Source of the DNA: Bacteroidota bacterium
GTDB taxonomy: Bacteria > Bacteroidota > Bacteroidia > NS11-12g > UBA9320
Assembly: GCA_016124755.1 (NCBI GenBank)
Contig: WGNA01000031.1
Span: 1-64,000 of the forward strand
Length of the DNA stretch: 64,000 nucleotides
Reading direction: 5' to 3'
Made by a program: the position numbers and the translations under genes
Part shown: positions 1 through 64,000 of the stretch, one piece after another
How positions within the stretch are numbered: the stretch's first letter is position 1
Layout: each line of letters opens with the position of its first letter
Notes under the pieces: generated by a model
The model's input: the letters and a program-made list of their open reading frames with translations, nothing else
Told to the model about the DNA's origin: nothing
The model's database searches: none

Positions 1-963
1 ACTCTGACTTAATTCCCACCTTCCCATCGATTTATGAGCTTTAATACTTTGAGGGTCAATATCAAGGGCCCTTTCATAACACATTCTTGAATTTGAAAAA
101 TCATCGTTAAAGATGTATGCATCACCTAATTGCACCCAAACGCCGGAATTACTCTTGTATTCCAACAGCGTTTTTTCAAAATCAAGAATTGCACTATCGT
201 ACTTCTGAAGCTTAAAATAACAGTCTGCACGATAAAAGTTCGCTAGAGGATTCATCTTTTCATTTGAAGATTTGGTAAGGAACTCATACCTGTTTAAATC
301 GCAGATTGCTTCGTAGTATCGCCCAAGGTGATAGAAACATTCCCCTCGTTCGGAGAAGAAATCCGAGACTTTAGGGTTTAATGAAATTAACGGGTTGTAA
401 CAGAATAATGCCGAATCATATTTCTCTAAACATCTGAATGCATTTCCTTTTCCTAAATAACTTCGTTGACTATTCGGAATTTTTTTCAAAACGTGATCAA
501 AGTCATATACTGCATTTTGACAATCTTTAATACATAATTTGGCATAACCCCTAGCTTCGTAGGTTCTTTCCAGTTTTACAATTTTGTTGACATTTGTATC
601 CGGCAGTTTCTTATATTGTTCAATGGCAAGATTAAACGCTTCAATTGCCTCTGTACATTGTCGTAGTTCAAATAATGCGTCACCACGCCCTTTAATAATA
701 TCCGGATTTAAGGAATCATATTTTAACGCCTTGTTATAAGATTCAAGGGAGGCTTGATAATGTTCTCTATTGAATTCTGCCAAACCCTCTAACTCATAAG
801 TCTTGCTAACTTCTCTGTAATTTTGCGCAAGCGCATTACCCATACTGTACAAAAGAAATAAGATGTAAAAAAACAAATATTTAACCTCAATTTCTACAAT
901 ATTCTCTTCATTAAACTGCCGACTACAGTTACTATATACAATATATTTTAAACACCGGTTCAT
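1..963 (-). CDS. TPR-repeat protein; the 3' end lies beyond the window start. The start is ATG at 961-963 (975 or 843 are alternatives).
   Basis: An uninterrupted minus-strand reading frame runs from 963 to position 1. The translation reads MGNALAQNYREVSKTYELEGLAEFNREHYQASLESYNKALKYDSLNPDIIKG..., a 34-aa TPR-like periodicity with helix-pair signatures. The N-terminal extension has a hydrophobic stretch, YLFFYILFLLYS. Confidence 0.55.
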   Translation of the reverse strand, partial: MNRCLKYIVYSNCSRQFNEENIVEIEVKYLFFYILFLLYSMGNALAQNYREVSKTYELEGLAEFNREHYQASLESYNKALKYDSLNPDIIKGRGDALFELRQCTEAIEAFNLAIEQYKKLPDTNVNKIVKLERTYEARGYAKLCIKDCQNAVYDFDHVLKKIPNSQRSYLGKGNAFRCLEKYDSALFCYNPLISLNPKVSDFFSERGECFYHLGRYYEAICDLNRYEFLTKSSNEKMNPLANFYRADCYFKLQKYDSAILDFEKTLLEYKSNSGVWVQLGDAYIFNDDFSNSRMCYERALDIDPQSIKAHKSMGRWELSQS

Positions 964-988
964 TTTATACTCCATATCAATAAGATTA

Positions 989-1969
989 CTAATGCGAGTC
1001 AAGGATAGTTGTATTCCGTGGAAGGACGTCTGGTTTTTTGGCAAAATTTGGAGTGCCCGATTTTTTAACATTAACATCAGCACTCTTTTCAACAGTTTTC
1101 TCACCATCCTCTTTTGAATAGGTCACACCAACGGTTACTTCTAAATCACCGCTATATTCATTCTGTTCTTCAGGTGCTGACTGTTCGCAACCTTCTTCAC
1201 AATTTACTGGTTCGACTCCTTCAGCATGTTCTTCCGCTATTTCAACTTCCTCAGGTTCTTCTTCAGAAGCTGTAGATTTAACATCCACATTTATCTCACC
1301 AGACACTTCTATCTTATTTGGTGTTAAATTTATTATAAAATTACTATTGATTGAAGCGTTGGCAGGTGTTAAACCGGGTGAATTTTCAACCGGGGTTCCT
1401 GTTTTAATACTAAACTGGAACTGGACACCATTAAACTTAACTTCGTTATAGGGACTAAATGTAGTTTTTAGCCGCACGCCTCCTAGTGTTTCAAAACTCG
1501 ATTTATCTTCTAAAATAGGGAAATTCATTGCCGTGTAACAAGTTAACTTAATTTGCTTTTTGCTATCCTTCCATGAAGACATCAGTGGAATTGTTACCCC
1601 TAGTCCATAAGAAATTGGGCTTTGTTCTCTTTCTCGTCCATCAACGTCTATAAATTTGATTGGACAATTCCCTGTAAATTGATAGGGAGAATACCATGGA
1701 TAAGTTCGGAATAAGGGATCAACACTTAAAAATCTGCCGATACGCGGATTAAAAATCCTGAACCCATAGTCACATTGGTTACCATTGTTACTAATCTCGT
1801 TGTCATCCTCTTTTCCATTAAACCCAAACCTGTACCCCCCCTCAGGTGCGGCATAACCCGTCTCGGTAATTCCCATCCCAAAAGGATAGTAGTACATCCA
1901 GCCAAGATCCCTATAGGGACATCGTTTTATGCCAATACTATTTGGTGAGAAATGCATCTTTAGCATCAA
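989..1969 (-). CDS. orphan RHS repeat-associated core domain fused to a variable C-terminal polymorphic-toxin domain (a fragment; the N-terminal RHS repeats are absent)
   Basis: The N-terminal ~110 aa (YYYPFGM...RFGFNGKEDDNEISNNGNQCDYGFRIFNPRIGRFLSVDPL...YSPYQFTGNCPIKFIDVDG) match the canonical RHS core ending (...RYxxPxxGRFxxxDP...DPxG). An unrelated 200-aa acidic-rich C-terminal domain follows. The gene is only 326 aa, whereas full RHS proteins exceed 1000 aa. Its stop overlaps the integrase gene. Confidence 0.6.
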   Translation of the reverse strand: MMLKMHFSPNSIGIKRCPYRDLGWMYYYPFGMGITETGYAAPEGGYRFGFNGKEDDNEISNNGNQCDYGFRIFNPRIGRFLSVDPLFRTYPWYSPYQFTGNCPIKFIDVDGREREQSPISYGLGVTIPLMSSWKDSKKQIKLTCYTAMNFPILEDKSSFETLGGVRLKTTFSPYNEVKFNGVQFQFSIKTGTPVENSPGLTPANASINSNFIINLTPNKIEVSGEINVDVKSTASEEEPEEVEIAEEHAEGVEPVNCEEGCEQSAPEEQNEYSGDLEVTVGVTYSKEDGEKTVEKSADVNVKKSGTPNFAKKPDVLPRNTTILDSH

Positions 1970-3024
1970 ATTACGGCTTTTTGGGTAAGCTTTTCGAACA
2001 TAGCATCGGTTTGTTGGTCGAGGCGGTGCTGGTTGTATTTTACGTATTTGTAGAATTCTGTACTTCCGGGGGTGTGTCCGCTAATTTTACGAACCGTTGT
2101 TTCATCCACTCCGAGATTAAGCATCGTTGTAATAGCGGTTCGTCGCATGGTGTGGGTGCTCACCAGATCACAAAAACGGTATTGCTTTCTGCACTTGTTT
2201 GGTGCTTGCTGAATAAACGGAATTCCTCTCTGGGTTCTGTACTTGGGTAAGTCGTAAGTCCAACCGGCTAATTCAGCCAACTGTTTAATCTGTTTGTTGA
2301 AGTTTCTGCGATCCGTTTTGCGAAAGAGCATTTTACCGCGTGTTTTATTGCGTTGTACAATGGCAACGGCATAAGCGGGTAACTTAATACGGGTAAACGT
2401 ATGTGTCTTTTGAGAAATGGTTTTCAGGTACACCGAGTTGTCGCTCTGCCATTCCAGATTTTCGTTTTTCAGATTTAGTAAATCACTTACCCTCAACCCC
2501 ACTGTACAACCGAACACAAACAGGTCTTTGGTTCTTTTCTGCAACGCGTTAAGCCGGGCTTCAAATATCTCGTCCGAGATCAGAAATTGCAATTGTTCCG
2601 GTTCCAGCGCGATAATCTGTATGTCTTCTTTCCACACATGAAAGTTCTGGTAGAATGGTCCTAAGGAAATTCCCTTGTGGTGATTTACCCATTTTAAAAA
2701 GGTCTTTAGCATTTTTATATTATGCCCCACATAGTTGTCGAAATGCCCCTGGTCGTCGAACAGAAAATTGGTGAACTGCAGATACAGTTTTTCGTAGTAT
2801 CGCTTTTCCTGCTCAAACAGTCGCTTGTTATTACCGATTGATTTAATCCGCAGTTCAAATCCGGTCTTTTCAACGAACAGAATAAGCAACCGCCGCACAT
2901 ACCGGTAGTTGTTTTTTGAATCGGCAGTCATTTTTCTTCCGCCTTTCAGCATTCGTTTGTTGCGGTTGGTTGCCATCAAAAACGAATCGAACAGGGAGAG
3001 CATGTCGTATTGGGTTGTTTTCAT
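1966..3024 (-). CDS. tyrosine-type site-specific recombinase/integrase
   Basis: The C-terminal catalytic region reads LRVSDLL...HTMRRTAITTMLNLGVDETTVRKISGHT...FYKY, fitting the R...HxxR...Y pattern of phage-integrase-family recombinases. It is 352 aa and overlaps the downstream RHS fragment by 4 nt. Confidence 0.8.
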   Translation of the reverse strand: MKTTQYDMLSLFDSFLMATNRNKRMLKGGRKMTADSKNNYRYVRRLLILFVEKTGFELRIKSIGNNKRLFEQEKRYYEKLYLQFTNFLFDDQGHFDNYVGHNIKMLKTFLKWVNHHKGISLGPFYQNFHVWKEDIQIIALEPEQLQFLISDEIFEARLNALQKRTKDLFVFGCTVGLRVSDLLNLKNENLEWQSDNSVYLKTISQKTHTFTRIKLPAYAVAIVQRNKTRGKMLFRKTDRRNFNKQIKQLAELAGWTYDLPKYRTQRGIPFIQQAPNKCRKQYRFCDLVSTHTMRRTAITTMLNLGVDETTVRKISGHTPGSTEFYKYVKYNQHRLDQQTDAMFEKLTQKAVI

Positions 3025-3183
3025 TCAATAAGAAATTTCGATGCATACAAATAGGATGTATGGATAATTTAAGGTGGTCATGGTTTTCCAGCATGGATGA
3101 ATAGAAAACGTTGACATAGGGATGGGTTTGTTTTATCAAGTAACTAACAAGAGCTCCGGATCTTCAGAACCAAAGTTGAACGA

Positions 3184-3222
3184 AATAAAAAAGAAAGGCT
3201 TCATTAATTAATGAAGCCTTTC
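3184..3222 (-). terminator. rho-independent terminator for the lipoprotein gene 3247..3804
   Basis: A perfect 13-bp inverted repeat, aaaggcttcatta/attaatgaagccttt, spans 3194-3221. On the minus strand it is followed by a T-run (plus strand aaaaaag at 3186-3192). Confidence 0.5.
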
Positions 3223-3246
3223 GATGAATAATTTTTTATTGGTAAA

Positions 3247-3804
3247 TTATTTTGATTCCCAGATAAGACGCCCTTTTTCGATAAGAGCAGTTGCCTTACC
3301 ATCACCACCATCAACGCAAGTCATATAACCTTTACCAAATTCGGAAATTAATTTTCCATCTACCATTTTAAGTACGTACGTGCCATTGGGTGTAGGAGGT
3401 TCATCGGTAGTCGTAAATTGGCAATAAGCCGGAGGAGGGCCTTCAGAATAGGAAAGTTGAACTTCAAATTCATCAAAGTCAAAATCCGTGGTGTACCATT
3501 TAGATATGACATAATCTCTAGGCAACAAAGTGTCCCCGGATTTTTCATGAACAATTATTACTTCAGGGTAAGTGTTCTTAAGACTTATTCTGAGCTCTTT
3601 TGTAGATGGGTTATTAACGATTTTCTTGCTTTTGAAATTTTTTCCTTCAAATCGCTCTCCATTCAGCACAATATATTCCTCCAGTGAGTCGGAGGTGTTG
3701 TTATTATTGTTATTGTTAGTTGTTGGTGTGGGGTCGTCGCCACAACTCCAAATCGAAAATCCAAGGAATAAAGTGAGAGCGGTGCTTAGAATATTTTTCT
3801 TCAT
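3247..3804 (-). CDS. hypothetical lipoprotein
   Basis: Signal peptide plus lipobox MKKNILSTALTLFLGFSIWSCGDD. There is a poly-Asn tract, and the terminator lies downstream. Confidence 0.6.
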   Translation of the reverse strand: MKKNILSTALTLFLGFSIWSCGDDPTPTTNNNNNNNTSDSLEEYIVLNGERFEGKNFKSKKIVNNPSTKELRISLKNTYPEVIIVHEKSGDTLLPRDYVISKWYTTDFDFDEFEVQLSYSEGPPPAYCQFTTTDEPPTPNGTYVLKMVDGKLISEFGKGYMTCVDGGDGKATALIEKGRLIWESK

Positions 3805-3888
3805 GGGATTAAATATTTGCGTGTTAAACTTTTGTCAGTCGGCAATATAGTTTGAAATTTGAATGATACGACCTAGATAAGAAAAATA

Positions 3889-4365
3889 ATGCAACCTCAA
3901 ATCAAAAAATCTAAAGAAATACAGTTAATCGGAATGCACCTGCAAATGAGTCTTTCCGAAAATCGCACACCCGAATTGTGGCGAAAGTTTATGGGTAAGA
4001 AGTCGGAAATTAAAAATGTGGAATCAACAGAAACGATTTCTATGTCGGTTTATCCGCAAGGTTATTTTAATGCGTTTAATCCGAATATGAAATTTGATAA
4101 ATGGGCTGCCATTCCGGTTTCATCTGTGGCATTTGTCCCCGATGAAATGAAGGCTGTTATTATTCCATCAGGAATGTACGCGGTTTTTAATTACAAAGGC
4201 TTGTCAACCGATCCTTCGATTTTTCGGTATATATTTAACACATGGCTTCCTGAATCAGATTACCAATTAGATAACCGGCCGCATTTTGAAATTCTGGGGG
4301 ATAAATACAAGAATAATGATGCGGAATCGGAGGAAGAGATTTGGATTCCGGTTGTGAAAAAGTAG
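3889..4365 (+). CDS. GyrI-like small-molecule-binding (AraC effector-binding domain) protein
   Basis: 158 aa. The beta-rich pattern (IQLIGMHLQMS...AVIIPSGMYAVFNYKG...PHFEILGDKY) is typical of GyrI/SbmC-like domains. Confidence 0.45.
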   Translation: MQPQIKKSKEIQLIGMHLQMSLSENRTPELWRKFMGKKSEIKNVESTETISMSVYPQGYFNAFNPNMKFDKWAAIPVSSVAFVPDEMKAVIIPSGMYAVFNYKGLSTDPSIFRYIFNTWLPESDYQLDNRPHFEILGDKYKNNDAESEEEIWIPVVKK

Positions 4366-4398
4366 TTCGATTTTGGTGGCAATTTAATCCGCCTACCT

Positions 4399-5214
4399 TT
4401 GCCCGATATGGATTCTGAAATTAATTATCTCGAAGTCAACCGACAATCCTGGAACAACCGGACCGATACGCATATCGAATCTGAATTCTACGATGTTGAA
4501 GGTTTTAAAAACGGAAAAACTTCTTTAAACCCAATTGAACTCGAATTGTTAGGGGATGTGAGCGGAAAGAAAATCCTGCATTTGCAATGTCATTTCGGTC
4601 AGGATTCTATTTCGCTTGCTCGAATGGGCGCATCGGTTGTCGGCGTTGATCTTTCGGATATCGCCATCAACAGAGCAAAGGTTTTGGCACAATCGGAAAA
4701 TGCGGATGTTCGATTTATCTGCTGTGATATTTACCATCTGAAGGATAATTTAGACGAAAAATTCGATCTCGTTTTTACCAGTTACGGAACGATAGGCTGG
4801 TTACCGGATATGAATCGATGGGCTGAGGTTATTTCCCATTTTTTAAAACCCCAAGGGAAATTTGTTTTTGTGGAATTTCACCCGGTGGTATGGATGTTTA
4901 ATGATTCGTTTGATTCGGTTGGATATAATTATTTTAATTCAGGACCAATCATCGAGGAGGAAAACGGAACCTACGCGGATCGAGAGGCGGATATCAGTCA
5001 AAATTTTATTACCTGGAATCATTCCATCAGTGAAGTGATCAATGCGCTAATTCGAAATAATATGAATATTCGAAGCCTTGATGAATTTGATTATTCGCCC
5101 TATAACTGTTTTCGGGATACGGTAGAATCTGAACCGCAGAAGTTTCGGATAAAGCATTTGGAAAACATGATTCCGATGGTGTATTCGGTGGTGGCGGTGA
5201 AGATGGCGAATTAA
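4399..5214 (+). CDS. class I SAM-dependent methyltransferase
   Basis: Motif I ILHLQCHFGQDSISLARMGASVVGVDLS, then post-I D/E and motif II FDLVFTS. 271 aa. Confidence 0.75.
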   Translation: MPDMDSEINYLEVNRQSWNNRTDTHIESEFYDVEGFKNGKTSLNPIELELLGDVSGKKILHLQCHFGQDSISLARMGASVVGVDLSDIAINRAKVLAQSENADVRFICCDIYHLKDNLDEKFDLVFTSYGTIGWLPDMNRWAEVISHFLKPQGKFVFVEFHPVVWMFNDSFDSVGYNYFNSGPIIEEENGTYADREADISQNFITWNHSISEVINALIRNNMNIRSLDEFDYSPYNCFRDTVESEPQKFRIKHLENMIPMVYSVVAVKMAN

Positions 5215-5270
5215 TATTTTGAATAAGGAAGTTTCCAGACCAATACGGTATTTTACTGGTATTAATTTCT

Positions 5271-6310
5271 GTGGGGCTATAGCCACCCCTCCCCGAATGA
5301 AAGTTCGGGATCTTTTATTGGATCGGCAAAAATTTCGATGATATTAAGTGCTTATTTTCATTGAGATATTTGTATGAAAATATGTGCGGCTTGTTTCACG
5401 CAGAGACGCAGAAGATTGTGTGAATTGTTAAAGTTTAATTTGAGTTCGCAGAGGTTGCCCGAGAATGGAAAATTTGTTGTGAATGATTAGAGGCTATTTC
5501 CGCCGGGCAATTGCCACCCCTTACCCGGATGAAAGTTCGGTGTATTGAAATAACAAAACAAAAAACCAGACAATTTTAAACATTTACTTTTTTAAATGTA
5601 TTCCATTTTTCACGCAGAGTTCGCAGAGGACAACAACGAGCTTTAAGCTATACCGAATTATTAGATTTGAGAGGCGCAGATGTGTATGATGGAGAGTAAG
5701 TGGGTGCCATGTCTTAAAAAACATCTAATCATTATGCGGAACTCCCCTTAGCCAAATCCGTCATTGAGGGAGTAGAGAAAATTTTGTGGGCTATAGCCGC
5801 CCCTCCCCGGATGAAAGTTCGGGATCTTTTTAATGACCTGCAAAAACTCGGTTGAATTTAAATGCTTATTTCTGATTGATATAGTCGGAAAAAAATTGTG
5901 TAACTTGGTTCACGCAGAGGCGCAGGAGATGAGGAATGAGGAATTTAAATGTTTGGGTTATAACAGCTCACTGTTTTTGTTGAGGTGATGATGAGTTCGC
6001 AGAGTTGGCACTTAAACGTGCGGTTCTTACCTAATGAATTATTGAGTTGGATAGAACCTCATTTGGCCGACCACCCTCGCACCTTATGTTATGGAATTTA
6101 TTTCGCAGGTGTATTTCTGCGGGGCTATAGCCACCCCTCCCCGGATGAAAGTTAATCAGTTTGTGGTTTCGAAACAAATTAACCGCTTGAATTAAATGCT
6201 TATTTCTGAATGGGAAATGCCGGGCAATAGCCACCCCTCCCCGGATGAAAGATACAAATTCATTGCACATCAAACGCAACCGGATGATCAATTAAGTACT
6301 TAACCCAGAC
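5271..6310. repeat. mosaic intergenic repeat array, family A, cluster 1
   Basis: Five copies of the core GGCTATAGCCACCCCTCCCCGGATGAAAGTT. They are interleaved with the modules AAATGCTTATTTCT and TTCACGCAGAG(A/G)CGCAG. No ORF is supported. Confidence 0.8.
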
Positions 6311-6419
6311 ACCAACAAACTTTATAATTTTAATTCTTTATGCTCATAATAGATGTTTCTACGGGTGTAGATCATTTATCTTATTTTTAACTTTTTAATA
6401 AATGCTTATTGGTTTAAAT

Positions 6420-6765
6420 GCAAGTAAACCAACTTGTGGTTCACTTCCATTGTAGTAATAGAAAGAATAAAATGCATGGTGCGAAGCGGATCCTAAAACA
6501 AGAATAGGATCGCGTGGGTTGGCCGTCGGAAAGGTGGGATATCCACGGCGGGAATTTTTCATTTGGTAGAAAATCGGGAAAGTGCTTGACACCTCTTTCC
6601 CAGATTTTCAACAAATGATAAAGGGCGCTTACCGGCTTTCTTTCCGACTTGATTTTTTGCTTACTTTTTTATCAAGAAAAAAGTAAGAATATAAATTGTA
6701 AATTAATCCCCAACCAATTTACAATCTTGGTGTATCCATACGGAGAAGCATTTATTATTTTATTA
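6420..6765. repeat. family B repeat element, copy B1 (~340 bp)
   Basis: The same ~330-bp sequence recurs at 18215-18548 (same orientation) and inverted at 51760-51945, 53198-53505 and 54748-55040. It has a GC-rich core (GGATCGCGTGGGTGGGCCGTCGGAAAGGCGGGATAGCCCCGGCGGGAATTT) and an internal perfect hairpin, CTTACTTTTTTATCAAGAAAAAAGTAAG. Confidence 0.8.
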
Positions 6766-6788
6766 TACAAAAAAGAATTTTAAAGCTA

Positions 6789-7946
6789 TTAGCCCTCTTG
6801 TCCCGCCAACTTAATTCCCTGATTCCCTGCCCATGTACTAATGCTGTGTTTTGCAATAGCTGCAGCCATTAAATCCGGGAATAAATCGGGAGAACAACCA
6901 AAGACCGGTATTCCTAATTGTGCTAAAAAATCAGCATTAGAATGATCAAAAGAAGGATTTCCATTATCATCCAAAGCTAAAAGAGTTATTACCTGTACCC
7001 CGGAATTATTGAGTGCAGCAAAGCGCTTTCTCATTTCTTCCGTATCTCCTCCTTCGTATAAATCTGTAATTAAAAAGAGAATAGTATCCGTTGGTCTGCG
7101 AATAATCTGCTGACAATATTGAAGTGCCTGATTAATATCGGTTCCGCCTCCAAGCTGAACTCCAAATAACAGATCTACCGGATCTTTGAGATCTTCGGTA
7201 AGGTCGGCAACACTTGTATCAAATACCACCATGCGCGTATCCACCGCCGGAATAGAAGCGATCACCGCACCGAAAATACCGGAATACACAACGGATGCTC
7301 CCATAGAGCCGCTTTGATCAATACATAAAACGATGTCTCGAAGAGAACGACGTTTTTTCCCAAAACCGATTCGAGTTTCCGGAATAATGGTTTTGTAATC
7401 GGGTTGATAATGTTTCAGATTTTTCCGGATGGTTTCCGGCCAGTTTATTTCATTAAATCTGGGATTTCGGTTTCGAACAGATCGGTTAATACTTCCGGTT
7501 ATCGCCTGTCGGGTAGGGGATTCCAGCTTTCGAATTAATTCATCCACCACTTTTTTAATTACCATTCGGGCGGTGGCTTTTGTTTTTTGCGGAATCAATC
7601 TGCCCATGGTCATCAGATTGGCGACCAGATGAACATCCGGTACAACCGATTCCAGCATTTCCGGCTCGGTGAGCATTTGTTGAAGATTTAAACGACTGAG
7701 GGCATCCTTTTGTAATAATTGAACAGTTGATGCCGGAAAATATTCGCGTATATCGCCCAACCATCTTGCAACATTCGGAGAAGATGGGCCCAGTCCTCCT
7801 TTTCTGTCTGAATTATAAAGAGCTTCTAATGTTTTATCAATTCCGGATTCCAGTTTGTTCAATTCCATCGGAATTTCTGTCTGTACTTCTTTTCCGAGTA
7901 ATAACCGCCAGCGCTTTAATACTAATTCCTGCTCCTCTTTATTCAT
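6789..7946 (-). CDS. VWA (von Willebrand factor A) domain protein
   Basis: MIDAS motif VLCIDQSGSMGAS with downstream T and D residues. 385 aa. The start overlaps the stop of the upstream gene by 8 nt. Confidence 0.8.
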   Translation of the reverse strand: MNKEEQELVLKRWRLLLGKEVQTEIPMELNKLESGIDKTLEALYNSDRKGGLGPSSPNVARWLGDIREYFPASTVQLLQKDALSRLNLQQMLTEPEMLESVVPDVHLVANLMTMGRLIPQKTKATARMVIKKVVDELIRKLESPTRQAITGSINRSVRNRNPRFNEINWPETIRKNLKHYQPDYKTIIPETRIGFGKKRRSLRDIVLCIDQSGSMGASVVYSGIFGAVIASIPAVDTRMVVFDTSVADLTEDLKDPVDLLFGVQLGGGTDINQALQYCQQIIRRPTDTILFLITDLYEGGDTEEMRKRFAALNNSGVQVITLLALDDNGNPSFDHSNADFLAQLGIPVFGCSPDLFPDLMAAAIAKHSISTWAGNQGIKLAGQEG

Positions 7947-10206
7947 CGTTCTGCTTTTTGAGTTCTAACAATGATGCGTAAAATGGGATGATGAGCTGAG
8001 CACGTTTTTGGTCCCATCTCGTATCATCAGGTTCTGTTACACCGGATTGAATCTGTTGGAGTTTCAACGCTAACTGGCGCTTTTCTGCCGGAGAATAGGT
8101 CGAAACGGTTCTTCGTAATAATGGAATGATTTCCTGAAAAATTTGGTCGTTGAGGCCAATCAACCAGCGACTGATGATGTTTCTGATTACATCGTCGTAC
8201 AGTAAAATTGATGCACCGTCCATCAGAAATCCTTCAATCCAGGCAGCGGATGCCGAAGGTGGATTTGCAAGAGATAACGATCTGCCGAAAACGGATGCCG
8301 TTTCTTCTTCATCAAATTGATTTCGGTCGTAAAGGATCTTACAGCAGATGCCGTTCACCATTGGAGCACTCTGTTCAGAATCCGCAACTTTCTGAATGGT
8401 AGTAAACCAATCATCCGAAAATTCTTCCTCTTCCAACAACAAAACCGCATCGTGAACCTCGCGGATTCGGTTAGTGAGATTTAAGGCCTCTTCTTCATTA
8501 ATACCGTTGGGAGCATACTCCAGCCCCGGCAAAATCCGGTAAAAAACAGAACGCACAATAGAACTGATCATTACCAGATCCGTGTTTCGCACATTCCCGT
8601 ACCGTTTTATTCGAACCAATGGGGCAAAAGCTGCCATCAAAGCCGGAATATCTGACGACGATGCCGACAAATCATCGAGTCGTTGAAGCGCTGTTTCAAT
8701 TCCGGTTGTTAATTCAGTTGGAATCGCGTCTTCGATTAATGAACTGATTTCTGAAATGCTGTTGCAGTTCCCGGCGAGATGAATTAAAAATTGATTAGCC
8801 GCCAATTCAATAGTATTCCCCCAAATGGCTTTTTCAATTAATTCAATCACCATTTCCGGATCCCATTGAAGTGTCCATTCTTCTTTAAAAGTTCCTTTAC
8901 CGCGGCTGAATGCTTCATAAGCCCACTGAATTTTCAGAATCTTCAGCCGGTGGAATAGAATGCTTTTTTGGAGATCCGTTTCTTTTCGCAAATCAAGCGT
9001 AATGGATTTCGGAGTTTCCGACAGCTTTAACCGAAGTGATTTTACCGATTTTTCAAAATCCCGGTAAATGGGTGCCTGCGGTGTTCCTTCCGGTATTTCA
9101 CCGATCACAGAACCAACAATAAGATCGCGCCAGATGAGCTTCATCAGAACATCGTCACCCATGCACATCACGGCTATAGTGGATTCGATGTGCTCGTTAA
9201 GTCCCGGTTTGTTGTAATTGCGCAAAGCGGCCAGTGCATTCGACAACTTCACACTTTCAATTATGTGAGCTGATGAAACATCCGTTGCATTTTCGCGGAA
9301 CACAGCGGCCGTTTTGGAAAGCCAGTATGTTCCGTCATCATCCAGCATTTGCCACAGATAACGGTACCAGCCCGGAGACCGCACTCCCGCTCCGTACCCT
9401 GTGTGAAACGACATTCGGGTGTAGGTCCACGGAACCCAGGTCATTTCAATTTTCGTTTTCGGCAAACCCTTTAACAGGGAATTATCCCCTTTAAATTTTT
9501 TACTATCGGTTAATGCGGGAACGTGCCATGCTCCGCACACAACTACAATATTTTGGAATCCTTCCTTTTCGGTACTTTTCAGAATTTTCCGCATCCAGGC
9601 TTCCCGTAACGCATCGATTTTTTGCACATCCGGAAATTCCTCTCGCAATGCAGATATTACTTCAGTGATTCCATCAAAAACTTCCAGAGCTGTTTCTGCC
9701 CTTTCTACCTGATGTTCCCACCACAGATCTCCATCATCGAAACCGGTTAGCTTCGCCAGATATCCAAATGGATCCTCCTTAACCTGCTCTGAATCCTTAT
9801 CGTCTATCGTGTATCCTTCTATTTCCTGATCCGTTACCGTTACTGTTACTGTTACCGTTTCAGTTACCGTTTCAGTTACCGTCCCCGTCCCCGCCAACGC
9901 ATGATGCAACGGCAAATCCATGAACCGCACAGGAATATCTTTTTCCTGTGCGAACCGAATCGCATTCCACTCCGGAGAGTATTCTGTAAAAGGGTAGAAA
10001 TGTGCGTTTTTCGGATTATCAGTGGCATACGCCAGCATCGCAACCGGAGGCTTCATATTCGCATGGCTGAACCATTTGAGGAGGGTATCGCCTTCTGGCG
10101 GACCTTCAACCAGAATCACATCGGGATGTAATTCTTCCAACACATGTAAAACGTGTCTTGATGAACCAGGGCCATGGTGTCGGATACCTAAAACGTGAAC
10201 CGGCAT
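7939..10206 (-). CDS. DUF5682-like large protein of the MoxR/VWA cassette
   Basis: 755 aa. The N-terminus MPVHVLGIRHHGPGSSRHV is as I recall for DUF5682-family proteins. It contains an in-frame low-complexity TVTETVTETVTVTVTVT tract. Confidence 0.6.
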   Translation of the reverse strand: MPVHVLGIRHHGPGSSRHVLHVLEELHPDVILVEGPPEGDTLLKWFSHANMKPPVAMLAYATDNPKNAHFYPFTEYSPEWNAIRFAQEKDIPVRFMDLPLHHALAGTGTVTETVTETVTVTVTVTDQEIEGYTIDDKDSEQVKEDPFGYLAKLTGFDDGDLWWEHQVERAETALEVFDGITEVISALREEFPDVQKIDALREAWMRKILKSTEKEGFQNIVVVCGAWHVPALTDSKKFKGDNSLLKGLPKTKIEMTWVPWTYTRMSFHTGYGAGVRSPGWYRYLWQMLDDDGTYWLSKTAAVFRENATDVSSAHIIESVKLSNALAALRNYNKPGLNEHIESTIAVMCMGDDVLMKLIWRDLIVGSVIGEIPEGTPQAPIYRDFEKSVKSLRLKLSETPKSITLDLRKETDLQKSILFHRLKILKIQWAYEAFSRGKGTFKEEWTLQWDPEMVIELIEKAIWGNTIELAANQFLIHLAGNCNSISEISSLIEDAIPTELTTGIETALQRLDDLSASSSDIPALMAAFAPLVRIKRYGNVRNTDLVMISSIVRSVFYRILPGLEYAPNGINEEEALNLTNRIREVHDAVLLLEEEEFSDDWFTTIQKVADSEQSAPMVNGICCKILYDRNQFDEEETASVFGRSLSLANPPSASAAWIEGFLMDGASILLYDDVIRNIISRWLIGLNDQIFQEIIPLLRRTVSTYSPAEKRQLALKLQQIQSGVTEPDDTRWDQKRAQLIIPFYASLLELKKQNDE

Positions 10207-10212
10207 AAAGTT

Positions 10213-11295
10213 TTAAATCAAATCACGACAAGAGCGATACACATCTTTCCAGCCATCCCTGCTTTTCATAACGGTATCCATATATTCCTGAAAAACCACT
10301 TTATCCTGCACCGGATCTTTAACAATGGTTCCGATGATACCGCTTGCCAGATCATCTGCCTGAAGTTTACCGTCTCCAAAATGTTGTGATAATGCGAGCC
10401 CACTGTTCATAACCGAAATAGCCTCTGCGGTTGAAAGAGTGCCGCCGGGAGATTTCAGCTTGGTTTTTCCGTCGATGGTAACACCGTTCCGGAGTTCGCG
10501 GAAAATGGTTACAACTCTTTTTATTTCTTCTGTAAAAGATTTATCGGGTGTGAATTCGGAGGTTTTCAGAAATCCTGTAACACGCTGCCGGACAATTTCC
10601 ACTTCTTCTTCAATGGTGGCCGGAACTGGAAGAATTACCGTATTAAATCTTCTTTTTAATGCACTGGATAAGTCATTAACCCCTTTATCGCGGTTGTTGG
10701 CAGTTGCAATAACATTAAAACCTCTCGTTGCCTGCACTTGTGTGTTGAGTTCGGGAACCGGCAGCATTTTTTCGGAAAGAATGGTAATCAACGAATCCTG
10801 AACATCTGAACCGATACGGGTTAATTCCTCTACCCGAACAATTTTTCCATGTTTCATGGCTCGCATTACCGGTGTTTCAACCAATGCCCGTTCCGAGGGA
10901 CCTTCCGATAAAAGCAAAGCGTAATTCCATCCGTACCGAACCGCTTCTTCGCTGGTTCCGGCTGTTCCCTGAACCAAAAGTCCGGAGTCGCCGGTGATCG
11001 CTGCTGTTATGTGCTCCGACACCCATGACTTTGCAGTACCGGGAAGTCCGTACAGTAACAAAGCCCGGTCGGTTGTGAGGGTTGCAATGGCAATCTCCAT
11101 GAGTCTTTTATTACCGATGTATTTGGGCGTTATCTCAAATCCGCTTTTTAGTTTTCCTCCCATCAAATACGTTAGAACCGAAGAAGGTGACATCTGCCAG
11201 CCTTCCGGTTTTTTCCCGGAATCCGATTCTTTAATGGCATTTAATTCAGCTTCGAATTCCTTTTCTGCGGGTAGTCGTAATATGTTTTCAGACAT
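10213..11295 (-). CDS. MoxR-family AAA+ ATPase
   Basis: Walker A LLYGLPGTAKS, Walker B/sensor IVRVEEL...ATANNRD, and arginine finger SALKRRF. 360 aa. Confidence 0.85.
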   Translation of the reverse strand: MSENILRLPAEKEFEAELNAIKESDSGKKPEGWQMSPSSVLTYLMGGKLKSGFEITPKYIGNKRLMEIAIATLTTDRALLLYGLPGTAKSWVSEHITAAITGDSGLLVQGTAGTSEEAVRYGWNYALLLSEGPSERALVETPVMRAMKHGKIVRVEELTRIGSDVQDSLITILSEKMLPVPELNTQVQATRGFNVIATANNRDKGVNDLSSALKRRFNTVILPVPATIEEEVEIVRQRVTGFLKTSEFTPDKSFTEEIKRVVTIFRELRNGVTIDGKTKLKSPGGTLSTAEAISVMNSGLALSQHFGDGKLQADDLASGIIGTIVKDPVQDKVVFQEYMDTVMKSRDGWKDVYRSCRDLI

Positions 11296-11300
11296 AATAA

Positions 11301-12794
11301 TTAATTGAGAAGATTATTTGAATTGAGTTGCTTTTTAAGATTAATGATATCCAGCATTTCGTCTAAGCGTTTTATCCAGAAATGATTTTCCAATTTGGTG
11401 AATTCAGTTTTGTAGGATTCTAACATTCCTGTAATGGAAACCGGCAAATAGAGCGAGAGTTCACGGATTTTCGGGCTATCTACATTGTACGGATGTTCCA
11501 GTAATTGATTAAAAATAATTTCAGAAACACCCGGATCTATTACCGTATATTCACCATCTGTAAACTGATCTATTAATTCATTTATCTGCATGGATCTGGC
11601 TAGTTTCTGAGCCAGTTCTTTCTTTTCATAAACTGAGAAAAACGAAATCATTTCGCTACTTATCAAAACCTTTTCAGATTCGATCAGCGCTTTAGCCCAT
11701 TTTTTATTTTTAAAATGAGTTGCACTCATGGCGGCAAAAGGAGCCAGAAAATCAACATTCTCATGGCTTAATAATAGTTGAATTAACTCATACTCGGAAA
11801 TGCCGAGTGTTTGGGAAATTAATTCAGGATTTGTTAGGCCAATGATTTGACCGGCGATAAATACCGCATCTGTTAATTGCTTTATGTTCGATGTTTCCTC
11901 AACTCCGGCGTCGAGTAATATTTTTTCCGGTTTGCCGGGAAAAGCAAAATGGATAACCTTTTTCTTTTTAATTAACATTACCCGTTGCTCATCAATCTGA
12001 ATGGCTTTTTTTAAATAATTTAGACACGCTTTCGATATATCGGAGCCGGGAATAAAACACAAAGCGCGATATGCTGCATTACGTACTTTAATACTCCGAT
12101 CGGATAAACAGGATTCAAAAAATGGCTGATCATCAGAATTAATTTTCTGGCTCAGGGCATCAACTAAAAACTCCCGCATATCGGCGTTTTCGGCAGAAAA
12201 ACTTTCTGATAAAATGAGTCGTGCAGTGTTTGGGTCGTTCTTTAGTAATGATTTAAACCATTGTTTTCGAATCGCCGGAGAGCCGGTTTCCCAAATATTT
12301 TCATCCGAATCAGAAATACTTGATTTATTCGCCCAATCCGGATTAATACTTCGCAGCCATTTCCCGGTTTCGCCCTCGACATCCGACAATAATTGCGGAT
12401 CTATTTTATTTCTTTGATTAAAGTACATAAGATCTGAAACCAAAAATCCGGGTACAATTATTCCTCGTTTTCTGAAATTCGTCAAAAGATAAGAAACGAG
12501 GACGGCGTCTGATTCCTGAAGATATTTTTTGAAGTAATGCGTTATTTCAGCAGGGGCAATGGGTTTTGTCTCGTTTGGACAAACCGGGAATTCGCCTTTA
12601 ATTTCAACTCCGTTAAATCCGGCTTCGTTGATGGCAAATACAAGTGCAATGGATTTCAGAAACGCGTCTTCTGTATCGCTTTCATTTTCTGCGACAATCT
12701 GCAATAATTCCTTTGGTAAATCAAGTATACTCCCTCCGGCTCTGCTGGTTCCGAGAGTGGCGGTTTTGGTAATATTTGTTGTGTTAATTTTCAA
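11301..12794 (-). CDS. alpha-helical protein (DUF5691-like) of the MoxR/VWA cassette
   Basis: 497 aa with no catalytic motifs. Its position between the SWIM and MoxR genes matches the recurrent annotated neighbourhood. Confidence 0.45.
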   Translation of the reverse strand: MKINTTNITKTATLGTSRAGGSILDLPKELLQIVAENESDTEDAFLKSIALVFAINEAGFNGVEIKGEFPVCPNETKPIAPAEITHYFKKYLQESDAVLVSYLLTNFRKRGIIVPGFLVSDLMYFNQRNKIDPQLLSDVEGETGKWLRSINPDWANKSSISDSDENIWETGSPAIRKQWFKSLLKNDPNTARLILSESFSAENADMREFLVDALSQKINSDDQPFFESCLSDRSIKVRNAAYRALCFIPGSDISKACLNYLKKAIQIDEQRVMLIKKKKVIHFAFPGKPEKILLDAGVEETSNIKQLTDAVFIAGQIIGLTNPELISQTLGISEYELIQLLLSHENVDFLAPFAAMSATHFKNKKWAKALIESEKVLISSEMISFFSVYEKKELAQKLARSMQINELIDQFTDGEYTVIDPGVSEIIFNQLLEHPYNVDSPKIRELSLYLPVSITGMLESYKTEFTKLENHFWIKRLDEMLDIINLKKQLNSNNLLN

Positions 12795-14095
12795 AAGGAA
12801 TAATAAATTGAATTAAACCAAATCCCCAGAATCATGAATGTAGTTCTGTGAATACAGCCAAAAATGCTTGTTGGCTTGCCACCAGTTATTGATAATGCCT
12901 TCATAATTTCCAATTCCGGATTTATTAATTCAAGCCCAATATTATCGCTGTCCTTTAGCATCCATTTCTGATTGTGCCGAACAACGGAGACTGCTGAAAA
13001 AACAACCGGGAATTCGTTCCCGAAGGGTTGATTAATCCGGTAAGCTGTTTTCGCATCTAAAGCTAGGGTAATGCCGGAAAAACCGGATATGACGGTACAT
13101 CCGGATGAGGTTTTTCGTAAAGCGGAAGGAATAGCCCGGAGGTTTTGTTTGCCGGGATAAAAATGGACATCCGCCTCGATTGTGGTATTGGCGAGATAAT
13201 GTGTTTCCATGATTTGTCCGGGTGCAAAGAATTGAAGTAGTTGAGCGAACCGTTTATCTTGTTCACTATACATCCAGATTTTTTCCATCGTGAGTCGGTC
13301 CATCTCTGATTGCTGACAGGAAAGAACCATCCAGTTTCCTGTAATTGCATCCGTTTTTAATACTTCTTCTTTTGTGATATTCCAGCCGATCCACTGTTCG
13401 AGATCGCTGTGGCGTTCTTCATCCAGTACGTTTCGGTTTACATACGTTTCACTTAGCAGGTAAAGCGATGATGCCTGATACATTAATTCTTCCGGCCAGC
13501 TTTGTTGGCTGAAATCTATTTCATTGAATTGCCTGAGTCGGTTTGCTAATCCGCCAGCCTGAGCATCAACCATTCGGGAAATAATATTTGCATTAAACTG
13601 AAACCGGTTTTGTGGAATGGAAACGATGCCATTTCGAACGAGATCTTTCAACCAAAGTTGAAGTTCTTCGATACCGTTTCTGACTTTTTCTTCCCGTGAT
13701 TCAATTCGCTTTGCTTTGGCCTCTGGATCCACGGATTTTGATTCCGATGATTCCTTTTTTTCGGCACGTGAGTTTCGTTTATCGAGCCATTCCTGAACAT
13801 CTTCAGGATTTGGATTCTGGGTAAATTCTGATGTGTTTCGGAGTTGAAGGATCAGAATGGAGAGTCCGTGTTTACAGGGAAATTTTCGACTTGGGCACGA
13901 ACATTTAAAGGCGATGTTACCAAGATCAACCATTACCCGATACGGAAGTTTCCCGCTACCTTTACAATTTCCCCAGAGAGCGTTTTCACTTCTGCCCGTA
14001 TCAGACCAATTCGAAACAACCGCTAATTTCTCCCCGGCTTTCACAGAGGCTTCATCAGGGGCAAGTCGTGTTATTTCGTCGAGACTAAAAGACAT
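12791..14095 (-). CDS. SWIM zinc-finger protein
   Basis: CSCPSRKFPCKHGLSILI gives a CxCx(n)CxH SWIM signature. The probable start is MSFSLDEI at 14093-14095; the longer ORF up to 14200 is less likely. There is a 4-nt ATGA overlap with the downstream gene. Confidence 0.7.
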   Translation of the reverse strand: MSFSLDEITRLAPDEASVKAGEKLAVVSNWSDTGRSENALWGNCKGSGKLPYRVMVDLGNIAFKCSCPSRKFPCKHGLSILILQLRNTSEFTQNPNPEDVQEWLDKRNSRAEKKESSESKSVDPEAKAKRIESREEKVRNGIEELQLWLKDLVRNGIVSIPQNRFQFNANIISRMVDAQAGGLANRLRQFNEIDFSQQSWPEELMYQASSLYLLSETYVNRNVLDEERHSDLEQWIGWNITKEEVLKTDAITGNWMVLSCQQSEMDRLTMEKIWMYSEQDKRFAQLLQFFAPGQIMETHYLANTTIEADVHFYPGKQNLRAIPSALRKTSSGCTVISGFSGITLALDAKTAYRINQPFGNEFPVVFSAVSVVRHNQKWMLKDSDNIGLELINPELEIMKALSITGGKPTSIFGCIHRTTFMILGIWFNSIYYSF

Positions 14096-14304
14096 GGTAT
14101 CGGGGTAAAAATAAGAATTGAATTTCACGATTCTGAAAAGGAGCGAAAAACTTTTTATGCCCAATCGACAGTCGTTTTTGCGGGCATAATAATCAGACAA
14201 GCCTGCTGCATTTGTAATTTTTATTTTTAACTGTTGGGTCCAGACTTAACAAGAATGACCAAAGCGCGATTTGCAGAATTAATAAATCGCTACTTTCGAA
14301 ATAC

Positions 14305-14829
14305 TTGAAGAATGATATGAAAAGTAAAAGCGTAAAAGGTTGGATTATACTTTTTTTATTGGGTCTGATTTCATTTACTGTTTCTCCGGAACCATTTCAC
14401 AACCAGCAGGCAATCCGGCAGTTTCCTTCACCAGTTGGCTACGTTAATGACTTCGATTCAATATTTACTTTTAGCCAGAAATACGAACTGGACTCCATTT
14501 TACGACAGTTTGAAAAATTAACGACTAATGAATTTGCTATTGTTACAGTTGGAGATATTAATCCGTATGATTCACTTCAGCATTTTTCAGAAGATCTCGG
14601 TAATTTCTGGGGTGTTGGAAAAGAGGGAAAAGACAACGGATTGTTACTGGTGATCTGTTCGGGATGTCGCGGCGTATATCTGGAACCGGGACTTGGAACA
14701 CGCAGGACATTGCAGACAGCGCAATTGCAGGAAGTGATTAATTATACGATTGTTCCAAAATTTAAATCGGGGAAGTATTATGAGGGTACAAAAGCCGGTG
14801 TTTTGAAATGTATAGAGCTTTGGAAATAA
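14305..14829 (+). CDS. TPM (TLP18.3/Psb32/MOLO-1) domain protein, secreted
   Basis: Signal peptide. Motifs YVNDFDSIF, EFAIVTV and GVGKEGKDNGLLLVI. Confidence 0.65.
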   Translation: MKNDMKSKSVKGWIILFLLGLISFTVSPEPFHNQQAIRQFPSPVGYVNDFDSIFTFSQKYELDSILRQFEKLTTNEFAIVTVGDINPYDSLQHFSEDLGNFWGVGKEGKDNGLLLVICSGCRGVYLEPGLGTRRTLQTAQLQEVINYTIVPKFKSGKYYEGTKAGVLKCIELWK

Positions 14830-14840
14830 TTTGTTAAGAA

Positions 14841-15524
14841 ATGTTGAAAGATGACACCAGGAAATTTGTAACATACCAAAAATATAATTTTCCGGAAGAG
14901 GCAAGTCAGTTAATTGAGTTGCTTGAAGAGAATGAGATTACGTATGAATGGGAAAATACCTCGCCGACCTTTGACATAACTTTTTCGCTCAATACATCTC
15001 AAAATGAATTTCGGTTAAAAGTGAGAGCCGAAGACTTTTTGAAAATTGATGAGCTTTTAAAGGAAAGAGCACTTTCGAATTTGTCCGAAATTCCTGCGGA
15101 CTATTATCTCCGTGATTTTACAGATAAGGAACTTTTAGAATTGATTTCAAAAAAGGAGGAATGGTCTATCCAGGATGTAATTTGGGCACGGGAAATTTTG
15201 GAGAAAAGAGAAATTCCGATCAGTGATAAAATTGTTGAAACTCTTCAGGAAGTTCATGGAAGAGAATTGCGTGAACCGGAATCAGTGCCGGAAGGTGTAT
15301 TTCAAAGAAAGTTAATATTGGCTTTTTTCGGAAATCCGCTAAATATTTTGGAAGGATGGAGTTACTGGCAGGCATCTCAAACTGACCCATCGAGGCAGAC
15401 GGGAGAGAAGATGTATATTTATGATGCTAAAACCAGGGAATTGGGAAAGCGTTTGATGACCAGAAGTATATTCTTTTTATTTTTTTGGATGTTGGTTGTT
15501 CTTTATTGGTTGGTGCTTAATTGA
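14841..15524 (+). CDS. hypothetical protein with a C-terminal TM helix
   Basis: 227 aa. Hydrophobic C-terminus IFFLFFWMLVVLYWLVL. Coding potential is consistent. Confidence 0.5.
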   Translation: MLKDDTRKFVTYQKYNFPEEASQLIELLEENEITYEWENTSPTFDITFSLNTSQNEFRLKVRAEDFLKIDELLKERALSNLSEIPADYYLRDFTDKELLELISKKEEWSIQDVIWAREILEKREIPISDKIVETLQEVHGRELREPESVPEGVFQRKLILAFFGNPLNILEGWSYWQASQTDPSRQTGEKMYIYDAKTRELGKRLMTRSIFFLFFWMLVVLYWLVLN

Positions 15525-15544
15525 ATATTCGGATGGAGATTTTG

Positions 15545-16790
15545 GTAGGGCTGTGGCACCCTTGCTCGGATGAAAATTAATAGATTTGGAAATTTAAACA
15601 AACAAACGTGCAGAAAAATATACTTAATGTTGGATTGGAAATGCTGGGGTAAGAACCACCCCTCCCCGGATACAAGATAAGCGATTCCTGAATCGTAATC
15701 AAATATACGTGCAGAAATAAATGCTTAAAGTTGGTTCGAAAAAGCTGGGGCAATAGCCACCCCTCCCCGGATGAAAGTTCGGGATCTTTTATTGGATTGG
15801 CAAAAATTCGGATGATATTAAGTACTTATTTTCAATGAGATGTTTGTGTCTAAAAATGTGTGGATTGTTTCACGCAGAGACGCAGGAGAATGGGAAATAT
15901 GTTGTGAATGATTAGAGGCTATCTCAATACTTCTACGAATATTTGAATTGAAGGTGGGACACTATTTCCGCGGGGCAGTAGCTACCCCTCCCCGGATGAA
16001 AGTTACTCGATTAATTGGTCTGGAACAAATAAACGAGCTGAATTAAATGCTTAATGTTGTATAGAAAAGGTTTGGGTAAGAACCACCCCTCCCCGGATGA
16101 AAGTTCGGGAACTTTTATTGGATCGGCAAAAATTCGGATCATATTAAGTACTTATTTTCAATGAGATGTTTGTGTGTAAAAATGTGTGGATGGTTTCACG
16201 CAGAGAGGCAGGGGAATGGGTGAAATATGTTGTGAATGATTAGAGGCTATCTCAATACTTCTACGAATATTTGAATTGAAGGTGGGACACTATTTCTGCG
16301 GGGCAGTAGCTACCCCTCCCCGGATTAAAGTTACTCGATTAATTGGTCTGGAACAAATAAACGAGCTGAATTAAATGCTTAATGTTGTATAGAAAAGGTT
16401 TGGGTAAGAACCACCCCTCCCCGGATGAAAGTTCGGGATTCTTTGATTAGTTCCCAAATTAAAGAGCAGAAATAAGTGTTTATTTGATTTAAAGGTCAAT
16501 GAGTATTTCAAGTAGTTCACGCAGAAGCGCAGATCTTTGGTTCGTTTTGAATGCGAATATGCTATAGGAATATTCAGGTTTTGAAAATGCATCGATGGGA
16601 GTCGCGGAGAATGCGGTATGCCAGAAATCCAACCGATTATTCAAATGTTTGTTCTTGTAATTTCCGGCCGGGCAATAGCCACCCCTCCCCGAATGAAAGT
16701 TCGGGAATTGTTATCAAACATCAACTATCGGATACCCGGATAAGCACTTATTTTTGTTTGCACAACTTCAGTTCAGATGAAAGTTCAAAA
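15545..16790. repeat. mosaic intergenic repeat array, family A, cluster 2 (includes a ~340-bp near-identical tandem duplication)
   Basis: About 8 copies of the CCACCCCTCCCCGGATGAAAG core. The segment 15745-16085 is repeated almost exactly at 16085-16430. Confidence 0.8.
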
Positions 16791-16858
16791 CCAAATCGGC
16801 TACGGTAGTTGTACAGGAGACGGCCATTGAACATCCTTTTTAAACAACAACTGAGCAA

Positions 16859-17191
16859 ATGAACTTCTACGTGAATCAGCCGGAACCCAATCGAAGTTGT
16901 CTGCTCGCTTTGAAGGATTTAATTCTTCAATCGGACCCGGAAATGATCGAAACAATTAAATACGGAATGCCGTGTTTCTGTTTGGGTAAAAAAATAATAT
17001 GCTATTTGTGGACCGATAAAAAAACGCGTGAACCGTACATTCTTTTTGCGGATGGTAATAAAATGAAGCATCCCAAACTGGAAACCGGTGATCGTTTACG
17101 AATGAAAATTTATTGGGTAAATCCGAATGAAGATCTTCCTGTTGCGGAAATAAATGAAGTGTTGGTACTGGCAATAACCTTGGTGAGATAA
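16859..17191 (+). CDS. DUF1801 (YdhG-like) domain protein
   Basis: 110 aa with the pattern ...IKYGMPCFCLGKKIICYLW.... Confidence 0.55.
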   Translation: MNFYVNQPEPNRSCLLALKDLILQSDPEMIETIKYGMPCFCLGKKIICYLWTDKKTREPYILFADGNKMKHPKLETGDRLRMKIYWVNPNEDLPVAEINEVLVLAITLVR

Positions 17192-17201
17192 TAGAAATAG
17201 A

Positions 17202-18194
17202 ATGATCGGGAAAAACAATTCCAATACAAGATTGCGTTACCTGTTGGAGATGCTCGATAATTGTCCGAATGAAATACAGTCTCAGAGAATGAGATTAATC
17301 CTGATTCTATGTATTGTTCTTAATTCTAATATCCAGGCTCAGAATTATACAAAGTCAGATTCCGTACTACTTAATAATTATTACGACACAATTCCGCCTC
17401 AATCGGAATGGATGTGGGGTGAACAAGTAAACAGGGTAAATAAATATGGTTTTGTGGAGGGGAAACAAATTCGGTTTGATTCGAAAGGAAATTTAATAAC
17501 TATCACAATGTTTCCGGAGAAAGTACTTTATCAACAAGCAAATTATGTTTGGAAAGCAGAATTTGAAAATGATACTTTAGTGTTGATGAGTGATTCTTCC
17601 GGTTCCGAAATACGATGGTTTTCTAATGGAATTATAGAAGAAGCTATTACCCAATATCGCTGCGGGGATGATAAGTTCGTTTCAAAATATAAAGCCAATA
17701 TCAATGGATTAGTGACGGAAACATCTTTACTCCGATATTACTGGAAAGAAGATACCAGTATGTTTAATCATTGTTTTCGCAAATGCAGGTTTGTTTCCGA
17801 ATTAATATATTCTTTTAAATATTATAATAATGGAAATCCAAAATATTCATTTAATAACGATACCGCAATTTATTGGAATGAAAATCAAACCATTCGAACA
17901 AAGATGTATCCGGATGGTTCTGTAACCTTTAATGACGGAGGCAAAGTAATTGACAGGCAATTTACATGGTGGGAGCCGGGCGACAGTTGTTCGGAAGATG
18001 TTCAGGTAAAGATGGTGGTATCCTACGAATTAGAAGATGTTATTGATTTATATGTGTACAAGATGATACCGAATAAAAGAGCGGAATACTTCCGGTGGAA
18101 ATGGGATCAATCAGGTCGTCGGCTTGTATCGGCAAGTAACTGGGAAGGGGAATTGCCATGGAAAAGGTTTTCAGAATTTAATGATTTATACTAA
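17202..18194 (+). CDS. hypothetical secreted protein
   Basis: Probable signal peptide MRLILILCIVLNSNIQAQ (from an internal Met). 330 aa. Confidence 0.5.
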   Translation: MIGKNNSNTRLRYLLEMLDNCPNEIQSQRMRLILILCIVLNSNIQAQNYTKSDSVLLNNYYDTIPPQSEWMWGEQVNRVNKYGFVEGKQIRFDSKGNLITITMFPEKVLYQQANYVWKAEFENDTLVLMSDSSGSEIRWFSNGIIEEAITQYRCGDDKFVSKYKANINGLVTETSLLRYYWKEDTSMFNHCFRKCRFVSELIYSFKYYNNGNPKYSFNNDTAIYWNENQTIRTKMYPDGSVTFNDGGKVIDRQFTWWEPGDSCSEDVQVKMVVSYELEDVIDLYVYKMIPNKRAEYFRWKWDQSGRRLVSASNWEGELPWKRFSEFNDLY

Positions 18195-18214
18195 TATGTT
18201 TCTCCGGTTAATTA

Positions 18215-18548
18215 CACCAACTTGTGGATCACTTCCATTTAAGTATTAAAAAGAACAAAATGCATTGTGCGAAGCGGATCCTAAAACAAGAATAGGATCG
18301 CGTGGGTGGCCGTCGGAAAGGCGGGATAGCCCCTGGGGGAATTTCTTATTTGGTAGAAAATCGGGGAAAATGCTTGACACTTCTTTCCCCAGATTTTCAA
18401 CAAATGATAAAGGGAGCTTGGGCAGCTTTTTTTCGACTTGATTTTTTGCTTATTTTTTTATCAAGTAAAAAGTGAGAAGAAATGCGAATGTAAATCAATA
18501 CCAAACTGATTTACAATAATGGTGTATCCAAACGAACGAGCATTTTAT
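18215..18548. repeat. family B repeat element, copy B2
   Basis: About 85% identical to 6420-6765, including the hairpin CTTATTTTTTTATCAAGTAAAAAGTGAG. Confidence 0.8.
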
Positions 18549-18749
18549 ATTAATTCGTTAAGCCTAAAAAATAAAATGTTTCAGTACAATGGATAAGTAT
18601 AAAAATATTAAAATAGGAACATTTGTTCTGGCCTGATAATGAATTTGTAAGAGATGAAAAGGCACTCAATATTTTTTTCGAGATGATAGATGAAAATGAT
18701 TTGTTGTATTGCTTAATGAGTTATTTTCGCTTTTGTAATAGCCACCTGT

Positions 18750-19337
18750 ATGAAGAAATGGATTGTGATATTTCTCACGATTTCTGTGCTTTTTAATTCG
18801 TGCAAAGAAGAAGTTGAAAGCGTTCCCGAATGCGAAAACTGTTTGCAGTTTACCGATCCGCAAGGAGTTAAACGAACCTTTACCATCTACTCAAAGGAGC
18901 TTTCCGATAATACCGGATACTTCGACACCGCAACCGGTAAGCAGGTTCCAAACACCAAACTAAATTTGTACTTCTCTGAATCTCCAACCAGTATTATCGG
19001 TATAACCTTATACACCAATGTGCCTTTCGATTTTAAAAGAAATTATACAAGTACCGGCAAGGTGGATTATTTGCCCGGCGGAAATATCAGTGGTGCATAT
19101 AACAAATCAATTGTTGTGTTTTGGGATGGAGGCAACACTGCGGCTTATTCGTATCTGGCGCTAAAATCAGATTTTAGGGTTGAGAATTATTCTTACTCTG
19201 AAAATGTATTCGATCAGCACATAATTAAGGGTGAATTGGATTTGGTTTTTGAACGCAGCGACTCCAGCCAAACAATACCGTCATTTGGAGTGAACAGGGC
19301 AGAAATCAACAAGGCTTTCTTAAATATTAAATTCTAA
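18750..19337 (+). CDS. hypothetical lipoprotein
   Basis: MKKWIVIFLTISVLFNSCKEE lipobox. Confidence 0.6.
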   Translation: MKKWIVIFLTISVLFNSCKEEVESVPECENCLQFTDPQGVKRTFTIYSKELSDNTGYFDTATGKQVPNTKLNLYFSESPTSIIGITLYTNVPFDFKRNYTSTGKVDYLPGGNISGAYNKSIVVFWDGGNTAAYSYLALKSDFRVENYSYSENVFDQHIIKGELDLVFERSDSSQTIPSFGVNRAEINKAFLNIKF

Positions 19338-19340
19338 CAG

Positions 19341-20588
19341 ATGAAGTTAAAAATAGCGGCATCAATTGGTGTTTTATTATTCCTTTCATCCTGTAAAGAC
19401 GATAGTGAAGTTGACCAACCGGTTAAACAATCTTCAGGTTTTCACAACAATCTGAATGGCTGGAATTACATTGGAAAAGCCACAAATACCATATCAAATA
19501 TTAATTCACCACAATTTATGTCCTACAAATTATTTTGTGGTAACACTTTTAATAATAAAGTTGATATTGTTTATCAGTTCGACAATGCAAACGATTACCC
19601 GACAACCCAAAGAGCACACAGATTGATATTTAATGCAGATGGTTCAACTTTTTTTTTCGGAACCATTAACGTTGATATTTATCCTTACAGCGCAAGTACT
19701 ACAGCTTCGCGTGAAATAAAAAGTGTAGCAACGAAGGGATTGTTAGAGGATGATATCTGCATGGTGATCGGGAGTCAAACCAACTCCAATCTGATCACAA
19801 GTGCCATTAAACCCCGATATAAAAGTGAGCATACAGAAGTATTTACAACGTTAAACGGATCCCCGATACTATGGAAAAAACAGGCATCTGATCTCACGCC
19901 TGACAATGGGTTTTTCGGAAATTATTTTATGGTAAAGCCATTGTATAAAGGGGATCAGTATCCTATTACTTTTGACGAAACAAGTGGCAATGTGCATGTT
20001 GCAGGTTATGTGGAGGATGACGGAACCTTAACATTGGCTTCCGTGGGGGGAGGTGCAGGATTTCGTGCTCTTTCTCTTTTTAAAAGTTCTATAGGTCTGG
20101 AAAATATCAACTGGAATGGGGTTTATGCCGGGCCGGTACACCATGCAATTCCCAAACATAATTTATCGGTGGCTTCTCTTTCAAATGGTGATGCCAATAC
20201 CGATTTATCTAAATCCCTTTTTGTGAGAATAAATGGAAGTCTGTACATGGTACTCGCATTTACCAATGGAGAAACCCGTCTCGTAGAAGCCGACCGCAAG
20301 AATTACATATTAAAGGTGAATTCGGATTATGTATATCCCGAGTCGGTAGCCAAAGAAAACTGGATAGGGTTGAGTGCCAGAGACATTGGAACAGTTTATA
20401 CATACTCTACCGGTCCGTTTACTATCAACGAATACGATGGTCACGGTACATCTTCTGTTCAATTGCCGGATTTTAAAAATTTTACCCCACAGGAAGGCGG
20501 CGTTGTTGGAGTAACCATGACCAACGACAGGCTTTATCTGATGATTTACAATGAATATGATATTTATATCTACACGAAAGATTTATAA
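19341..20588 (+). CDS. hypothetical lipoprotein
   Basis: MKLKIAASIGVLLFLSSCKDD lipobox. It starts 4 nt after the previous stop. Confidence 0.6.
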   Translation: MKLKIAASIGVLLFLSSCKDDSEVDQPVKQSSGFHNNLNGWNYIGKATNTISNINSPQFMSYKLFCGNTFNNKVDIVYQFDNANDYPTTQRAHRLIFNADGSTFFFGTINVDIYPYSASTTASREIKSVATKGLLEDDICMVIGSQTNSNLITSAIKPRYKSEHTEVFTTLNGSPILWKKQASDLTPDNGFFGNYFMVKPLYKGDQYPITFDETSGNVHVAGYVEDDGTLTLASVGGGAGFRALSLFKSSIGLENINWNGVYAGPVHHAIPKHNLSVASLSNGDANTDLSKSLFVRINGSLYMVLAFTNGETRLVEADRKNYILKVNSDYVYPESVAKENWIGLSARDIGTVYTYSTGPFTINEYDGHGTSSVQLPDFKNFTPQEGGVVGVTMTNDRLYLMIYNEYDIYIYTKDL

Positions 20589-20597
20589 CAGGGCATT

Positions 20598-22172
20598 ATG
20601 ATGAAAAAAATTAGTTCACTGTTGTTTCTGATCTCATCAATCTTTGTTGCGGATGCCCAGAATTTTAATACCAATTACGCCTGGAAATGGGCGGTTTTAA
20701 ATTATTCGTGTCCGGAAGATATTATTGATTACCCCACTGGTCTTGATTATAGTGAAGGGCCAGATTGTATGGGAATCGATAGCATGGGAAATGTTTATTT
20801 GTTTGGTCTTTTGGAGGTTTCGGAAGGTTTGGATTATACGCTGGCGGCGAACACAAATTCGGCCAAATCTTTTACTCAAAATAACCAGTACAACACCAAT
20901 GTTAACACTTCTCTCTACCTGATGAAACTGAACAACAAAGGAGAAATAGTGTGGTGTAAGGATATTGTTACACCTGGAATAGGAAAAGATATGGAGCTTA
21001 CTCTATACGTGGATGCAAAATCCGCTACTTCCCACATTTTATTAAATGCAGGTTTTGAAATCAAATTGAATGATGAGTTTGTTCACACTCCTTATTCCGG
21101 TGGAGTAAACGGCACCATGTTGTCTTTTAACTCGGAAGGGAATTTGATAGATACGGTTTGGTATATTAATAATCTCATTCCGGGTGATTCCGGTTCGTTC
21201 CTTTATACCAAGCCGGGTCCCTGGCCCAATCAGTTTGATATAGTGAGACATACTTTTTCCGGAGATAAAGTTCTTACCACTTTTAATTATAGCGTGCCGA
21301 ATCTAATTTATAATCCATATCAAAATGTTTACTACTCTTTTTCAGCCGGAAGCAGTTCTATCCGGATCTTCGATAAAGATTTGGTTCAGAAAAATAGCAT
21401 TATCATAACCGGTGATGCCCCGGATATGTTGGGAACCGATTTTAAAGTTGCGTTTAAAAAGAATGGCGATTTTATGATCACTTACTACGATCAAAAGGCT
21501 TACGCGAATTGGTTATTGTATATTGATTCAGATCATAAATGTAAATGGTTCAGAACCGCCGGAAGTGTGGCCGCATTTGATGGCGATGGAAATCCGTGGA
21601 CATATTATAAACAGTTGGGATTGGTTGAGGGTAAGCACATCGTTCCATTCAGAGGCGGATCCTGTGTGGCAATAAAGCTCGATGAAGAAAACGGGAATCT
21701 TACCGATGACTTTGTAGCGCCAACCTATACCAGTTTTTGCATAGGTTCAGATAACTTTCTTATTGATCAGCAGAATCGATTTTATATGGCTGGAACTTTT
21801 CGGTATGAAATTGAATTCGGTAAGACGGTGCTGAGTCAGGTTTGTTCCAATAAAGCTTTTGGCCGTACGCAATTTGTTTCGATGGCTACACCTGGAAAAG
21901 ATTCTACTCGTTTTTCAACTGGAATCAGAGAATTCGATTCCGAATTTACCACATCTGTTTATCCGGTTCCGTTTTCGGATCGATTGTTTGTAAATACAGA
22001 AAATGTAATTGATGAATTGTGTATTTATAATCTGAATGGTCAACAATTATTTAGAGTTTCTTTAAACGCATCGTTTGCAGAACTCGATCTTTCATTCCTG
22101 AATGCCGGAGTGTATCATTTAAAGCTGATTTCCGGGAACCGGATTACTTTCCGAAGAATCACTAAATATTGA
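20598..22172 (+). CDS. secreted protein with a T9SS C-terminal sorting domain
   Basis: Signal peptide. The C-terminus ...CIYNLNGQQLFRVSLNASFAELDLSFLNAGVYHLKLISGNRITFRRITKY is typical of the T9SS type-A CTD. Confidence 0.65.
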   Translation: MMKKISSLLFLISSIFVADAQNFNTNYAWKWAVLNYSCPEDIIDYPTGLDYSEGPDCMGIDSMGNVYLFGLLEVSEGLDYTLAANTNSAKSFTQNNQYNTNVNTSLYLMKLNNKGEIVWCKDIVTPGIGKDMELTLYVDAKSATSHILLNAGFEIKLNDEFVHTPYSGGVNGTMLSFNSEGNLIDTVWYINNLIPGDSGSFLYTKPGPWPNQFDIVRHTFSGDKVLTTFNYSVPNLIYNPYQNVYYSFSAGSSSIRIFDKDLVQKNSIIITGDAPDMLGTDFKVAFKKNGDFMITYYDQKAYANWLLYIDSDHKCKWFRTAGSVAAFDGDGNPWTYYKQLGLVEGKHIVPFRGGSCVAIKLDEENGNLTDDFVAPTYTSFCIGSDNFLIDQQNRFYMAGTFRYEIEFGKTVLSQVCSNKAFGRTQFVSMATPGKDSTRFSTGIREFDSEFTTSVYPVPFSDRLFVNTENVIDELCIYNLNGQQLFRVSLNASFAELDLSFLNAGVYHLKLISGNRITFRRITKY

Positions 22173-22231
22173 ATTTAGAATGATCAAGTTCTTTAAAGGT
22201 TTTAACAGTTAAATTAAAAAGAGTATTTTGG

Positions 22232-22909
22232 ATGAGGATGAGCCTTAATCGAATTTGTATTGGTTTGATTCTGATGTTCTACGCAACTTCAGCACATCCT
22301 CAAACCAGACTTGGAGTGAGCCTGATGCCGGGTTTTTCACAAATAACTCAAAGTTTAAATTTGGTAAATGCAAAGGTTAATTTAATCAGATCGGTTTGTG
22401 TTCAATCCGGGATTTACTGCGAACATGAATATGCAAATCATGTTTATTTCGGTCTCGTATTTAATTATTTTGGTGTACAAAGCAGTGAGAATTGGATATC
22501 GTATGATATTAATGTGCCGGATAAAGTACTATCGAGGTCAATCGTTACAAAACAAATAAATTGTTTTTCTGTCCCGGTATACGGTGGGTTTAAGATTGGA
22601 AAGTTTGGATTTACTACAGGAATTCAATCCGCAATTCTTCTGTCTTCGAATGGCAGAGAGCAAGGTGAAGTCTATGTTGATGGTCAGGTAATAAAGTTTA
22701 ATAGCGATTTTAATAAACTTAATATTGATCGACTGGACTATGGAGTAATGATGGGATTAAATTACACCTGGAAGGAATTGACTTTTGCCACAACTTTTTA
22801 TTACGGATTGAAAAATATTTCTAAATTGGATAATCACTTATTTAATTGGAGAATTCGCAGTTTTAATGTCGGAATAAATTATACAATTAAGAAGTGGGGG
22901 AATGAGTAA
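22232..22909 (+). CDS. outer-membrane beta-barrel (porin-like) protein
   Basis: Signal peptide, alternating beta-strand pattern, and a terminal aromatic residue. Confidence 0.5.
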   Translation: MRMSLNRICIGLILMFYATSAHPQTRLGVSLMPGFSQITQSLNLVNAKVNLIRSVCVQSGIYCEHEYANHVYFGLVFNYFGVQSSENWISYDINVPDKVLSRSIVTKQINCFSVPVYGGFKIGKFGFTTGIQSAILLSSNGREQGEVYVDGQVIKFNSDFNKLNIDRLDYGVMMGLNYTWKELTFATTFYYGLKNISKLDNHLFNWRIRSFNVGINYTIKKWGNE

Positions 22910-23675
22910 AGCTGCTTTACTGTTAATTCTTATATTTATCTTCTGTTCTTGTTCTAAGAAGGCCGGTGATACAGGTGGCAGCGTTATTAATCATAATATT
23001 TCATTTCCTGTTTTGACAGACACACTCAGTTGTGTTGATTTAAATCGAGGGGAAGACTTTTACAATCGAAGCGAATTCTCCTTTCAGGATTTTCAAGTGT
23101 GTTATATCGGTAAGGAATCAGATACCTTAATCGTAAATAATTATTACCGAATAAGTAAAATTCCATTGGAACCCAATACTACCATTATACCGAATAAACA
23201 TCGGTTACAGTATCGGGATCGGCTGTGTGATCATGTGCTATACGATTCAGATACAAATCGCCTTACCCGAATTCAAGAAAGCAGATGTGAAATCAGGGTG
23301 GATACCGCTCAGATTCTATATAGTGAATATCCGGTTTTGGTGCGCAATTCAGATTCGGTTCGGGTGGAAATTGGTTTTGAAAGCCATTTATTTCTGGAGA
23401 TAGAAGCGCTGGATTCAAATGGAAACTGGCAGATGATTATAAGCGATTGGAACAGTTTTCAGTGTGGACTTGGAAGTCATGTTTTTCTCAATCCGGGTGA
23501 AGTCGCACTTACATTTATTCCGATTCTGAGGGGAAATTATTATACCTCACTTCGGGTCAAAATGGGAATGAATTACTCCAACACTTTTCGGGGGCGAATT
23601 AATTATACCCAGTTTCATCCGGATCGGAAGCAGGATTTTTTGAAATTTAAATCACACCAGTCCAAAATAAACTAA
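22902..23675 (+). CDS. hypothetical lipoprotein
   Basis: LLLILIFIFCSCSKK lipobox. Overlaps the upstream gene by 8 nt. Confidence 0.55.
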   Translation: MSKAALLLILIFIFCSCSKKAGDTGGSVINHNISFPVLTDTLSCVDLNRGEDFYNRSEFSFQDFQVCYIGKESDTLIVNNYYRISKIPLEPNTTIIPNKHRLQYRDRLCDHVLYDSDTNRLTRIQESRCEIRVDTAQILYSEYPVLVRNSDSVRVEIGFESHLFLEIEALDSNGNWQMIISDWNSFQCGLGSHVFLNPGEVALTFIPILRGNYYTSLRVKMGMNYSNTFRGRINYTQFHPDRKQDFLKFKSHQSKIN

Positions 23676-23721
23676 ATGCTAAAAATTATTTTGGACAGGA
23701 GATAAACAAATTATAGATTGA

Positions 23722-24981
23722 ATGTTTAGCTTAAAAATAAAAGGGAAGTTATTGACGCTATTTGTCGTTTCAATAACTCCCTTTGTTTGTTGCGCCCAGA
23801 AAGTATCGGAAGAGAACTTTCAGAATCTGTTAACATATGATACTTCATTTTATCTGCATCCCACGGAAGGATTTGGTGCGCATGTTACCAATGAATTTCT
23901 GTATTCAACAGTAGGAAGCGATGTTTGGGTTGCTGCGAATTTTAATAGAAACCGGTCTACCATTACGTTGTACAACCTCACCCATTTCGATTCCTTTTCT
24001 CTTGTAATCCCTAGGAAAGTATTGAAAAAAACGGATGGCTGGTGCCCTTATGCATTGCATGTAAATGACTCTCTGCTCTTATTGCAGTATTTTAATTGGG
24101 TGGCCGTTTTCAAAGGAAGTCCTGCAGAACATAAATATAAGTTTGTTAATTGTTATGAATTACAGAATTGCCGAAAATCTTTTGTGTCAGGAAATTATTT
24201 TTATGCTATTGATGATTACAAGATACTTTCGTCTGAAGATGAACATCTAATTTACAAATTCAACCTGATTGATTTCGCTCTAACTCCCGATACCTTTATT
24301 AAAATTCAAACCGATTTGCCGGAATACTCTGTTTTTGGACCCGACTTCCGATATGTTCAGAAGGGAAAATATTTATACTATTTAAAGGTTGGTGAGCCTT
24401 ACATTTATCGGGTTGATGCATTAAGTTTTACCGACTCGTTTGAATTGCAGCAAAAGAATAGCTGGGTATATTGGGACAAGGATTTTTTGGATTCTCTTCG
24501 GTCAGTGAACCTGAATCCTGCGTATTCCGCACATTTCTGGATCAGCAAATTGCGGCACTATAAAAATCATCATTCCCGAACCCAATCCATGGAATTTGTA
24601 AATGATAGCATTGTCCTCATTTTAACTGAGCAGCCAAAGAGTGTTGAAGTTTGTGAAAATCCGGATAACTGTTCAGGAACAACGACACTTTACGAACTCT
24701 TTAATGTGAACACCGGGAAGAGTTTGTCATACGGAAATTATTACAAACGCTTAAACAAGAATGATTCATTAAATAAAAATTCATTTCCGTGTGGTTGTGT
24801 TCAGGGGTGTGGAAACGGGATTTGGAATACTGAATACGACTATTTCCTGGAATGGGGTGCACCGATAAATCCAATTGGAAAGACGTATGGTGAGTATGTT
24901 TCAGAACGAGATGCATGGTTATCCTCCAATATTCCCATTCTTGTGGTAAGAAGGTATAAATTAGCAATTCCGAATGAATAG
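23722..24981 (+). CDS. hypothetical secreted protein
   Basis: Signal peptide ...FVVSITPFVCCAQ. 419 aa. Confidence 0.55.
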   Translation: MFSLKIKGKLLTLFVVSITPFVCCAQKVSEENFQNLLTYDTSFYLHPTEGFGAHVTNEFLYSTVGSDVWVAANFNRNRSTITLYNLTHFDSFSLVIPRKVLKKTDGWCPYALHVNDSLLLLQYFNWVAVFKGSPAEHKYKFVNCYELQNCRKSFVSGNYFYAIDDYKILSSEDEHLIYKFNLIDFALTPDTFIKIQTDLPEYSVFGPDFRYVQKGKYLYYLKVGEPYIYRVDALSFTDSFELQQKNSWVYWDKDFLDSLRSVNLNPAYSAHFWISKLRHYKNHHSRTQSMEFVNDSIVLILTEQPKSVEVCENPDNCSGTTTLYELFNVNTGKSLSYGNYYKRLNKNDSLNKNSFPCGCVQGCGNGIWNTEYDYFLEWGAPINPIGKTYGEYVSERDAWLSSNIPILVVRRYKLAIPNE

Positions 24982-25426
24982 AATAATTGTTCTTCTTTTA
25001 ATCACGGTTTTGCTGACATCCACGAAGCAAGAAAGTCCATTTATACCGGAAGTCGCTGTTTCTCTACAAAACGATACACTTCGGTCAGACGATTTGCATC
25101 AGGGCAGTTTGTTAATTTTTTATAAACAGCCTTATTGTCACGACTGTCTTCCGGAAATGATCAAACATCTTCAGCATTCCAGAGAATTAAAACATCAGAT
25201 TTTTATTTTAATGGAGTCCGATAATATTATTATGCAGAGAACAGAATACAATTTTTTGTTGAATAAGGGTTGCCCCATTTCAGAATCGAATTTTTTGCGC
25301 TATCCGGTTTCTGGCTCTTCATCAAAAGGCCATTTATATGCTTTGAAATGCAATGATTCAACATCCATTAAATGGACATACGAAGAGATCATGAAAAAGA
25401 GAATCAGAAGGAAAACGAATCTGTAG
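24974..25426 (+). CDS. hypothetical secreted protein
   Basis: Signal peptide. 150 aa. Overlaps the previous gene by 8 nt. Confidence 0.5.
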   Translation: MNRIIVLLLITVLLTSTKQESPFIPEVAVSLQNDTLRSDDLHQGSLLIFYKQPYCHDCLPEMIKHLQHSRELKHQIFILMESDNIIMQRTEYNFLLNKGCPISESNFLRYPVSGSSSKGHLYALKCNDSTSIKWTYEEIMKKRIRRKTNL

Positions 25427-25432
25427 TATTTC

Positions 25433-25470
25433 ATGCTAAAAAAAAGCGCGACCCTTTCGAATCGCGCTTT
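25433..25470 (-). terminator. rho-independent (probably bidirectional) terminator
   Basis: A 9-bp perfect stem AAAGCGCGA/TCGCGCTTT with a 10-nt loop. On the minus strand it is followed by T8, downstream of the SPFH gene. Confidence 0.55.
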
Positions 25471-25490
25471 GCATTTCATGATCAGATTAT

Positions 25491-26588
25491 TTATTCCTTA
25501 CCGCCGAAAATCGTTTGTAATTGTTTCAGCATATCCGAGTTTCCGGAAACGGTAACCTCTCCGATTCGACTTGCGATTTTTTCGAGGTATTCCATTTCTT
25601 TCAATCGGAAGAGCATGGTGTTTTCTTCCAACAATTTGGCGGTGTTGAGCAGGCTTCGTGTCGAGGCGAATTCCTCGCGTCGGGTGATCACGTTGGCTTG
25701 AGCTTGTTTTTGAGCAACCAAAACCTGATTCATGATCTCCTTCACGTCTCCCGGAAGAATGATGTCTTTTACACCGGCATTGAGCACTACAACCCCAAGG
25801 GTGGCTGCAGGTTCAGCGATATTCGACATCACGTGATCGGTAATTACCTCTTTGTTTTCGAGGATTTCATCCAGCATTTGTGAACCGATAATTTCGCGGA
25901 GCAGCAACTGAGCAACGAGGTACAATTGTTTGTCGTAATCCTTGTTTTCCAGAATGGCTTTGCGCACATCTTTCACTTTATACTGAAGAGTAAAATTCAC
26001 CCGCAAGCTGGCTTTGTCTTTAGTCAGCATTTCTTGTCCGCTGATTTCCATCGACTGCAACCTTAGGTCAACTTTACTAATTGAGATTCGGGTGCTGTTT
26101 TTATAGAAATAATACGAACCGGCAGTGAGCAATTGTTTGTATTCGCCGTTGATCATCAAAACGGATTGTTCGAAAGAATCCACTTCTAATTTCCGGATAA
26201 TGCCGGAGAGGTGTTTATCGGCTAATTTTAAAATTAACGGATCGGTAATTCTCTCGGTTGAATCGACGTCAATTATTACGAATTGGAAATCGTGCAACCC
26301 TTTGAAATATACATACCTGCCCGCACCTAAAAGCGCGTGATACAACTTGTCACGGAGAACCACGCACATTTGTCCATCTGCTATTTCCACCAGGTGAATC
26401 GCCTGTTTGAAGACCGTGTTTCGAAGCAAAATGTTGAGATCAAATTTCGGCACATACAGATTTCCTGTTTGTACAATTTCAATCGTGTCTGTTAACGGAT
26501 TCACGAAGTGTGTACCCGCTTGCAGTACCCGGACCAGTTCCCGGTTTCGGTAAACCAGACCTACGGTTCCAATGTTAATACGTGTCAT
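25491..26588 (-). CDS. SPFH/band-7 (slipin/flotillin-like) domain protein
   Basis: 365 aa. The SPFH core pattern is ...TKDKASLRVNFTLQYKV...DEILENKEVITDHV...VLNAGVKDIILPGDVKE. Confidence 0.7.
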   Translation of the reverse strand: MTRINIGTVGLVYRNRELVRVLQAGTHFVNPLTDTIEIVQTGNLYVPKFDLNILLRNTVFKQAIHLVEIADGQMCVVLRDKLYHALLGAGRYVYFKGLHDFQFVIIDVDSTERITDPLILKLADKHLSGIIRKLEVDSFEQSVLMINGEYKQLLTAGSYYFYKNSTRISISKVDLRLQSMEISGQEMLTKDKASLRVNFTLQYKVKDVRKAILENKDYDKQLYLVAQLLLREIIGSQMLDEILENKEVITDHVMSNIAEPAATLGVVVLNAGVKDIILPGDVKEIMNQVLVAQKQAQANVITRREEFASTRSLLNTAKLLEENTMLFRLKEMEYLEKIASRIGEVTVSGNSDMLKQLQTIFGGKE

Positions 26589-26639
26589 AGTTGTATTTAT
26601 TAAGTGTTAAAAATTTGCTATCTAAATTCCCCCATTTGT

Positions 26640-27400
26640 GCTGATGATGCCGTGCGAAATGCTGCTTGGTTAAAATTACTCATCGGCATTCGTCTGTACG
26701 ATGAGATCCCGGAACGGTGTCTGAAAGTTTACACTGACAACTCGACTTGGATTTTATTCCTACACTAGATATCCTCGAGTTCGTCGGTGGGATGACGCTC
26801 CGTGGTGAACATTCCCCAATTTATGCTGACAATGCCATACATGAGTTACACTTAACCCATAAGTATTATCTGGCTTTCGTCAGTAATTCCCCAATTTCCG
26901 AATTCTCGAATTCCCCATTTCTTAATTCTTTTCATTTCTTTCATTGTTTAATTAAAAAGTGGGTTCCTTCGCTGCGCTCAGGATGACGGGGTTCTTTAGG
27001 CAATCAGAGGGATTCTTCGCTCTGCTCAGAATCCACATTCTCCAATTTATGCTGACAAAGCCATACGTGAGTTACACTGTACCCATAAGTATTATCTGGC
27101 TTTCGTCAGTAATTCCCGAATTCCCCAATTTATGCTGACAATGCCGTTCCAAAATCATTTTCTTCACCAATCACTCTCCAGGCATTCGTCAGTAATTCTT
27201 TTCATTTCTTTCATTCTTTAATTAAAAAGTGGGTTCCTTCGCTTCGCTTAGAAGGACGAGTATCTTCAAGCGTTACGAGGGATTCTTCGCTTTGCTCAGA
27301 ATCCAAATTCTCCCATTCCCGAATTCCCGAATTCCCCATTTCTTAATTCTTTTCATTTCTTTCATTCCTTAATTAATTTAAAAAGGTTTCCTCCCAACCC
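26640..27400. repeat. mosaic intergenic repeat array, family C, cluster 1
   Basis: Modules AATTTATGCTGACAATGCC / CATTCGTCAGTAAT (mutually complementary), TTCTTAATTCTTTTCATTTCTTTCATT, and a GGGGAAT/TGGAGAAT microsatellite. An 85-bp module GAGCGTCATCCCACCGACGAACTCGAGGATATCTGG... is also found at 49310-50100. Confidence 0.75.
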
Positions 27401-27920
27401 CGCCTGTCAACGGGATCTGCCTTAATTAATCTTTCATGCAGACAGATGATTGAATTTCTGTTTGAAGGATTTGATTTAATGATTTACTAAATCCGAATCA
27501 TTCAATTTCGTTCATCATGTGTCGGCTTGTTAGATTACTGAATCCGGCAGAGCCAGGGTATCCGAACGGTTGCAGAACAGATTATTTCCCGAAGGAAATT
27601 TTCGGCTCTGTGCGGTTGCGGAGGAACCTTTTTGGTTGCCGGTTTTTATACGCAGACCGGCGACTGCGATCATGACGGAAATTGTGAGTTTCCGTGGCTG
27701 GGTTTCCAATTAAAAGTTGGATCCATTTGCATTACTCTACCAACTGAGTTACTTCAACCTAAATGAAGGCGGGAATCGAACCCACGACAGATGCGTTTGG
27801 TGGTGTAGACTTCCCTTCAACAGTATATGATTACCTACCGGATCACACTTCGGTGCATGCAAAGCACCCGATTCGTTGTTGGTTTTGTCTGAACCTTCTT
27901 TGTCTGTTTGTTACAGACTT

Positions 27921-27992
27921 GCGGTGCTGAAGGGGCTCGAACCCTCAACCTTCCGATAGACAGTCGGATGCGCTACCATTGCGCCACAACAC
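27921..27992 (-). tRNA. tRNA-Asp (anticodon GTC)
   Basis: The reverse complement GGTGTTGTGGCGCAATGGTAGCGCATCCGACTGTCTATCGGAAGGTTGAGGGTTCGAGCCCCTTCAGCACCG folds as a cloverleaf. It has a 7-bp acceptor, D-arm GCGC/GCGC, anticodon loop CTGTCTA (GTC), and T-arm GAGGG-TTCGAGC-CCCTT. Confidence 0.85.
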
Positions 27993-28173
27993 CATATTTT
28001 AAAAAATACTTTCAAAGAACTTCCGGATTGTTTTTCTGTCTTTCCGTTTCGACGTTTCAAAGGTTTTTACTTGACTGCGCAGTCTTTTTGCGCAGAAAAA
28101 AATATTTTTGTTTTTTTAACTAACCTGCTGAAAAACAGGTAGAATTATTCGACAACTATTTTGGGGATTCGTT

Positions 28174-29184
28174 ATGCCTGTAAACCGAAATGCTTTGATT
28201 CGCTACAAAACCATCGATCGGTGTCTGCAAAACCGCTATCGGAAATGGACCCTCGAAGATTTAATAGAGGCATGTTCGGATGCGCTATATGAATACGAAG
28301 GAATCGACAAGGGCGTGAGTCGCCGCACGGTTCAGGCCGACATACAGTTGATGCGCAGCGATAAACTCGGCTACAATGCTCCCATTGCCGTGGTTGATAA
28401 ACGATATTATACCTATTCCGATTCATCGTATTCCATTACGAATATTCCCTTGACGGAGAATGATCTTTCGAAGTTGTCTGAAGCCGTAGAATTTTTAAAA
28501 CAATTTCAGGGATTCACACAATTCCGGGAATTGGATACGATGGTTTCCAAACTCGAAGATCATATTTATGCGCAGCGATCTTCAACCCGACCTGTTATAG
28601 ATTTTGAAAAAAATACCGATTTAAAAGGACTCGAATTTTTAGATGAATTGTATCACGCTATAATTAATAAACACACTGTGAGTTTAACGTATCAGTCGTT
28701 TCAGGCCCGGGATAAATCGAAATTTGATTTTCATCCGTATCTGTTAAAGGAATTCCGGAACCGATGGTTTGTGATTGGCAAAAAGACCGCGAAAGGGAAA
28801 ATTTTGAATCTGGCCCTGGATCGCATTCACGCGGTTGATCGCAGTCATGAAGATTATGCCGAACCCGATAATTTTAATCCGGATTTGTATTTCCGCGATG
28901 TGATCGGTGTAACCGTTAGTGAAAACCTGCGTCCGGTAAATGTGGTGTTAAGAATCACTAATAAACACGCACCGTACATCCTTACTAAACCGCTTCATTC
29001 TTCCCAGAAATTAATTGAGCGAACCGATTCGGGAACCATTATTTCCCTTCGTGTTCAGCACAATTTTGAACTGGAAAAAGAAATTCTTTCTTACGGCGAA
29101 CAGATCGAAGTAATTCTGCCTTTAAAACTTCGACACATGATTGGGAGCAGATTGGCAGAGGCGCAGAAGCCCTATGGGAATTAA
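28174..29184 (+). CDS. HTH + WYL-domain transcriptional regulator (YafY/BrxR-like)
   Basis: The N-terminal wHTH is RYKTIDRCLQN...WTLEDLIEACSD. A central WYL-like block (FHPYLLKEFRNRWFVIGK) follows, with a C-terminal WCX-like domain. 336 aa. Confidence 0.6.
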   Translation: MPVNRNALIRYKTIDRCLQNRYRKWTLEDLIEACSDALYEYEGIDKGVSRRTVQADIQLMRSDKLGYNAPIAVVDKRYYTYSDSSYSITNIPLTENDLSKLSEAVEFLKQFQGFTQFRELDTMVSKLEDHIYAQRSSTRPVIDFEKNTDLKGLEFLDELYHAIINKHTVSLTYQSFQARDKSKFDFHPYLLKEFRNRWFVIGKKTAKGKILNLALDRIHAVDRSHEDYAEPDNFNPDLYFRDVIGVTVSENLRPVNVVLRITNKHAPYILTKPLHSSQKLIERTDSGTIISLRVQHNFELEKEILSYGEQIEVILPLKLRHMIGSRLAEAQKPYGN

Positions 29185-29995
29185 TTAATGAAAAGTATGA
29201 AAATAATTAAGAATTACTGACGAATGCCTTTGAAACTACCGTGTAATAACTTGCTGGCGGAACGGTATTGTCAGTATAAATTGGGGAATTGGGGAATTGG
29301 AGAATGGGGAATACTAACGAAATCCGTTTAGACTTTATGTATGCCGAATGAATTGAAGGTGCGGATTTGTCAGCATACTGACGAATGCCGGGAAAGTGAC
29401 TTGAGAATAGTATTGTGACGGAACGACATTGTCAGCATGAATAGGTGATTCGCGGTATTGTGGCTTGAAGCCTCGCGCACGGAAAATTGCAATGGCGCAA
29501 CATCTTGCGCCTGTCATCTCAAGAAACATCTTGCGCCTAACAACCCGACAGAACAATCTCTTTTAGTAACGGTTGCAAAAATCACTTTGATCCAAATCAA
29601 TATTCTTGGGCCAATAACGCTTTAGTACCTCGAACTGCGTTCGGGACAGGATCGGAAATGAGAGCGGAATTGCCGGTAGTTTTACAAGCGGCAAAAAGCG
29701 ACCGGGGCAAGCTCTTTTGCGCGACAGGAAAACAACGGCAATACAAACGAATTGGAGGGATGGCCCGTAAAACGCCCAAAATCCAAGAGGAATTAATTAA
29801 TGAAAAGTATGAAAATAATTAAGAATTAGGGAATATGTGAATTGGAGAATACTGACGAATGCCGGGAAAGTGACTTGAGAAAAGTATTGTAACGGAACGG
29901 CATTGTCAGCATAAATTGAAGTAGGAAGATTGCAATGGCGCAACATCTTGCGCCTGTTATCTCAAGAAACATCTTGCGACTTACTACACTGCACT
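29185..29995. repeat. mosaic intergenic repeat array, family C, cluster 2 (contains an internal ~230-bp direct duplication)
   Basis: GAATTAATTAATGAAAAGTATGAAAATAATTAAGAATTA appears at both 29184 and 29790. CTGACGAATGCCGGGAAAGTGACTTGAGAA...CATTGTCAGCAT appears at 29380 and 29855. ATTGCAATGGCGCAACATCTTGCGCCTGT appears at 29490 and 29930. Confidence 0.75.
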
Positions 29996-30005
29996 TTTCC
30001 CTAAA

Positions 30006-30236
30006 TCAAAGATCCCAGACCGATCTTCTTTGGCGTGTATGTCCGCGCATTTCCATCCAGAAAGCGACGATGAGATAGAAAAGTACCGGAGAACCAAAGG
30101 TTAAAAACGACGTGTAAATAAAATAGAGCCGGATGCGTGAATCGCTGATTCGCAGTTTTTCACCCAAATAACTGCACACTCCATAAAATCGTTGTTCGAT
30201 GATATACGTCCAGGTTTCAATGACTCTTCTTTTCAT
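30006..30236 (-). CDS. PspC-domain membrane protein
   Basis: FYGVCSYLGEKLRISDSRIRLYFIY...FGSPVLFYLIVAFWM gives the PspC-domain signature. 76 aa. Confidence 0.6.
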   Translation of the reverse strand: MKRRVIETWTYIIEQRFYGVCSYLGEKLRISDSRIRLYFIYTSFLTFGSPVLFYLIVAFWMEMRGHTRQRRSVWDL

Positions 30237-30415
30237 GCGGTCTGCGGTTTTGTTTATGAGGCAAATATATAAATGAGGTAAATAATTTCCTTGTGAACCA
30301 AAGGCTTTTGGAATCTTGGAATATCAATATGCGGGTGGTGTCGGGTTATAAATGTAGGGTTCGGAAACATGGCAACCGATTGATCATCTGACCAATAATT
30401 GCCTAACTTGCAGGT

Positions 30416-30994
30416 ATGTCCGGGGGCAGAAAACTGAATGTGCCCAATATTTTATCGGGTTACCGCCTGTTGTCATTCCCCTTTTTGTTGTGGATGATCA
30501 TCGACGGGAGGGAAGATCTTTTCGTTGTCTTTTTCGTGATTAATCTCATTACCGACATTCTCGACGGAATGATCGCCCGAAGCTTTAATTTACAAACCGA
30601 ATTTGGCTCACGGCTCGATTCACTTGCCGACGATGGAACATATATTCTTGCCATTACAGGAGTTTTAAAATTTCATTATGATGATTTCGAACCACATTTC
30701 TTCAGCTTTTTTGTTTTTGTTTCACTCTTTATTCTCACCATTATTATTTCGTTGATCCGGTTTAAAAAAACACCGAGTCTTCATTTGTATTCGTGGAAAA
30801 TCGGAGGCTATATGCAGGGAATATTTCTTTTTACGGTCTTTGTTTTCGGGTTTAATGTTCTGTTTTATTACGGTGTAATTATCTGGGGAATTTTATCTTT
30901 TGTCGAACACATTGTTGTGCAGTTTCAGCTAAATGAAATGAGTTCGAATGCAAAAGGCCTTTACTGGATTTTAAAGGATAAAAGGAGAATGTGA
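30416..30994 (+). CDS. CDP-alcohol phosphatidyltransferase family protein
   Basis: Motif DILDGMIARSFNLQTEFGSRLDSLADD, matching D(x)2DG(x)2AR(x)8G(x)3D(x)3D. Multiple TM helices. Confidence 0.75.
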   Translation: MSGGRKLNVPNILSGYRLLSFPFLLWMIIDGREDLFVVFFVINLITDILDGMIARSFNLQTEFGSRLDSLADDGTYILAITGVLKFHYDDFEPHFFSFFVFVSLFILTIIISLIRFKKTPSLHLYSWKIGGYMQGIFLFTVFVFGFNVLFYYGVIIWGILSFVEHIVVQFQLNEMSSNAKGLYWILKDKRRM

Positions 30995-31704
30995 TGATTC
31001 AGACTCTCTACATAGTTCTGTTAGCCTTTGTATTATTCGGAGGATTTCTCAACTATCTGGTATGCCGCAATATTTCTCGAATTGCTAAAAAGGAAAAGTG
31101 GAAGAAATATTTTGTTTATGTACTGATTGTACATCTCGTTTTTATTTCCATCGCAATGGGAAATGAAATTTATGCATGGGTTAATCTGGCATTGGTGATA
31201 ATGGCTCTTTCCGAGATAATCCGGCTAATGATTCTGCGTGGTAAGTGGATTACCGGACTAACGGGTTTGGTGGTTCTGGGAGCTTTTGCCATTCCGTTTG
31301 TCAGGTTTGGTTTTATGGATTCCGAAACCCATTTTATTGTATTTTTTATTGTAATTGTTTTTGATGCTTTTTCTCAATTAATAGGTCAGCTTTTCGGTCG
31401 CAACACACTTTGGAAATGGGTGAGTCCGAACAAAACAGTGGAAGGTGTAATCGGCGGATTTGTCTTTGCTTTTTTAGTGTATGAAACACTTTCGGCATTC
31501 GTAATTCGATCGGCACCGGTTGAACATGTGCCGGCAGTTTTTATTTGTATTGCGGCATTGTGTGGTGATTTGTTGGCCTCGGCTTTAAAGCGCTTTTTTG
31601 GTGTGAAAGATTACAACAATTTATTGCCCGGTCAGGGTGGATTTCTCGACCGTTTCGACAGCTATATTATGGCCGGAGCCGTAATTTATATTTTGTCTGT
31701 ATAA
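30991..31704 (+). CDS. cdsA: phosphatidate cytidylyltransferase (CDP-diglyceride synthase)
   Basis: C-terminal signature KTVEGVIGG...SALKRFFGVKDYNNLLPGQGGFLDRFDS. Overlaps the upstream gene by 4 nt. Confidence 0.75.
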   Translation: MMIQTLYIVLLAFVLFGGFLNYLVCRNISRIAKKEKWKKYFVYVLIVHLVFISIAMGNEIYAWVNLALVIMALSEIIRLMILRGKWITGLTGLVVLGAFAIPFVRFGFMDSETHFIVFFIVIVFDAFSQLIGQLFGRNTLWKWVSPNKTVEGVIGGFVFAFLVYETLSAFVIRSAPVEHVPAVFICIAALCGDLLASALKRFFGVKDYNNLLPGQGGFLDRFDSYIMAGAVIYILSV

Positions 31705-32999
31705 GTTTCAATTTCGGGTTCTTCCAAAATAGTTTTACCAATTCCGCAATGCAGACAATTGCGATTCATGCAGGATTCGTGATACAATTGATACGCGCCC
31801 TGACTCCCGGCGGCATTGGGAATTTCGAATCCGTTTTCTAAAAACATCCTCACGACTTTATTATTCTCACTTGGAATTGTTGTCATCACCCGGATTAATT
31901 CGTTTTTACTTTTCAAATCATTCTTCCAATGCGCATTTGCCAATCGAACCGGAATAATGGCGTTAATGGCAATATTTTGAATTAATGAAGACCCCGGAAT
32001 TTTTGCTTTTGAATTTGAAATTTCCCCTAATCGATAATGGCTTTTCCAATATTCGGATGGTTCGGTTTTAAAAGTATTGCGGATCATTTTCCAGGAATTC
32101 AGATCTTTCATTTCCGAATAAAGTTCAGGTTTTTCCGACATTAAAGCCGACAGTTGGGCCAGCCGGATCGTCGGGAAATTAGCCGGACGCAATCGCATAA
32201 ATTTCCACTGGTCTGTTGAAATGGAAGTGAGGTTGTGTTTTTTCGAGAGAAACCGGAATTCGTTCACTAATGCATGTTCGTATTCGTCTCGCGGAATTTC
32301 ATCTTTGTTCGCGTACAGAAATCCGGCAACTCCAAAAAATAAGGCTTCAATTAAATTGGGCTTATCGGCATATTTTGAAATTAGATTAAACGATAATCTG
32401 CGGCTTAGTAATTCGAACGGCTGACTGTTTACCCATGCGCCAAATGCCCGGCAAACATAACGGTACATTACGGCGTTCCAGTCGAATTCGCATTTGGAAG
32501 CAACTTTTAGAATCGATTGAATTTTGAATTCCATCCGGTTTAAAAAGCGAAGGGTTATTTCTTCGTTTTTGATTTCCGGTTGTACATCATTCAGAAAAGA
32601 CGCACACGTTAATTTCGATGAAGACTGGAGCAACCAATCGTATTTCGACCGTAGTTTAGGGAAAATGCGACTGCCGATTTCAAGGCACGGAATACGGCTG
32701 CCATTCGATCGAAAAACTTCGCGATTACATGCATAGCAAACATGGAGAATAACCGAATCATAGGCCCGGTCACTGTCGTGGTTGTGATCGAACCAGTCGG
32801 AGCTCTGAAGATGAATTTCAACATTGCCCGCCCACATTTGTCCGTTGATGCGAATTATCGCGTTTTCAAAATCAGGCCCTGAGTTGTGCTGCAATTGTCC
32901 GGCTTCTATAATCTCAATGGTTTCGCCGGTTGTCGCTTTTAATTCACGCGTATCAAACGACGTGGTTTGCCAGATAAAGTGTATGAATTCTTCTTGCAT
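31686..32999 (-). CDS. DUF2851-family protein
   Basis: N-terminus MQEEFIHFIWQ.... 437 aa, conserved in Bacteroidota. Confidence 0.55.
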   Translation of the reverse strand: MQEEFIHFIWQTTSFDTRELKATTGETIEIIEAGQLQHNSGPDFENAIIRINGQMWAGNVEIHLQSSDWFDHNHDSDRAYDSVILHVCYACNREVFRSNGSRIPCLEIGSRIFPKLRSKYDWLLQSSSKLTCASFLNDVQPEIKNEEITLRFLNRMEFKIQSILKVASKCEFDWNAVMYRYVCRAFGAWVNSQPFELLSRRLSFNLISKYADKPNLIEALFFGVAGFLYANKDEIPRDEYEHALVNEFRFLSKKHNLTSISTDQWKFMRLRPANFPTIRLAQLSALMSEKPELYSEMKDLNSWKMIRNTFKTEPSEYWKSHYRLGEISNSKAKIPGSSLIQNIAINAIIPVRLANAHWKNDLKSKNELIRVMTTIPSENNKVVRMFLENGFEIPNAAGSQGAYQLYHESCMNRNCLHCGIGKTILEEPEIETYTDKI

Positions 33000-33218
33000 T
33001 TCATGGTTGGTTTGTACCTGAGAAATAAATTGGAAAATCTATTACGAGATTAAAACCCTCCACCACGTAAATGAATGTCATTTCGCTTACTCACCATCCG
33101 ACTTCTACTGGATGATTCCGTCGCGAACTAACACATGATATTGGGTTTTACTCACTTACAACGATTTTCCAATTCATTTTCCGGGTTGGTGGTTTATTAA
33201 TGAGTAAAATGAAAATCC

Positions 33219-34046
33219 TTAACTCGTCCCGGGAATCAGCCCGTGATTCGTCAGTAGAATCTCCATATCTTCCTGTAGTTTTTTGGCTTCTTCTCCGGCT
33301 CTGATCGCGAAATCTTCATCGGAGGAAGCGTAAATTATTCCTCGTGATGAATTCACTAACAAACCGCAACGACTGTTCATTCCCTGTTCCGAAACATCTT
33401 GCAAACTTCCGCCCTGAGCGCCGACTCCGGGAACCAACAGGAAGTGATCCGGAATAAGTGTTCGAATTCGGTTGAGCATATCGGTCTGAGTGGCACCAAC
33501 AACAAACATCATCTGATCTACACTTCCCCAGGTGGTTGCCGTTTCCAAAACCTTTTCGAACAAATAGCTGTTTCCGACTTTCAGGTATTGAAAATCCTGG
33601 CTTCCCGGATTGGAAGTAAGTGCCAGAATAATGGCGGTTTTCCCTGTTTTTAGAAAAGGTTCAACGCTATCTTTTCCCATATACGGGTTCACGGTGATGC
33701 TGTCGAAATTGAGGTTTTCCAGAAAAGCGCGGGCGTACATTTTTCCCGTATTACCGATGTCGCCTCGTTTGGCATCCGCAATCGTGTAACAATCGGCAGG
33801 AATGCATTTCAGGGTTTCCTCCATGATTTCCCAACCGGCGGTTCCGTATTGTTCGTAAAATGCCGTGTTAATTTTATAGGCAACTGCAAAAGGCGAAGTT
33901 GCTTCAATTATCGCCTGATTAAACCGGAGGATGGCCTCCACATTATCACCCAAATGAGCCGGTAACTTTTTTAAATCCGTATCTAAACCCACGCACAGAT
34001 AGCTGCGTTTCCGGATGATCTGTTCAAACAGTTGCTGATTGTTCAT
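33219..34046 (-). CDS. pyrF: orotidine-5'-phosphate decarboxylase (type 2)
   Basis: Motifs LCVGLDTD, DAKRGDIGNT and VPGVGAQGG. 275 aa. Confidence 0.8.
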   Translation of the reverse strand: MNNQQLFEQIIRKRSYLCVGLDTDLKKLPAHLGDNVEAILRFNQAIIEATSPFAVAYKINTAFYEQYGTAGWEIMEETLKCIPADCYTIADAKRGDIGNTGKMYARAFLENLNFDSITVNPYMGKDSVEPFLKTGKTAIILALTSNPGSQDFQYLKVGNSYLFEKVLETATTWGSVDQMMFVVGATQTDMLNRIRTLIPDHFLLVPGVGAQGGSLQDVSEQGMNSRCGLLVNSSRGIIYASSDEDFAIRAGEEAKKLQEDMEILLTNHGLIPGTS

Positions 34047-34154
34047 GAATTTGATGCACTAATGCCGGCAAAATTAAGATGTCGGCGTAAAGTGCGGGTT
34101 GTTAAGGTTCGGGTAATTGCTGAACGCTTCGATTCTATCACCGAACGCCCCGAC

Positions 34155-35207
34155 TCACCACGAAACCATGCTCTCGAAATACTTTATCACACATCGTTTT
34201 CCGCTGGCAACCAGTGCTTCTTTCTCTTCTTTTTTGAGTTTTCTTACCTTGGTTCCGGCATCGAGTCCGTCGATGGAAATGGTTCTGGCCCAATCGGCGG
34301 GGGAGAGGTTGAGGCGATTTATTTTTTCGAACGACATATCGTACATCGCCCGCATATATGGTGAGAACCCGTCGATCAACGATGGCTTTTTTTCCATCCC
34401 GTTACGATCGTGTTCAATTTGTTCGGTGTTGTCTAACCGCAACCCCAAGGTGTTTGGATTCGGTTTGTATTCCACACATTTATCATCACAAATTAATGAA
34501 TCAAAAACGTGAATCGGATAATTCATCAGCAGTCCGCCATCGACCATTAAAAGCGTGCTGTCGTTCATTTTCTTGTGAGAAATAATCTTGCCTTGCGGAG
34601 TCATAAAAATCGTTTCGAAATGCATGGGCAGCGTAGAACTTATCCGGATTGCATCCACCAATTTCATGTCGGGGAAAGACTCATAAGAAAAAATAATGGT
34701 TTGCCGGTTGTTGAGGCAGGTGCCGGTTACATACAGGTCTTTGTATTTACTTTTTAATTGTGCAGAATCGTGCAATTCTCGGAAGGTGATGTTGCGGTTG
34801 CCGGTGTATTTCTCCAACACATCACCAATCATTTTTGCATACCGGTCTGAACTGTTGATTCCGTATGATCGTTTCATCCTCCGGTACGGACCAATCAGCG
34901 GAAATCCCTTTTGATTGAATTTTCGATGATTGGTTGCCATACTCACTTCGTAAATTTCTTGTGGCGTCATTCCGATGGCGAGCAACGCTCCGTTTAACGC
35001 GCCGCTGCTCGTTCCGGCAATGCGTTTCAGAGAATCGAGCATGTGCAAACTATCTAATGCCATAAAAGCACCTGGATAGGTCATACCTTTCATTCCACCC
35101 CCTTCCAGCACAAGGTTGTAAACGGGATGTTGAGCTTTCGATGAAGAGCTAATTAGTTGAAAAGAAATACATATCAAAGATGAAAACAGGACGCTTCGCA
35201 TACTCAT
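34155..35207 (-). CDS. patatin-like phospholipase
   Basis: Oxyanion hole GGGMKG, GTSSG nucleophile elbow, and catalytic D in VDGG. Signal peptide. Confidence 0.85.
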   Translation of the reverse strand: MSMRSVLFSSLICISFQLISSSSKAQHPVYNLVLEGGGMKGMTYPGAFMALDSLHMLDSLKRIAGTSSGALNGALLAIGMTPQEIYEVSMATNHRKFNQKGFPLIGPYRRMKRSYGINSSDRYAKMIGDVLEKYTGNRNITFRELHDSAQLKSKYKDLYVTGTCLNNRQTIIFSYESFPDMKLVDAIRISSTLPMHFETIFMTPQGKIISHKKMNDSTLLMVDGGLLMNYPIHVFDSLICDDKCVEYKPNPNTLGLRLDNTEQIEHDRNGMEKKPSLIDGFSPYMRAMYDMSFEKINRLNLSPADWARTISIDGLDAGTKVRKLKKEEKEALVASGKRCVIKYFESMVSW

Positions 35208-35905
35208 TTACCAACAACGAAAACAGCAGGACGTTTGTGCAGGGAGCTAAGATCACCCGTAAATTCTTTCAGCGGTTTTCGAATAATCTGTTCGGATGGA
35301 AGGGAAATATCAACGCCAACGCACAATTCAATTTCGCCCGGCAAACTCAGTTTCAACTCTTCAATAATCTTTTCATTCCGATACGGAGTTTCAATAAAAA
35401 TCTGCGTTTCTCCCCTTTTTACAGAAGGTAGAATTTCTTTTAAAAGGTTCTTCTTTTCTGTTTTATCATGGGGCAGATATCCGTGAAAACGGAATTGCTG
35501 ACCGGTAAATCCCGACGCCATTAAAGCCATCATAATTGAAGACAAGCCATGAAAAGGAATAATGGGAATGCCTTTTTTATGAGCTAAACGAACCATCTGA
35601 AATCCCGGATCTGCAACACAGGGAAGTCCGGCATCACTCATTAGTCCCATGTCGGAACCAGTAAGAGCCGGCTCCAGAAAAGACCCGATTGAGTTGAGAT
35701 CCGTGTGTTTGTTTAACGGAAATAATATCAGATCATCCTGAGGAATTTCTGTCCCTATACTTTTCAGAAATGCGCGAGCAGGTTTTTCATTTTCCACAAC
35801 AAAATGGCGAATTGATTTAATCTGCTTTTTATAAAATTCAGGAATCAGATCCGGATCGTTTTGCCCCAGATAGGTGGGTATCAGGAATAACTTTCCGGTT
35901 GACAA
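35204..35905 (-). CDS. tetrapyrrole-methylase-fold SAM-dependent methyltransferase (RsmI-like)
   Basis: N-terminus GKLFLIPTYLGQ...RHFVVENEKPARAFL and mid-region GLMSDAGLPCVADPG. 233 aa. Confidence 0.55.
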   Translation of the reverse strand: MSTGKLFLIPTYLGQNDPDLIPEFYKKQIKSIRHFVVENEKPARAFLKSIGTEIPQDDLILFPLNKHTDLNSIGSFLEPALTGSDMGLMSDAGLPCVADPGFQMVRLAHKKGIPIIPFHGLSSIMMALMASGFTGQQFRFHGYLPHDKTEKKNLLKEILPSVKRGETQIFIETPYRNEKIIEELKLSLPGEIELCVGVDISLPSEQIIRKPLKEFTGDLSSLHKRPAVFVVGK

Positions 35906-35913
35906 GCTCCGAA

Positions 35914-38121
35914 TTATTTAGACGTTCGCACCATGTCTTCGGCAATTTGAAGACTTTCGTACAGGTACACATCTTTTTTAATGGATTTGTACCAGTCTTC
36001 GGCTCTCTTTTTCTTCAGATCGTCAACTTCCATTTCCTTTTTATCGGCAGATAAGGTGGTAACGGTAAGGTCGTCGTGCGTTGTGAAAAGTTTGTTGAAG
36101 GCATCGCTCAATTCTTTTCGGGCTTTCTGTTCAGCGCGATATTTTTCGAGGTTGAGTGTGTACGTTGTTGTTTCACTTTGTTCTTTCCAGCGCTTCGCAT
36201 TGGTTTCGATTTCACCGAATACCGGATTGGCTTTCGTTCTCTTTTCGCTCGCTCTTTTCAGCATGTCCATCCGAAGAACCGCATTGGTTTTGGTATATTC
36301 GGCAGATGCGATTTTATCCCATGGCATGGCAAATTTTTCTTCGCGTTCACCGGTTTTCAAATAGGTGTAGTTATCCGGCCAGATAATGTCGGGAACAACA
36401 CCGTTTAATTGAGTCGCTCCTCCGTTCACCCGGTAAAATTTCTGGGTAGTGAGTTTCAATGAACCGAGGTCGTCGTAATCGTTGCTTCTCAGGGTCTGAT
36501 TTAAATCGATGAATCGCTGAACGGTTCCTTTTCCGTGGGTTTGATGGGAGCCCACAATCACCGCGCGGTTGTAATCCTGAAGTGCAGCTGCCATAATTTC
36601 GGAAGCCGATGCGCTGAATTCATTTACCATTACTACGATTGGTTTGTCCCATTCCATATCCGCGTTGTTATCCTTCATAATGTACGGATCCGAGTTTCTG
36701 GATTTAACCTGTACGATCGGACCTTTAGGGATAAAGAGTCCGGCCATTTCAACCACGTCGTTAAGCGATCCGCCACCATTGTTCCGCATATCGAAAATCA
36801 GGGCCATCGCACCGTCTTCTTTCAATTTTCGCACTTCATCCCGCACGTCTTTCCAACTGGTTCTTCCGTTGTGGTCGTTGAAATCGGTGTAGAAACTTGG
36901 CAAATAAATGTATCCGGTTTTAATGCCGTTCTTATCGTGAATCATGGTGGATTTCGCAAAAGTTTCTTCCAGTACAATCACTTCGCGAATGATCGGAATC
37001 ACCTTAACACTTCCATCTGGTTTCTGAACCGTAAGCCTCACTTCGGTTCCTTTTTTACCGCGGATAATTTTAACCGCATCATCAATACGCGCGTTCACAA
37101 TATCAACCGGAGCCTCTTTTCCCTGTGCCACTTTCAGAATTAAATCGTTTGCCTGAAGTTCTCCCTGAATGGCAGAAGGAGATCCCGGAACAATAGAAAC
37201 CACGCGGATGTAACCGTCTTTCTCCTGTAGGGTTGCACCGATACCTTCTAATTTACCGGAGATATGAATGTCGAAATTGTCTTTGTCGGCCGGTGGGAAA
37301 TAACCGGTGTGCGGATCGAAAAGCATGGTAAGTGAATTTACATACGTTGCCATACGGTCTTTACGGTTGAGTCGTGCAATTCGGTCGAACCATTCGTTGT
37401 GCGTTTTCAGCACAGCTTTTCTGGCGTCTTCCTCCATGGTTTCGAAGGTTTTAATTTCGGTACCGGCATCGGTAACCGTTTCCGGAACAGATTCGGTAAC
37501 ATCCATTTCCGGATCTTCAGAAGCATCAGTAGCATTGAGTTCCGGAGCAACGTCGAAGCCGTTTTCCGATTTATCCGATTTTGCTTTTTCAACGGTAGCT
37601 TCCTGCACATCCATTGCAGAAGCCAGGCGGGTCATAACACTGTATTTCAAATATTTTCTCCAGCGATCTTTTAGCTCTTCACTGTTTTTGGCGTAGGGCA
37701 GATCCTCACTAAAATTTACCGATTCGTTCACGGTAAAGTTGAACGGTTTGTCCAGAATTTCCTTGTAATACGATTGGGTCTCTTTAACCCGTGTCGCCAT
37801 TAATTCGAGCGATTTATTAAAAAATTCGTAGGTGCCGTTTTGGCTCTCATTATCGATCTCTTTTTTGTATTGTTCTAAAATTTTGATGTCTTCCTGAGTC
37901 AGAAATCGTTTGTTCGGATCGAGGTTTTCAAGATAGTTGGTCCAGGCTTTTTCGGAGAAATTATCATCAATCGGAATCGGATTGTAATGTGCCTGTCTGA
38001 GATTTTCAAGAATCACTTTTACGAGAATGTCTTCTCCGGAATTTTCTGTTTTAAGATAGAAACCTGCACTGATGAGGGTAACCGGTACGATTACCATCAG
38101 CGACTTGATCCATTTATTCAT
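35914..38121 (-). CDS. carboxy-terminal processing (tail-specific) protease, S41 family
   Basis: PDZ domain (PGSPSAIQGELQANDLILKV). S41 catalytic block (LIFDMRNNGGGSL ... SASASE). 735 aa. Confidence 0.85.
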   Translation of the reverse strand: MNKWIKSLMVIVPVTLISAGFYLKTENSGEDILVKVILENLRQAHYNPIPIDDNFSEKAWTNYLENLDPNKRFLTQEDIKILEQYKKEIDNESQNGTYEFFNKSLELMATRVKETQSYYKEILDKPFNFTVNESVNFSEDLPYAKNSEELKDRWRKYLKYSVMTRLASAMDVQEATVEKAKSDKSENGFDVAPELNATDASEDPEMDVTESVPETVTDAGTEIKTFETMEEDARKAVLKTHNEWFDRIARLNRKDRMATYVNSLTMLFDPHTGYFPPADKDNFDIHISGKLEGIGATLQEKDGYIRVVSIVPGSPSAIQGELQANDLILKVAQGKEAPVDIVNARIDDAVKIIRGKKGTEVRLTVQKPDGSVKVIPIIREVIVLEETFAKSTMIHDKNGIKTGYIYLPSFYTDFNDHNGRTSWKDVRDEVRKLKEDGAMALIFDMRNNGGGSLNDVVEMAGLFIPKGPIVQVKSRNSDPYIMKDNNADMEWDKPIVVMVNEFSASASEIMAAALQDYNRAVIVGSHQTHGKGTVQRFIDLNQTLRSNDYDDLGSLKLTTQKFYRVNGGATQLNGVVPDIIWPDNYTYLKTGEREEKFAMPWDKIASAEYTKTNAVLRMDMLKRASEKRTKANPVFGEIETNAKRWKEQSETTTYTLNLEKYRAEQKARKELSDAFNKLFTTHDDLTVTTLSADKKEMEVDDLKKKRAEDWYKSIKKDVYLYESLQIAEDMVRTSK

Positions 38122-38356
38122 ATGCGTTTAGCGTGTTGATGTTCAGAACTAAAAACAGTTTGACCGTGAGGTTAAACGTTGGACAAAAATACACACATCC
38201 ATGCTGCACGGACGCGAAAAGTGAACGGGAAAATACGGTGAGGGTGCAGCAGCTTGTCCGTTTTTCGATGTTTTTGATCTATCCGACGACCAGTGACGAT
38301 GCGAAGACAGGAAACAGAAGCAATGTATTTATTTTGCCCGACCCAAATTTGAATGT

Positions 38357-40393
38357 ATGAACAAAGTAATCGCGGCATCTGCCGTAGTCATTCTATTCTC
38401 GCAATGCAACAGAAAAAAGGAAATGACCGAAACTGAAACACCTGAAAAGGTCGTGGCTTTCGACCTCTCAAACATCGACTCAACTGTGAGTCCGTGTGAA
38501 AATTTTTACCAATACGCTGTCGGAAACTGGATGAAGAACAATCCGGTTCCATCAACCGAAAGTCGTTGGTCGAGTTTCAATATCCTGCACAAGGAAAATC
38601 AGAAGAAATTAGAATCCTTAATTCTCGAAGCGAATAAAAAGGAAGATGCACATAAGGGCAGCGACGCTCAACTTATTCGTGATCTCTACCGCTCGGCCAT
38701 GGATTCGAATCTTTTAGAAAAGAAAGGAATCACTGCACTCAAGCCTTTGATGGAGGAAATTTCTGCTGTTAGTTCTAAAGAACAATTGTCTTCGGTAATC
38801 GGCAAACTCAAAACTATTGGAGTTTCTACTCCAGTCGGATTATATGTTAGCCGTGACGATAAAAACAGTGAACAATACATCACAACGATTACCCAGAGCG
38901 GACTCACACTACCCGATCGTCAGTATTACATTTCACAGGAAGACAAATACAAAACAATCCGAACCCAGTACATCGAACATATCAATAAAATGTTTGAACT
39001 GGCAGGGATGGTTTCCAGAACTTCAGCCGATAAGATTCTGGCGGTTGAAACAGCAATTGCCAAAGCGCAATGGGATCGCACAGAGCTTCGCGAACCGGAA
39101 AAGAACTATAACAAAATGACGCTGGTTCAGGCTCAATCCAAACTCAGATTTGTGAGTCTGCCTGCTATTATTAAAGAATTAAACATGGCTTCTTTCGATA
39201 CGCTTATTGTCGGACAGCCATCGTATTTCGAAGCAATGGACAAAGCGGTGGGAGCGCTCGACCTTCAGTCCTGGAAAGATTATTTGCTTTGGAAATTAAT
39301 CGACGGACATGCTCCATGGGCTAATAAAGCATTCGAAGACGAGCATTTTAAATTCTTCAGCACTCAGTTACGCGGCGTAAAGGAAAAGAAACCGCGATTA
39401 GAACGAGTGGTGGAAATGATCGACGGAGAACTCGGCGAACCACTCGGTAAGCTGTACGTTGAAAAATATTTCTCTGCTAAGTCGAAAGAATACATGTCTC
39501 AACTCATTGAAAATTTGAGATCCGCTTATCGGGTGCGCATTAAAAACCTTACCTGGATGAGTGCCGAGACAAAAGAAAAAGCACTGAAGAAACTCGAATC
39601 TTTTACCTACAAAATCGGATATCCCGATGAGTGGAAAGACTACACCAAATTGGAAGTTACACCGAATGATCTGTTAACCAATTTCATGAACATCACCAAA
39701 TACCAGATGCGGTTCATGCTCGATCGTCTCGACAAACCGGTTGATAAAAAAGAATGGTTCATGTCGCCTCAGACGGTAAATGCTTATTACAATCCGAATG
39801 GAAATGAAGTGGTATTCCCGGCGGGTATTCTTCAACCTCCTTTCTATCATCCTGATTTTGATGATGCCATTAACTATGGTGGAATTGGTGCTGTAATCGG
39901 TCACGAATTCACGCACGGTTTTGACGACAAGGGAAGCATGAGCGATTGGGACGGAAATCTTAACAACTGGTGGACAGACAGTGATCGCAAGGAATTCGAT
40001 GCACTTACCGGAGCACTTGCCGAACAGTTTGATGCCTACGAACCGATAGCTGGAATGCATGTAAACGGTAAAATGACTTTGGGTGAAAACATCGCCGATC
40101 TGGGTGGTTTAACATTGGCGTATGCTGCGCTCGAAACCAAACTCGCCGGAAAAGATGTACCGGAGATCGATGGCTTCAACTGGCAGCAGCGATTCTTTTT
40201 AGGTTGGGCGAACATCTGGAAGATGACAACCACGGAAGAAGAATTGCGAAACCGTTTGAATACAGATTATCATTCTCCGGGCGAATATCGTGTGCTCGGA
40301 CCACTCGTAAATTTACCTCAGTTTCATCAGGCATTCGGCTGTACAAATCAGGCGATGGTAAAACCTGATTCATCACTGATAAAAATTTGGTAA
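38357..40393 (+). CDS. M13 family metallopeptidase (neprilysin/PepO-like)
   Basis: HEFTHGFDD zinc motif, NAYY, GENIADLGG. 678 aa with a lipoprotein signal. Confidence 0.9.
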   Translation: MNKVIAASAVVILFSQCNRKKEMTETETPEKVVAFDLSNIDSTVSPCENFYQYAVGNWMKNNPVPSTESRWSSFNILHKENQKKLESLILEANKKEDAHKGSDAQLIRDLYRSAMDSNLLEKKGITALKPLMEEISAVSSKEQLSSVIGKLKTIGVSTPVGLYVSRDDKNSEQYITTITQSGLTLPDRQYYISQEDKYKTIRTQYIEHINKMFELAGMVSRTSADKILAVETAIAKAQWDRTELREPEKNYNKMTLVQAQSKLRFVSLPAIIKELNMASFDTLIVGQPSYFEAMDKAVGALDLQSWKDYLLWKLIDGHAPWANKAFEDEHFKFFSTQLRGVKEKKPRLERVVEMIDGELGEPLGKLYVEKYFSAKSKEYMSQLIENLRSAYRVRIKNLTWMSAETKEKALKKLESFTYKIGYPDEWKDYTKLEVTPNDLLTNFMNITKYQMRFMLDRLDKPVDKKEWFMSPQTVNAYYNPNGNEVVFPAGILQPPFYHPDFDDAINYGGIGAVIGHEFTHGFDDKGSMSDWDGNLNNWWTDSDRKEFDALTGALAEQFDAYEPIAGMHVNGKMTLGENIADLGGLTLAYAALETKLAGKDVPEIDGFNWQQRFFLGWANIWKMTTTEEELRNRLNTDYHSPGEYRVLGPLVNLPQFHQAFGCTNQAMVKPDSSLIKIW

Positions 40394-40444
40394 GAGTGAT
40401 GCACCATATATGATATAAATTATATTCGACAAAATTTTCTAGAA

Positions 40445-41290
40445 ATGAAGTTGAGAAATCTGATTTGGGTTGGTATTGCCGCCCTCATGTTCACCGCCTG
40501 TAAAGAGGATGAAGGGGTGAAAAAAACTGACGATACAAACAATACTGAAAACACTGATAATACGCCTGCTCCAATCGTTGTTTCTGAAACCAATATGAGC
40601 ATCATCAACAAGATGACGGCGACTTGGTGCGGACCCTGCGGAGCATGGGGATGGACTTTGTTTGAAGAAATTATCGCAGCAACCGAAAACGATGCGGTTG
40701 AAATGGGAACTTACGGAGACAAAAACAGCAACTATTACAACGCAACATCTCAGGCGTTTAAAACTGCTCAGGCTCCATCGGCAGGTTGGCCGGCATTCTG
40801 TGTGAATGGATACAACAAAACCGAGTATGCTTCAAACGGAGGAATCTATACCACTACAACAAAAACCAACGTGCTTACAGAAGTTTCGCGGTTTAAAGCT
40901 GCAGAATGTGTGGTGAGTGCCGGTTATCGCGATACCATCATCGACGGTAAAATCAAGATCGATGTGAAAACCAAATTCTTCAAAGATGGTGAGGAAGCTT
41001 ACAACTACTATGTTGGTGCTTACGTAATCGAAGATAAAGTTGTGGGTTATCAAAACAGCATCGGAAACAACGCTTCACATCATCACGTTCTCAGAAGTTC
41101 TATGACTGGGGATAATGTTTGGGGAGTTGCCGTTGGAAACGGAAAAGCTGCAGGTTCAGAATTCGACACTTCATTTGAAATGGCCGTTGATCCTAGCTGG
41201 AACACAGAAAATCTGGAGTACGCTGTTATCATCTGGAAAAACATCGGACCGAAATACATGTTCGTGAACGCACATCAGAATAAAGACTGA
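40445..41290 (+). CDS. thioredoxin-fold lipoprotein (possibly Omp28-related)
   Basis: Lipobox LMFTACKED. WCGPCG thioredoxin-like motif. Confidence 0.5.
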   Translation: MKLRNLIWVGIAALMFTACKEDEGVKKTDDTNNTENTDNTPAPIVVSETNMSIINKMTATWCGPCGAWGWTLFEEIIAATENDAVEMGTYGDKNSNYYNATSQAFKTAQAPSAGWPAFCVNGYNKTEYASNGGIYTTTTKTNVLTEVSRFKAAECVVSAGYRDTIIDGKIKIDVKTKFFKDGEEAYNYYVGAYVIEDKVVGYQNSIGNNASHHHVLRSSMTGDNVWGVAVGNGKAAGSEFDTSFEMAVDPSWNTENLEYAVIIWKNIGPKYMFVNAHQNKD

Positions 41291-41314
41291 TTGCAGATTC
41301 CATAAAGTAATTTT

Positions 41315-41350
41315 AAACGGAGGGGCGCATTTGTGTCCCTCCGTTTGTTT
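41315..41350 (+). terminator. rho-independent terminator
   Basis: AAACGGAGGG-(12-nt loop)-CCCTCCGTTT, followed by a T-rich tail. Confidence 0.55.
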
Positions 41351-41408
41351 AATATCATTTTCACAATTCCTTTAGGCTGAAGGAACGAGTCGGGAGTAAT
41401 TTCGCCCC

Positions 41409-42710
41409 GTGAAACGAACTACCGCTTTTGTTCTTTATTTGATTGCCGCTGCAACCGCAACAGCTCAGAGTTCAGACACCTTAAAAATAATGCACTACAA
41501 TTTGTTGAATTACCGCAATTCAACAGCGCAGTGCACAGAATCGACCAACAACGGTGATAAAAAGGATGGTTATCTTTCCATCATAGCGGCACACATCAAA
41601 CCTGATGTGATTACCGTAAATGAAATGGGGGCCAATTGGCTCAATCCGAATAAAATTCTCACCAAGGCATTAAATGTCGATGGGGTTACGCATTTCGATC
41701 AGGCCGAGTTTACCAACAATTCTTTTAGTTCACTCACCAATATGCTTTTCTTCAATACAGAAAAGCTGGTGCTAAAAAATCAGGAAACCATTGCCAAGGA
41801 TAAAAACAATCAGGATCTGGTTCGGGTAGTGGATGTTTACAACCTGTATTATAAAAATGATGAAGCGCTTCAAAAGGGTGACACCATCTTTATCACTTTT
41901 CTGGCGGTTCACCTGAAAGCCGGTAGTACCACCGATGATCAGAACGAAAGAGCCTTGTGTACCGAAGCAATTATGAACTACCTCTCAGATCATAAAGCGG
42001 CCCACAGTTATTTGCTTTCCGGAGATTTTAACGTTCAGTCAAATTCTGAAACAGCGTATAAGAATCTTACGGCAACCGGTTCTGAGGATATTCGTTATTA
42101 CGATCCGGTAGATGCACCGGCAACCTGGAATAACAATTCGAACTACACCAATCTACACACACAAAGTACTCATGTTTCCGACACCAGAGGAGGATGTTTC
42201 AGTTCGGGCGGAATGGACGACCGTTTCGATTTTATTCTGGTTGGAAAAGAAGTGCTGAATAACACCTATGATGTAAAATATCTGGATGGAAGTTATCACG
42301 CCGTGGGACAAGACAGCCGCCGATTCAACAGCGATGTTGTAACACCTTCGAATAATGACGTACCTGCGGATGTTGCTGATGCACTCTATAATATGTCGGA
42401 TCACCTGCCGGTTACGCTGAAACTTGTTGTAAAAAAATCGAACAGCTCGGTGCAACCATTTTCGGGGGTAGGCAGACTAATGATCAGACAACTTCCCGAT
42501 CAGCAATTGGAAATTCGTTTTCCGGAAAGTGTGGTGGAAGGTGTTCGACTACTGGACTTAAGCGGGAGAACCGTTATGGAAGACAATCAAAAATCAAAGA
42601 CAAATACTCAGAATTTAGAAATCCGCTCTGTGAATCCCGGCGTATATATCGTTGAAGTTAGGACACAGAATCGCGGTACGTTAATAACCAAAATAATCAT
42701 TACTCAATAA
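41409..42710 (+). CDS. endonuclease/exonuclease/phosphatase (EEP) family protein with a T9SS C-terminal sorting domain
   Basis: Signal peptide. EEP motifs (IMHYNLLNY ... SGDFN ... SDHLPV). C-terminus ...VNPGVYIVEVRTQNRGTLITKIIITQ. Confidence 0.7.
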   Translation: MKRTTAFVLYLIAAATATAQSSDTLKIMHYNLLNYRNSTAQCTESTNNGDKKDGYLSIIAAHIKPDVITVNEMGANWLNPNKILTKALNVDGVTHFDQAEFTNNSFSSLTNMLFFNTEKLVLKNQETIAKDKNNQDLVRVVDVYNLYYKNDEALQKGDTIFITFLAVHLKAGSTTDDQNERALCTEAIMNYLSDHKAAHSYLLSGDFNVQSNSETAYKNLTATGSEDIRYYDPVDAPATWNNNSNYTNLHTQSTHVSDTRGGCFSSGGMDDRFDFILVGKEVLNNTYDVKYLDGSYHAVGQDSRRFNSDVVTPSNNDVPADVADALYNMSDHLPVTLKLVVKKSNSSVQPFSGVGRLMIRQLPDQQLEIRFPESVVEGVRLLDLSGRTVMEDNQKSKTNTQNLEIRSVNPGVYIVEVRTQNRGTLITKIIITQ

Positions 42711-42738
42711 ACTCATCAATTTTGCACAAGCTAACGCC

Positions 42739-43644
42739 ATGTTCACTCATCAAAGAAAGACTACACTACTGCTGGCATTAGTGTTCGCAACAGTTGCGAA
42801 TGCTCAGTTCATGACCAAGTCCCGACCTAAATACGAATGGTCTGTGGGCGTTGGCACTTCAACCTTCTTCGGCGATATCGGCGGAGCAAACCGGGACGGG
42901 AAAAATCTCCCGGGGCTCACGGGAACCGATCTCACCATGGTAAAACCCGCGTATTCATTTTCCATCAAGCAAAACTTCAAACAAAGGAGTGCTGTAAAAG
43001 CCAGACTTATTTGTACCCGTGCCGAGGGCGATGATCTTAATGCAAAGGATTTAAGCCGCAGAAAAAGGAATCTCCGGTTTGTTTCACCACTGATCAGGTT
43101 GTCGTTTCAATACCAGTACACGGTTGCGAAGAATCTGTTAAAGAATGTGAGCCGCCACACCAAATTGGAGTATTACATATACGCCGGACTCGGAGCGACT
43201 TATTTCGAACCAAAGACTCAGTACAATGGAGAATGGGTAAAACTCAGAAAGCTCGGAACCGAGGGGCAGGGCTTAATTCCCGGAACCCGCTTATACCGAC
43301 CGTTCACCGCAACTATTCCGGTGGGCGGAGGTTTAAAACTGGATCTTAAAAGCGGTTTGAGTTTTTTCGGAGAACTCACATTTAACGCAACCAATTCGGA
43401 TTACATCGACGACGTTCACGGCAAGTATTACGATTCAAATTCCCTATTGCAAAATCGTGGTCCCGTTGCGGCAGCACTCAGTTACCGCGGAAGTTCCGAA
43501 ACCTATCCCAAATCCAGTTCAAGAGGAAGTATTCACTCAAAAGACCATTACGCTACACTTGTAATCGGAGTGAGTATGCAACTCGGCAGAAGTCGTACAG
43601 CTCCCAAGAAACTGCTCGACGAGGATATGGACAACAGTTTCTGA
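42739..43644 (+). CDS. outer-membrane beta-barrel protein
   Basis: Signal peptide ...ATVANAQ. Beta-strand periodicity. 301 aa. Confidence 0.5.
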   Translation: MFTHQRKTTLLLALVFATVANAQFMTKSRPKYEWSVGVGTSTFFGDIGGANRDGKNLPGLTGTDLTMVKPAYSFSIKQNFKQRSAVKARLICTRAEGDDLNAKDLSRRKRNLRFVSPLIRLSFQYQYTVAKNLLKNVSRHTKLEYYIYAGLGATYFEPKTQYNGEWVKLRKLGTEGQGLIPGTRLYRPFTATIPVGGGLKLDLKSGLSFFGELTFNATNSDYIDDVHGKYYDSNSLLQNRGPVAAALSYRGSSETYPKSSSRGSIHSKDHYATLVIGVSMQLGRSRTAPKKLLDEDMDNSF

Positions 43645-43748
43645 TTGCGGAAAATTTGAAATACAAAGCGGAAAATAATTGAGCCGCTGCTCTTATTAAA
43701 TTGGCAAACAAACCCATTAATTGATCCGATAATCTTGAACCTGTAATA

Positions 43749-46700
43749 ATGGTTCAGGACATGAAACGATCAATTTTTCTTCTCACTTCTTTTCTAATTA
43801 CCGTACTGGCTTGTAACCGGTCGAACACGTATCCGAAATACCACCCGGATTTTATTCATCATATTTCTGCATACACGGCAGGAATAATTGAACGCGATGC
43901 CGTCATCCGGATCGTGCTTTCAGATTCGCTCACTCAAAGGCAAATTAAAAAACTGAGTGATCTGGATCTGATGGAATTCAGTCCGAACATCAAAGGCAAA
44001 TACGAGATGGAAGGAAACCGCACTGTGGTTTTTATTCCGAATGAAAAATTGCCCCGAAACATGGTTTATCAGGCAGTTTTTAATTTAGGGAAAGTCAAAA
44101 AAGTGGATCGCGTTCTGCGCCGGTTTCCATTTCGGTTCGAAACCCCCAAACAATCTGTTAACATGGAGGTTGGAGCACTTCAGGCTTACAGCGATTACGA
44201 TCCCAAATACAGGCATATTGAAGGTGTTTTAACAATAAACGACAATGAAGAAATTGATGCGTTAAAGGGTTGTATCTCGGCCGATCTCGACGGAAAAAAT
44301 TTACCGGTAAAAGTTTTCTCAGCCGACCACAATAAGCAATTTATTTTTCGAATCGACAGCATACTCAGAACCGAGAAAAACCGGAATCTGACCATTCGCC
44401 TTAACGGAAAGTCAATCGGAGCATCTGAAGTTCAGACGGAAATCGTAGAAGTTCATGGTCTCGGAGAATTTACCTTAACCAACGTCCTCATTCAAAATGA
44501 ACCGGATCAGAAAATAGAAGCGGTTTTTAGTGATGCGATTTCCGTTATGCAAAGCATCGACGGAATGATCTGGCTTGATGAAGATGCTGACATCAATTAT
44601 GAAATCAACGGAAATGTTGTACGCATTTTTCCTAAAAACCGGTTGACCGGAAGTCATGAAATAAAATTCTCCAAGTCCATTCAGAACAACATGGGATACA
44701 ATCTCAAGAATGAAACGATCCGGGAAATTTATTTTGATCAGACAAAACCCAAACTGCGGTTGGTGGGTAACGGAACGATTGTGCCGGACGCCAAAGGAGT
44801 TGTTTTTCCATTTGAAGCAATGGCATTAAAAGCCGTGGATGTCTGGATTTATCAGGTGTATGAAAAGAACATTCCGCAATTTCTTCAGGTGAATGATCTC
44901 GAGGAATCGGGTCAGTTGAAACGCGTTGGAAAACTCATTCACACTTCTAAAGTAGATCTCAGTCAGAATAAAAAAGTAGCCGAAAACGAATGGACCCGAT
45001 ACACCTTAAATCTCGGCAAATTCATCAACCAGGAACCGGGCGCCATTTATCGCGTGATGATCGGTTTCAGAAAATCTTACACCTTCTTTCAATGTGAAGA
45101 AAACGAAGATGATTACCAGACCGACGCTGATCCGCTTTATTACAATTACTATTCAAACAGCGAATATTATTTGAGAGAATACGAGCCGTGCAATTCTTCA
45201 TTTTATTATTCGGGTGCCATTGCGCGAAACATTCTCGCATCGGATCTCGGACTAATGGTGAAGCAGGGAAGTGATCAGAAATTTCACGTTTTCACAACTG
45301 ATTTAATTACGGCCAAACCCAAAGCAGGCGTAAAAGTAGAACTGTTCGACTATCAGAATACACGAATGGCTTCTGCTGTTTCTGACGAAAATGGAATGGC
45401 GGTATTTTCATCAAAAGAAGAAGATCCTTATCTGTTGGTCGGAAGTTCCGGAAAACAAAAAGGCTATCTCAAACTCGGCAACGGAAGGAGCAATTCCACT
45501 TCAAAATTTGATGTGGAAGGAATAAACGATGAAAAAGGAATTGACGGAATTATTTACACCGAGCGCGGCGTTTGGCGACCCGGCGACAGCATGTATGTAA
45601 TGTTCATTCTTCAGGATAAATTGAAAAATCTTCCGTCGAACGTTCCGGTGAATTTTACCCTCACCGATCCCATGGGCAAAAACCTTATACAAACCGTGAA
45701 AAACCAATCGACCGGCGGAATCTACGATTTCAGAACCGCGACTCCCGCCGACGCTATTACCGGAACGTACCGGGCAAAAGTGGAAGTGGGTGGAAACACA
45801 TTTTACCGCTCACTTCCGGTGGAAACCGTTCAGCCAAACCGACTAAAAATTGCCATGGATGTTTCCGATTCGGCACTGCAGTTAAAAGGAAAAGACACTA
45901 TTTATCTAAAAACCCGATGGCTGCACGGCGCACCTTCGCCCGGACTTGCGTATCAGGTTAACGCTCGAATCCGGTCGGTTACAACCCGGTTTAAAGGCTT
46001 TGAGAAATATTCGTTCGACGACGGAACCAAGTCTTTTAATCAGATGGAACGTGTTGCAGCGGAAGGGAAACTCGATGAAGAAGGTGAAACGCACTTTAGT
46101 CCGAACTGGAGTTTTAATGAAAATGCACCGGGAAGATTAAAGGTTGATTTTATTGCTAAGGTGTTCGAGAAGAGCGGAAATTTTAGCACCGATTTTTCTG
46201 AATTTGAAATCTCACCGTATGCATCTTATGTGGGAATTGGCTCGCCTTCTTCTTTGCAGGAAGATGGTTCGATGGAAACCGACAAATCGCACATCTTTCC
46301 GTTGGCACATTTGAAAGCGAATGGTAAACCGGCGAACGACGGCAAGCTACAAGTGAAAATTTACCGACTCGACTGGAGCTGGTGGTGGGAAAGCGACCGC
46401 AATCTTTCGAGTTATGTTCAGTCGCATTCAATCATTCCGATGATGGATTCGTTGGTGAAGACTGCAAATGGAAAAGGAAAAGTTTCTTTCCGGATTCCAT
46501 ATCCGAACTGGGGACAATTCCTGATGGTTGCCAAAGATCCGGTGTCGGGTCATACCACCAGTAAGGTGTTCTATATCGACTGGCCTTACTGGCGACGCGT
46601 TAACCGAAACCAGACCGATGACGCTTCGATCATTCAGCTTTCCACCGGAAAATCGCATTATAACGTCGGACAAAATATGCAGATCACAATTCCCGCAACC

Positions 46701-49244
46701 GGTGACGGAATGGCGTTGGTTTGTGTTGAAAACGGTTCTTCCGTTCTGAAAAAATTCTGGGTGAATACGACTAAAGGAGAAACGCGTTTCACCGTTACGG
46801 CTACCGAAGAAATGTCGCCCAATGCCTATGTGCACGTGAGTTATCTTCAGCCTTACAAACAAACCGACAACGATTTGCCGGGAAGGATGTACGGCATCAT
46901 TCCGGTAATGGTTGAAAATCCCGGATCGCATATTAGTCCGGTGTTAAATATTCCGGATGAAATACGACCGGATGTTGCTCAACGGGTAGTTGTTTCCGAA
47001 TCTAACGGAAACCCCATGACTTACACATTGGCGGTTGTTGATGAAGGTCTTCTCGATCTCACGCATTTTAAAACCCCGGAAGTATGGAAACACTTTAATC
47101 AAAAGCGCGGACTCGGTGTTCGAACCTGGGATTTGTACGATGATGTCTTGGGTGGATATGCCGGCAAATGGAGCAACGTTTTGAGCGTTGGTGGAGATGA
47201 GGAAGGCAGCAATGCAGGAGATGCAACACACAAGGCAAACCGGTTTAAACCTGCCATCCGGTTTATCGGTCCGTTTACGATACCGGCAAACGGAAAAGCT
47301 GTTCACAACATTAAAATGGGTGATTACATCGGAGCGGTTCGGGTAATGGTTGTGGCCAGAAACGGCAATGCGTACGGAACTACCGAAAAGTCGGTGAAGG
47401 TGAAAAAACCATTGATGGTGTTGAACACACTTCCGAGAATTCTAACGCCGGGAGAGAAGATCGTTATTCCGGTTACGGTTTTTAATCTTGATGAAAAAGC
47501 CAAAAAAGTGATGGTGAAAATCAGTGCGAAAGGCAATCTGGAACTAAAGGGCGAAGCGACCAAAACCATTGAATTCAGCAGGGCGGGAGATGAGATAGTA
47601 ACCTTTTTGGCTACGGTTAAAGAAAGTGTTGGATTGGCAGAAGTAATCACATCCGTAACCGACGGAGTGGAAACCGCATCGGCAGAAACCGAGCTCGATG
47701 TTCGGGCGCCGAATCCGGTTGTGACACATGTTGATGAATACGTTATTAAGCCCGGGGAAACACTCGATATAAAAGCAGCCATGCAGGGAATCGACGGCAC
47801 AAACGATGCGTCAATGGAAGTTTCCGGAATGCCACCGATCAACCTGGCGCAGCGGCTTGACGAACTGATTCACTATCCGCACGGATGTGTTGAACAGACC
47901 ACCAGTTCGGTGTTTGCGCAGTTGTTTCTCGACGACTTTATGATATTGAACGAAGAGCGTGTGAACGAGGTTAATCACAATATACGGGCGGCGATAAACC
48001 GGTTGAGATCGTTTCAAACAGGCGATGGCGGACTGGCGTACTGGCCGGGAAATTCGGAAAGCAACGAATGGGGATCGAATTACGCAGGGCATTTTCTCAC
48101 GGCAGCAAAGGCACGTGGTTACGAGGTGAACGAATATTTCTACAACCGCTGGATCGATTACCAGACGAACAAATCGCGTCAATATTCATCCGGAATCTGG
48201 TACGATCAGCACACACAAGCGTACCGGCTTTATACATTGGCATTAGCAGGAAAACCGGAACTCTCGGCCATGAATCGTTTGCGCGAACAGCAAAATCTTT
48301 CAAACGAAGCACGATGGCGACTTGCCGCAGCCTACGTATTAGCCGGACTTCCCGAATCAGCCAAAGCACTTATTCAGGATGTTTCGAAAGTCAGCCGAAG
48401 TTATCAATCACACGGAAATACGTACGGATCCTCGTTGCGGGATCAGGCGATGATTCTCGAAACCATGGTGCTGATGAAAAAAGAAGATGAAGGTTTAAAA
48501 CTGCTAAAAGAAATTTCGTCTTCGCTTTCAAAAGCATATTGGCTGAGCACTCAGGAAACCGCCTATTCACTGATTGCCATCGCGGGTTATCACAAGAAAT
48601 ACAAGGCATCAAACGGCATCAGTTTTACATTCACCGAAAAAGGAAGAGCGCATTCTGTGAAATCCGCGAAGCCATTTGTCCAGATGCAATTGGCGCAAAA
48701 GGCAAAGCGATCGGTTGAAGCAACAACCGTTAGCAACAAAGGCGAAGGCGTTCTGTTTGTGCGGGTAATTCGTGCCGGTGTTCCGTTGCAGGGCGATACG
48801 AATACCATTAGCCGAAACCTCAATTTAAAAATAAAATATGCCGATCTGGAAGGACGGGAACTGGATCCGAAAACGATTCGTCAGGGTACGGAATTCCGCA
48901 TGATCGTGGAAATTAAAAATCCGGGTACGAAAGGATATCAGGCAGACATGGCATTGTCGCAACTGATTCCGGGTGGCTGGGAAATCCGGAACGAAAGAAT
49001 GTTCGGAAACGGAAATGTGCAGAATTACACGTACCGTGATTATAAAGACGATCGCGTTTATACCTATTTTAATCTCGGAGCTGGTTCGCAAACCACGTAT
49101 GAAGTTTTGTTAACCGCAACGTATCAGGGAACATTCTATCAACCGGCGGTGGTTGCTGAGAATATGTATGATCATGAAGTAATTGCTTCTTTGCCGGGCA
49201 GATGGGTTGAGGTAAAACCGGCGGAATATGGGAGAGTTAATTAG
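43749..49244 (+). CDS. bacterial alpha-2-macroglobulin family protein (thioester-containing)
   Basis: 1831 aa with a lipoprotein signal. The thioester motif is HYPHGCVEQTTSSVFAQ (CxEQ). Multiple MG-like repeats. Confidence 0.9.
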   Translation: MVQDMKRSIFLLTSFLITVLACNRSNTYPKYHPDFIHHISAYTAGIIERDAVIRIVLSDSLTQRQIKKLSDLDLMEFSPNIKGKYEMEGNRTVVFIPNEKLPRNMVYQAVFNLGKVKKVDRVLRRFPFRFETPKQSVNMEVGALQAYSDYDPKYRHIEGVLTINDNEEIDALKGCISADLDGKNLPVKVFSADHNKQFIFRIDSILRTEKNRNLTIRLNGKSIGASEVQTEIVEVHGLGEFTLTNVLIQNEPDQKIEAVFSDAISVMQSIDGMIWLDEDADINYEINGNVVRIFPKNRLTGSHEIKFSKSIQNNMGYNLKNETIREIYFDQTKPKLRLVGNGTIVPDAKGVVFPFEAMALKAVDVWIYQVYEKNIPQFLQVNDLEESGQLKRVGKLIHTSKVDLSQNKKVAENEWTRYTLNLGKFINQEPGAIYRVMIGFRKSYTFFQCEENEDDYQTDADPLYYNYYSNSEYYLREYEPCNSSFYYSGAIARNILASDLGLMVKQGSDQKFHVFTTDLITAKPKAGVKVELFDYQNTRMASAVSDENGMAVFSSKEEDPYLLVGSSGKQKGYLKLGNGRSNSTSKFDVEGINDEKGIDGIIYTERGVWRPGDSMYVMFILQDKLKNLPSNVPVNFTLTDPMGKNLIQTVKNQSTGGIYDFRTATPADAITGTYRAKVEVGGNTFYRSLPVETVQPNRLKIAMDVSDSALQLKGKDTIYLKTRWLHGAPSPGLAYQVNARIRSVTTRFKGFEKYSFDDGTKSFNQMERVAAEGKLDEEGETHFSPNWSFNENAPGRLKVDFIAKVFEKSGNFSTDFSEFEISPYASYVGIGSPSSLQEDGSMETDKSHIFPLAHLKANGKPANDGKLQVKIYRLDWSWWWESDRNLSSYVQSHSIIPMMDSLVKTANGKGKVSFRIPYPNWGQFLMVAKDPVSGHTTSKVFYIDWPYWRRVNRNQTDDASIIQLSTGKSHYNVGQNMQITIPATGDGMALVCVENGSSVLKKFWVNTTKGETRFTVTATEEMSPNAYVHVSYLQPYKQTDNDLPGRMYGIIPVMVENPGSHISPVLNIPDEIRPDVAQRVVVSESNGNPMTYTLAVVDEGLLDLTHFKTPEVWKHFNQKRGLGVRTWDLYDDVLGGYAGKWSNVLSVGGDEEGSNAGDATHKANRFKPAIRFIGPFTIPANGKAVHNIKMGDYIGAVRVMVVARNGNAYGTTEKSVKVKKPLMVLNTLPRILTPGEKIVIPVTVFNLDEKAKKVMVKISAKGNLELKGEATKTIEFSRAGDEIVTFLATVKESVGLAEVITSVTDGVETASAETELDVRAPNPVVTHVDEYVIKPGETLDIKAAMQGIDGTNDASMEVSGMPPINLAQRLDELIHYPHGCVEQTTSSVFAQLFLDDFMILNEERVNEVNHNIRAAINRLRSFQTGDGGLAYWPGNSESNEWGSNYAGHFLTAAKARGYEVNEYFYNRWIDYQTNKSRQYSSGIWYDQHTQAYRLYTLALAGKPELSAMNRLREQQNLSNEARWRLAAAYVLAGLPESAKALIQDVSKVSRSYQSHGNTYGSSLRDQAMILETMVLMKKEDEGLKLLKEISSSLSKAYWLSTQETAYSLIAIAGYHKKYKASNGISFTFTEKGRAHSVKSAKPFVQMQLAQKAKRSVEATTVSNKGEGVLFVRVIRAGVPLQGDTNTISRNLNLKIKYADLEGRELDPKTIRQGTEFRMIVEIKNPGTKGYQADMALSQLIPGGWEIRNERMFGNGNVQNYTYRDYKDDRVYTYFNLGAGSQTTYEVLLTATYQGTFYQPAVVAENMYDHEVIASLPGRWVEVKPAEYGRVN

Positions 49245-50130
49245 AATTAAAAGAATGAAATGAATTAAAAGAATTAAGAATTGGGGAATTGGAGAATTGG
49301 AGAATTGGGGAATGTTCACTACGGAGCGTCATCCCACCGACGAACTCGAGGATATCTGGTGTAGGAATAAAATCCGAGTCGAGTTGTCAGTGTAAACATT
49401 CTTACAACGTTCCGGGTACTCATCTTACCTACGAATGCCGATGAGTAATTTAACAAAGCAATATCTCGCACGGCATTGTCAGCATTAATTGGAGAATGTT
49501 CACTACGGAGCGTTATCTCGGACACCGTTCCGGGATCTCATCTTACCGACGAATGCCGAAGAGAAATTTTAAGAGAGCAACATTTTCGCACCGCATAGTC
49601 TGCATGAATTAAACTTGTTTCAGGATCTTATTCCAACAAACAGTTAAAAGAATATTTTTCATGAACACTCAAAACCCGCGGATTCAAATGGAAACGTTTG
49701 ATGAAGCGGGCTTTTTGTTAACTAATTAGAATGAAAAAAATTACTGACGAATGCCTGATGAGTGAATTGTGAAGAGCATTATTGGGGAACGGCATTGTCA
49801 GCATAAATTGAAGAAGAGAATGTTCACCACGGAGCGTCATCCCACCGACGAACTCGAGGATATCTGGTGTAGGAATAAAATCCGAGTCGAGTTGTCAGTG
49901 TAAACTTTCTGACGCCGTTCCGGGATCTCATCTTACAGACAATTGCCGAAGAGAAATTTTAACAGAGCAACAATTTCGCAAGGCATGGTCTGCATAAATT
50001 GGAGATTTGGAGAATGTTCACCACGGAGCGTCATCCCACTGACGAACTTGGGGTTATTTTTATAGGAATAAAACTAGAGATGAGTTGTAAGGATAAACGT
50101 TCTAACTGCATTCCGCGATCTTTTTTAAAT
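49245..50130. repeat. mosaic intergenic repeat array, family C, cluster 3
   Basis: GGGGAAT/TGGAGAAT microsatellite. Four copies of the 85-bp TGTTCAC(C/T)ACGGAGCGTCATCCCAC(C/T)GACGAACT... module. CATTGTCAGCAT and CGAATGCCGA modules. Confidence 0.75.
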
Positions 50131-50246
50131 CGTAAACCCAATTTTTCAACCTCATTTATCTGCAAAACACACACGTTCATATAATGGATTTGAACAGCCG
50201 TGCGCATCGTTAGAATAATACCTAATTTTCCGCTTTAATCTGTTAA

Positions 50247-51668
50247 ATGCCAATGAGAATAGTTTTTACTACCGCGTTGTTGATGGTGTTCGGATTCGTA
50301 TCCGCCCAAGGTCTTATTCATCAGGCCGAATCTGAACTGAATCCTGATCAGCCTTTGCTGCGATGCGGGAGTCACGATTTTATGAAACAGATCGACAATA
50401 AAACCGGCAACTTTATGGAGTTGTCGAACCAGATGATGCGATCCGTTCAACAGACCAAAATGTTTAAGGGAACTCTCGGCGCCGATGACGTAATTACCAT
50501 TCCGGTTGTGTTTCATGTGGTGTACCACCATGATTTGGAAAATCTTCCTGATTCGGTGATTCAGAATCAACTCAAAGCATTGAACAATTGTTTCCGGAGA
50601 CGCAATGCCGATACGGTTAACATGCGCTCAGATTTCGAAGGGTTGGTGGGCGATGCTAAAATTCAGTTTGTATTGGCGAGTAAAGATCCCGGGGGACAAC
50701 CTACTTCTGGAATCGTTCGAAAGAGCACAACCATTGACGATTTTGGAGGAACTCTTCCGTACAAACAAGGTCAGAATACGGAAATTATCAAATGGGTGAA
50801 CGACAGTTTTTATAATAATTTATTTCGCATTACCCGCGATGAAAACGGTGGAAGCACTATTTGGGATCCGAATACATACCTCAATATCTGGATCGGCGAT
50901 TTACGGGTTTACGAACCTCAGGTTAATGATGTTCACGAAATTCTGTTTATGGGTTTAACGACTCCGCCAATCGGACATCCGAACTGGCCGGCGGAAGTAG
51001 TAAAAGTTTTTAAGAACTTTGATCAGGGTGTATTGATTCATTACAATTCAATTGGTCCGAATAATCCCGCTTTGTTTGAAGCGCCCTATACACAGTTTAA
51101 CGGAGTTGCGAATACCGGAAAAATCGTGGTTCACGAGGTCGGACATTATTTCGGTTTGCGCCATATCTGGGGTGACGGCGACTGCTCGGCAGACGACTAT
51201 GTAGATGATACGCCGAGAGCCGGTGCCGCAAGTAACTGGGGATGTTCACAGCTCAATTCGTGTAAAGACACCATCAATGGAAAAGACCTTCCGAACATGA
51301 TTGAAAATTATATGGATTATTCCGGTTCGTCTTGTATGAATTCCTTTACCAAAGGTCAGATCGATGTGATGCGATTTGTAATTAATAATTATCGTGCGCC
51401 TTTATTGAGTGTTAATAAACTGGAACAAGCTGCAATTGCACGCATTTATCCCAATCCTTCATCCGGATTAATTACTATTGATTTTATTTCGAATTCATTA
51501 AATCATATCATTAAAATTTACGATTTATCCGGACAGGAAATCACAACAAAAACGGTTTTCAATTCGAAAAGTATTCAGATGGAAACCAGTTTTACTCCCG
51601 GTTTGTATTGGGTAGAAATTGTGGGTGATAACGGATGGGTTCAACGAGAGAAATTGGTTGTGCAGTAA
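50247..51668 (+). CDS. M43 (cytophagalysin/pappalysin-like) zinc metalloprotease with a T9SS C-terminal sorting domain
   Basis: HEVGHYFGLRHIWGDGDC zinc motif. C-terminal ...IYPNPSSGLITIDF...GLYWVEIVGDNGWVQREKLVVQ. Confidence 0.8.
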   Translation: MPMRIVFTTALLMVFGFVSAQGLIHQAESELNPDQPLLRCGSHDFMKQIDNKTGNFMELSNQMMRSVQQTKMFKGTLGADDVITIPVVFHVVYHHDLENLPDSVIQNQLKALNNCFRRRNADTVNMRSDFEGLVGDAKIQFVLASKDPGGQPTSGIVRKSTTIDDFGGTLPYKQGQNTEIIKWVNDSFYNNLFRITRDENGGSTIWDPNTYLNIWIGDLRVYEPQVNDVHEILFMGLTTPPIGHPNWPAEVVKVFKNFDQGVLIHYNSIGPNNPALFEAPYTQFNGVANTGKIVVHEVGHYFGLRHIWGDGDCSADDYVDDTPRAGAASNWGCSQLNSCKDTINGKDLPNMIENYMDYSGSSCMNSFTKGQIDVMRFVINNYRAPLLSVNKLEQAAIARIYPNPSSGLITIDFISNSLNHIIKIYDLSGQEITTKTVFNSKSIQMETSFTPGLYWVEIVGDNGWVQREKLVVQ

Positions 51669-51759
51669 TGAGAAGTAGGATAGAATAATCTTGGAATATT
51701 GTCCGGGATGATGCTCCGTAGGGAACGAATTGTTTTTTGTTGAAGAGTTTCTGGTTTAA

Positions 51760-51945
51760 TGTTTCCCCGATTTTCTACCTTAAGACAAATTCCCGCCGGG
51801 GCTATCCGGCCTTTCCGACTGCCCACCCACGCGATCCTATTCATGTTGTGGGTTCCGCTTCGCAAAATTCATTTTGTTCTTTTTAATACTAAAATTGAAG
51901 TGATCCGACAAGTTAGTGCAATAAAGCGGAGAAGCATTTAATTTA
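51760..51945. repeat. family B repeat element, truncated copy B3 (inverted orientation)
   Basis: Matches the GC-rich half of B4/B5 (TTTCCCCGATTTTCTACC...CGCTTCGCA...). Confidence 0.7.
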
Positions 51946-51963
51946 ATGCAGACTGTAAATCAC

Positions 51964-52632
51964 CTAAAGATATCTTTCCTCCTTTTCCCGTTTGCGCACT
52001 TCAACTGCCGGAACACCGCTCATTAAAGCATAATCGCCACAATTTTCTAAAACGAGAGAACCTTCGCTTATAACCGAATAATTTCCAATGGTAATTCCAC
52101 GCTTTATAGTTGAACCGATGAGAACTGCCGAAAGCGTTCCGATGGTAACGCAGGCTCCGGTTGTTACGCCGGGTGCCAGACTGGAATAATCTGCCATTTC
52201 ACTTTCGTGGTCGATACTCGATTTAGTATTGAGAATCGTGAAATTTCCAAGGGTAGTTTCACTATTAATTACAACTCCTGCCATTACTGCGGAACCGTGA
52301 CCAATTTGCACATCCCGGGCAATTTGTGCCGAAGGATGAATAGCAGTTGCGAACTGAGCTTCGGGAACCAAAGCAGTAATTTTATCTTTTACTTTTTGTC
52401 GGATTCCGTTATCGCCAATCGCAATAAAAAGAAAACAACCGGGATGTTCTTGAAGTAATTCGGGAAGATCGGCTTCCTTTCCCAACACCTTATAACCGGC
52501 CGTTTCTTCGCCCGATTCACGAAACGAATCCACAAATCCGACAATTTCGTATTGACCAGATTTCTCAAAAATATCCACGATCACTTTTGCATGTCCGGAT
52601 GAACCGATGATAAGTACTTTTTGTGCGGGCAT
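51964..52632 (-). CDS. NeuD/PglB-family sugar O-acetyltransferase (hexapeptide-repeat)
   Basis: N-terminal Rossmann-like KVLIIGSSGHAKVIVDIF. C-terminal left-handed beta-helix hexapeptide repeats. 222 aa. Confidence 0.7.
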   Translation of the reverse strand: MPAQKVLIIGSSGHAKVIVDIFEKSGQYEIVGFVDSFRESGEETAGYKVLGKEADLPELLQEHPGCFLFIAIGDNGIRQKVKDKITALVPEAQFATAIHPSAQIARDVQIGHGSAVMAGVVINSETTLGNFTILNTKSSIDHESEMADYSSLAPGVTTGACVTIGTLSAVLIGSTIKRGITIGNYSVISEGSLVLENCGDYALMSGVPAVEVRKREKEERYL

Positions 52633-52718
52633 ATTGGAGGAAATGTTTTTAATATTACTTCACGAATATGATTTTTTCTATAAATCTGAAGCAAAGAAAA
52701 TTTAACGCAAGAACGGAT

Positions 52719-53141
52719 TTAATTTGACACCTGCTTCCTCACAAAATCAATATAAGCCAATTTCTTAAAATCGAACCAATGCTGGCGATACGGGGATGAG
52801 TCAATCAGCGTTTTAAAATGCCGGAACGGATTTTTGTTGGAAAGAATGCGGTATATTTTATCCCGGAAATAGTTGTCGGTTATCTGATCTGCAAAATTCT
52901 GCATGACCTCAAACGCTTCACTTGATTGCATTCCTTCAATGATGTGGTAATTATCCCGGTCTTTTTCAATTTTGTCGAGAACATCCTGCCACGGTAATTC
53001 TTCATCTGCAGAGAAAAAAAATTCGTTTTCTTCTGTTTTTGGAAGCGATTCAATTTCACCGGTAATGCGGTGAATATAACAAACCATTCCGGTTTCGAGC
53101 AGTTCGGCGATTTCTTCTATTTGTTTTTCGGTTAATGACAT
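52719..53141 (-). CDS. hypothetical protein
   Basis: 140 aa. The acidic N-terminus suggests an all-alpha fold. No motifs recognised. Confidence 0.45.
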   Translation of the reverse strand: MSLTEKQIEEIAELLETGMVCYIHRITGEIESLPKTEENEFFFSADEELPWQDVLDKIEKDRDNYHIIEGMQSSEAFEVMQNFADQITDNYFRDKIYRILSNKNPFRHFKTLIDSSPYRQHWFDFKKLAYIDFVRKQVSN

Positions 53142-53197
53142 TGTTCAATTCTGATTTTTAAAAAATGCTTGTCCGTTTTGATACGCCGAGATTGTTC

Positions 53198-53505
53198 TAC
53201 AATCTCTTTTCTTCTTACTTTTTTCTTGATAAAAAAGTAAGCAAAAAATCAAGTCGGAAAGAAAGCTGCCCAAGCGCCCTTTATCATTTGTTGAAAATCT
53301 GGGGAAAGAGGTGTCAAGCACTTTCCCGATTTTCTACCAAATGACAAATTCCCGCCGGGGCTATCCCGCCTTTCCGACGGCCCACCCACGCGTTTCTATT
53401 CTTGTTTTAGGATCCGCTTCGCACAATGCATTTTGTTCTTTCTACTGCTATAATGGAAGTGATCCACAAATTGGTGCTATTGCAATGAAGCGGTGAAACA
53501 TCTTA
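53198..53505. repeat. family B repeat element, copy B4 (inverted orientation)
   Basis: Carries the hairpin CTTACTTTTTTCTTGATAAAAAAGTAAG and the GC-rich core. Confidence 0.8.
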
Positions 53506-53589
53506 AAAAATTTAAAAATAAGAAAAATGATTTACACCCGGGAACACATTTTTGGCGAGCATAAAGTATCAAAACTGGTTGGTCTCTGT

Positions 53590-54165
53590 GTTAAGTGCTT
53601 AATTGATCATCCGGTTGTGTTAGATGTGCAATGAATTTGTATCTTTCATCCGGGGAGGGGTGGCTATAGCCCGGCATTTCCCATTCAGAAATAAGCATTT
53701 AATTCAAGCGGTTAATTTGTTTCGAAACCACAAACTGATTAACTTTCATCTGAGGGGTGGCTGTTGCCCAGCCGCAATAACTCTCCGAAATAGATTCCAT
53801 AACATAAAGTGCGAGGGTGGTAGGCCGAATGAAGTTCTATTCAACTCAATAATTCATTCGGTAAGAACCGCACGTTCAAGTGCCAACTCTGCGAACTCAT
53901 CCTCATCTCAACAAAAGAAGTGAGCTGTTATTACTCAAACATTTAAATTACGCATTCCTCATCTCCTGCGCCTCTGCGTGAAACAAGCCGAATTTTGGGG
54001 ATACTTACAGTATAGATAAAGCACGTTGTTGTCCTCTGCGAACTCTGCGTGAAAAATGGAACGCATTCAAAAAAGTAAGTGTTTAAAATTGTCTGGATTT
54101 TTGTTTAGTTATTTCAATACATCGAACTTTCATCCGGGGAGGGGCGGCTATAGCCCACAGTCAAC
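53590..54165. repeat. mosaic intergenic repeat array, family A, cluster 3 (inverted orientation)
   Basis: Three reverse-complement cores CTTTCATCCGGGGAGGGGTGGCTATAGCC plus CTGCGTGAA modules. The terminal segment is the reverse complement of the 6280-6305 end of cluster 1. Confidence 0.75.
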
Positions 54166-54183
54166 AACGAACCCACAATTGAC

Positions 54184-54624
54184 TCACCTCGCATATTTCT
54201 TTCGATTCTCTTCGCTAAAGATTATCGGAATACTCCAGCTCCTCGTTACAAACTTACCACGCCGGTAATACACATCCCATTCGGGAATTAATTGTACAAC
54301 CCGAAGCGCTACCTGATTCAACAGGGAATCATCGCAGCCGACTTTTATCCGGATGCTATCCGGTTTCGGTGAACTGCCCGATTGCAAAGCCACCCAAACC
54401 TTTTTGGATGCGGAATGCAAATCCGGGATGTTCTGCCAACGCATTCGGGAATACAAAAAACGGAACAGACTATCCGGATTCTCCGTAAACACGGATCTGA
54501 ATGATCTGGAATTATCAAACGTTAATTGTTGTTTTAAAATCCCCGATTCAAAAGTGAATTCTAATTCCTTTTCGTAAATCGATTCGTACTCGCTGTGCAC
54601 ATAAAGAATCTGTTTTCCGTCCAT
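54184..54624 (-). CDS. hypothetical protein (the start is placed at an internal Met; the longer ORF's N-terminus lies inside repeat B5)
   Basis: The ORF 54184..54873 has its first 83 codons inside repeat B5, so I restarted it at MDGKQILYVHSEY. Confidence 0.35.
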   Translation of the reverse strand: MDGKQILYVHSEYESIYEKELEFTFESGILKQQLTFDNSRSFRSVFTENPDSLFRFLYSRMRWQNIPDLHSASKKVWVALQSGSSPKPDSIRIKVGCDDSLLNQVALRVVQLIPEWDVYYRRGKFVTRSWSIPIIFSEENRKKYAR

Positions 54625-54747
54625 TGCCAGAATTTTCCCGGAAAACCAGTTAGCAGAAACAATGGATGTCCCGAACTCTTTCTGCAGATCAAAATAAATG
54701 CTTGTCTGTATGCATACACCAAGATTGTAAATTGGTTTGGGGGTCGA

Positions 54748-55040
54748 TGTACAATCTCTTTTCTTCTCACTTTTTTCTTGATAAAAAAGTAAGCAAAAAA
54801 TCAAGTCGGAAAGAAAGCTGCCCAAGCTCCCTTTATCATTTGTTGAAAATCTGGTGAAAGAAGTGTCAAGCACTTTCCCGATTTTCTACCAAATGACAAA
54901 TTCCCTCCGGGGCTATCCCGCCTTTCCGACGGCCCACCCACGCGATCCTAGTCTTGTTTTGGGATCCGCTTCGCACATTTCATTTTACTAAAATGGAAGC
55001 GATACACAAGTTGGTGTAAAAAAGCGGAGAAACATTTCAA
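54748..55040. repeat. family B repeat element, copy B5 (inverted orientation)
   Basis: Near-identical to B4. Confidence 0.8.
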
Positions 55041-55349
55041 AATATGTTCGGTTGTGGTAATCGCAACTGCGTTGAATGTGGGTTAGAAACAAACTGTCGT
55101 TCACCAATTTCCAGGTGGCCAGATAACCGCGTGAACAATCGGTAGAGGTCCAGGGTAGCGTGTCGCCGTTAATTGATCTGTCTGATTTATACCGGAAATA
55201 CGATTCCAACGGATTGGAATGCATTATAAACGTATCGCCCTTATAAATGAGACGGTCGCCGGTCTGTTCGGTTGCGAATGTGAGGGCGGGAAAAAGTAGG
55301 AGAAAGTAGTTGGAGTAATTTCTTCAAATAGGGGGATTTTGGTTCGCAT

Positions 55350-56105
55350 TTATTTATCTTTTACACATCTTATTGATGCTCCCAACTGCTTCAATCCATT
55401 TCCCTTGCTGATTTCAGAACTGCTAAAATACAAGCTGCGAACGTAAGCTCCCAAAAGACCTTCTTCTTTTACTTTGGTAGAAGTCCAGAAGTGGGCAAAT
55501 TTTCCTACTGAGCCAAAATTTCCAGATAATCCAGCGCGCACAGAACCAGGGAGTGCACAAAATCCGGATCCATTTGTTGCACCAATATTTGGCTGATACC
55601 AATACTTGAGTGTATTTTCTTTTAAAAGACCTCCTATGTTTATGCCGGAGTAGCCCATTTTTGTTGTGTCAACTTCCGGGTCCAAATATTTGCATAATTG
55701 ATTCCAGTCTACATCAGTAGCTACGTGCCAACCTTTTGGTGCAATTTGCCGCTCATCTTCAATCACAAACCAATTATATAGGTAGCCATAAGTAGTAATT
55801 AAGGATGTATCATTATTGATTATGGTCAAAGCACCATGTTCTAACCTACTCCATACATCTCCGTCATTAATTATTGGAATGTTGTCGCCATTGCGGTATC
55901 TCGTTACCCTTAAGTTTTCACACATCCAGATTTGGGAACCTATTTTAATTGTCTTATAAATATTACCGTCAATATCTCTAATTTTGGATTGGTACTTATT
56001 TAAATTATTGGGTTTGTTTTCAATTGAATTTATTTTATCTGAGTGAGATGTGCAACCAGAGGTGATCATGTATATAGATAATATTATGAGTGAAAATATT
56101 TTCAT
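55350..56105 (-). CDS. FISUMP-domain (Fibrobacter succinogenes major paralogous domain) lipoprotein
   Basis: Lipobox ITSGCTS. Motifs YGYLYNW, GWHVATDVDW and GASIRCVKD. Confidence 0.7.
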   Translation of the reverse strand: MKIFSLIILSIYMITSGCTSHSDKINSIENKPNNLNKYQSKIRDIDGNIYKTIKIGSQIWMCENLRVTRYRNGDNIPIINDGDVWSRLEHGALTIINNDTSLITTYGYLYNWFVIEDERQIAPKGWHVATDVDWNQLCKYLDPEVDTTKMGYSGINIGGLLKENTLKYWYQPNIGATNGSGFCALPGSVRAGLSGNFGSVGKFAHFWTSTKVKEEGLLGAYVRSLYFSSSEISKGNGLKQLGASIRCVKDK

Positions 56106-56218
56106 TTCATAAAGTCTAACGGTTTCGAGCTATACACAGGTAGGGATTTTATTACTTACCTGTCCTACGAAACATGAACCCCCTAATTGCGTACAGGTGA
56201 TGTTATGCAATCGCCCTT

Positions 56219-58153
56219 TTATATTTTGTTTGTCAAGTCTTTAAAGTAACCATAATCTTTGTCAACTAAAATTCGCCTGTCAAGATAGCAATTGAATTTT
56301 TCGCAAGACGTTTCGGGTAACAATGTACAACTGAAACAAGCGGAAAGATTCAAATTAGCGACTCCTTGCCCGTGTGTATGGTAACAAATGGGGTCTGTCG
56401 CACAGTCAATAGCTCGAATCATTGCTGATTCAATTAGTTTTCCTATTCTGTCGTCATCGCAAATTGATGTTATTCCACCGTAACTTCCCTCTGAACCTGC
56501 AATTGTGTAAATTAAAACTCCGTTCATTTCGGGGTTTTCGTCAATGTACAATCGTTCTTGAATTGATGTTGATGGGTAACCGCACAAATACTCCAATTCT
56601 TTAATAATTAAATGCGAAAATGTATGAATGAGAACATATTTTGGATTTAAGTCAAAGTCCTCATTAAAAGTCGATTCAAACTGTTGTTTGTTTCCGATTA
56701 AAATTGAAATCCGTTCTTGTATTTTGGGGTTGTTTTTAATCCATTCATCCAAGGCTTTATTGTCAAATTCAAAAAACACACCTTCGCCAAAACTTTCAAT
56801 CGCTGGTAAATATTTTGTTGTTTTACCATAAGTAGAAGTGAATTTTTTTATGATACTTTCAATTGTGATTTTTTCAGGGTCTTCATCTTCTAAAATTGCA
56901 TTTGATGCAATTGGCTCTTGTCTTGTGTACGAAGTCTGAACAGACGAAATTTTTATTTTATCCATTTTGAAAATGGACTTTATCAAATCGTTTTGAAAAA
57001 AAGAACTGTCTATTTTATTGAAAATCAATTTATCTTCAATTCTATCGCTATCTTTTTCAGTAATGAATTTATATTCGTCAAACCGATATTCATTTTCAGT
57101 TTTTGCAATTTCAAGGTTTTTTTCGCTGAAATTGTTATCAATCAGTTTCTGAATGGTTTCGGAATCTATGTCTATGTTTTTATAGCGTTTTAGGTTTCTC
57201 GAAATTGTTTGGGCATTACTTCCGTCATTGTATTCTTCTTTAACCAAGTTAACTGAAAACTCATTTAGCTCATCATTGGCAGGAATGAAAATACTCGACA
57301 AAATATTTGGGTAATAAACGCTATTACTTGAACGAATAACAGGTTTAAACAAAATGTCTGTTTCCTTTGTGTTTGGAATTAAATCTTGAATTTTTACCCT
57401 TAGATTGAACAAACCAGAAAGTGTTGTAAAATTTACTTGTTCTCCGTTTTTTCTTTTCGCAATTATCCAAATACCTTTCAAATCGTCCATTTTATCGGAT
57501 GTTTTGTACTCAAAAATCACATCATCCGGAACTTGAATATTTGCGAGCGTGATAATTTCTTCTTCATTTGGGGTTTGGGTTGATTCTGTATTGTCCTCTT
57601 TTTTTCTGTTTCTGAGTAATGACCATTTATCCCAAGGTATATCGGCAATTTCTCCATTTGGCGAGGTTAGGACAAAACGAACTTGTTCCAAATCATAAAA
57701 CTTTCTTTTTCTATCTCTGTTTTTAACGTAGCAACTGTAACACTTGGGTGGATAAAAATTGTCTTTATGGTACGAATCAACATTATTTTCCCAATTGATT
57801 TTCCACTTGTCAATTCTGTCAAAACGATTACAGTTGTTGCAGTAAAACCATTCAGGGAAATATTTTGCTGATAAAAAAGCAAATGGATTTTCGGGCTTAA
57901 AACCTTGTTTTAAATCGTTAACAGGGATTTTTATCAAGTGTTCTAACTCTTGAAAATACTTGCTCAATCGGTTTTTGAATCTTTTGTCAATGACAAAATT
58001 GTGTTCTTCAAATTGTCCGTTTGTGGTTTGAAAAAAAGGCCACTCGTTGAAGTTGTCAATCAATATTGAACCGTCTCTTGTTTCTATAATAGAACCAACA
58101 CCACCATACGAACTAATGGCTTTTCTTGTTTGTATTTGCTCAAATTGTCCCAT
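56219..58153 (-). CDS. DUF1998-like Cys-rich protein (DrmB / DruE C-terminal-module-like)
   Basis: 644 aa. N-terminal CNNCNRF...CYSC. The C-terminal block LIHTFSHLIIKELEYLCGYPSTSIQERLYI...GVLIYTIAGSEGSYGG...CATDPIC...ACFSCTL...SCEKFNC fits my memory of DUF1998 (the conserved HT.SH, LYD-GG and four-Cys elements). The start ATG shares 1 nt with the helicase stop. Confidence 0.6.
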   Translation of the reverse strand: MGQFEQIQTRKAISSYGGVGSIIETRDGSILIDNFNEWPFFQTTNGQFEEHNFVIDKRFKNRLSKYFQELEHLIKIPVNDLKQGFKPENPFAFLSAKYFPEWFYCNNCNRFDRIDKWKINWENNVDSYHKDNFYPPKCYSCYVKNRDRKRKFYDLEQVRFVLTSPNGEIADIPWDKWSLLRNRKKEDNTESTQTPNEEEIITLANIQVPDDVIFEYKTSDKMDDLKGIWIIAKRKNGEQVNFTTLSGLFNLRVKIQDLIPNTKETDILFKPVIRSSNSVYYPNILSSIFIPANDELNEFSVNLVKEEYNDGSNAQTISRNLKRYKNIDIDSETIQKLIDNNFSEKNLEIAKTENEYRFDEYKFITEKDSDRIEDKLIFNKIDSSFFQNDLIKSIFKMDKIKISSVQTSYTRQEPIASNAILEDEDPEKITIESIIKKFTSTYGKTTKYLPAIESFGEGVFFEFDNKALDEWIKNNPKIQERISILIGNKQQFESTFNEDFDLNPKYVLIHTFSHLIIKELEYLCGYPSTSIQERLYIDENPEMNGVLIYTIAGSEGSYGGITSICDDDRIGKLIESAMIRAIDCATDPICYHTHGQGVANLNLSACFSCTLLPETSCEKFNCYLDRRILVDKDYGYFKDLTNKI

Positions 58154-61100
58154 TATCTGTTTATTATTTTTACAATACTATTCGTATCTATTTCTCTCAT
58201 TGACATCATCAAACTCCAATCGTCTAAATCGGACGTTTTTTTAATCAAAATTTTATAAGTCAAATCGCCCTCTTTGGTCGTCCATTTTTCGGCTAAAACC
58301 TTCAATTTGTCCAACGCATAATCCAATTGCTTTTTGTTTTTGATTCTCTCTGAAATGAAAGTTTTTAGTTCCTCATAATTGCCTGTGAAGTCTTTGGCTC
58401 TTTTGTCGAGATACAAACCTTGCTTGTGTCGAACAAAACAAACTAACAAACTCGCCAAAACTTTATCCAAAGCAATTTCGGTAAATGGGGTAACACTTAA
58501 CGGCTCTACGTATTTGTAATATGCGTTATTGAAAGGAACGTAATTTTCAAAATACGACTTGTCTCTTGAACGGTTAGCATCTAACAAATTGATAACAATT
58601 CCTTTGTCTTTTCTTCCAACGCGACTTGACGCTTGAATGTATTCGGCAACATTTTTTGGTTGTCCATTCATCAACATTACATTCAGGCGTTCAATATCAA
58701 TACCAACCGAAAACATATTTGAAGCCAAAACCAAATCAATTGTATTTTGAACAAAAGTCCATCCGTCTTTAGTAATTAGGCTGAACTTCATTTCGAGTTC
58801 GTCCAATAGCCTCTTGATAGAGTTACTTTCAATTCTACTTGTCAGTTCTTTTGTTCTTCCTGCAAGCCCAAAATAGTTAAAGCCATAAATTTGTTTATTA
58901 AATTGGTAGCGGTTGTGTAAGAGTTTTAAGAAATCCGAAATTTCCGCAGGAACCTTGTTGTAAACCTTGCCAACATCACGCAAACTGTTGTAAAATGAAA
59001 CAATTGTCCAAAAATTATTTTCTCGGCTTATTGCTTCTTCTTGCGATAAATTCTCCTTTACTCTGTAATATTTGAACAACTCAATACGAGCCAAAAGCAA
59101 ATTTCCTAAAATCCGTATTTGAGAATTTAAAGCCGTTTTCCCTGTTGGCATAAAACCAATATGCTTCCTTTTACTTTCGGTTGAAACGTAAGAAAAGAAG
59201 TTGTCGTCATACGTTACGCCCATTGGTGGAAATATGCTTAATGTTCTATTTCCGTAAAGCATTGCAACTTGTTGTTCCGTATTTCGGGTTGTTGCTGTTG
59301 AAGTAATGATTTTAGGTTTTCTTTTTCCCTTTGTTGAAAGCATTTCAACAATAGATTCGTATAAACCAGTGATTGAACCCAAAGGACCACTCAATAAGTG
59401 CAACTCATCTTGAATAATTAAATCAGGTGGCAGTTTGTTTTCTTCCAAAGAGTTGAAAAGATGATGCCCTTCTTGTCTATGCGAAAGCATTGCGAATTTA
59501 TCTACTGTTGCAAAAAGTAATGTTGGTGGATTTTGATAGATTTTATCATCCACGAAATAAATTGGCAATTCTGTATTAAATGCACAATCAGGATTTAAGC
59601 AATTGGTTGAAAATGCTTTGTCGGTTGCTCTGTAACCCAAATCAAATTTTCCAGATTGATTTTGTGTAACCAAATTACAGCCACACCAAGAACAATTTGT
59701 AATAGGAAATGTATTTGCTTTACGATAATCGCCTGTTCTTTTGTTATTGAGTTTTGTGATTTCATCAAATACTTTTTTGAAAATTGTTCGAGCATCCGAA
59801 TATGAGTTTGGTGTTGTAGATGCTCCAACCCACATTCCAATTGAAACTTCATCATCGCCAAAAAAGTAATCATCATCTGAATTAAAGCTTCTCCTTAAAA
59901 AATCCAATGACAAAATAAGTTTTGTTGCTCGTTCAAATTGTTGGGCTGTCAACAATCGCAATGTATATCGCATAATTACAGAAACCCCGTCCGCATCTTT
60001 TCCGTGCAATATTCTCCGGCTAATTATTGTGAAAGCCGTAATTGCCAAATACGCTTCTGTTTTTCCGCCACCTGTTGGAAACCAAAGTAAATCAACAACA
60101 TTATTTCTGTCATCTGAATCTTCTTTGATTATTGATTCAATATTCAAAAGGAAGAATGCCAATTGAAACGGTCTGTAATTTGGCTTGAACGAATGATTTT
60201 TAAAAAAGTCTAAATCATTGTAATTGAAATTTTTGTCAATTTCAGATAGCTCAATTCCTTTTTTTCCAAACAAATCTTTGTTAGAGATTAGCATTTGAAT
60301 ATACATTGCCGTGTTTGCCAACAAGAAAGATTTGAAAGCTGTTTCGTTGTTATTTAGAAAATCAATGTTTTTGATTAGTCTTTCGAATGTTTTATTTTGC
60401 TTTTCTAAAATGGTGCATAACGGTTTTTTGTAATTGTCTTCCGCAGTTGTCTTTTCTTGTTCGGCTATCCAATTCTTGTACTCTTTGGCAAATAGTTTTA
60501 ACTTTTGAATGATTGTTGATTTGTCAAAATCAGTCCAAATTGAAAGTTTTTTTAACTCGGTTATATCTTTCAAATTTGCTGGGAAAGTGTTTTTAAAAGC
60601 ATTACTGTAATTCTTAATATCAACTTCAGGTAAAAATGTGGTTTTTAATTCCGTTGGATTTTTGTTGTTATTCCAAGTAACCGCACAACCATGTCCAATG
60701 GCAAAAGAGTTTTCATTTCTGTATTGAAAATTGATTAGGTTTAGTTCTTCGTCAAACGGATTTGTTTCGGAAATTTGCTTGTATGGCAAAAAAGTAACAC
60801 CCGAAACGGCAATTTCGCCCTGAAAAATTGCTTTTGTGTTTAAAAGTTCATTGCCAAACGAAAATTTATTTTTCGGGTGGTTCAATCTGTTTGCCAATAG
60901 AATTTTTATGAATTTGCCGTATGGCGTTTCATAAATTTTCTTGTAGTAGCAAGTAATAATAGAATTGTCCTCTTGGTTTTGGTCTAACGGATATTCCTTT
61001 GATTCATCAGCGTTTATTCCCTTTAGATTTAACTCAACAATTACGGGTTCTCTTTTGACTCTTTTCCAAAGTCGTTGTCCTAATATAAGTTCTCCTTTTT

Positions 61101-61758
61101 TGTATCCAACACTATCAATTAATTCTTGTTGCTGTTCGTTTTCCTTAAATCGGCTTCTATAATTCCGAACATTCAAACCGCCCTTTGCAAATTCTTCTTT
61201 GTTTAAGGACAATAGTCCATTTTCATAGTTAAAATATTTGCTGACTGAATTGTATGGGTTTTCTGAAAACTTTTTAAACTCCTCTTCTGAAATTTCTATT
61301 ACTGCATCTGTTGGTTCTATTTGAATGTACTTGGCATAATTGAAAGTTACGGTTAAGGTTTCGGCTTCTTTTGGAACGCAAAAAGTCAAACCGAAATTTG
61401 TCGGGAAATATTGATTGGCTTCCGAATATTCTTTTTCAGGTTCAACATTTTTGCTTTTATCTACATCTTCATCAAATTCATTCTCGTCCTTGTCTGCAAA
61501 TTCCAAATTTGTGTCAAGGTTATCATCTTCAATCTCTGCATTAGCATTGGCATCATCATTTTTCCCGATACTGTCTTTCTTTGCATCTTCAACATCACGT
61601 TCGGGAAATAAAATACCTGAATAATATCTACTCAATGGATAATCGGAAATGATTTCATTTTCAGAATCGGAAACAAAAACATCAGAATTGGGGCCAATCA
61701 AATTATTTTTGATTGTATCCCGAAATATCAATCTTGGCTCGTTTACGTAATTACTCAT
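58153..61758 (-). CDS. SF2 DExH-type helicase with an N-terminal unknown domain and a Cys4 insertion (DrmA-like)
   Basis: 1201 aa. Q-motif PFQLAFF, motif I WFPTGGGKTEAYL, motif II IIQDELHLLSG, motif III TSTAT, motif VI QASSRVGRKDKG. Zn-ribbon-like CSWCGC...CLNPDC. About 30% GC. Confidence 0.8.
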   Translation of the reverse strand: MSNYVNEPRLIFRDTIKNNLIGPNSDVFVSDSENEIISDYPLSRYYSGILFPERDVEDAKKDSIGKNDDANANAEIEDDNLDTNLEFADKDENEFDEDVDKSKNVEPEKEYSEANQYFPTNFGLTFCVPKEAETLTVTFNYAKYIQIEPTDAVIEISEEEFKKFSENPYNSVSKYFNYENGLLSLNKEEFAKGGLNVRNYRSRFKENEQQQELIDSVGYKKGELILGQRLWKRVKREPVIVELNLKGINADESKEYPLDQNQEDNSIITCYYKKIYETPYGKFIKILLANRLNHPKNKFSFGNELLNTKAIFQGEIAVSGVTFLPYKQISETNPFDEELNLINFQYRNENSFAIGHGCAVTWNNNKNPTELKTTFLPEVDIKNYSNAFKNTFPANLKDITELKKLSIWTDFDKSTIIQKLKLFAKEYKNWIAEQEKTTAEDNYKKPLCTILEKQNKTFERLIKNIDFLNNNETAFKSFLLANTAMYIQMLISNKDLFGKKGIELSEIDKNFNYNDLDFFKNHSFKPNYRPFQLAFFLLNIESIIKEDSDDRNNVVDLLWFPTGGGKTEAYLAITAFTIISRRILHGKDADGVSVIMRYTLRLLTAQQFERATKLILSLDFLRRSFNSDDDYFFGDDEVSIGMWVGASTTPNSYSDARTIFKKVFDEITKLNNKRTGDYRKANTFPITNCSWCGCNLVTQNQSGKFDLGYRATDKAFSTNCLNPDCAFNTELPIYFVDDKIYQNPPTLLFATVDKFAMLSHRQEGHHLFNSLEENKLPPDLIIQDELHLLSGPLGSITGLYESIVEMLSTKGKRKPKIITSTATTRNTEQQVAMLYGNRTLSIFPPMGVTYDDNFFSYVSTESKRKHIGFMPTGKTALNSQIRILGNLLLARIELFKYYRVKENLSQEEAISRENNFWTIVSFYNSLRDVGKVYNKVPAEISDFLKLLHNRYQFNKQIYGFNYFGLAGRTKELTSRIESNSIKRLLDELEMKFSLITKDGWTFVQNTIDLVLASNMFSVGIDIERLNVMLMNGQPKNVAEYIQASSRVGRKDKGIVINLLDANRSRDKSYFENYVPFNNAYYKYVEPLSVTPFTEIALDKVLASLLVCFVRHKQGLYLDKRAKDFTGNYEELKTFISERIKNKKQLDYALDKLKVLAEKWTTKEGDLTYKILIKKTSDLDDWSLMMSMREIDTNSIVKIINR

Positions 61759-64000
61759 CTACCAAAGTCTTTTTAATTATTGTCTTTTCCTTTATTGTTG
61801 CCGTTAGTTTCTCTAAAATACCCTCTGGAAGTTTGTTTAGTGAATCGCTTTTTTCTTCTTTGTTAGAAGCAACATAATCTAACAAGTCATTTCCCAATAT
61901 TTTTCCAGCCTGTTGCCTTATGGAATGGTCTTTTTTGGAATATATTTTGAATTTATCAAACTCTGTTACAATCAAGTCATTTTCACGATTATTCGTTAAG
62001 CAAAAATCACGAATGACTTCCATTGTTTTCACTCTTGGAAATCGTGTTATGCAATTCGTATCTAAATAATTTCGGAATGTGTTGAAATGAATTTTGTACG
62101 AAGTGAAAAGGGAATCGTATAGATTTTCGGCAGTTTTAAACTGAATAGATAAGTCTTTCAATGTCTGTTTCCAACTGTCGGAATATTTGTCAAACGAATC
62201 CAATAAATTCTCTGTGTCAAAGATTTTCAGGATTTTTCTAAATTCTTCTTTGCTGTTGTTTTGGTAAAACCTAACTGTTGCGTTATTGTACAATTCTCCA
62301 ATGGTTGTTTTGATTTGTTCACCATTTTCAATCAAGAAAACACCTTTTGTGGAATCGAATTTCTCAATCGTTCCATCACTAAATTGAACTTCATAAACAG
62401 CACTTTCTTTTGGCAATTCAAGAGCTTCATAAGGATTGTTTTTGAAGTTTTCATTATTTAAGTCAAAATAAAAAATATCATCCAACTCTCGTTTTTTTAT
62501 TTCTGTTGGGTGAGAAAAATCCGTTTTGAAAAATATTAATCTATCCTTGTGGTTTAATTTAGTTTTTTCTTGACTTTGGTATGCCTGTTCAACATTGTCA
62601 AAAGAAATTTCATCTAAATTTTCATAGCATAAAACTTCGCATTTTCCCTTTATGGCTTTGATTTTCGTATAGAGTTCCATATTGTTTAAATAGGGAACAA
62701 GTGCCAATTTGTTTTTGGAGTTTTGGTCATCATTCAACCATTTGTCCAAATAGAGCTTTGAGTTGTCAATCCGTTTCTCGCTTATCAATTGGATGTTGTG
62801 TATTTTTTCGTTCTTAATTTGAACAGAGACAGCATCATAGTTTTTCTTTTCTACGATTACGTATATTGGTTTAGGATTGATTTCTTTTGCTTTTTGCTTA
62901 ATGTAATCCCATTTCAAATTTTCACTTCCCAATGTGCTTGAAATTTTTGAAAACAAATCGAAAATGAGGTCTGTATAACCTTTGATTGTGCCAGGATTAT
63001 AAATGTCTTTTTCGTAAAAATGATTGTTTAGTTCATCTGAAAAAGCTTCGCTTTGGAAATAATGATTTAGTCGGTCTAAATACTCTTGAAAAATCCCTCT
63101 TGACAGATTAGTGTTTACCAAAATTACCCTCAAAAAGAAATTGGTGTACTTTAACACAAAGGTAAGATTTACCTTGCTTTCGTCTTTTATGTTTTGAATA
63201 ACTTCCGTTAGTTCTGAAATCAAGGAATAAAGATTGTCATTTTTTAAACAAACTTTTTTTGTGTCGTTTGGGATTTCGTTATTGGCAATTTTTACTTCAT
63301 CATTAGACCATAACCACTCTAAAAATTGATTTTCAGAGCATGGCTTTTCTGTTCCAATTATAATAATGTTTTTGTACTTGTTTCTGTATTTTTCTTGTAG
63401 AATGAAATCAAAATCATCACGATACTTGGAATCACCAATAACTATTATTTCGTCAAATGTTTGATTTTTATCTAATAGATAGTTTTGGGCTGTTTCAAAA
63501 TTATTACAGCATTCTATCATATAGTTGAAAAATGGTAAGTCATTCTTTATTTTGCCATTCCTATTTGTATATCTAATTGGTAAATGTTTACTTTCTTTGA
63601 AAAATCTTTGGTCTGCTATGACCAAAGTATTATTCTTAAAATCTGTGATGAATGGAAAATCCTTACCAAAAACATTTTTTAAATAATTTATATAGTTGTC
63701 AATATTTTTGGCCGTGTTTCGACCATTGGCTAGATCTGGATTTATTTTGTAAAACTTATGACCGCTAATTGAAATTTCCACTCCTTTTTCATTTCTTTTT
63801 GGAAATTGGTATTTCAGTCTTAATCCTCTAACAGTCTTACCAATTACTTTATATACACGTTTTTTTGTTTCAGAATATATTAAATCTCCTGTTTCAAGAG
63901 AAGGTTTCTTTTTCTCAAGGTTGAAAAAGTTTTGAAAAAGTTTTATTAGAACAATTGAATTAAAAATTGAAGCAAAAAAGTTTTCTCGGTATACGTCTTC
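61751..64000 (-). CDS. large hypothetical protein (≥750 aa; the 5' end lies beyond the window); first gene of the AT-rich helicase/DUF1998 operon
   Basis: The reading frame stays open from 61751 through 64000, so the ORF-track Met at 63781 is internal. No recognisable motifs. There is an 8-nt ATGAGTAA overlap with the helicase gene. Confidence 0.55.
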   Translation of the reverse strand, partial: EDVYRENFFASIFNSIVLIKLFQNFFNLEKKKPSLETGDLIYSETKKRVYKVIGKTVRGLRLKYQFPKRNEKGVEISISGHKFYKINPDLANGRNTAKNIDNYINYLKNVFGKDFPFITDFKNNTLVIADQRFFKESKHLPIRYTNRNGKIKNDLPFFNYMIECCNNFETAQNYLLDKNQTFDEIIVIGDSKYRDDFDFILQEKYRNKYKNIIIIGTEKPCSENQFLEWLWSNDEVKIANNEIPNDTKKVCLKNDNLYSLISELTEVIQNIKDESKVNLTFVLKYTNFFLRVILVNTNLSRGIFQEYLDRLNHYFQSEAFSDELNNHFYEKDIYNPGTIKGYTDLIFDLFSKISSTLGSENLKWDYIKQKAKEINPKPIYVIVEKKNYDAVSVQIKNEKIHNIQLISEKRIDNSKLYLDKWLNDDQNSKNKLALVPYLNNMELYTKIKAIKGKCEVLCYENLDEISFDNVEQAYQSQEKTKLNHKDRLIFFKTDFSHPTEIKKRELDDIFYFDLNNENFKNNPYEALELPKESAVYEVQFSDGTIEKFDSTKGVFLIENGEQIKTTIGELYNNATVRFYQNNSKEEFRKILKIFDTENLLDSFDKYSDSWKQTLKDLSIQFKTAENLYDSLFTSYKIHFNTFRNYLDTNCITRFPRVKTMEVIRDFCLTNNRENDLIVTEFDKFKIYSKKDHSIRQQAGKILGNDLLDYVASNKEEKSDSLNKLPEGILEKLTATIKEKTIIKKTLVDE

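Follow-up and report, generated by a model that had tools for sequence, protein, structure and literature searches.

Genes and features at the locus

The left edge of the window (the whole stretch of 64,000 nt that was analysed) carries a tyrosine recombinase gene, an ORF holding the end of an RHS core and a TPR-repeat protein gene, which are read in this order on the minus strand. The features considered in this work were the following.

1966..3024, minus strand: tyrosine recombinase gene, intact, 352 aa (PF00589, E 3e-11)
989..1969, minus strand: whole cassette ORF (core tail plus variable C-terminal domain, CT), 326 aa from a TTG (ORF call)
1637..1891, minus strand: RHS repeat-associated core, ORF residues 27-111, with IDVDG at its end (TIGR03696)
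992..1636, minus strand: variable CT, 215 aa, the part after DVDG, a putative toxin tip
1..975, minus strand: TPR-repeat protein gene, cut by the contig end (TPR_1, TPR_2, TPR_16)
1835..1897, minus strand: predicted recombination zone, one arm of an expected inverted repeat (by analogy with related loci)
3193..3222, minus strand: intrinsic terminator of the upstream lipoprotein-like gene (13-pair hairpin, then a T-run)

The unit of recombinase, cassette and TPR gene is bounded upstream by the terminator at 3193..3222, which the repeat scan also found as a perfect palindrome (15+15), and the scan of the window gave no terminator-like sites at the recombinase-cassette and cassette-TPR junctions. 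The GC content is 0.431 for the recombinase gene, 0.392 for the cassette ORF and 0.349 for the TPR gene. The left edge of the window is the true contig end: in NCBI the TPR protein is marked as 'partial', with its last residue encoded by bases 3-1. The window itself holds neither a second RHS core nor an inverted-repeat partner, the contig ending 2 kb downstream of the recombinase, and any partner rhs gene of the cassette is unseen because the NCBI contig stops at window base 1. Exact look-ups of the recombinase and cassette proteins, for an extension to the left of the window, gave only a shorter Logan contig.

The RHS core in the cassette ORF

The product of the cassette ORF is identical to MBI1308068.1, annotated as hypothetical protein GC181_15795; an alternative start, the ATG at 1966, would give 325 aa. 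An earlier note, made from the sequence alone, had claimed that this ORF begins inside the RHS core and then switches to an unrelated CT, a claim that depended on the alignment of the N-terminal part to RHS cores. Both points are borne out. Precisely, residues 27-111 match the TIGR03696 (Rhs_assc_core) profile with 44.2 bits, the curated cut-off being 32.5, over profile positions 1-75 of 76, and the ORF contains the motifs YRFGFNGKE, NPRIGRFLSVDPL and, at residues 105-111, IDVDG. Pfam gave no match in the cassette ORF. The core ends with IDVDG-RE where the relatives have D(V/L/P)DG-L/E, hence with R where L is usual.

Homology to full-length RHS proteins starts at YYPFGM, and the ORF begins inside the core, with the recombinase gene upstream in place of the N-terminal and YD-repeat shell. 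A core-plus-CT cassette of the 'orphan' kind, as the earlier note had read it, is therefore supported. A larger gene split by a frameshift was rejected, since what lies upstream of the ORF is the undamaged gene of the recombinase.

The recombinase and its related loci

The recombinase is a two-domain Xer/Cre-like protein without the arm-binding domain. It gave only weak matches to the XerA/C/D profiles, far below their cut-offs, and no sequence match to any solved recombinase; its AF2 model (pLDDT 89.7) matches XerA, Tn1549 Int, Cre and XerH over the full length. The residues R178, K206, H291, R294, H317 and Y327 are invariant in 31 homologues, with the catalytic set intact. Of the 2080 homologues, those that are named belong to Bacteroidota. 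With the integron-integrase model TIGR02249 the score was 14.6 bits, against a cut-off of 265.

We considered 160 related loci of Bacteroidota (80 from genomes and 80 from metagenomes), all retrieved through the recombinase alone. An RHS core-plus-tip cassette lies directly beside the recombinase gene in 118 of them (57/80 genome and 61/80 metagenome loci), and in 25 of the remaining 42 one flank is shorter than 400 nt. The genes on the other side of the recombinase vary among loci, which leaves the cassette as its only constant neighbour; the adjacency of recombinase and cassette is not chance. The hosts belong to Chitinophagales, Cytophagales, Flavobacteriales and unclassified Bacteroidia, and there are cultured carriers among the loci, namely Flavobacterium sp. 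C4GT6, Xanthocytophaga flavus NT2B1 and Ferruginibacter sp. HRS2-29.

No tRNA gene, flanking or direct repeats or mobile-element genes were found around the window recombinase. A phage or ICE integrase was rejected on these grounds and on the lack of conserved neighbours across loci. The assignment in the earlier note to the phage-integrase family thus stands as far as it means a tyrosine recombinase (PF00589), and fails as far as it suggests a passing phage integrase, the gene being the conserved partner of the cassette in 118/160 loci.

Where the flank suffices, a full-length DUF6443-RHS gene lies opposite the cassette, in convergent orientation. Among loci with the layout of the window and at least 8 kb of downstream sequence, a convergent core was present in 9/9 and a convergent full-length RHS gene in 8/9; for the layout in which recombinase and cassette are divergent, the corresponding values were 21/24 and 17/24. 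The divergent layout is commoner than that of the window. Multi-cassette arrays occur (L061, L065, L079 and L082).

The junction between recombinase and cassette

The earlier note had the cassette start overlapping the recombinase stop by 4 nt (ATGA) and took the two genes as translationally coupled. The junction reads ATT TGA TGC, that is TTGATG and not ATGA. Between the recombinase stop (TGA, 1968-1966) and the cassette start the overlap amounts to 1 nt for the ATG at 1966 or 2 nt for the TTG at 1969. Translational coupling was not supported, as relatives do not keep this overlap: in 21 other loci of the same layout, the distance from the recombinase stop to the PFGM codons is 70-134 nt (383 nt in one locus), and stop codons lie inside this interval wherever the cassette frames of the relatives were translated. 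The overlap in the window looks incidental because of these gaps with stop codons, and its own 80 nt from the recombinase stop to the PFG codons fall within the 70-134 nt range of the layout.

The variable C-terminal domain and the TPR protein

A separate CT after DVDG was found as claimed in the earlier note, with a length of 215 aa in place of the 200 aa given there; it is close to the median CT length in the related loci (251 aa for orphan and 250 aa for full-length CTs). It is predicted as all-beta, with a long acidic low-complexity stretch. An exhaustive search among 1.84 billion representative proteins found no homologue except the CT itself, and a word-indexed search of 5.8 billion proteins found none. 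There was no match to Pfam, NCBIfam or PHROG families, and the AF2 single-sequence model (pLDDT 35) is unusable. The CT has, as stated before, no recognisable catalytic motif: no motif or family match was detectable. In the related loci 94 of 120 tips are singletons, several clusters mix orphan and full-length CTs, as would suit interchangeable modules, and in a Pfam scan of 20 tips 18 had no match. We considered the CT as a putative toxin tip, which may be inactive because of its lack of homologues together with the long acidic low-complexity stretch.

The next gene downstream of the cassette is indeed a TPR-repeat gene. Its start (975) lies 13 nt past the cassette stop, its frame runs off base 1, and the TPR_1, TPR_2 and TPR_16 matches in Pfam have E values from 1e-20 to 1e-23. 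The product has an N-terminal hydrophobic segment (KYLFFYILFLLYSMGNALA/Q). A database search at E<=1e-10 returned only the protein itself, marked as 'partial', and no immunity family matched it. In the cassettes listed for the relatives, a small gene with a signal peptide, a lipoprotein signal or a TM segment follows directly. By position and export signal the TPR protein fits as a candidate immunity protein of the cassette.

Inverted repeats and both arrangements in related loci

Inverted repeats of 40-330 bp, with 85-100% identity, connect the start of the core in the full-length gene with the 5' end of the cassette. The inverted repeat is about 60 bp long and has a sharp start at the (D)YYPFGM codons. 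In 46 inverted cassette pairs, the arm-to-arm identity rises from about 0.3 to at least 0.9 at -10..-2 relative to the P codon. It does not drop before about +45, even at third codon positions, and the sharp outer boundary lies 10-12 nt before the P codon. The counterpart in the window is represented by the M-YYYPFGM codons (ATG 1897-1895, CCT 1885-1883) and about 50 nt downstream, and by analogy we predicted the region 1835..1897 as the recombination zone.

No DNA site is conserved across loci, and the repeat tracks the protein motif; a universal DNA recombination site was rejected since the third codon positions of YYPFGM vary between loci. An ATCC-N5-GGAT dyad in the YYPFGM codons is a mere product of the codons. 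A 10-nt motif, AGTTCTTTGA, precedes about 40% of the cassettes at two preferred distances; the window and most full-length partners lack it, and its sequence does not correspond to the TAnnTTTG promoter box of Bacteroidetes.

Both arrangements are represented in three pairs of nearly identical contigs. In the first pair, L048 6665-8129 is the reverse complement of L165 1-1465 (99.9%) and L048 9775-13027 corresponds to L165 1385-4637, and the chimera switches within 52 bp that are identical; a tip that one assembly has joined to the full-length RHS gene occupies the silent slot beside the recombinase in the other. In the second pair (L113/L127), the switch lies between two SNPs bracketing GGAAGGAA. 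Both crossovers fall in the part of the repeat that corresponds to the predicted zone 1835..1897. The contigs of the third pair (L145/L150) differ by an inversion of the DNA between 324-bp repeats, an inversion that could be a misassembly across the repeat. Misassembly does not explain the first two pairs because their identical blocks are at most 52 bp. For loci of relatives, hence, both orientations are present in populations, and the joining of orphan cassettes to full-length rhs genes, which the earlier note had proposed, is seen directly. Contigs with the same recombinase from many samples (P0037 and P0003) were all concordant, breaking at one point, and gave no alternative states.

A proposed model of tip switching and its alternatives

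In our view the window probably contains one end, the one next to the recombinase, of an invertible, shufflon-like locus for RHS tip switching. Inversion is preferred to classical tandem displacement because the cassettes are inverted relative to the full-length gene. In this model, the recombinase gene lies 80 nt upstream of a promoter-distal, shell-less cassette made of the last ~85 core residues, the CT and the gene of an exported protein (here the TPR protein), and a full-length DUF6443-RHS gene would face the cassette from a few kb away. The cassette 5' end and the matching place in the full-length gene would form the ~60-bp inverted repeat from the (D)YYPFGM codons, and recombination between its arms would invert the whole intervening DNA. 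In this way the expressed RHS shell would acquire the silent tip together with its immunity gene, and the tip it had before would be parked beside the recombinase; several cassettes in both orientations would make a multi-segment shufflon.

We infer that the recombinase, and not RecA, catalyses the inversion; RecA could in principle act on repeats of such lengths (50-330 bp). By analogy with the related loci, a facing rhs gene probably lies past the end of the contig in the genome of the window. The CT would act as the toxin against which the TPR protein gives immunity, and the immunity genes of parked cassettes would presumably be expressed, so that clone-mates are protected after a switch. 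Some of the nearest recombinase relatives with long flanks depart from the typical pattern, which speaks against the reading as an inversion locus. Among three loci with a recombinase at 62%, L003 has one convergent full-length RHS gene with no second cassette and no repeat, L004 has no RHS within 3.6 kb, and L083 has a cassette and no full-length RHS gene within 7 kb.

An unlikely alternative is a platform comparable to integrons or to rAID-1 (recombinase-associated acquired interbacterial defence of gut Bacteroidales; Ross et al., 10.1101/471110; PMC12247911), in which the recombinase captures toxin-immunity cassettes at a site next to its own gene, the array is mainly a polyimmunity store of expressed genes and the RHS fragments are by-products of capture. 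Polyimmunity loci beside XerC/D recombinases are known (PMC3482391), the window has the gene number and GC content of rAID-1 (10.1101/471110), and both the multi-cassette arrays and the presence of AGTTCTTTGA before ~40% of the cassettes would fit. So would the extreme CT diversity, as 94 singletons in 120 imply frequent acquisition. Capture leaves unexplained, however, why cassettes and full-length RHS genes face each other, why the homology boundary is constant in the RHS reading frame and how tips were exchanged with the full-length gene as observed; moreover, every cassette has a toxin-side module, in contrast to rAID-1 arrays as described. Capture and inversion are compatible and could use the same site.

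We regard as very unlikely that the cassette is an ordinary orphan rhs tip, produced by C-terminal displacement and RecA-dependent recombination, with an integrase that came from an unrelated element or has an unrelated role. For Enterobacteria it is established that such tips exist and enter full-length genes by homologous recombination (PMC3967940), displaced-tip arrays are reported in Flavobacteriales (PMC13183296), and the repeats of some loci are long enough for RecA. Nevertheless, in 118 of the 160 loci retrieved by the recombinase the cassette is found within ~130 nt, across several Bacteroidota orders and among otherwise unrelated neighbours; in addition, the cassettes are inverted and not in tandem relative to the full-length gene, and the surroundings of the window recombinase are free of tRNA genes, direct repeats and further genes of mobile elements.

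A decayed pseudogene or chance open frame with no present function, to which the CT without homologues and with a low-confidence structure, its acidic low-complexity stretch and the DVDG-R in place of the usual DxDG-L might point, is hardly credible for a frame open over 326 codons, with a full-length above-threshold core match and a CT of typical length, in a set of loci where singleton CTs are the rule.

Returning to the inversion model in its broader form, we lean, by a little, towards a dedicated Xer/Cre-like recombinase family, widespread in environmental Bacteroidota, that would run a 'toxin shufflon': inversion at (D)YYPFGM repeats would exchange the tip of a DUF6443-RHS protein along with the immunity gene, new cassettes may be captured at that site too, and the CT and TPR protein of the window would be one of hundreds of uncharacterised modules. 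The rhs genes were named for rearrangement, and the exchange of their tips is ascribed to homologous recombination. If the model is true, toxin choice would be a programmed and reversible bet-hedging at the population level, comparable to the switching of pili, tail fibres and restriction specificity. It would also give a reason for the assembly breaks at these RHS loci, provide a recombinase with a coding-sequence target as a tool and turn the recombinase gene into a marker by which a very large number of unknown toxin-immunity pairs could be found.

Comparison with known systems

In the literature covered, outside which most subscription journals fall, searches on Rhs combined with DUF6443, recombinase, inversion, inverton or shufflon brought up no account of such a locus.

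The rAID-1 systems are recognised by a tyrosine recombinase more than 44% identical to BF9343_RS08045, together with co-directional genes of low GC and intergenic motifs that recur (10.1101/471110). The loci described here are likewise found in Bacteroidota, with a tyrosine recombinase followed by co-directional genes of lower GC tied to polymorphic-toxin conflicts, and with recurrent short motifs between cassettes. The window has at least two co-directional downstream genes with GC not above 41%, as in rAID-1; its first downstream gene encodes an RHS core and CT, and not a member of an orphan-immunity array. As described, rAID-1 consists of immunity genes only and serves defence; neither a full-length toxin opposite the array nor inversion has been reported for it. 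Close homologues of its recombinase are restricted to Bacteroidales (10.1101/471110), whereas the recombinase-RHS loci occur in Chitinophagales, Cytophagales, Flavobacteriales and unclassified Bacteroidia.

As in integrons, the recombinase of the commoner layout is divergent from a promoter-less cassette array. Unlike integrons, the IntI-type model scores far below its cut-off (14.6 against 265 bits), and the cassettes are joined in frame to a large gene and not expressed from Pc.

The orphan rhs tips of Enterobacteria share with the cassettes a shell-less fragment that begins inside the core, a variable CT and a downstream gene, and they too are a reservoir that can be fused to a full-length gene. 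Classical orphans follow the full-length gene in tandem, on its downstream side, and homologous recombination leads to deletion or duplication (Jackson 2009; Koskiniemi 2014, PMC3967940). The cassettes of the relatives differ in being inverted and tied to a dedicated recombinase gene.

Shufflons and other programmed inversions include R64 pilV/Rci, the tail-fibre switches of Mu (Gin) and P1 (Cin) and the phase-variable hsdS loci of type I R-M systems with an adjacent tyrosine recombinase. A systematic survey of gene-altering inversions has no mention of Rhs or toxins in its main text (PMC9881135). The RHS loci differ from shufflons in several ways: the target is a polymorphic RHS toxin, each segment having its own candidate immunity gene, the recombinase has no sequence match among solved recombinases, and the repeats are locus-specific and track a protein motif in place of a fixed short site. 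The likeness lies in a recombinase gene that adjoins silent alternative 3' segments, inverted with respect to the expressed gene, in inversion that exchanges the C-terminal part of one protein and, as seen in the relatives, in inverted repeats at the junction of constant and variable parts, in multi-segment arrays of mixed orientation and in the presence of both states in populations.

Genes at the left edge of the window

At its left edge the window carries the recombinase, the cassette ORF and the TPR gene, all three in minus orientation:

3804..3247, minus strand: lipoprotein-like gene
3222..3193, minus strand: strong hairpin terminator at the end of the lipoprotein-like gene
3024..1966, minus strand: tyrosine recombinase of 352 aa (PF00589, E 3e-11; MBI1308069.1)
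1969..989, minus strand: cassette ORF (MBI1308068.1)
975 to past base 1, minus strand: TPR protein

The earlier note had placed an ORF with an RHS core and an unrelated C-terminal domain between a recombinase and a TPR gene, and this was borne out, with the strand of the cassette corrected to minus. Precisely, residues 27-111 of the ORF covered the entire TIGR03696 model (RHS repeat-associated core) with 44.2 bits (cut-off 32.5), a 215-aa domain lies C-terminal to IDVDG, the recombinase matched PF00589, and the TPR gene starts 13 nt after the cassette ORF. The 4-nt ATGA overlap claimed for the recombinase stop and the ORF start was not recovered: the junction is TTGATG, in which the TGA shares 1 base with the ATG and 2 with the TTG. 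As for the "window edge", the source contig (68.9 kb, from a Bacteroidetes MAG) truly ends there, and the TPR protein is "partial" at NCBI, its last residue being encoded by bases 3-1.

Elsewhere in the window, an element of 37-84 nt (GGGCTATAGCCACCCCTCCCCGGATGAAAGTT...) occurs five times at 5270-6254, at spacings of 100-514 nt, within an ORF-poor stretch (5215 to 6790); an Rfam search with this element gave no match. A 755-aa ORF with a short TV/TE repeat (TGTVTETVTETVTVTVTVTD; 7939-10206, minus strand) belongs to a five-gene minus-strand cluster (6789-14200), and a 1831-aa ORF (43749-49244, plus strand) gave no match in the RHS core search.

The recombinase

The six residues R178, K206, H291, R294, H317 and Y327 did not vary across 31 homologues. 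Matches to the XerA/C/D models were weak and far under the cut-offs, and sequence searches of solved structures, profile search included, gave no match. The structure model, a confident one (pLDDT 89.7), could be superposed along its entire length on XerA, Tn1549 Int, Cre, XerH and the lambda Int core, and the recombinase is, as modelled, a two-domain enzyme lacking an arm-binding domain.

Linkage of the recombinase to RHS cassettes

The window recombinase has 2080 homologues, the named ones from Bacteroidota. Using the recombinase as the sole bait, we considered 80 loci from species-representative genomes and 80 from metagenomes, and all their six-frame ORFs were searched with a profile built from the core fragment of the window. 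An RHS core immediately adjoined the recombinase gene in 57 of the 80 genome loci and 61 of the 80 metagenome loci; among the 42 loci without one, 25 had one flank shorter than 400 nt. Two layouts were distinguished: in type A, which includes the window, the cassette is co-directional with the recombinase and downstream of it, while in type B it is divergent and upstream. In type A the recombinase stop and the PFG codons were 70-134 nt apart (383 nt at one locus), the distance in the window being 80 nt.

Some of the closest recombinase relatives are in atypical contexts (L003, L004, L083). L003 (identical to L002; 10001-21047), the closest relative with long flanks (62% identity), has the recombinase convergent with one full-length DUF6443-RHS gene of >3100 aa, downstream of which is a 116-aa gene; both a second cassette and an inverted repeat were absent from this region, where the system may be unloaded or in another state. 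In the subfamily nearest to the window, the cassettes of L083 (11434-13164) and L005 (11066-12655) begin with an HPFGM motif, followed by ~190-225 additional residues (Laminin_G_3 in L083) before the remaining core.

Facing RHS genes and inverted repeats

For the geometry count we considered only loci whose cassette-side flank spans at least 8 kb. In all 9 such loci of type A, and in 21 of 24 of type B, the cassette was faced by a second RHS core; this core was part of a full-length RHS gene (for example, DUF6443 plus RHS repeats) in 8 of the 9 and 17 of the 24, respectively. Self-comparison of the loci revealed an inverted repeat of 40-330 bp, 85-100% identical, between the core-coding start of the full-length gene and the cassette 5' end.

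Examples of the inverted repeat
L026: 78 bp, 100% identity
L055: 77 bp, 100% identity
L056: 98 bp, 100% identity
L030: 329 bp, 97% identity

Upstream of the (D)YYPFGM codons, at which the shared core starts, the cassette sequence is not RHS and includes stop codons. Identity between the two arms, taken over 46 inverted pairs, was ~0.3 upstream of -12 relative to the P codon, at least 0.9 from -2 to ~+45, third codon positions included, and fell to ~0.5 by +100. Third positions of the (D)YYPFGM codons vary from locus to locus, therefore the identity of the repeat is maintained per locus and is not family-wide. Some loci (L061, L065, L079, L082, L029) carry 3-6 cassettes in both orientations. 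The geometry of cassette and full-length RHS gene, as read from sequence, points to inversion as the likely process.

Alternative arrangements in near-identical contigs

All loci were compared against each other for pairs at least 99.5% identical yet arranged differently, and three were found (L048/L165, L113/L127 and L145/L150). In the first, L048 (a soil MAG) 9775-13027, comprising the cassette 5' end and the recombinase, is collinear with 1385-4637 of L165 (a metagenome contig), and L048 6665-8129, comprising the full-length RHS core, the tip and the downstream gene, corresponds to L165 1-1465 in reverse complement. When the three sequences are aligned, L165 tracks the cassette flank of L048 as far as ...GGGCAGG, crosses a 52-bp block in which the two arms do not differ, TTACTATCCCTTCGGGATGCAAATGCCTGGAAGGAAGTATTCGGCTAATGGA, and thereafter follows the full-length gene. 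This is the predicted inversion product: the tip that is expressed in one assembly is parked next to the recombinase in its counterpart.

In L113/L127 one contig has the cassette and its lipoprotein gene upstream, in divergent orientation, and its counterpart has them downstream, in co-directional orientation; the switch point lies between two SNPs flanking GGAAGGAA. In L145/L150 the DNA between 324-bp repeats is inverted, with 3.6 kb of the inverted segment present in both contigs; misassembly across a long repeat might in principle account for this difference. It could not do so for L048/L165 and L113/L127, because the reads, and large k-mers (the k-mer size being assumed), are longer than the identical blocks of these pairs.

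A third layout was seen in three whole contigs (L076 1-4911, L058 1-6814 and L164 1-4445), with inward-pointing cassette 5' ends at both termini and the recombinase gene central. In this layout inversion would turn round the recombinase gene itself, as is seen in L113/L127.

Tips and downstream genes

Median tip length was 251 aa for parked tips, beside the recombinase, and 250 aa for tips fused to full-length genes. The 120 tips fell into 102 clusters, 94 of them singletons, and several clusters joined parked and fused members. A Pfam scan of 20 recombinase-side cassettes left 18 without any family match. Directly 3' of each listed related-locus tip is a small gene whose product has a signal peptide, a lipoprotein signal or a TM segment; 8 of these were scanned against Pfam, none scoring above a family cut-off. 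The window fits this pattern, its tip being followed by a TPR protein predicted to be exported or anchored. Searches found no homologues of the window tip, a putative toxin, which gave no usable structure model, and no specific relatives of the TPR protein.

Interpretation and relation to known systems

We consider the window to be probably the recombinase-proximal end of an invertible locus for switching RHS tips. The facing full-length rhs gene of this genome would lie past the contig end, and inversion would be driven by the recombinase rather than by RecA. Contig breaks are frequent at loci of this kind. Among contigs from different samples carrying one identical recombinase, P0037 (11 read, 6 shown, L086-L091), the 4 shown that reach far enough downstream all end within ~25 nt of one another, ~1.16 kb downstream of the recombinase and just upstream of a convergent signal-peptide gene, a reproducible assembly break.

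It is rather unlikely, though compatible with inversion, that the locus is a capture platform, either rAID-like or integron-like. A 10-nt motif, AGTTCTTTGA, that may belong to a capture side was found upstream of ~40% of the silent cassettes in related loci (e.g. L019 5240, L055 9897, L061 6243/8329/9900, L082 1827/6057/7963), at two favoured distances: ~38 nt before GAYTAYTAT in recombinase-side cassettes and 10-17 nt before it in internal ones. Translated in the cassette frame, the motif gives *FFE, resembling VFFDN (GTGTTCTTTGATAA) of full-length RHS of the HYYPFGL type; the window lacks the motif, as do most full-length partners. Gene content beyond the recombinase, on the side away from the cassette, varies among loci and the window has neither a tRNA gene nor flanking repeats, therefore a phage or ICE integrase adjacent by chance was excluded.

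Polyimmunity loci adjoining recombinases are known (PMC3482391), rAID has been described (10.1101/471110), and so have displaced tips (PMC13183296); Rhs and toxins go unmentioned in the main text of a survey on gene-altering inversions (PMC9881135), and we found no description of recombinase-linked inversion of RHS tips in the searchable literature. Compared with these systems, the proposed tip-switching locus resembles rAID-1 in layout and GC, a Bacteroidota tyrosine recombinase adjoining low-GC conflict cassettes, but lacks its "immunity genes only" feature, and it differs from integrons in that the window recombinase failed the integron-integrase model. Its tips are stored as in enterobacterial orphan rhs arrays, and its way of working would be like that of a shufflon or hsdS inversion switch.

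Follow-up and report, generated by a model that had tools for sequence, protein, structure and literature searches.

The window analyzed here, a 64,000-nt stretch of contig WGNA01000031.1 from an uncultured member of the Bacteroidota, contains three gene-free stretches that hold arrays of a short repeat we term family A. A fuzzy search allowing at most five errors finds 16 copies of its GC-rich core, five and eight of them on the forward strand in the first two arrays and three on the reverse strand in the third, which reproduces and makes exact the five, about eight and three inverted copies reported by the first-pass annotation. These core copies span 5274-6251 (+), 15547-16699 (+) and 53643-54156 (-), within intergenic spans of 5215-6788, 15525-16858 and 53142-54183, respectively. 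The 31-mer from that annotation has nine matches at up to three mismatches, compared to none in 100 dinucleotide shuffles, and the 18-mer CCCCTYMCCSRATGAAAG has 14 matches at up to two mismatches, compared to 0.03 expected. The best-conserved portion of the core is CCACCCCTCCCCGGATGAAAG.

Array 1 (5264-6421, +) lies after a methyltransferase gene (4399-5214) and is followed from about position 6422 by a second repeat family, family B. Its units, which we classify by their tails, follow the order L-V-L-S-E with core start-to-start spacings of 232, 282, 334 and 100 nt. The first L core (5274-5303) begins 59 nt past the stop codon at 5214. It is followed by a degenerate V core (CCCCTTACCC; 5506-5535), an L core carrying the GCCGCCCC variant common to the copy at 54127 (5788-5817), an S core that matches the 31-mer exactly (6122-6151), and the final E core (6222-6251), after which the sequence continues with ATACAAATTC.

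Array 2 (15545-16858, +) fills the space between a gene encoding a 227-aa protein (14841-15524) and a DUF1801 gene (16859-17191), and is arranged as S-S-L-S-L-S-L'-L'' with spacings of 100, 101, 225, 101, 227, 101 and 268 nt. It opens with a degenerate S core (15547-15576) that begins 22 nt past the stop codon at 15524, followed by an S core with the GGGTAAGAACC variant that ends in GATACAAG (15647-15676), an L core (15748-15777), an S core with the GGGCAGTAGCT variant (15973-16002), and an L core that again carries the GGGTAAGAACC variant (16074-16103). The next S (16301-16330) and L' (16402-16431) cores are recent duplicates of 15973-16002 and 16074-16103, respectively, and the L'' core (16670-16699) is the last ahead of the DUF1801 gene. 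Array 3 (53590-54165, -) lies after a reverse-strand gene for a 229-aa protein (54184-54873) and reads V-S-E, with spacings of 384 and 100 nt. Its V core (54127-54156) lies 27 nt past the stop codon at 54184-54186 and belongs to a 37-nt segment that is 100% identical to 5785-5821; it is followed by a degenerate S core with a 4-nt deletion (CCCCTCAGATGAAAG; 53743-53772) and an E core (53643-53672).

Spacing is thus irregular, as first described, over a range of 100-384 nt that is slightly wider than the 95-335 bp originally given, with two main unit sizes: S units of about 100 nt and L units of 225-334 nt. Within each array all cores are direct repeats, 13 on the forward and three on the reverse strand, and their strand is that of the flanking genes in 16 of 16 cases, an argument from orientation that draws on three loci, of which two are paralogous. 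In every array, a stop codon precedes the first core by 22-59 nt. Across 68.8 kb of genome, comprising the window and 4.8 kb of flanking sequence, we found no solitary family A copy.

The core consensus of about 41 nt reads (A/T)ATTTCYGYG-GGGCNNNNGCC-ACCCCTCCCCGGATGAAAG, and one degenerate pattern for it is CCCCTCCCCGRATRMAAG. Between L units, a 21-nt stretch of the core is 90-100% identical, while identity drops to 52-86% over the 120 nt that follow. The left edge of the core precedes GGGC by about 10 nt, and the right edge falls sharply at GAAAG↓ (the arrow marks the boundary), with a boundary of G↓TT in 11 of the 16 copies. Around this core, flank types mix freely: a gene end, an S linker or an L tail on the left, and an L, S, V or E tail on the right. 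L tails carry the modules TAAGYRCTTATTTT, TTCACGCAGAG-CGCAG and TGAATGATTAG, S tails yield the units of about 100 nt, and V and E are further tails.

Three conserved modules had been described as interleaved with the core, and all three recur above expectation. Module TTCACGCAGAGRCGCAG occurs six times (0.13 expected), at 5395-5411, where it forms tandem CGCAGAG heptamers, at 5909-5925 and 15869-15885, with one mismatch each at 16195-16211 and 16516-16532, and on the reverse strand at 53966-53982. Module TGAATGATTAGAGGCTAT occurs three times (0.06 expected), at 5480-5497, where it places stop codons in all three frames, and at 15905-15922 and 16233-16250. What we call the second module, AAATGCTTATTTCT, has three exact occurrences, at 5860-5873 (about 45 nt 3' of a core), 6194-6207 and 53687-53700 (-), and eight with looser copies included (1.7 expected); these looser forms (TAAGTRCTTATTTT) come after nearly every core. 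The mosaic character attributed to the family is borne out, with modules reshuffled and flank types variously combined around the core.

The three clusters do not represent three independent events. Array 2 contains a tandem duplication of an S+L pair (15700-16438, +; period 328 nt, 2.3 copies, 93% matches), within which 15894-16110 and 16222-16438 are 99% identical over 217 nt. Array 3 is an inverted paralogue, about 89% identical, of two parts of array 1 and its downstream sequence, 5505-5653 and 5904-6689, with 90% identity over 149 nt and 88.7% identity over 794 nt. Where the paralogues differ by an indel, about 260 nt of array 1 are replaced by 29 nt in array 3, with no clean insertion. 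Part of the core copy number is thus due to duplication, and copies multiply through both tandem and segmental duplication. In addition, the core at 54127 matches the core at 5788-5817 perfectly but sits in a flank paralogous to that of the 5506-5535 copy, which points to core-to-core exchange. Recombination or gene conversion between cores would reshuffle the flanks while holding the core uniform. Plain duplication gives no account of the sharp, coincident boundaries beside three unrelated genes, and these boundaries hint at some site-directed process. The proteins encoded upstream of the three arrays are mutually unrelated, which rules out a paralogous gene family at these positions.

We examined the core for structure. 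The hairpin first noted as CCGGA-TGAAAG-TTCGG exists, in the fuller form CCCGGAU-GAAA-GUUCGGG followed by a U-run, but is complete in only 6-8 of the 16 copies. Terminator-like forms lie at 5292-5309 (CCCGAAT-GAAA-GTTCGGG, then ATCTTTTATT; -10.5 kcal/mol), 5806-5823 (then ATCTTTTTAA), 15766-15783 (again followed by ATCTTTTATT), 16092-16109 (then AACTTTTATT), 16420-16437 (then ATTCTTTGAT) and 16688-16705 (then AATTGTTATC, a weak U-run), all on the forward strand. Owing to its two G:U pairs, the L-type hairpin is more stable on the sense strand (-10.0 to -10.5 kcal/mol) than on the opposite strand (-5.5 to -9.3 kcal/mol). Its U-run is short and begins 2-3 nt past the stem. In a terminator consensus scan the six L-type copies pass and ten copies fail, and terminator-like sites over the whole scanned region number 16, compared to 13.2 in shuffles, and so are not above shuffles. 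An L unit is the first core 3' of a gene in array 1 only.

The palindrome GGCTATAGCC, also part of the original description, is present, but as an exact sequence it occurs in only six of 16 copies and forms the least conserved portion of the core; what is kept is a 4-bp stem, intact in 16 of 16 copies. This stem shows one C:G to U:A double change, a lone compensatory change that sits in three related copies, and two copies carry a G-to-A change that converts G:U to A:U. Whole units fold no more stably than shuffles (z +0.65 to -1.8), and RNAalifold retains only a 3-bp stem, which leaves the proposed structured-RNA reading weak. A long-range helix around the core (UUUC...GAAA / GGGG...CCCC) could be drawn by eye in some copies, inconsistently, and was not recovered by RNAalifold. 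Since the 5' arm CCCCGGATGAAAG is equally conserved in copies that are unable to form the hairpin, something besides the hairpin constrains the core.

Family A is non-coding. Small open reading frames differ in frame between units and have no Pfam matches, so that we found no conserved small ORF or type I toxin in the units, and translations of the core in four frames, searched as a chimeric query, returned no protein homologue at E≤1. A scan against Rfam upheld the statement that the repeat matches no known RNA family: across the whole window, only a tRNA-Asp (27922-27993) reaches its gathering score, and arrays 1 and 2 give chance-level matches only at E≤10. We also rejected a CRISPR array, as the spacing of 100-384 nt is irregular and the “spacers” are themselves repeated modules.

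Outside this genome, the exact 21-mer CYRCCCCTCCCCGRATGAAAG has only seven unrelated single matches, in GC-rich or coding contexts, among GTDB representative genomes and JGI metagenome contigs. The 18-mer has one chance match in IMG/VR, and an L+S unit has no match to plasmids or phages by distant blastn. In the nearest relatives (best 66% Tsp identity), syntenic loci of about 20 kb (L011-L014) lack the core even at four mismatches, and the 4.8 kb beyond the window, covered by Logan contigs, contain no family A, B or C sequence. In the region of array 3, an insertion of about 21 kb separates two genes that are neighbors in one of these relatives (L012). At least array 3 thus sits in a lineage-specific variable region, a point in favor of the accessory-module context first suggested for the clusters. 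Genes near the arrays encode a Cass2 “integron-associated effector binding protein”, a methyltransferase, DUF1801 and UPF0158 proteins and a hexapeptide acetyltransferase. A tyrosine recombinase gene (1966-3024, -) is divergent from the block formed by Cass2, the methyltransferase and array 1, and arrays 1 and 2 are separated by an opposite-strand operon of 7.4 kb.

Overall, family A is a real repeat family that has not been described before, of the ordinary bacterial kind of small modular intergenic repeats, with some units resembling transcription terminators in shape. Considering the 68.8 kb of genome covered, we lean toward the reading that it is a lineage-restricted, non-coding and non-autonomous modular repeat resembling BOX and SPRITE elements, spread by duplication together with core-to-core recombination. 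The conserved unit would be a discrete core, about 41 nt long, with one of a few interchangeable tails behind it. Transcription of the arrays would occur by 3' extension of the upstream gene's transcript. In L units, the core is predicted to pair with the first bases of the tail to form a 7-bp GNRA-capped hairpin with a U-run, and this hairpin would terminate or stabilize the sense transcript and so insulate neighboring accessory genes. S and E units, which lack the hairpin, are probably passengers of duplication and recombination.

Comparable mosaic intergenic DNA arises in repeat-rich genomes of cyanobacteria, where small dispersed repeats and STRR sequences nest very short modules in varied non-coding backgrounds. 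The cyanobacterial repeats differ from family A in phylum and sequence, and occur as hundreds of dispersed copies in both orientations. Closer in organization are the pneumococcal BOX elements (boxA-boxB(n)-boxC; PMC3049150), which like family A are non-coding, intergenic composites of short modules that encode no transposase. In both, the number of tandem modules varies and arrays change by module gain and loss. BOX elements, however, keep modules A and C as fixed ends to a repeated B and fold into a stable structure, whereas in family A the core repeats, the tails vary and folds are no more stable than those of shuffles. BOX also belongs to a different phylum, and similarity in sequence is not expected; we do not assign family A to the pneumococcal family itself. 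SPRITE, an interspersed repeat of terminator-like form, occurs preferentially at the 3' ends of coding sequences (PMC3049150). It shares with family A an interspersed distribution, a conserved portion resembling an intrinsic terminator, and a position near the 3' ends of coding sequences. SPRITE copies occur singly, each with a duplex of 18 bp and an extended U-rich tract, in contrast to the 7-bp stem, GAAA loop, incomplete representation (6-8 of 16 copies) and direct-repeat arrays of family A.

As described here, family A adds a new small modular intergenic repeat family to the catalogue for a poorly sampled lineage of the Bacteroidota, a phylum in which few such families have been described. 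Its interest would increase if the conservation of the core (90-100%, as against 52-86% for the tails) is due to a recombinase, transposase or RNA-binding protein that acts in trans, if L-type units serve accessory genes as portable terminators or insulators, or if the inverted paralogues of about 1.2 kb, 47 kb apart, drive chromosomal inversion.

An alternative that we consider unlikely is that the core or the whole unit is mobilized in trans by a transposase from another part of the genome, for example one of the HUH/Y1 IS200/IS605-RAYT type. Enzymes of the HUH/Y1 type work without terminal inverted repeats and do not duplicate their target. The arrays have what such mobilization would leave: an inverted-repeat search of the three arrays found no terminal inverted repeats that bracket units consistently (a candidate pair, GTATTTC/GAAATGC, holds in one S unit only), and there are no direct repeats at unit borders. 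The discrete, coincident core boundaries, the occurrence of cores beside the 3' ends of three unrelated genes whose upstream flanks are unique, and the small hairpins within the core fit this alternative as well. The proposal of a MITE fails on the same two absences, of terminal inverted repeats and of target-site duplications, although the units are small (100-384 nt), non-coding and multi-copy as a MITE would be. Arguing against mobilization of any of these kinds, the 68.8 kb contain no solitary copies, a Pfam scan reveals no transposase domain among the window ORFs that it covered, and the paralogue indel (about 260 nt versus 29 nt) is no clean insertion.

The nearest described model for such an element is the REP/BIME/REPIN group of Proteobacteria, whose members, like family A, are short (20-40 nt), GC-rich and extragenic, have hairpin potential, lie 3' of genes and form mosaic clusters together with other short motifs. 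REPs have proposed roles in termination and mRNA stability (PMC2817692, PMC3116915, PMC3733652), and CGTC-type REPs have been reported from Bacteroidetes (PMC3733652), which we count in favor of the mobile-element reading. REPs, however, have GTAG or CGTC ends, strong palindromes, alternating or inverted pairs, hundreds of copies and a RAYT gene. Family A has a weak palindrome and no such tag, as its ends lack GTAG/CTAC and CGTC/GACG and GTAG occurs in the core alignment only internally, in the two GGGCAGTAGCT variants. All of its copies are direct, never in the alternating or inverted pairs of BIMEs and REPINs (PMC2817692). The REP/BIME reading therefore fails on both orientation and end tags (PMC2817692, PMC3733652).

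The suggestion of a multi-copy small-RNA locus appears quite improbable. Each unit would be a gene with its own promoter that ends at the next L-type hairpin, and the C-rich core would act as a seed for G-rich targets. In line with this idea, the L-type hairpin and U-run resemble an sRNA terminator, the best-conserved portion of the core includes the C-rich, single-stranded ACCCCUCCCC, and the G:U pairs on the sense strand favor a role at the RNA level. A perfect Bacteroidetes -7 box (TATTTTTG) is also present at 16749-16756, in the second module of the last unit. The -7 consensus TAnnTTTG, however, has only four matches in the 3.9 kb of the arrays and these take no consistent position, and sigma-70-type sites are not above shuffles. 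Half of the units lack a terminator, no Rfam family is matched, and a small RNA would sit poorly with folds no more stable than shuffles and with a single double change in a 4-bp stem as the only covariation.

We regard as very unlikely an integron-like arrangement, in which the cores are recombination sites that bound cassettes, with crossover at GAAAG↓TT by a site-specific recombinase. Features in common with integron attC arrays are a repeated site directly after stop codons, co-orientation with the genes, small accessory genes between sites, and a block that ends sharply at G↓TT (11 of 16 copies). Left and right flanks reassort freely, the adjoining genes are of cassette type (Cass2, methyltransferase, DUF1801, UPF0158 and hexapeptide acetyltransferase), and the tyrosine recombinase at 1966-3024 (-) is divergent from the array 1 block. 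Yet this recombinase is not IntI-like: its best NCBIfam matches are Xer-type, at 20-37 bits compared to cut-offs of 220-335, and it has no match to an integron-integrase-specific model. Unlike integron arrays, family A lacks the 57-141-nt imperfect palindrome of attC and none of its arrays contains, on either strand, an RYYYAAC...GTTRRRY pair separated by 45-150 nt; the 7-mers found at the boundary (GTTCGGG, GTTAATC, GTTACTC and GATACAA) do not fit GTTRRRY. Many of the “cassettes” would moreover be 100-nt non-coding pieces, and the opposite-strand operon of 7.4 kb parts arrays 1 and 2. We therefore reject an integron array proper, given an integrase that is Xer-type only and the absence of attC features. 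A novel, non-IntI cassette-shuffling system, with the core as its recognition and crossover site (GAAAG↓TT) and with families A and B bounding cassettes of small genes or non-coding DNA, would account for flank reassortment, co-orientation, the position after stop codons and the cassette-like genes; we give this version little credence too, and homologous recombination between cores explains the flank shuffling equally well.

Finally, that the arrays are wholly chimeric, or wrong in unit order or number, through metagenome assembly is hardly credible even for a MAG contig whose independent Logan assembly (run SRR10063241) breaks at every repeat, as the 16 copies have many private substitutions and unique flanking segments, unlike collapsed or chimeric repeats, the gene-to-core junctions of Logan contig L008 match the window exactly, and k-mer assembly breaks are expected from the within-window repeats alone. 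Owing to these breaks, array interiors are without independent confirmation. L008 starts at 16677, within the last core of array 2 (16670-16699), L009 stops at 6712, and L016 and L010 run out in family B and in a third family, family C, respectively. Such fragmentation of short-read assemblies matters for the binning and annotation of MAGs of this lineage; families A, B and C together make up about 14% of the window.

A fuzzy search recovered 16 copies of the family A core, a GC-rich sequence of ~41 nt that carries variable tails: five in 5274-6251 (+; array 1, 5264..6421), eight in 15547-16699 (+; array 2, 15545..16858) and three in 53643-54156 (-; array 3, 53590..54165). The counts match those of the first-pass annotation, which had listed five, about eight and three inverted copies. 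Its 31-mer has 9 matches at ≤3 mismatches and none in dinucleotide-preserving shuffles, and a shorter degenerate core has 14 matches against 0.03 expected. Spacing is irregular, as described, but spans 100-384 nt rather than 95-335 bp. An alignment of the 16 copies extends the conserved unit leftward by ~10 nt, (A/T)ATTTCYGYG before GGGC in many copies, and places a sharp right edge at GAAAG. The most strongly conserved stretch of the core is CCACCCCTCCCCGGATGAAAG. The palindrome GGCTATAGCC, to which attention had been drawn, does occur among the copies, but it is the most variable part of the core, with variants including GGCAATAGCC, GGTAAGAACC, GGCAGTAGCT and GGCAATTGCC.

The sequence after GAAAG sorts the copies into a few tail types. 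L tails start with TTCGGGATCTTTTATT, followed ~45 nt on by TAAGYRCTTATTTT, then by TTCACGCAGAG-CGCAG and sometimes TGAATGATTAGAGGCTAT, giving units of 225-334 nt. S tails consist of a 70-nt linker containing AAATGCTTA, in units of 100 nt; V tails start with TTCGGTGTATTGAAATAAC; and E tails start with ATACAAATTC and run into a second repeat, family B. With these types the arrays read L-V-L-S-E (array 1), S-S-L-S-L-S-L'-L'' (array 2) and V-S-E (array 3), and nearly all combinations of left and right flank types occur around the core. The three modules reported as interleaved with the core are indeed all over-represented, mostly within the arrays, and for two of them every match lies inside an array. 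Within L units, TGAATGATTAG (5480-5490, 15905-15915 and 16233-16243) places stop codons in each of the three forward frames.

Family A has grown through tandem and segmental duplication. In array 2, an S+L pair of 328 bp is tandemly duplicated (TRF, 2.3 copies, 93%), with 217 nt of the duplication 99% identical. Arrays 1 and 3 are paralogous in inverted orientation (5904-6689 versus 53987-53212, 88.7%; second block, 5505-5653 versus 54156-54010, 90%), and the paralogy takes in the adjoining family B element. The three clusters and 16 copies therefore represent fewer independent events. Array 3 lacks ~260 nt and has 29 unrelated or degenerate nucleotides in their place, so the difference is not a clean insertion. 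As a whole, 5505-6694 and 54160-53207 form inverted non-coding paralogues (A plus B) of ~1.2 kb, ~89% identical and 47 kb apart, a possible substrate for inverting the segment between them.

Between pairs of L units the 21-nt core is 90-100% identical, and the following 120 nt only 52-86%. The core at 54127 matches that at 5817 over 37 nt at 100%, yet the sequence beside it is paralogous to the flank of the decayed copy at 5535. Both observations exceed plain duplication and point either to constraint on the core or to homogenisation by core-to-core exchange. We infer that core-to-core recombination reshuffles and homogenises the family.

All three arrays lie in ORF-poor intergenic DNA (5215-6788, 15525-16858 and 53142-54183). 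Reading frame is not kept from unit to unit in their small ORFs, these ORFs have no Pfam matches, and a search of 5.8 billion sequences with a query assembled from translated cores gave no protein match. As first stated, no Rfam family could be assigned: tRNA-Asp was the only match in the whole window, and arrays 1 and 2 gave nothing credible even at E≤10. The proposal of a structured RNA with the hairpin CCGGA-TGAAAG-TTCGG is weak. Counting stem pairs across the 16 copies on a structure that we specified, a 4-bp stem is intact in all 16, three related copies sharing a single double change from C:G to U:A, and only 6-8 copies (L and V types) have the full 7-bp hairpin CCCGGAU-GAAA-GUUCGGG. Shuffled sequences fold as stably as the units (z +0.65 to -1.8), and the RNAalifold consensus retains only a 3-bp GGC/GCC stem.

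A scan with a terminator consensus accepts six L-type copies, and in four of them the hairpin is favoured on the gene-sense strand by ~4.5 kcal/mol because two pairs are G:U. At all three arrays the cores lie on the strand of the flanking genes, the first core 22-59 nt past the stop codon. Shape, strand asymmetry and position together point to L-type cores as putative sense-strand terminators or stabilisers. CCCCGGATGAAAG is equally conserved in units with and without its pairing partner, and family A ends coincide beside three unrelated genes; both leave room for a trans-acting partner, conceivably a transposase, recombinase or RNA-binding factor. The Bacteroidetes -7 box TAnnTTTG is not consistently present across units. 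One perfect box, TATTTTTG (16749-16756), belongs to the second module in the final unit of array 2, ~100 nt before the DUF1801 start codon; the corresponding stretch of other units departs from the box by 1-2 mismatches. This repeat may donate a promoter to the DUF1801 gene.

The source is a MAG contig of 68,938 bp (locus tag GC181_, proteins MBI1308074.1 and MBI1308098.1), and the nearest homologues of its Tsp protease are only 66% identical. Apart from 7 unrelated single matches, neither the 185,579 GTDB representative genomes nor the JGI metagenome contigs contain the exact core 21-mer; it is also absent from IMG/VR, from the 4.8 kb of contig past the window and, at ≤4 mismatches, from four loci of relatives (~56 kb total), and a whole L+S unit found nothing in plasmids and phages. 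An independent Logan assembly (SRR10063241) has the same genes and is interrupted wherever an A, B or C repeat occurs, so the array interiors are as read from the MAG contig.

The best-supported reading is of a family of modular intergenic repeats, lineage-restricted and non-autonomous, itself new but of a generally known bacterial kind. As a whole it works most like pneumococcal BOX elements, likewise composite modules in variable tandem number, and its L units most like SPRITE, a repeat that resembles a terminator and lies at CDS 3' ends (PMC3049150). The suggested MITE/REP-like identity did not survive: there are no TIRs or TSDs, no GTAG or CGTC tag and no alternation, and the palindrome is weak (PMC2817692, PMC3733652). 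The IntI and RYYYAAC/GTTRRRY pairs of an integron attC array are lacking, and a CRISPR is at odds with irregular spacing and "spacers" that are themselves repeats. The first-pass observation thus stands, its interpretation only in part, and family A would be of more than modest interest only if a dedicated partner or terminator function were demonstrated.

Family B (6385-6700 and 18195-18510, +; 53191-53518, 54737-55017 and the partial 51763-51906, -) is non-coding, ~330 nt long and 85-97% identical among its five copies. It follows arrays 1 and 3 directly, lies on the strand of the upstream genes and starts with an AAATGYTT motif resembling the second module of family A. Four hairpins are predicted, among them one whose arms measure 28 nt and an AT-rich CTTACTTTTTT/AAAAAAGTAAG stem; the five copies show no Rfam match and no covariation. 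Three lie ~1.55 kb apart between small genes at 51.7-55.0 kb. Family C (26657-27384, 29176-29918 and 49243-50057) comprises runs of the octamer GGGGAATT/AATTCCCC plus modules of ~70-150 nt; it borders tRNA-Asp (27921-27993) and a WYL-domain gene, follows an alpha-2-macroglobulin gene, and contains one end of Logan contig L010. All three families are absent from the syntenic block of relatives (L011-L014). Nine large intergenic regions, mostly repeat-filled, together make up 14% of the window (9,094 bp), an unusually large share for a bacterium.

Array 1 follows a Cass2/GyrI-like gene and a methyltransferase gene and faces a convergent MoxR/AAA_5-VWA-DUF5682-DUF5691-SWIM operon. This five-gene operon (6789-14200, -; VWA_CoxE, DUF5682, AAA_5/MoxR, DUF5691 and a SWIM zinc-finger protein) looks horizontally acquired; its DUF5682 protein shares only 52% identity with the nearest homologue, and named matches at 45-52% include Dyadobacter and Taibaiella. 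Array 2 lies between a TPM-domain gene with a 227-aa ORF upstream and DUF1801 with a 330-aa ORF downstream, and array 3 between a 229-aa ORF upstream and UPF0158 and hexapeptide acetyltransferase genes downstream. In the relative's locus L012 a 300-aa gene adjoins a HemN-like gene; their orthologues here (52% and 51% identity) are ~21 kb apart with array 3 between them, which supports its placement in an accessory region. The ~21-kb insert, from 42739-43644 to beyond 64000 (Logan contig L016, 3151-4149), separates the 300-aa gene and HemN-like radical-SAM orthologues and contains the genes for A2M and an M43 peptidase, small accessory genes, family A, B and C repeats and a helicase island. The island (56219-63781, -), which runs past the window into L016, encodes proteins of 644 aa (MrfA Zn-binding domain), 1201 aa (DEAD/Helicase_C) and 676-813 aa (no domains), and may serve in defence or repair. 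At 989-3024 (-), a divergent 352-aa tyrosine recombinase, with only a Phage_integrase domain and below NCBIfam cut-offs for IntI or Xer, overlaps an ORF with an RHS-repeat-associated core domain. With its mechanical GTG start the 229-aa ORF (54184-54873, -) runs into the family B copy at 54737-55017, and its true start is probably further downstream.

Follow-up and report, generated by a model that had tools for sequence, protein, structure and literature searches.

MITEs of Bacteroidota have been described in Porphyromonas gingivalis. BrickBuilt, MITE239 and MITE464/PgRS are elements of a few hundred bp with terminal inverted repeats (TIRs) of ~12 nt, and they are present in several to ~20 copies (Klein et al. 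2015, PMC4596501). They are mostly intergenic and often nested with other repeats, and their target duplications are sometimes unrecognisable (PMC4596501). Their ends (GAGACCTTTGCA) match the IS5-family ISPg elements, and the duplications are short and variable (PMC4596501). The repeat family analyzed here, family B, is likewise a non-coding, non-autonomous element of a few hundred bp from the Bacteroidota with TIRs of ~12 nt. However, its ends (AATGYTTCTCCG) are unrelated to those of the P. gingivalis elements, it duplicates 8 bp, it contains no internal minisatellite, and no sequence similarity to them was observed.

Small repeats of other groups share some of these features. Correia elements (CREE) of Neisseria are 100-155 bp long and duplicate TA, and RUP and ERIC elements are ~107-127 bp long. 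CREE and ERIC/RUP fold as a hairpin over their whole length and can lie at gene ends, where they can supply promoters, terminators or RNA processing sites to the adjacent genes. Family B is also a small inverted-repeat element, but it is ~340 bp long and duplicates 8 bp. Rickettsia palindromic elements (RPE) insert in frame and are translated within the host protein. One copy of family B (c5) is also a small repeat inside a protein-coding gene, but unlike an RPE it carries stop codons that split the gene. The 8-bp direct duplication and short TIRs are found in ISL3, IS256, IS1595, IS66 and IS6 as well, whose typical ends (e.g., GGCTCTT... in ISL3) do not resemble AATGYTTCTCCG. Two further classes were considered and rejected. 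PATEs derived from IS200/IS605 and TnpB omega-RNA elements have no TIRs and no target duplication but carry subterminal hairpins at both ends, whereas family B has TIRs and an 8-bp duplication. [quoted passage not shown]

The window is from an NCBI metagenome-assembled genome of an uncultured, Marinifilum-like member of the Bacteroidota (locus tags GC181_). Five copies of family B at four independent loci were found in it (Table 1). A repeat search, a MAFFT alignment and nhmmer with a family HMM (E values from 2e-119 to 9e-65) all recovered the five copies of the original prediction in the orientations given there, and no sixth. Four copies are complete (340-352 bp) and one, c3, is a 5' fragment. 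The length of the complete copies is within the range of MITEs, which are ~50-1000 bp long and unable to encode a transposase. The copy boundaries were set by a TIR/TSD model, by which the predicted positions lacked 35-50 bp of c4 and c5 on the right and ~20 bp of c1 and c2 on the left. The pairwise identity is 86.5-91.3% among the four complete copies and 77-82% between these and c3, rather than the predicted 85-95%. The divergence of 9-13% among the copies suggests that the family is old, and it may now be inactive. The GC-rich core string predicted for all copies is exact in c4 and has 1-2 mismatches in c5 and c3, but it is more diverged in c1 and c2. In c3, the left TIR and the core are retained with an internal deletion of ~14 nt, the hairpin module and the right end are missing, and a short piece of a different repeat family (GTTCCCTACGGAGCATCATCCC) adjoins the fragment. 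The end of c1 is 36 nt beyond the stop codon of a convergent VWA gene (6789-7946, minus strand), and 22 nt separate the right end of c4 from the downstream ATG of a UPF0158 gene (52719-53141, minus strand). A 3-kb short-read contig (Logan, SRR10063241) with the neighboring gene breaks off inside the element, 77 bp after that gene's stop codon, and family B is thus multi-copy in the source sample. Short-read assemblies of the organism break at these loci because of the family B repeat.

Table 1. Family B copies, their hairpin modules and target-site duplications, the interrupted gene and the segmental duplication in the 64-kb window.
Feature	Position	Strand	Description and basis
Copy c1	6401..6752	+	complete, 352 bp; alignment, nhmmer, end comparison
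Copy c2	18194..18544	+	complete, 351 bp; alignment, nhmmer, end comparison
Copy c3	51730..51938	-	5' fragment, ~209 bp; alignment, nhmmer
Copy c4	53164..53503	-	complete, 340 bp; alignment, nhmmer, end comparison
Copy c5	54697..55036	-	complete, 340 bp, within protein-coding gene; alignment, nhmmer, homologues, end comparison
Hairpin module in c1	6644..6695	+	CTTGATTTTTTG-CTTACTTTTTT-ATCAAG-AAAAAAGTAAG-AAGAA; perfect
Hairpin module in c2	18433..18484	+	three changes, two still G-U on the plus strand
Hairpin module in c4	53206..53257	-	perfect
Hairpin module in c5	54758..54809	-	one change, giving a G-U pair
Left TSD of c2	18186..18193		TTATACTA; 7/8 vs 18545-18552
Right TSD of c2	18545..18552		TTATATTA; 7/8 vs 18186-18193
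TSD of c5, upstream side of split gene	55037..55044		TATTTTGA on minus strand, codes Y-F-D; 8/8
TSD of c5, downstream side of split gene	54689..54696		TATTTTGA on minus strand; 8/8
Gene split by c5	54184..55330	-	N-terminal part ~55330-55037, C-terminal part 54696-54184; joined frames, homologues
Segmental duplication, arm 1	5518..6752		family A units + c1, ~1.0-1.2 kb, inverted; repeat search
Segmental duplication, arm 2	53164..54144		c4 + family A units; repeat search

The complete copies are bounded by an imperfect TIR, AATG(Y)TTCTCCG...CGGAGAAGCATT. The repeat consists of two parts, the terminal 12 nt AATG(T/C)TT(C/G)TCCG and a subterminal CACCAA..TTGT located ~20 nt further in. The family consensus is AATGTTTCTCCG at the left end and AATGCTT(C/G)TCCG (reverse complement) at the right end, and inside one copy the two repeats agree at just 9-10 of the 12 positions. 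When the window was searched for the 13-mer AAATGYTTCTCCG with at most two mismatches, 14 matches were obtained while 5.6 were expected, and none of the shuffles reached 14; half of these matches (7 of the 14) are ends of the elements. The terminal motif was correctly predicted to stand inverted at both ends, but the form given for it, AAATGCTTATT, is the left end of c1 alone, which is a diverged copy with its left TIR decayed to AATGCTTATTGG.

The target duplicated by family B is 8 bp long and AT-rich. At c5 the two flanking 8-mers are identical (TATTTTGA), and at c2 they agree at 7 of 8 positions, TTATA(C/T)TA (TTATACTA on the left and TTATATTA on the right). For random pairs of 8-mers from the window, the probability of 8/8 agreement is 5e-5 and that of at least 7/8 is 7e-4. 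Clear duplications were not found at c1 (5/8) and c4 (4/8), where the flanks are AT-rich and of low complexity. These two sites are uninformative because their left flank is shared through a segmental duplication. Convincing duplications thus flank c2 and c5, two of the four complete copies.

The segmental duplication consists of two inverted arms with 85-92% identity and an indel of ~230 bp at 5646-5903. It shows that c1 and c4 were copied within a ~1-kb segment, beside family A repeats, and did not transpose separately. Family A had been thought to share a recombination or transposition recognition sequence with family B. The only sequence common to the two families is the 8-mer AAATGCTT, which in family A is internal to the unit, with the repeated box CCACCCCTCCCCGGATGAAAG following ~29 nt downstream, and is not at a demonstrable end; the idea of a shared recognition sequence is thus not supported.

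The insertion of c5 was examined through the gene it interrupts. The reading frames are open on either side of c5 and join in phase via a single TATTTTGA. The joined product is ~263 aa long and has 46 homologues, the best full-length ones being 55-58% identical over 100% of the query. These best homologues, from Marinifilum and others, are 251-265 aa long. The alignment of the joined product with homologues of 251-277 aa across the junction (...RTYFDLQKEFGT... vs ...PEYFDLKEEFGT...) is gapless, and YFD occurs once in the homologues. The filled site at c5 could thus be compared with an empty one, the latter being that of orthologues from other genera. The reconstructed, uninterrupted empty site reads ...ACATATTTTGATCTG... 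The length of c5 together with the TSD is 340 + 8 = 348 bp, which is a multiple of 3, yet the element brings stop codons and the gene is split. An in-frame start codon is missing from the N-terminal part, which may reflect an extra frameshift or an assembly error. In the NCBI annotation, the gene is represented by its last 146 aa alone (GC181_15995), so this entry is the tail of an insertion-split gene and not a small gene. The c2 insertion is located on the stop codon of the ORF 17202-18194, and the TAA is kept with its last base now coming from the element. Homologues of this ORF were sought for a similar site comparison at c2, and the search returned its self match alone (orphan).

The TIRs, the 8-bp TSDs and the gene split by c5 therefore point to a MITE, one of the two readings proposed from the sequence, moved by a transposase that makes 8-bp staggered cuts, and we consider family B very probably a non-coding, non-autonomous DNA transposon of 340-352 bp. 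Another explanation would be that the copies are immobile and arose by segmental duplication and recombination of repeat-rich intergenic regions, in a REP/BIME-like mosaic whose TIRs and TSDs occur by chance in AT-rich DNA. The clear spread of c1 and c4 in the ~1-kb inverted duplication with family A, the lack of clear duplications at these two copies, and the location of every copy in or beside intergenic DNA packed with other repeats are consistent with it. However, c5 interrupts a conserved ORF, its 8-bp duplication is exact, the homologues are colinear at the junction, the two 8-mers of c2 lie at equal distance from the same termini, and the homology of c2 and c5 stops precisely at the inverted termini. 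We regard immobile copies as very improbable.

For the MITE, the transposase would be of the DDE type, with its gene in another part of the genome. It would bind the inverted repeats, and would then excise or copy the element and integrate it via 8-bp staggered cuts. The enzyme presumably belongs to a family making 8-bp duplications, such as ISL3, IS256, IS1595, IS66 or IS6. No ORF for a DDE transposase was found in the 64-kb window. The evidence for mobility consists of the five copies on one contig. Further copies were sought in several collections. A scan of 185,579 species genomes with a pattern of the GC-rich core, rather than of the hairpin module as the conserved part, returned one chance match in a GC-rich coding region. 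JGI metagenomes scanned with two different core patterns and viral contigs scanned with a hairpin pattern gave 0 matches each. With blastn, family B had no match in phages, and in plasmids the hairpin module alone was matched and family B was not. A protein search with the element ORFs for further copies found nothing.

The interior of family B is strongly self-complementary and carries a hairpin, which is 60-100 bp from the right end of the element. An 11/6/11 hairpin had been predicted to be perfect in each copy. It is perfect in c1 and c4, but c5 has one mismatch and c2 three, and c3 has no hairpin. The hairpin is part of a module of ~50 nt. In this module, CTTGAT-T6-G is followed by two arms of 11 bp, the first U-rich and the second A-rich, with the loop AUCAAG between them, and then by an AAGAA-rich tail. 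The same module was found within otherwise unrelated repeats of Persicobacter, Aureibacter and Chondrinema (Cytophagales). Outside the module, the local alignment scores between family B and the units of these three genera were within the range of shuffled sequences, and the string GCGAAGCG, considered as a sequence common to family B and these units, was not significant. In Persicobacter the module occurs many times on the replicons and has an AUG inside the 3' arm. In Aureibacter and Chondrinema it precedes start codons of the same strand by 9-70 nt. A protein-like reverse-strand frame in Persicobacter was also considered and rejected, as it contains stop codons in some copies, has no Pfam match and has no relatives outside Persicobacter.

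Across the genera, 94.8% of the cells of the stem alignment are paired, compared to ~70% when the partners are slid, and 5 of the 11 pairs change on both sides. This covariation shows selection on something besides transposition. The substitutions in the stems of Persicobacter, c2 and c5 yield G-U pairs on the forward strand.

Inverted 11-bp arms around a 6-bp spacer resemble the core sites of recombinases, and in this geometry the hairpin of family B is similar to pdif and XerC/D sites. The element or its hairpin could accordingly be a site of a tyrosine (Xer-like) recombinase, within a pdif/IMEX-style module moved or rearranged by site-specific recombination. Covariation of the arms preserves the palindrome, the module on Aureibacter pAT2 is ~70 nt upstream of a pair of overlapping tyrosine recombinase genes, and the window itself contains a tyrosine recombinase gene at 1966-3024. 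However, sites of this kind are located at the junctions of the mobile or rearranged segment, with the exchange inside the spacer, whereas the hairpin is internal to family B and does not form a boundary of the element. The junctions are of the transposition type, as inverted repeats with an 8-bp direct duplication at the boundaries are the mark of staggered-cut transposition rather than site-specific recombination, and recombination products were not seen. The recombinase of the window is unlike the Aureibacter pair beyond the catalytic motif, and only 1 of the 17 module instances inspected is beside a recombinase gene. A recombination site is highly improbable as the explanation of family B.

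The original prediction also offered a multi-copy ncRNA gene. In this case the copies would be paralogs of a structured sRNA or cis-regulatory RNA that functions as a transcript, and the hairpin would be its key structure or terminator. Both strands fold much better than shuffled sequences (z = -4.5 and -4.3), the hairpin module with its covarying stem is kept across genera, the stem substitutions noted above retain G-U pairing on the forward strand, and the modules of Aureibacter and Chondrinema precede start codons on their own strand. However, a DNA palindrome would also be expected to fold alike on both strands. Among the four copies, the 103 pairs predicted outside the hairpin included no compensatory change, and the deviations from Watson-Crick pairing were balanced (9 G-U vs 7 A-C), giving no strand bias; covariation was confined to the 11-bp hairpin and to the comparison between genera. 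No Rfam family was obtained at any threshold tried. With Rfam 15 in gathering mode, the sole match in the whole window was a tRNA at 27922-27993, and in E-value mode nothing better than E = 0.54 was found for positions 5000-7000, with four related loci also giving no match. The hairpin module matches no curated RNA family. The hairpin was also rejected as a Bacteroidota promoter and as an intrinsic terminator: by-eye inspection of both strands found no Bacteroidota promoter consensus (TTG...TAnnTTTG), and a U tract after the stem is absent on either strand. A scan for sigma-70 promoters and terminators returned a single weak site, which resembles a terminator and falls on a second, variable hairpin in the reverse strand of c4. 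In addition, an RNA gene does not explain the position of c5 within a gene with a target duplication, and relatives elsewhere exist for the 50-nt module alone and not for the remainder of the element. An ncRNA gene is thus a very improbable reading of family B.

The possibility of a coding function was considered for the ORFs inside the element. An 87-codon open frame runs across most of c4 and ends in the terminal repeat, and it is mostly kept in c5 and c1. The element might then encode a protein of ~85 aa on the reverse strand, from just past the hairpin to a stop codon in the left terminal repeat, possibly as a remnant of the C-terminus of the parent transposase. However, the frame has no ATG, is frameshifted in c1 and c2, and contains a stop codon in c5. 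The codon differences comprised 24 synonymous and 94 non-synonymous ones, which was no better than in the other two frames. No homologue was found among 5.8 billion proteins and no Pfam domain was matched. An exhaustive HMMER search with this frame returned just translations of other repeats (e.g., CRISPR arrays), at E values of 5e-6 or weaker. Counted from a start codon, no ORF is longer than 65 aa, and the ORFs are broken in some copies. We consider a protein product the least probable reading of all. The internal ORFs are mere translations of the repeat, as was predicted, which cautions against annotating the ORFs called within it.

With family B taken as a MITE, the module in it could have a structural role, bind a protein, or form an RNA hairpin over an A-rich translation-start region. 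As a tentative and rather unlikely extension, the module may be an undescribed cis-element of Bacteroidota, conserved in its own right, which otherwise unrelated repeat families of different orders have taken up. It might then cover an A-rich region of translation initiation as an RNA hairpin, or it might be the binding site of a protein or recombinase, and in both cases family B would be a vehicle by which a regulatory module spreads.

Family B is an ordinary kind of element. With it, a phylum in which few MITEs have been described gains one more family, whose ends are new and whose target duplication is 8 bp long. In a scan of the whole genome, its HMM and end sequences should allow the parent IS to be located directly. 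The wider interest is in the hairpin module, which, if functional, would illustrate how mobile repeats can carry a regulatory or binding module.

The window (64 kb) belongs to a contig of 68,938 bp in an NCBI MAG that is labeled "Bacteroidetes/Bacteroidota bacterium" and has the locus tags GC181_; MBI1308106.1 and MBI1308107.1 are exact matches to two window proteins. T9SS C-terminal sorting domains are present in several window proteins, as fits an origin in the Bacteroidota, and one gene has its nearest homologs in Marinifilum (58% identity). A repeat search showed that repeats of several families crowd the intergenic regions of the window to an unusual degree. For family B, a repeat of about 340 bp, this search, a MAFFT alignment and nhmmer with an HMM of the family recovered exactly the five copies (c1 to c5) of the original prediction in the window, in the same orientations and no more. 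The copy boundaries were set by the terminal repeats. The GC-rich core was found as stated, and the hairpin with 11-nt arms and a 6-nt loop (ATCAAG), which was thought to be perfect in each copy, is exact in c1 and c4 but has one mismatch in c5 and three in c2, and is missing in c3. Identity among the four complete copies is 86.5-91.3%, and that of c3 to those is 77-82%; copies diverge by 9-13%, which points to an old family.

Positions of the repeat copies in the window
Feature	Position	Strand	Remark
c1 (family B)	6401-6752	+	terminal-repeat boundaries
c2 (family B)	18194-18544	+	terminal-repeat boundaries
c3 (family B)	51730-51938	-	5' fragment without hairpin or right end
c4 (family B)	53164-53503	-	terminal-repeat boundaries
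c5 (family B)	54697-55036	-	terminal-repeat boundaries
Family A	5283-6251	+	box CCACCCCTCCCCGGATGAAAG
Family A	15656-16699	+	box CCACCCCTCCCCGGATGAAAG
Family A	53643-54147	-	box CCACCCCTCCCCGGATGAAAG
Third repeat family	26657-27384, 29176-29987, 49243-50057	both orientations	

The left end of each copy was aligned to the reverse complement of its right end, and the expected imperfect terminal inverted repeat (TIR) was seen. It has two parts, the terminal 12 nt AATG(Y)TT(C/G)TCCG and, about 20 nt inward of these, a subterminal part CACCAA..TTGT. Allowing at most two mismatches, the 13-mer AAATGYTTCTCCG has 14 matches in the window where 5.6 are expected; no shuffle reached this count, and 7 of the 14 matches are at family B ends in inverted orientation. 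A target-site duplication (TSD) of 2-10 bp had been proposed as a check, and with the termini taken as AATG...CATT it was present at c5 (8/8, TATTTTGA on each side) and c2 (7/8, TTATACTA and TTATATTA), while no convincing one was found for c1 (5/8) or c4 (4/8). Random pairs of window 8-mers agree at 8/8 with P=5e-5 and at 7/8 or more with P=7e-4. The c2 copy was inserted onto the stop codon of the ORF at 17202-18194, with the TAA preserved across the junction of duplication and element; this ORF is an orphan, and no homologs were found for comparison of the c2 site. Beyond the left ends of c1 and c4, at a distance of about 45 bp, there is a second TIR-like sequence (AGATGTTTCTACGGGTGTAG, 6351-6363, for c1; AAATGTGTTCCCGGGTGTAA, 53530-53545 region, for c4), which may be the solo end of an older copy.

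On the minus strand, about 95 codons are open up to c5 and another frame is open for 170 codons from just past it, and the two join in phase via one TATTTTGA, read TAT TTT GA(T), or Y F D. The joined 246-aa sequence has 46 homologs. Among those of full length, the top matches are P0002-P0004 (251-265 aa, one of them from Marinifilum caeruleilacunae), which show 55-58% identity with 100% of the query covered. Its sole 100% match is a 146-aa C-terminal piece, NCBI GC181_15995. In the alignment the junction ...CDYHNRTYFDLQKEFGTS... stands gapless opposite ...CYGKDPEYFDLKEEFGTV..., and YFD occurs once in the homologs. This comparison was decisive: given the gapless junction and single YFD, c5 is an insertion which duplicated 8 bp, and GC181_15995 is the tail of the split gene. 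In the N-terminal fragment (55037-55347, -) an in-frame start codon is missing; its single ATG (55347) belongs to a different frame, and joining it to the fragment needs a 1-nt shift in the signal-peptide region. The missing start may reflect a further frameshift, decay that followed the insertion, or an assembly error in a homopolymer.

The right end of c1 lies 36 nt beyond the 3' end of a convergent VWA gene, and that of c4 lies 22 nt before the start codon (ATG) of a UPF0158 gene. A short-read contig with the VWA gene (SRR10063241) ends 77 bp past the VWA stop codon, inside family B, as is expected of a multi-copy repeat. A 6-nt insertion is common to c1 and c4, which also have the same left flank and are located at the ends of an inverted segmental duplication of about 1.0-1.2 kb (5518-6752 versus 53164-54144, 85-92% identity), whose arms also carry family A units and an indel of about 230 bp at 5646-5903. 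Since c1 and c4 are within this block, the five copies amount to about four insertion events and one block duplication. The arms are 46 kb apart, and by recombining they could invert the segment that separates them.

Family B was rejected as a protein gene. On the reverse strand of c4, an 87-codon open frame ends within the left terminal repeat; it has no ATG, is frameshifted in c1 and c2, and contains a stop codon in c5. Its synonymous/non-synonymous codon differences (24/94) are no better than those of the other two frames (17/89 and 38/79). The frame had no Pfam match and no word-sharing homolog among 5.8 billion proteins, and when 1.84 billion representatives were searched exhaustively with HMMER, its only matches, at E 5e-6 or weaker, were other translated repeats, such as the CRISPR-array peptide FQLTSSRRGW. 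The broken frames, the codon counts and the lack of genuine homologs bear out the view that the ORFs called here are only translations of the repeat.

The results spoke against an ncRNA gene, one of the two readings first offered for family B. The suggested Infernal search against Rfam gave no match, and RNAalifold on the four complete copies gave 103 pairs with 0 compensatory changes and an unfavorable covariation term. G-U is tolerated on the forward strand only and A-C on the reverse strand only, and the non-Watson-Crick deviations were balanced between them (9 versus 7). The folding energies of the two strands lay equally far below those of shuffled sequences (z -4.5 and -4.3). The balanced deviations and equal folding are as from a palindromic DNA element, not a strand-specific RNA.

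The other reading, a MITE, agrees with the inverted termini, the 8-bp direct duplication of an AT-rich target, the gene interrupted by c5 and the lack of any coding capacity, and we consider it quite probable that family B is a MITE mobilized by a transposase duplicating 8 bp. Mobilization would be in trans, by a DDE transposase making 8-bp staggered cuts. Duplications of 8 bp are made by ISL3, IS256, IS1595, IS66 and IS6; the ends of family B are not known to resemble those of any of these families. No DDE transposase is encoded within the window, and the core pattern of family B was absent from 185,579 species-representative genomes, apart from one chance match, and from JGI metagenomes. Every testable structural feature of a MITE was found in family B, the autonomous partner excepted. 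Family B did not qualify as an IS200/IS605-type PATE, a REP/REPIN element, an Rfam RNA or a recombinase-junction site. Family B is an addition to a known class, the bacterial MITEs, and more generally we take it to be like the Correia, ERIC and RUP-type elements. Its nearest described relatives in kind are BrickBuilt, MITE239 and MITE464 of P. gingivalis. In these P. gingivalis MITEs the ends are of the IS5 type (GAGACCTTTGCA) and the duplications are short and vary (PMC4596501).

A recognition sequence common to families A and B, as originally suggested, was not supported. The exact 9-mer AAATGCTTA occurs 8 times in the window (1.1 expected). Six of these belong to family A, where they precede the repeated box CCACCCCTCCCCGGATGAAAG by about 29 nt in every case, and another forms the left end of c1, which has decayed. 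This box, preceded by GGGGC(A/T)ATAGC, is the core of family A (13 copies, 0 expected). Family A is built of 326-328-bp units in tandem and of modules that contain the box; no ends could be demonstrated at AAATGCTTA, and the consensus ends of family B have only the 8-mer AAATGCTT in common with this 9-mer. With only an 8-mer to judge by, a common transposase recognition sequence is possible but not indicated. The tandem units at 15894-16549 are 99% identical, and a motif TTCACGCAGAG(A/G)CGCAG also recurs in family A. An 85-aa ORF at 16551-16808 is probably spurious, since one box is inside it. The third repeat family contains GAATTCC/GAATTGG-type short tandem repeats, palindromic units of about 70 nt (CTGACGAATGCC...GGCATTGTCAG) and a GTTCAC(Y)ACGGAGCGTCATCCC motif, a fragment of which abuts the truncated end of c3 (~51700-51725). 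Its copies flank a tRNA (27922-27993, -) and come after WYL and alpha-2-macroglobulin genes.

Repeat-filled intergenic regions also lie on both sides of a five-gene operon at 6789-14200 (-), encoding a SWIM zinc finger, DUF5691, a MoxR-type AAA_5 ATPase, DUF5682 and a CoxE-like VWA protein. The repeat-rich region holding c3-c5 is directly adjoined by an AT-rich stretch (56219-63781, -; 30-35% GC versus ~42% elsewhere), a probable acquired island, which encodes DrmB (E 2e-59), DrmA (E 5e-171) and a 676-aa ORF without a match and resembles a portion of a DISARM anti-phage system. An ORF (989-1969, -) with the RHS-tip-like motif NPRIGRFLSVDPL shares 4 nt with a tyrosine recombinase gene (Phage_integrase, 1966-3024, -), and a Cass2/GyrI-like "integron-associated effector-binding" protein is encoded at 3889-4365 (+).

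When a whole copy was searched against plasmids by blastn, only the hairpin region (~252-313) matched, at 28 places on five replicons of Persicobacter sp. JZB09, three in Aureibacter tunicatorum and one in Chondrinema litorale, all Cytophagales. The conserved unit of about 50 nt, the hairpin module, reads CTTGAT-T5-7-G, an 11-nt T-rich arm, the loop ATCAAG, an 11-nt A-rich arm and an AAGAA-rich tail. Among 14 distinct sequences, 94.8% of stem cells were paired, versus 68-72% with slid partners, and 5 of the 11 stem pairs were changed on both sides, as in Aureibacter pAT2 (TTTTTT/AAAAAA to TTTCTC/GAGAAA) and Persicobacter (AC/GT to CG/TG); no shuffle reached the observed covariation score. No similarity to family B outside the module was found at the Persicobacter, Aureibacter and Chondrinema loci, and a covariance model of the module found no window copy beyond the four in family B.

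The Persicobacter modules are found within tandem intergenic units of about 235-393 bp. Units of about 393 bp, each terminating in the module, occur on plasmid 4 of strain JZB09 (CP012862.1; L005 19640-20600) and at other loci; an open frame on the reverse strand of these units (KIKAVINVGG...PESIKATFAKS...) resembles a protein, but its reading frame differs from copy to copy, stop codons are present in some copies, and it has no relatives beyond Persicobacter. In Aureibacter the module lies 70 nt before a tyrosine recombinase gene pair and, on A. tunicatorum pAT6, in the spacer between cas7d and cas5d, where the start codon (ATG) of cas5d follows 9 nt later. This spacer of a type I-D CRISPR-Cas operon is 243 bp long (L003 1310-1552), and a repeat CGTTAAAAAATTTTTACTGTTTGAGCAAAGCGAGTTT..., common to pAT6 and pAT2, is located about 60 nt further upstream. 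In Chondrinema the module precedes a CDS by 49 nt. No Rfam family covers it, and its sequence was not found in the literature searched. The module may form an RNA hairpin occluding an A-rich translation-initiation region, or may be a binding site for a protein or recombinase. This conserved hairpin module is the main source of wider interest in family B.

Follow-up and report, generated by a model that had tools for sequence, protein, structure and literature searches.

A tightly packed five-gene cassette on the minus strand

The window, by which we mean the whole 64,000-nucleotide stretch of Bacteroidota DNA under analysis, carries a single copy of a cassette of five co-directional, tightly packed minus-strand genes. 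These encode a SWIM zinc-finger protein (gene 1, DdrT-like, 12791-14095, 434 aa), a DUF5691 protein (gene 2, DdrU-like, 11301-12794, 497 aa), an AAA_5 MoxR-family ATPase (gene 3, YehL/DdrV-like, 10213-11295, 360 aa), a DUF5682 protein (gene 4, YehM/DdrW-like, 7939-10206, 755 aa), and a CoxE-type VWA protein with an intact MIDAS (gene 5, YehP/DdrX-like, 6789-7946, 385 aa). The open reading frames as first called on this strand (12791-14200, 11301-12794, 10213-11295, 7939-10206, and 6789-7946) differ from these genes only in the start of gene 1. We placed that start at the ATG at 14095, which yields a protein of 434 aa that is present in identical form in the database and agrees with its homologues, nearly all of which are 432-450 aa long (a few are as long as 483 aa); the upper boundary of the cassette is therefore 14095, and the end at 14200 given in the preliminary description was corrected. 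The tight packing described there was borne out by the gene calls and by direct reading of the junctions: the SWIM and DUF5691 genes overlap by 4 nt (TTGA), gaps of 5 nt and 6 nt separate DUF5691 from the ATPase and the ATPase from DUF5682, and the DUF5682 and VWA genes overlap by 8 nt (ATGAATAA). Positions 14096-14304, shared with a divergent TPM-domain gene, form the sole non-coding gap before gene 1 and are presumed to hold the promoter and operator of the cassette.

Pfam confirmed all five family assignments proposed earlier (SWIM, E = 2e-4, 21.2 bits against a cut-off of 19.6 bits; AAA_5, E = 6e-36; VWA_CoxE, E = 2.9e-47), and the suggested profile searches matched both DUF5682 (PF18934, E = 3e-236) and DUF5691 (PF18944, E = 1.2e-55, with a further weak HEAT_2 match). 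The motifs CSC..CKH, GLPGTAKS, SSALKRRF, DQSGS, and VHVLGIRHHGPGSS were likewise all found in the translations. A clear membrane segment is absent from all five proteins: hydropathy peaks do not exceed 1.45 except in the VWA protein, where a value of 1.80 falls in the VWA core directly after the MIDAS motif. The cassette had also been described as immediately adjacent to repeat clusters, which holds loosely. One cluster of 45-nt repeats (about 5270-6266) lies roughly 520 nt past the VWA stop, and two genes stand between the SWIM start and the other (15558-16714). Both clusters are part of one dispersed family that is present again at 53.6-54.1 kb, so the repeats are not specific to the cassette.

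Conserved order and purifying selection

Of 81 loci with full gene sets, 57 retain the order SWIM-DUF5691-AAA-DUF5682-VWA, across at least 10 phyla, and the exceptions are mostly cut contigs. The cassette recurs in Actinobacteria and Bacteroidota, as previously suggested, over a range that is in fact much wider. PGAP annotation lists the identical full gene order in Deinococcus and Rhizobium plasmids, and the first four cassette genes only in a Methylosinus plasmid. Frameshifts or splits were seen in some loci (e.g., L044 and L056).

Across eight species pairs, dN/dS ranged from 0.01 to 0.48 for all five genes, and by this measure the entire cassette is under purifying selection. The evolutionary rate rises from AAA through VWA, DUF5682, and SWIM to DUF5691, whose dN exceeded that of the other four genes in seven of the eight pairs; judged from these substitution rates, DUF5691 is the fastest-evolving member. 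Conservation of at least 95% across phyla is reached by only 11 of its residues, compared with 149 of the 360 residues of the ATPase.

Correspondence to the Deinococcus ddrTUVWX operon

A five-gene operon of D. deserti (Deide_18730-18690, SWIM ... VWA CoxE-like) was named ddrTUVWX by Blanchard et al. 2017 (PMC5552922). According to the same paper, it belongs to the radiation/desiccation regulon controlled by IrrE/DdrO, carries an RDRM site, responds to radiation with an induction of more than 5- to 10-fold, has homologues with RDRM sites in other deinococci, and is "of unknown function". We found that the five window proteins match an operon of D. maricopensis one-to-one and in the same order, at 64.5% (gene 3), 49% (gene 5), 35.5%, 30%, and 24% identity, and the Pfam content of the two operons is equal. 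The five families and their identical order were checked directly in D. maricopensis, D. peraridilitoris, and D. taeanensis, where the junctions are tight or overlapping as in the window; equivalence to the D. deserti operon itself rests on the product names and the homologous species listed in PMC5552922.

The two groups differ in their regulatory sites. The Deinococcus operons combine an RDRM operator with radiation induction through IrrE/DdrO, whereas the window has no RDRM motif. In three Deinococcus species, one RDRM-like site precedes the SWIM gene by 20-82 nt; six other matches to the RDRM pattern, in non-Deinococcus loci, are at scattered positions, and two of these fall within the cassette or past it. 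The RDRM operator is specific to Deinococcus. The Bacteroidetes SOS box (GGA-N5-TCC or CTAA-N5-TTAG) was not seen by eye in the region upstream of the window cassette, and the paper on Bacteroidetes SOS does not mention SWIM, VWA, or MoxR. The cassette may be under damage regulation in the present Bacteroidota genome, and the radiation-induction data from Deinococcus are consistent with the earlier suggestion of a stress module.

The E. coli yehLMPQ operon and DUF4132

YehL is one of seven MoxR subfamilies (classification of Snider and Houry, as cited in PMC3893208), and our searches turned up no function assigned to it by experiment. Sequence similarity places the cassette among the MoxR operons of the YehL subfamily, an identity that the preliminary description had missed, together with the existing Deinococcus name ddrTUVWX. 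YehL, YehM, and YehP are clear homologues of genes 3, 4, and 5 (37% identity, E = 2e-76; 23% over 524 aa, E = 2e-34; and 34%, E = 4e-75, respectively), and YehM itself matches PF18934 (E = 2e-98) and is very divergent, with at most 28% identity to any other sampled member. The E. coli operon shares with the window the AAA-DUF5682-VWA sub-order, an 8-nt overlap of the DUF5682 and VWA genes, and a SWIM protein. It differs in having four genes instead of five, with no recognisable DUF5691, and its SWIM protein YehQ (614 aa) is encoded at the end of the operon instead of the start, with nothing but the SWIM motif in common with the window protein. We interpret yehLMPQ as a reduced, rearranged variant of the ddrTUVWX-type operon. 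Of 5426 complete E. coli genomes, 5353 (98.7%) carry it, in a single copy on the chromosome; H-NS silencing under laboratory conditions, and not SOS induction, is reported for yehL and yehM, and a LexA-like box was not found before yehL.

A YehI-like DUF4132 gene adjoins the operon or sits inside it in 10 loci, and in E. coli yehI adjoins it. The DUF4132 (YehI/MolR-like) gene is a recurrent optional sixth member. In Deinococcus, DUF4132 and WGR genes belong to the DdrO regulon, and MolR of E. coli has been reported in the LexA regulon, which ties the operon to DNA damage by way of DUF4132. The preliminary description had set its reading against that of a universally present housekeeping system: near-universal presence does hold in E. 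coli, but a known housekeeping role does not emerge. Its statement that no function had been assigned stands, given that a literature search found no paper on DUF5682 or DUF5691 and ddrTUVWX carries no functional label in PMC5552922.

Anatomy of the five proteins

A MoxR ATPase with a VWA/MIDAS partner is the usual chaperone/co-chaperone pair. The cassette ATPase has intact Walker A/B, sensor, and Arg-finger motifs. Among 73 sequences, its Walker A (G83-K89), Walker B (E156 E157), N200, and R215/R216 show conservation of 95% or more, and the same level is found for D210-Q-S-G-S214, T269, and D295 of the VWA protein, which ends with its VWA domain and has no extra C-terminal effector domain in Pfam. 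Sequence searches with four of the five proteins found no cassette-family member among solved structures, and the only PDB relatives of the ATPase are the AAA modules of Midasin/Rea1 (E = 1e-12). An AAA_5 ATPase is likewise paired with a MIDAS-bearing VWA in Midasin/Rea1, RavA-ViaA, CbbQ-CbbO, NorQ-NorD, and CoxD-CoxE. Compared with giant-chain remodellers of the Midasin/Rea1 type, however, the cassette parts are separate small proteins, and compared with MoxR-MIDAS remodellers it has three extra conserved subunits and no linked client genes.

The SWIM protein consists of an N-terminal SWIM region, a helical bundle, and a beta-rich C-terminal domain, and its N-terminal part resembles ZSWIM8. 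DUF5691 is probably a HEAT-like helical repeat protein, and the two are fused in one locus of Actinomycetota (L061) and one of Planctomycetota (L078).

The DUF5682 protein comprises an N-terminal alpha/beta domain (approximately residues 1-265), a middle domain, and a C-terminal alpha-solenoid, and this combination of N-terminal fold and solenoid is new from the present analysis, as are the ZSWIM8 resemblance, the SWIM-DUF5691 fusion, and DUF4132 as an optional member. The N-terminal domain, whose core is a parallel beta-sheet of about 140 residues, resembles six members of the TIKI/TraB/PrgY/ChaN/erythromycin-esterase superfamily at the level of fold, with no sequence-level match to the TIKI/TraB/ChaN/Ere superfamily and no significant Foldseek result. 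Its invariant residues (H10, H11, H228, E34, E79, E202, R9, and R201) lie at strand ends, behind the first two core strands and the last one, and are reminiscent of the 2His/2Glu plus Arg site described in PMC6254334; the DUF5682 domain is distinguished from that superfamily by its fusion to about 490 further residues, including the solenoid. These features suggest a TIKI/TraB/ChaN-like, hydrolase-like fold that may be catalytic.

A putative damage-linked remodelling complex and its alternatives

The window cassette is an ordinary extra copy of a kind already known, and three separately named unknowns, namely yehLMPQ, ddrTUVWX, and the DUF5682/DUF5691 annotations, come together as one system. 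We put at roughly 0.5 the probability that it is the Bacteroidota orthologue of an ancient, self-contained ddrTUVWX-type operon whose products form an ATP-driven complex for remodelling or processing, tied to stress or DNA damage and acting by a putative mechanism. The operon would most likely be switched on by stress or DNA damage. The restriction of RDRM to Deinococcus, the SOS box not seen upstream of the window cassette, and, in E. coli, the H-NS silencing of yehL and yehM and the lack of a LexA-like box before yehL weigh against this. A hexamer of the MoxR ATPase, paired with the VWA/MIDAS protein, would use ATP to remodel a protein complex, and the assembly would be built on DUF5682, with its TIKI/TraB-fold hydrolase-like domain and alpha-solenoid scaffold. 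SWIM and DUF5691, which appear to evolve faster than the other members, could form a joint target-recognition arm, and the DUF4132 (YehI/MolR-like) protein would join in some lineages. Damaged or stalled protein or nucleoprotein complexes are the presumed targets, to be remodelled and possibly cleaved. The subunit contacts, the catalysis by DUF5682, and the nature of the substrate are all putative in this scheme, and no candidate substrate gene is encoded near the cassette.

Known maturation systems adjoin their client genes. A dedicated cofactor- or metal-insertion system, like CoxD/CoxE, NorQ/NorD, CbbQ/CbbO, or the CobS/CobT/CobN and BchI/BchD/BchH chelatases, would have MoxR and VWA open a client enzyme while the ChaN-like domain of DUF5682 binds a metal or tetrapyrrole, with the invariant His and Glu residues as ligands. 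We regard this as unlikely, since no flanking family other than DUF4132 is conserved across 80 loci, the Deinococcus operon is radiation-induced together with DNA-repair genes while molybdenum genes show no response there, and SWIM, DUF5691, and DUF4132 have no counterpart in the chelatase or Cox systems. Hardly any probability attaches to a decaying, non-functional remnant or an annotation artefact: the H-NS silencing of yehL and yehM and the broken genes in L044 and L056 could be taken that way, but the five window reading frames are intact with coupled junctions, the catalytic motifs are preserved, dN/dS lies well below 1 in the eight species pairs, and the ATPase has kept its 64.5% identity between Bacteroidota and Deinococcota.

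The conflict or defence role raised as a possibility in the preliminary description now seems quite improbable. Under this explanation, the cassette would be an NTP-dependent conflict or anti-phage system comparable to the MoxR-vWA ternary ones: its rapidly diverging SWIM/DUF5691 arm would sense an invader, and MoxR-VWA would license DUF5682, as a TIKI-fold peptidase, to serve as effector or activator. The logic parallels that of Kaur, Burroughs, Iyer and Aravind 2020 (PMC7159879), where a MoxR-type ATPase and vWA partner share an operon with a third conserved protein and peptidases, and where the N-terminal helical domain of CoxE-type vWA proteins is also mentioned. It would also fit the evolution of DUF5691, several times faster than that of the ATPase, the toxins among TIKI-fold proteins (RRSP, HopBA1), two variant loci with NADAR and WD40 or with a Tpt1/KptA fusion, and a patchy phylum distribution with some cross-phylum nearest neighbours; induction by DNA damage could serve to counter prophage induction. 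Yet the third component in those systems is VMAP, an inactive STAND, an FtsH-type ATPase, or a beta-propeller fused to vWA, and the C-terminal effector domains of vWA vary between paralogous systems (PMC7159879, which does not mention SWIM, YehL, or TIKI). In the cassette, VMAP, iSTAND, FtsH, and propeller-fused vWA are all absent according to Pfam, bpMoxR scores 22 bits against a cut-off of 27 bits, and the vWA has no variable effector tail (start-validated examples, 377-425 aa; longer VWA reading frames in GC-rich loci result from over-extended start calls), and the link to the ternary systems is not supported. Nor did the five proteins (noise only, E at least 0.003) or ten neighbours match PADLOC-DB 2.0. 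The architecture is constant, the window holds one copy, and purifying selection acts on all genes. Near-universal presence in E. coli as a single chromosomal copy (98.7% of complete genomes) further argues against a defence role, as does the near-absence of the family from phages and mobile plasmids (a single occurrence each among 50,697 phage records and among 2.9 million viral contigs, and 44 carriers, 32 of them non-mobilizable, among 72,556 plasmids).

A more novel reading, which we hold to be distinctly speculative, is a damage-induced, ATP-driven machine for protein processing, not recognised before, in which DUF5682, acting as a TIKI-fold protease, would be loaded or activated by a MoxR/VWA motor and guided by a SWIM/HEAT-type receptor to clear DNA-protein crosslinks or stalled nucleoprotein complexes. 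The receptor would be ZSWIM8-like at its N-terminus, with OB-like domains at its C-terminus, and WGR/DUF4132 partners would join it in some cases. If the machine did act in this way after radiation or desiccation, the cassette would be the bacterial counterpart, in function, of the AAA+/protease pairs of eukaryotic repair. Experimental handles on this system are offered by the TIKI-like hydrolase fold, by the fusion of SWIM with DUF5691, and by the recurring DUF4132/WGR partner.

The cassette as an intact copy of a known operon family

The cassette is an intact, ordinary copy of a known operon family, and Pfam searches upheld all five family assignments made in the preliminary description for its minus-strand genes: SWIM (ORF 12791-14200; E = 2e-4, just above the curated cut-off), DUF5691 (11301-12794; E = 1.2e-55), the AAA_5 MoxR ATPase (10213-11295; E = 6e-36), DUF5682 (7939-10206; E = 3e-236) and VWA_CoxE (6789-7946; E = 2.9e-47), so that the profile HMM check proposed for DUF5682 and DUF5691 returned matches to both. 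NCBIfam yielded only sub-threshold matches to the cassette. The tight packing described earlier, with 4- and 8-nt overlaps and 5-6-nt gaps, was confirmed by reading the junctions directly: the SWIM stop overlaps the TTG start of DUF5691 in TTGA, the ATG codons of the ATPase and DUF5682 genes are preceded by gaps of 5 and 6 nt, respectively, and DUF5682 and VWA share eight nucleotides (ATGAATAA). The feature end proposed at 14200 did not hold, as the start codon of the SWIM gene is the ATG at 14095; the resulting 434-aa protein has an identical entry in a public collection, and almost all SWIM homologues measure 432-450 aa (a few up to 483). Locus tag GC181_15825 belongs to the Bacteroidetes MAG of the window, whose DUF5682 protein shares no more than 52% identity with other known members. 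A scan for sigma-70 promoters and terminators performed no better than shuffled sequences.

Relationship to yehLMPQ and ddrTUVWX

The window cassette is the Escherichia coli yeh system in another guise. E. coli K-12 carries yehL (MoxR-family ATPase), yehM, yehP (VWA) and yehQ (SWIM) side by side; YehL matches the window ATPase (37% identity, E = 2e-76), YehP the VWA protein (34%, E = 4e-75), and YehM, a PF18934 member, the DUF5682 protein (23% over 524 residues, E = 2e-34). The yehM and yehP genes overlap by 8 nt, as do DUF5682 and VWA in the window. In contrast, YehQ shares the SWIM motif alone with the window SWIM protein, and DUF5691 could not be detected in E. coli. Profile-profile comparisons (DUF5691 with DUF4132, SWIM with YehQ, and DUF5691 with YehQ) gave nothing except a weak HEAT-like stretch, and it therefore cannot be claimed that YehQ is a compacted SWIM plus DUF5691. 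Literature searches for yehL, yehM, yehP and yehQ returned only gene lists and unrelated author names, and full-text searches for the two DUF names returned nothing; YehL gives its name to one of the seven MoxR subfamilies (PMC3893208). Separately, expression of yehL and yehM is reported to rise in hns/stpA mutants.

The second relative is the Deinococcus operon ddrTUVWX, which was named, with its function stated as unknown, in a study that found it under an RDRM operator, dependent on IrrE/DdrO and among the transcripts with the strongest response to radiation (over 10-fold at the SWIM gene), with homologues carrying RDRM sites in several other deinococci (PMC5552922). We compared two members of that study's comparison set, D. 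maricopensis and D. peraridilitoris, and added D. taeanensis; each has exactly the SWIM-DUF5691-AAA_5-DUF5682-VWA_CoxE arrangement. The five window proteins pair one-to-one with the D. maricopensis set, at 64.5% identity for the ATPase, 49% for VWA, 35.5% for DUF5682, 30% for SWIM and 24% for DUF5691. An RDRM-like pattern, TTMYGYN5RCRKAA, reportedly the consensus of Makarova et al. 2007, had a single match in each Deinococcus locus, 20-82 nt before the SWIM start; the other loci gave only six scattered matches, two of them inside or beyond the cassette. Genes of DNA-repair type lie near some cassettes, namely an Ada-like methyltransferase/regulator 100 nt upstream in D. maricopensis (L085, 2944-4011), a DnaE-type polymerase in D. 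peraridilitoris (L087, 10329-14322) and an upstream MutS in a planctomycete (L069, 1872-4547); these are anecdotal and do not form a conserved association.

Distribution, inheritance and the conflict reading

Scanning one genome per species located the family at no fewer than 594 loci, and the 80 loci that we fetched span Bacteroidota, Cyanobacteria, Chloroflexota, Acidobacteriota, Planctomycetota, Verrucomicrobiota, Actinomycetota, Proteobacteria, Deinococcota and Myxococcota, bearing out the expected recurrence in Actinobacteria and Bacteroidota. With HMMs built iteratively from the window proteins and searched against all ORFs of these loci, the order SWIM-DUF5691-AAA-DUF5682-VWA was intact in 57 of 81 loci, the remainder being mostly cut contigs or frameshifted copies; SWIM and DUF5691 form a single polypeptide in one actinomycete and one planctomycete (L061 and L078). 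PGAP lists the identical five products in the same order on Deinococcus and Rhizobium replicons, and its table for a Methylosinus plasmid shows the first four only. Among 1.84 billion representatives, the DUF5682 family accounts for about 5,050 clusters at 50% identity, almost all 700-940 aa long. Across eight close species pairs, all five genes had dN/dS values of 0.01-0.48, with evolutionary rates ascending from AAA through VWA, DUF5682 and SWIM to DUF5691. For 64 of 82 sequences, the closest DUF5682 relative came from the same phylum; inheritance is therefore mostly vertical within phyla, with some transfer. A contig labelled "MAG: Citrobacter freundii" (L018) carries a Bacteroidota-type cassette; its DUF5682 has 73% identity to the protein of a Bacteroidota MAG (L016) and bears no resemblance to YehM, which suggests mis-binning of the contig and not a gene of enterobacterial origin.

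The preliminary description raised a possible conflict or defence role, alongside a metal or stress module; we consider the conflict role a less likely explanation and found no positive support for it. The hallmarks of ternary conflict systems with MoxR and vWA components are VMAP, iSTAND, FtsH or propeller components together with variable vWA effector tails (Kaur et al., PMC7159879), all of which are absent from the cassette, and that paper makes no mention of SWIM, YehL or TIKI. PADLOC matched neither the cassette nor its neighbours. Mobile carriage is rare, at 44 of 72,556 plasmids (32 of the 44 non-mobilizable), one of 50,697 phage records and one of 2.9 million viral contigs. Of 5426 complete E. 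coli genomes, 5353 carry yehLMPQ, almost always as a single chromosomal copy. The main rival to the reading developed below is instead a cofactor-insertion system.

Optional partners and variant loci

Genes flanking the operon are not conserved, with the exception of DUF4132; the other neighbours sought (ABC transporter, kinase, MutS, AraC, HlyD/MacB, Uma2 and 23S_rRNA_IVP) were all sporadic. The DUF4132 protein (YehI family, HEAT repeats, roughly 975 aa with copies of ~740-1000 aa) is a recurrent optional sixth gene, directly downstream of or inside the operon in 10 loci (L009, L010, L015, L017, L020, L023, L026, L028, L035 and L075). In L028 it separates DUF5682 from VWA, and in L035 and L075 it separates AAA from DUF5682. 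The window has no copy. In E. coli K-12 (L001), yehI (5280-8912) and the yehH ('molR') pseudogene adjoin yehLMPQ, and the WGR gene yehF stands at the head of the molR/yehI cluster. A Deinococcus preprint places one DUF4132 and one WGR protein in the DdrO regulon and E. coli MolR in the LexA regulon. A near-consensus LexA-box-like site (CTGGATAAAATTACAG; L001 1450-1465) precedes yehF by 10 nt, in keeping with the LexA control reported for molR; the E. coli search found no such box before yehL, and its overall match count was not above chance.

Small, probably selfish inserts separate the ATPase gene from the DUF5682 gene at three loci: two cyanobacterial ones (L038 and L040, about 9134-9897), where the L040 insert is Uma2 endonuclease-like by Pfam and the L038 ORF has equal size and position, and planctomycete L069, which has a 23S_rRNA_IVP gene (9483-9953). 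SWIM and DUF5691 are missing from two variant cassettes, which are tightly linked to NAD/ADP-ribose-related genes. In L053 (9636-17481), NADAR separates DUF5682 from VWA and a WD40 protein with 18 repeats is also present, and in L071 (13484-14617) an alpha/beta-hydrolase-Tpt1/KptA fusion follows VWA; these replacements of the SWIM arm are single cases, both in divergent loci.

Protein anatomy and proposed function

The ATPase is the most slowly evolving component, with 149 of 360 residues at least 95% conserved across phyla; the same level of conservation holds for its Walker A (G83-K89), Walker B (E156 E157), sensor (N200) and arginines (R215/R216). Its only PDB match by sequence is Midasin, and PDB sequence searches found no relative for DUF5682, SWIM, DUF5691 or VWA. 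The VWA protein keeps the full MIDAS set (D210-x-S-x-S, T269, D295) and bears no extra effector domain. DUF5691 shows a weak HEAT signature in Pfam. Hydropathy analysis revealed no clear membrane segment in the five proteins, the maximum (1.80) falling directly behind the MIDAS motif, in the VWA core, and all other peaks at or below 1.45.

The predicted DUF5682 model is confident (pLDDT 84.3, pTM 0.76), and we regard a TIKI-like N-terminal domain as moderately supported. Members of the TIKI superfamily (ChaN, HopBA1, Bcr135, PMT) have cores of ~140-146 residues with a 2His/2Glu site and a conserved Arg (PMC6254334). The invariant DUF5682 residues H10, H11, E34, E79, D97, R201, E202 and H228, which YehM also has, follow the first, second and last core strands of the model. 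Beyond the TIKI-like matches, the other high matches of the model were all alpha-solenoids aligned to the C-terminal half; Foldseek against PDB, where alpha-solenoids dominated, gave nothing significant, and no sequence-level link from DUF5682 to the superfamily was found. A 6/12-nt tandem repeat at 9831-9882 encodes a TV/TE low-complexity insert (TGTVTETVTETVTVTVTVTD; residues ~106-125) in a loop that is disordered in the model (residues 109-143, pLDDT < 50) and variable among homologues.

In the best-supported reading, the MoxR/VWA pair would act as a motor, DUF5682 as a hydrolase-like scaffold and SWIM-DUF5691 as a recognition arm. The operon probably comes into use under stress or DNA damage, which is shown for Deinococcus alone. 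The finding is of value for bringing the yeh, ddr and DUF annotations together and for its testable fold predictions, the window locus itself being nothing unusual.

Repeats and accessory DNA around the cassette

A dispersed ~45-nt repeat (GGGCAATAGCCACCCCTCCCCGGATGAAAGTTCGGGA) occurs in 12 strict copies, grouped in stretches free of genes, at 5270-6266 and 15558-16714 on the plus strand and at 53641-53664 and 54125-54148 on the minus strand; part of it makes a 328-nt tandem unit at 15700-16438. Rfam had no match to this repeat or the flanking repeat region. A structured-looking ~280-nt element with a GC-rich core and a terminator-like hairpin at its end occurs four times, as two plus-strand copies with 90% identity (6422-6700 and 18210-18490) that bracket the cassette region and two minus-strand cores (53385-53424 and 54937-54976). 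It had no Rfam match at E <= 1 and could be an sRNA, a 3'-end element or a MITE.

An integrative island was considered as the setting of the cassette, in view of a minus-strand tyrosine-integrase gene (1966-3024), a minus-strand tRNA-Asp (27921-27993) and the 280-nt repeat bracketing 6.4-18.5 kb. The two further copies at 53-55 kb mark the repeat as a dispersed element and not an island boundary, and the direct repeats of the first 29 kb include no tRNA-derived, att-like one. The ORF run at 17.2-25.4 kb has almost no Pfam matches, the exception being one T9SS-tail protein, and an SPFH protein gene and a WYL/WCX regulator (28174-29184) lie within 17202-29184; this stretch, together with 989-3804, may be accessory DNA.
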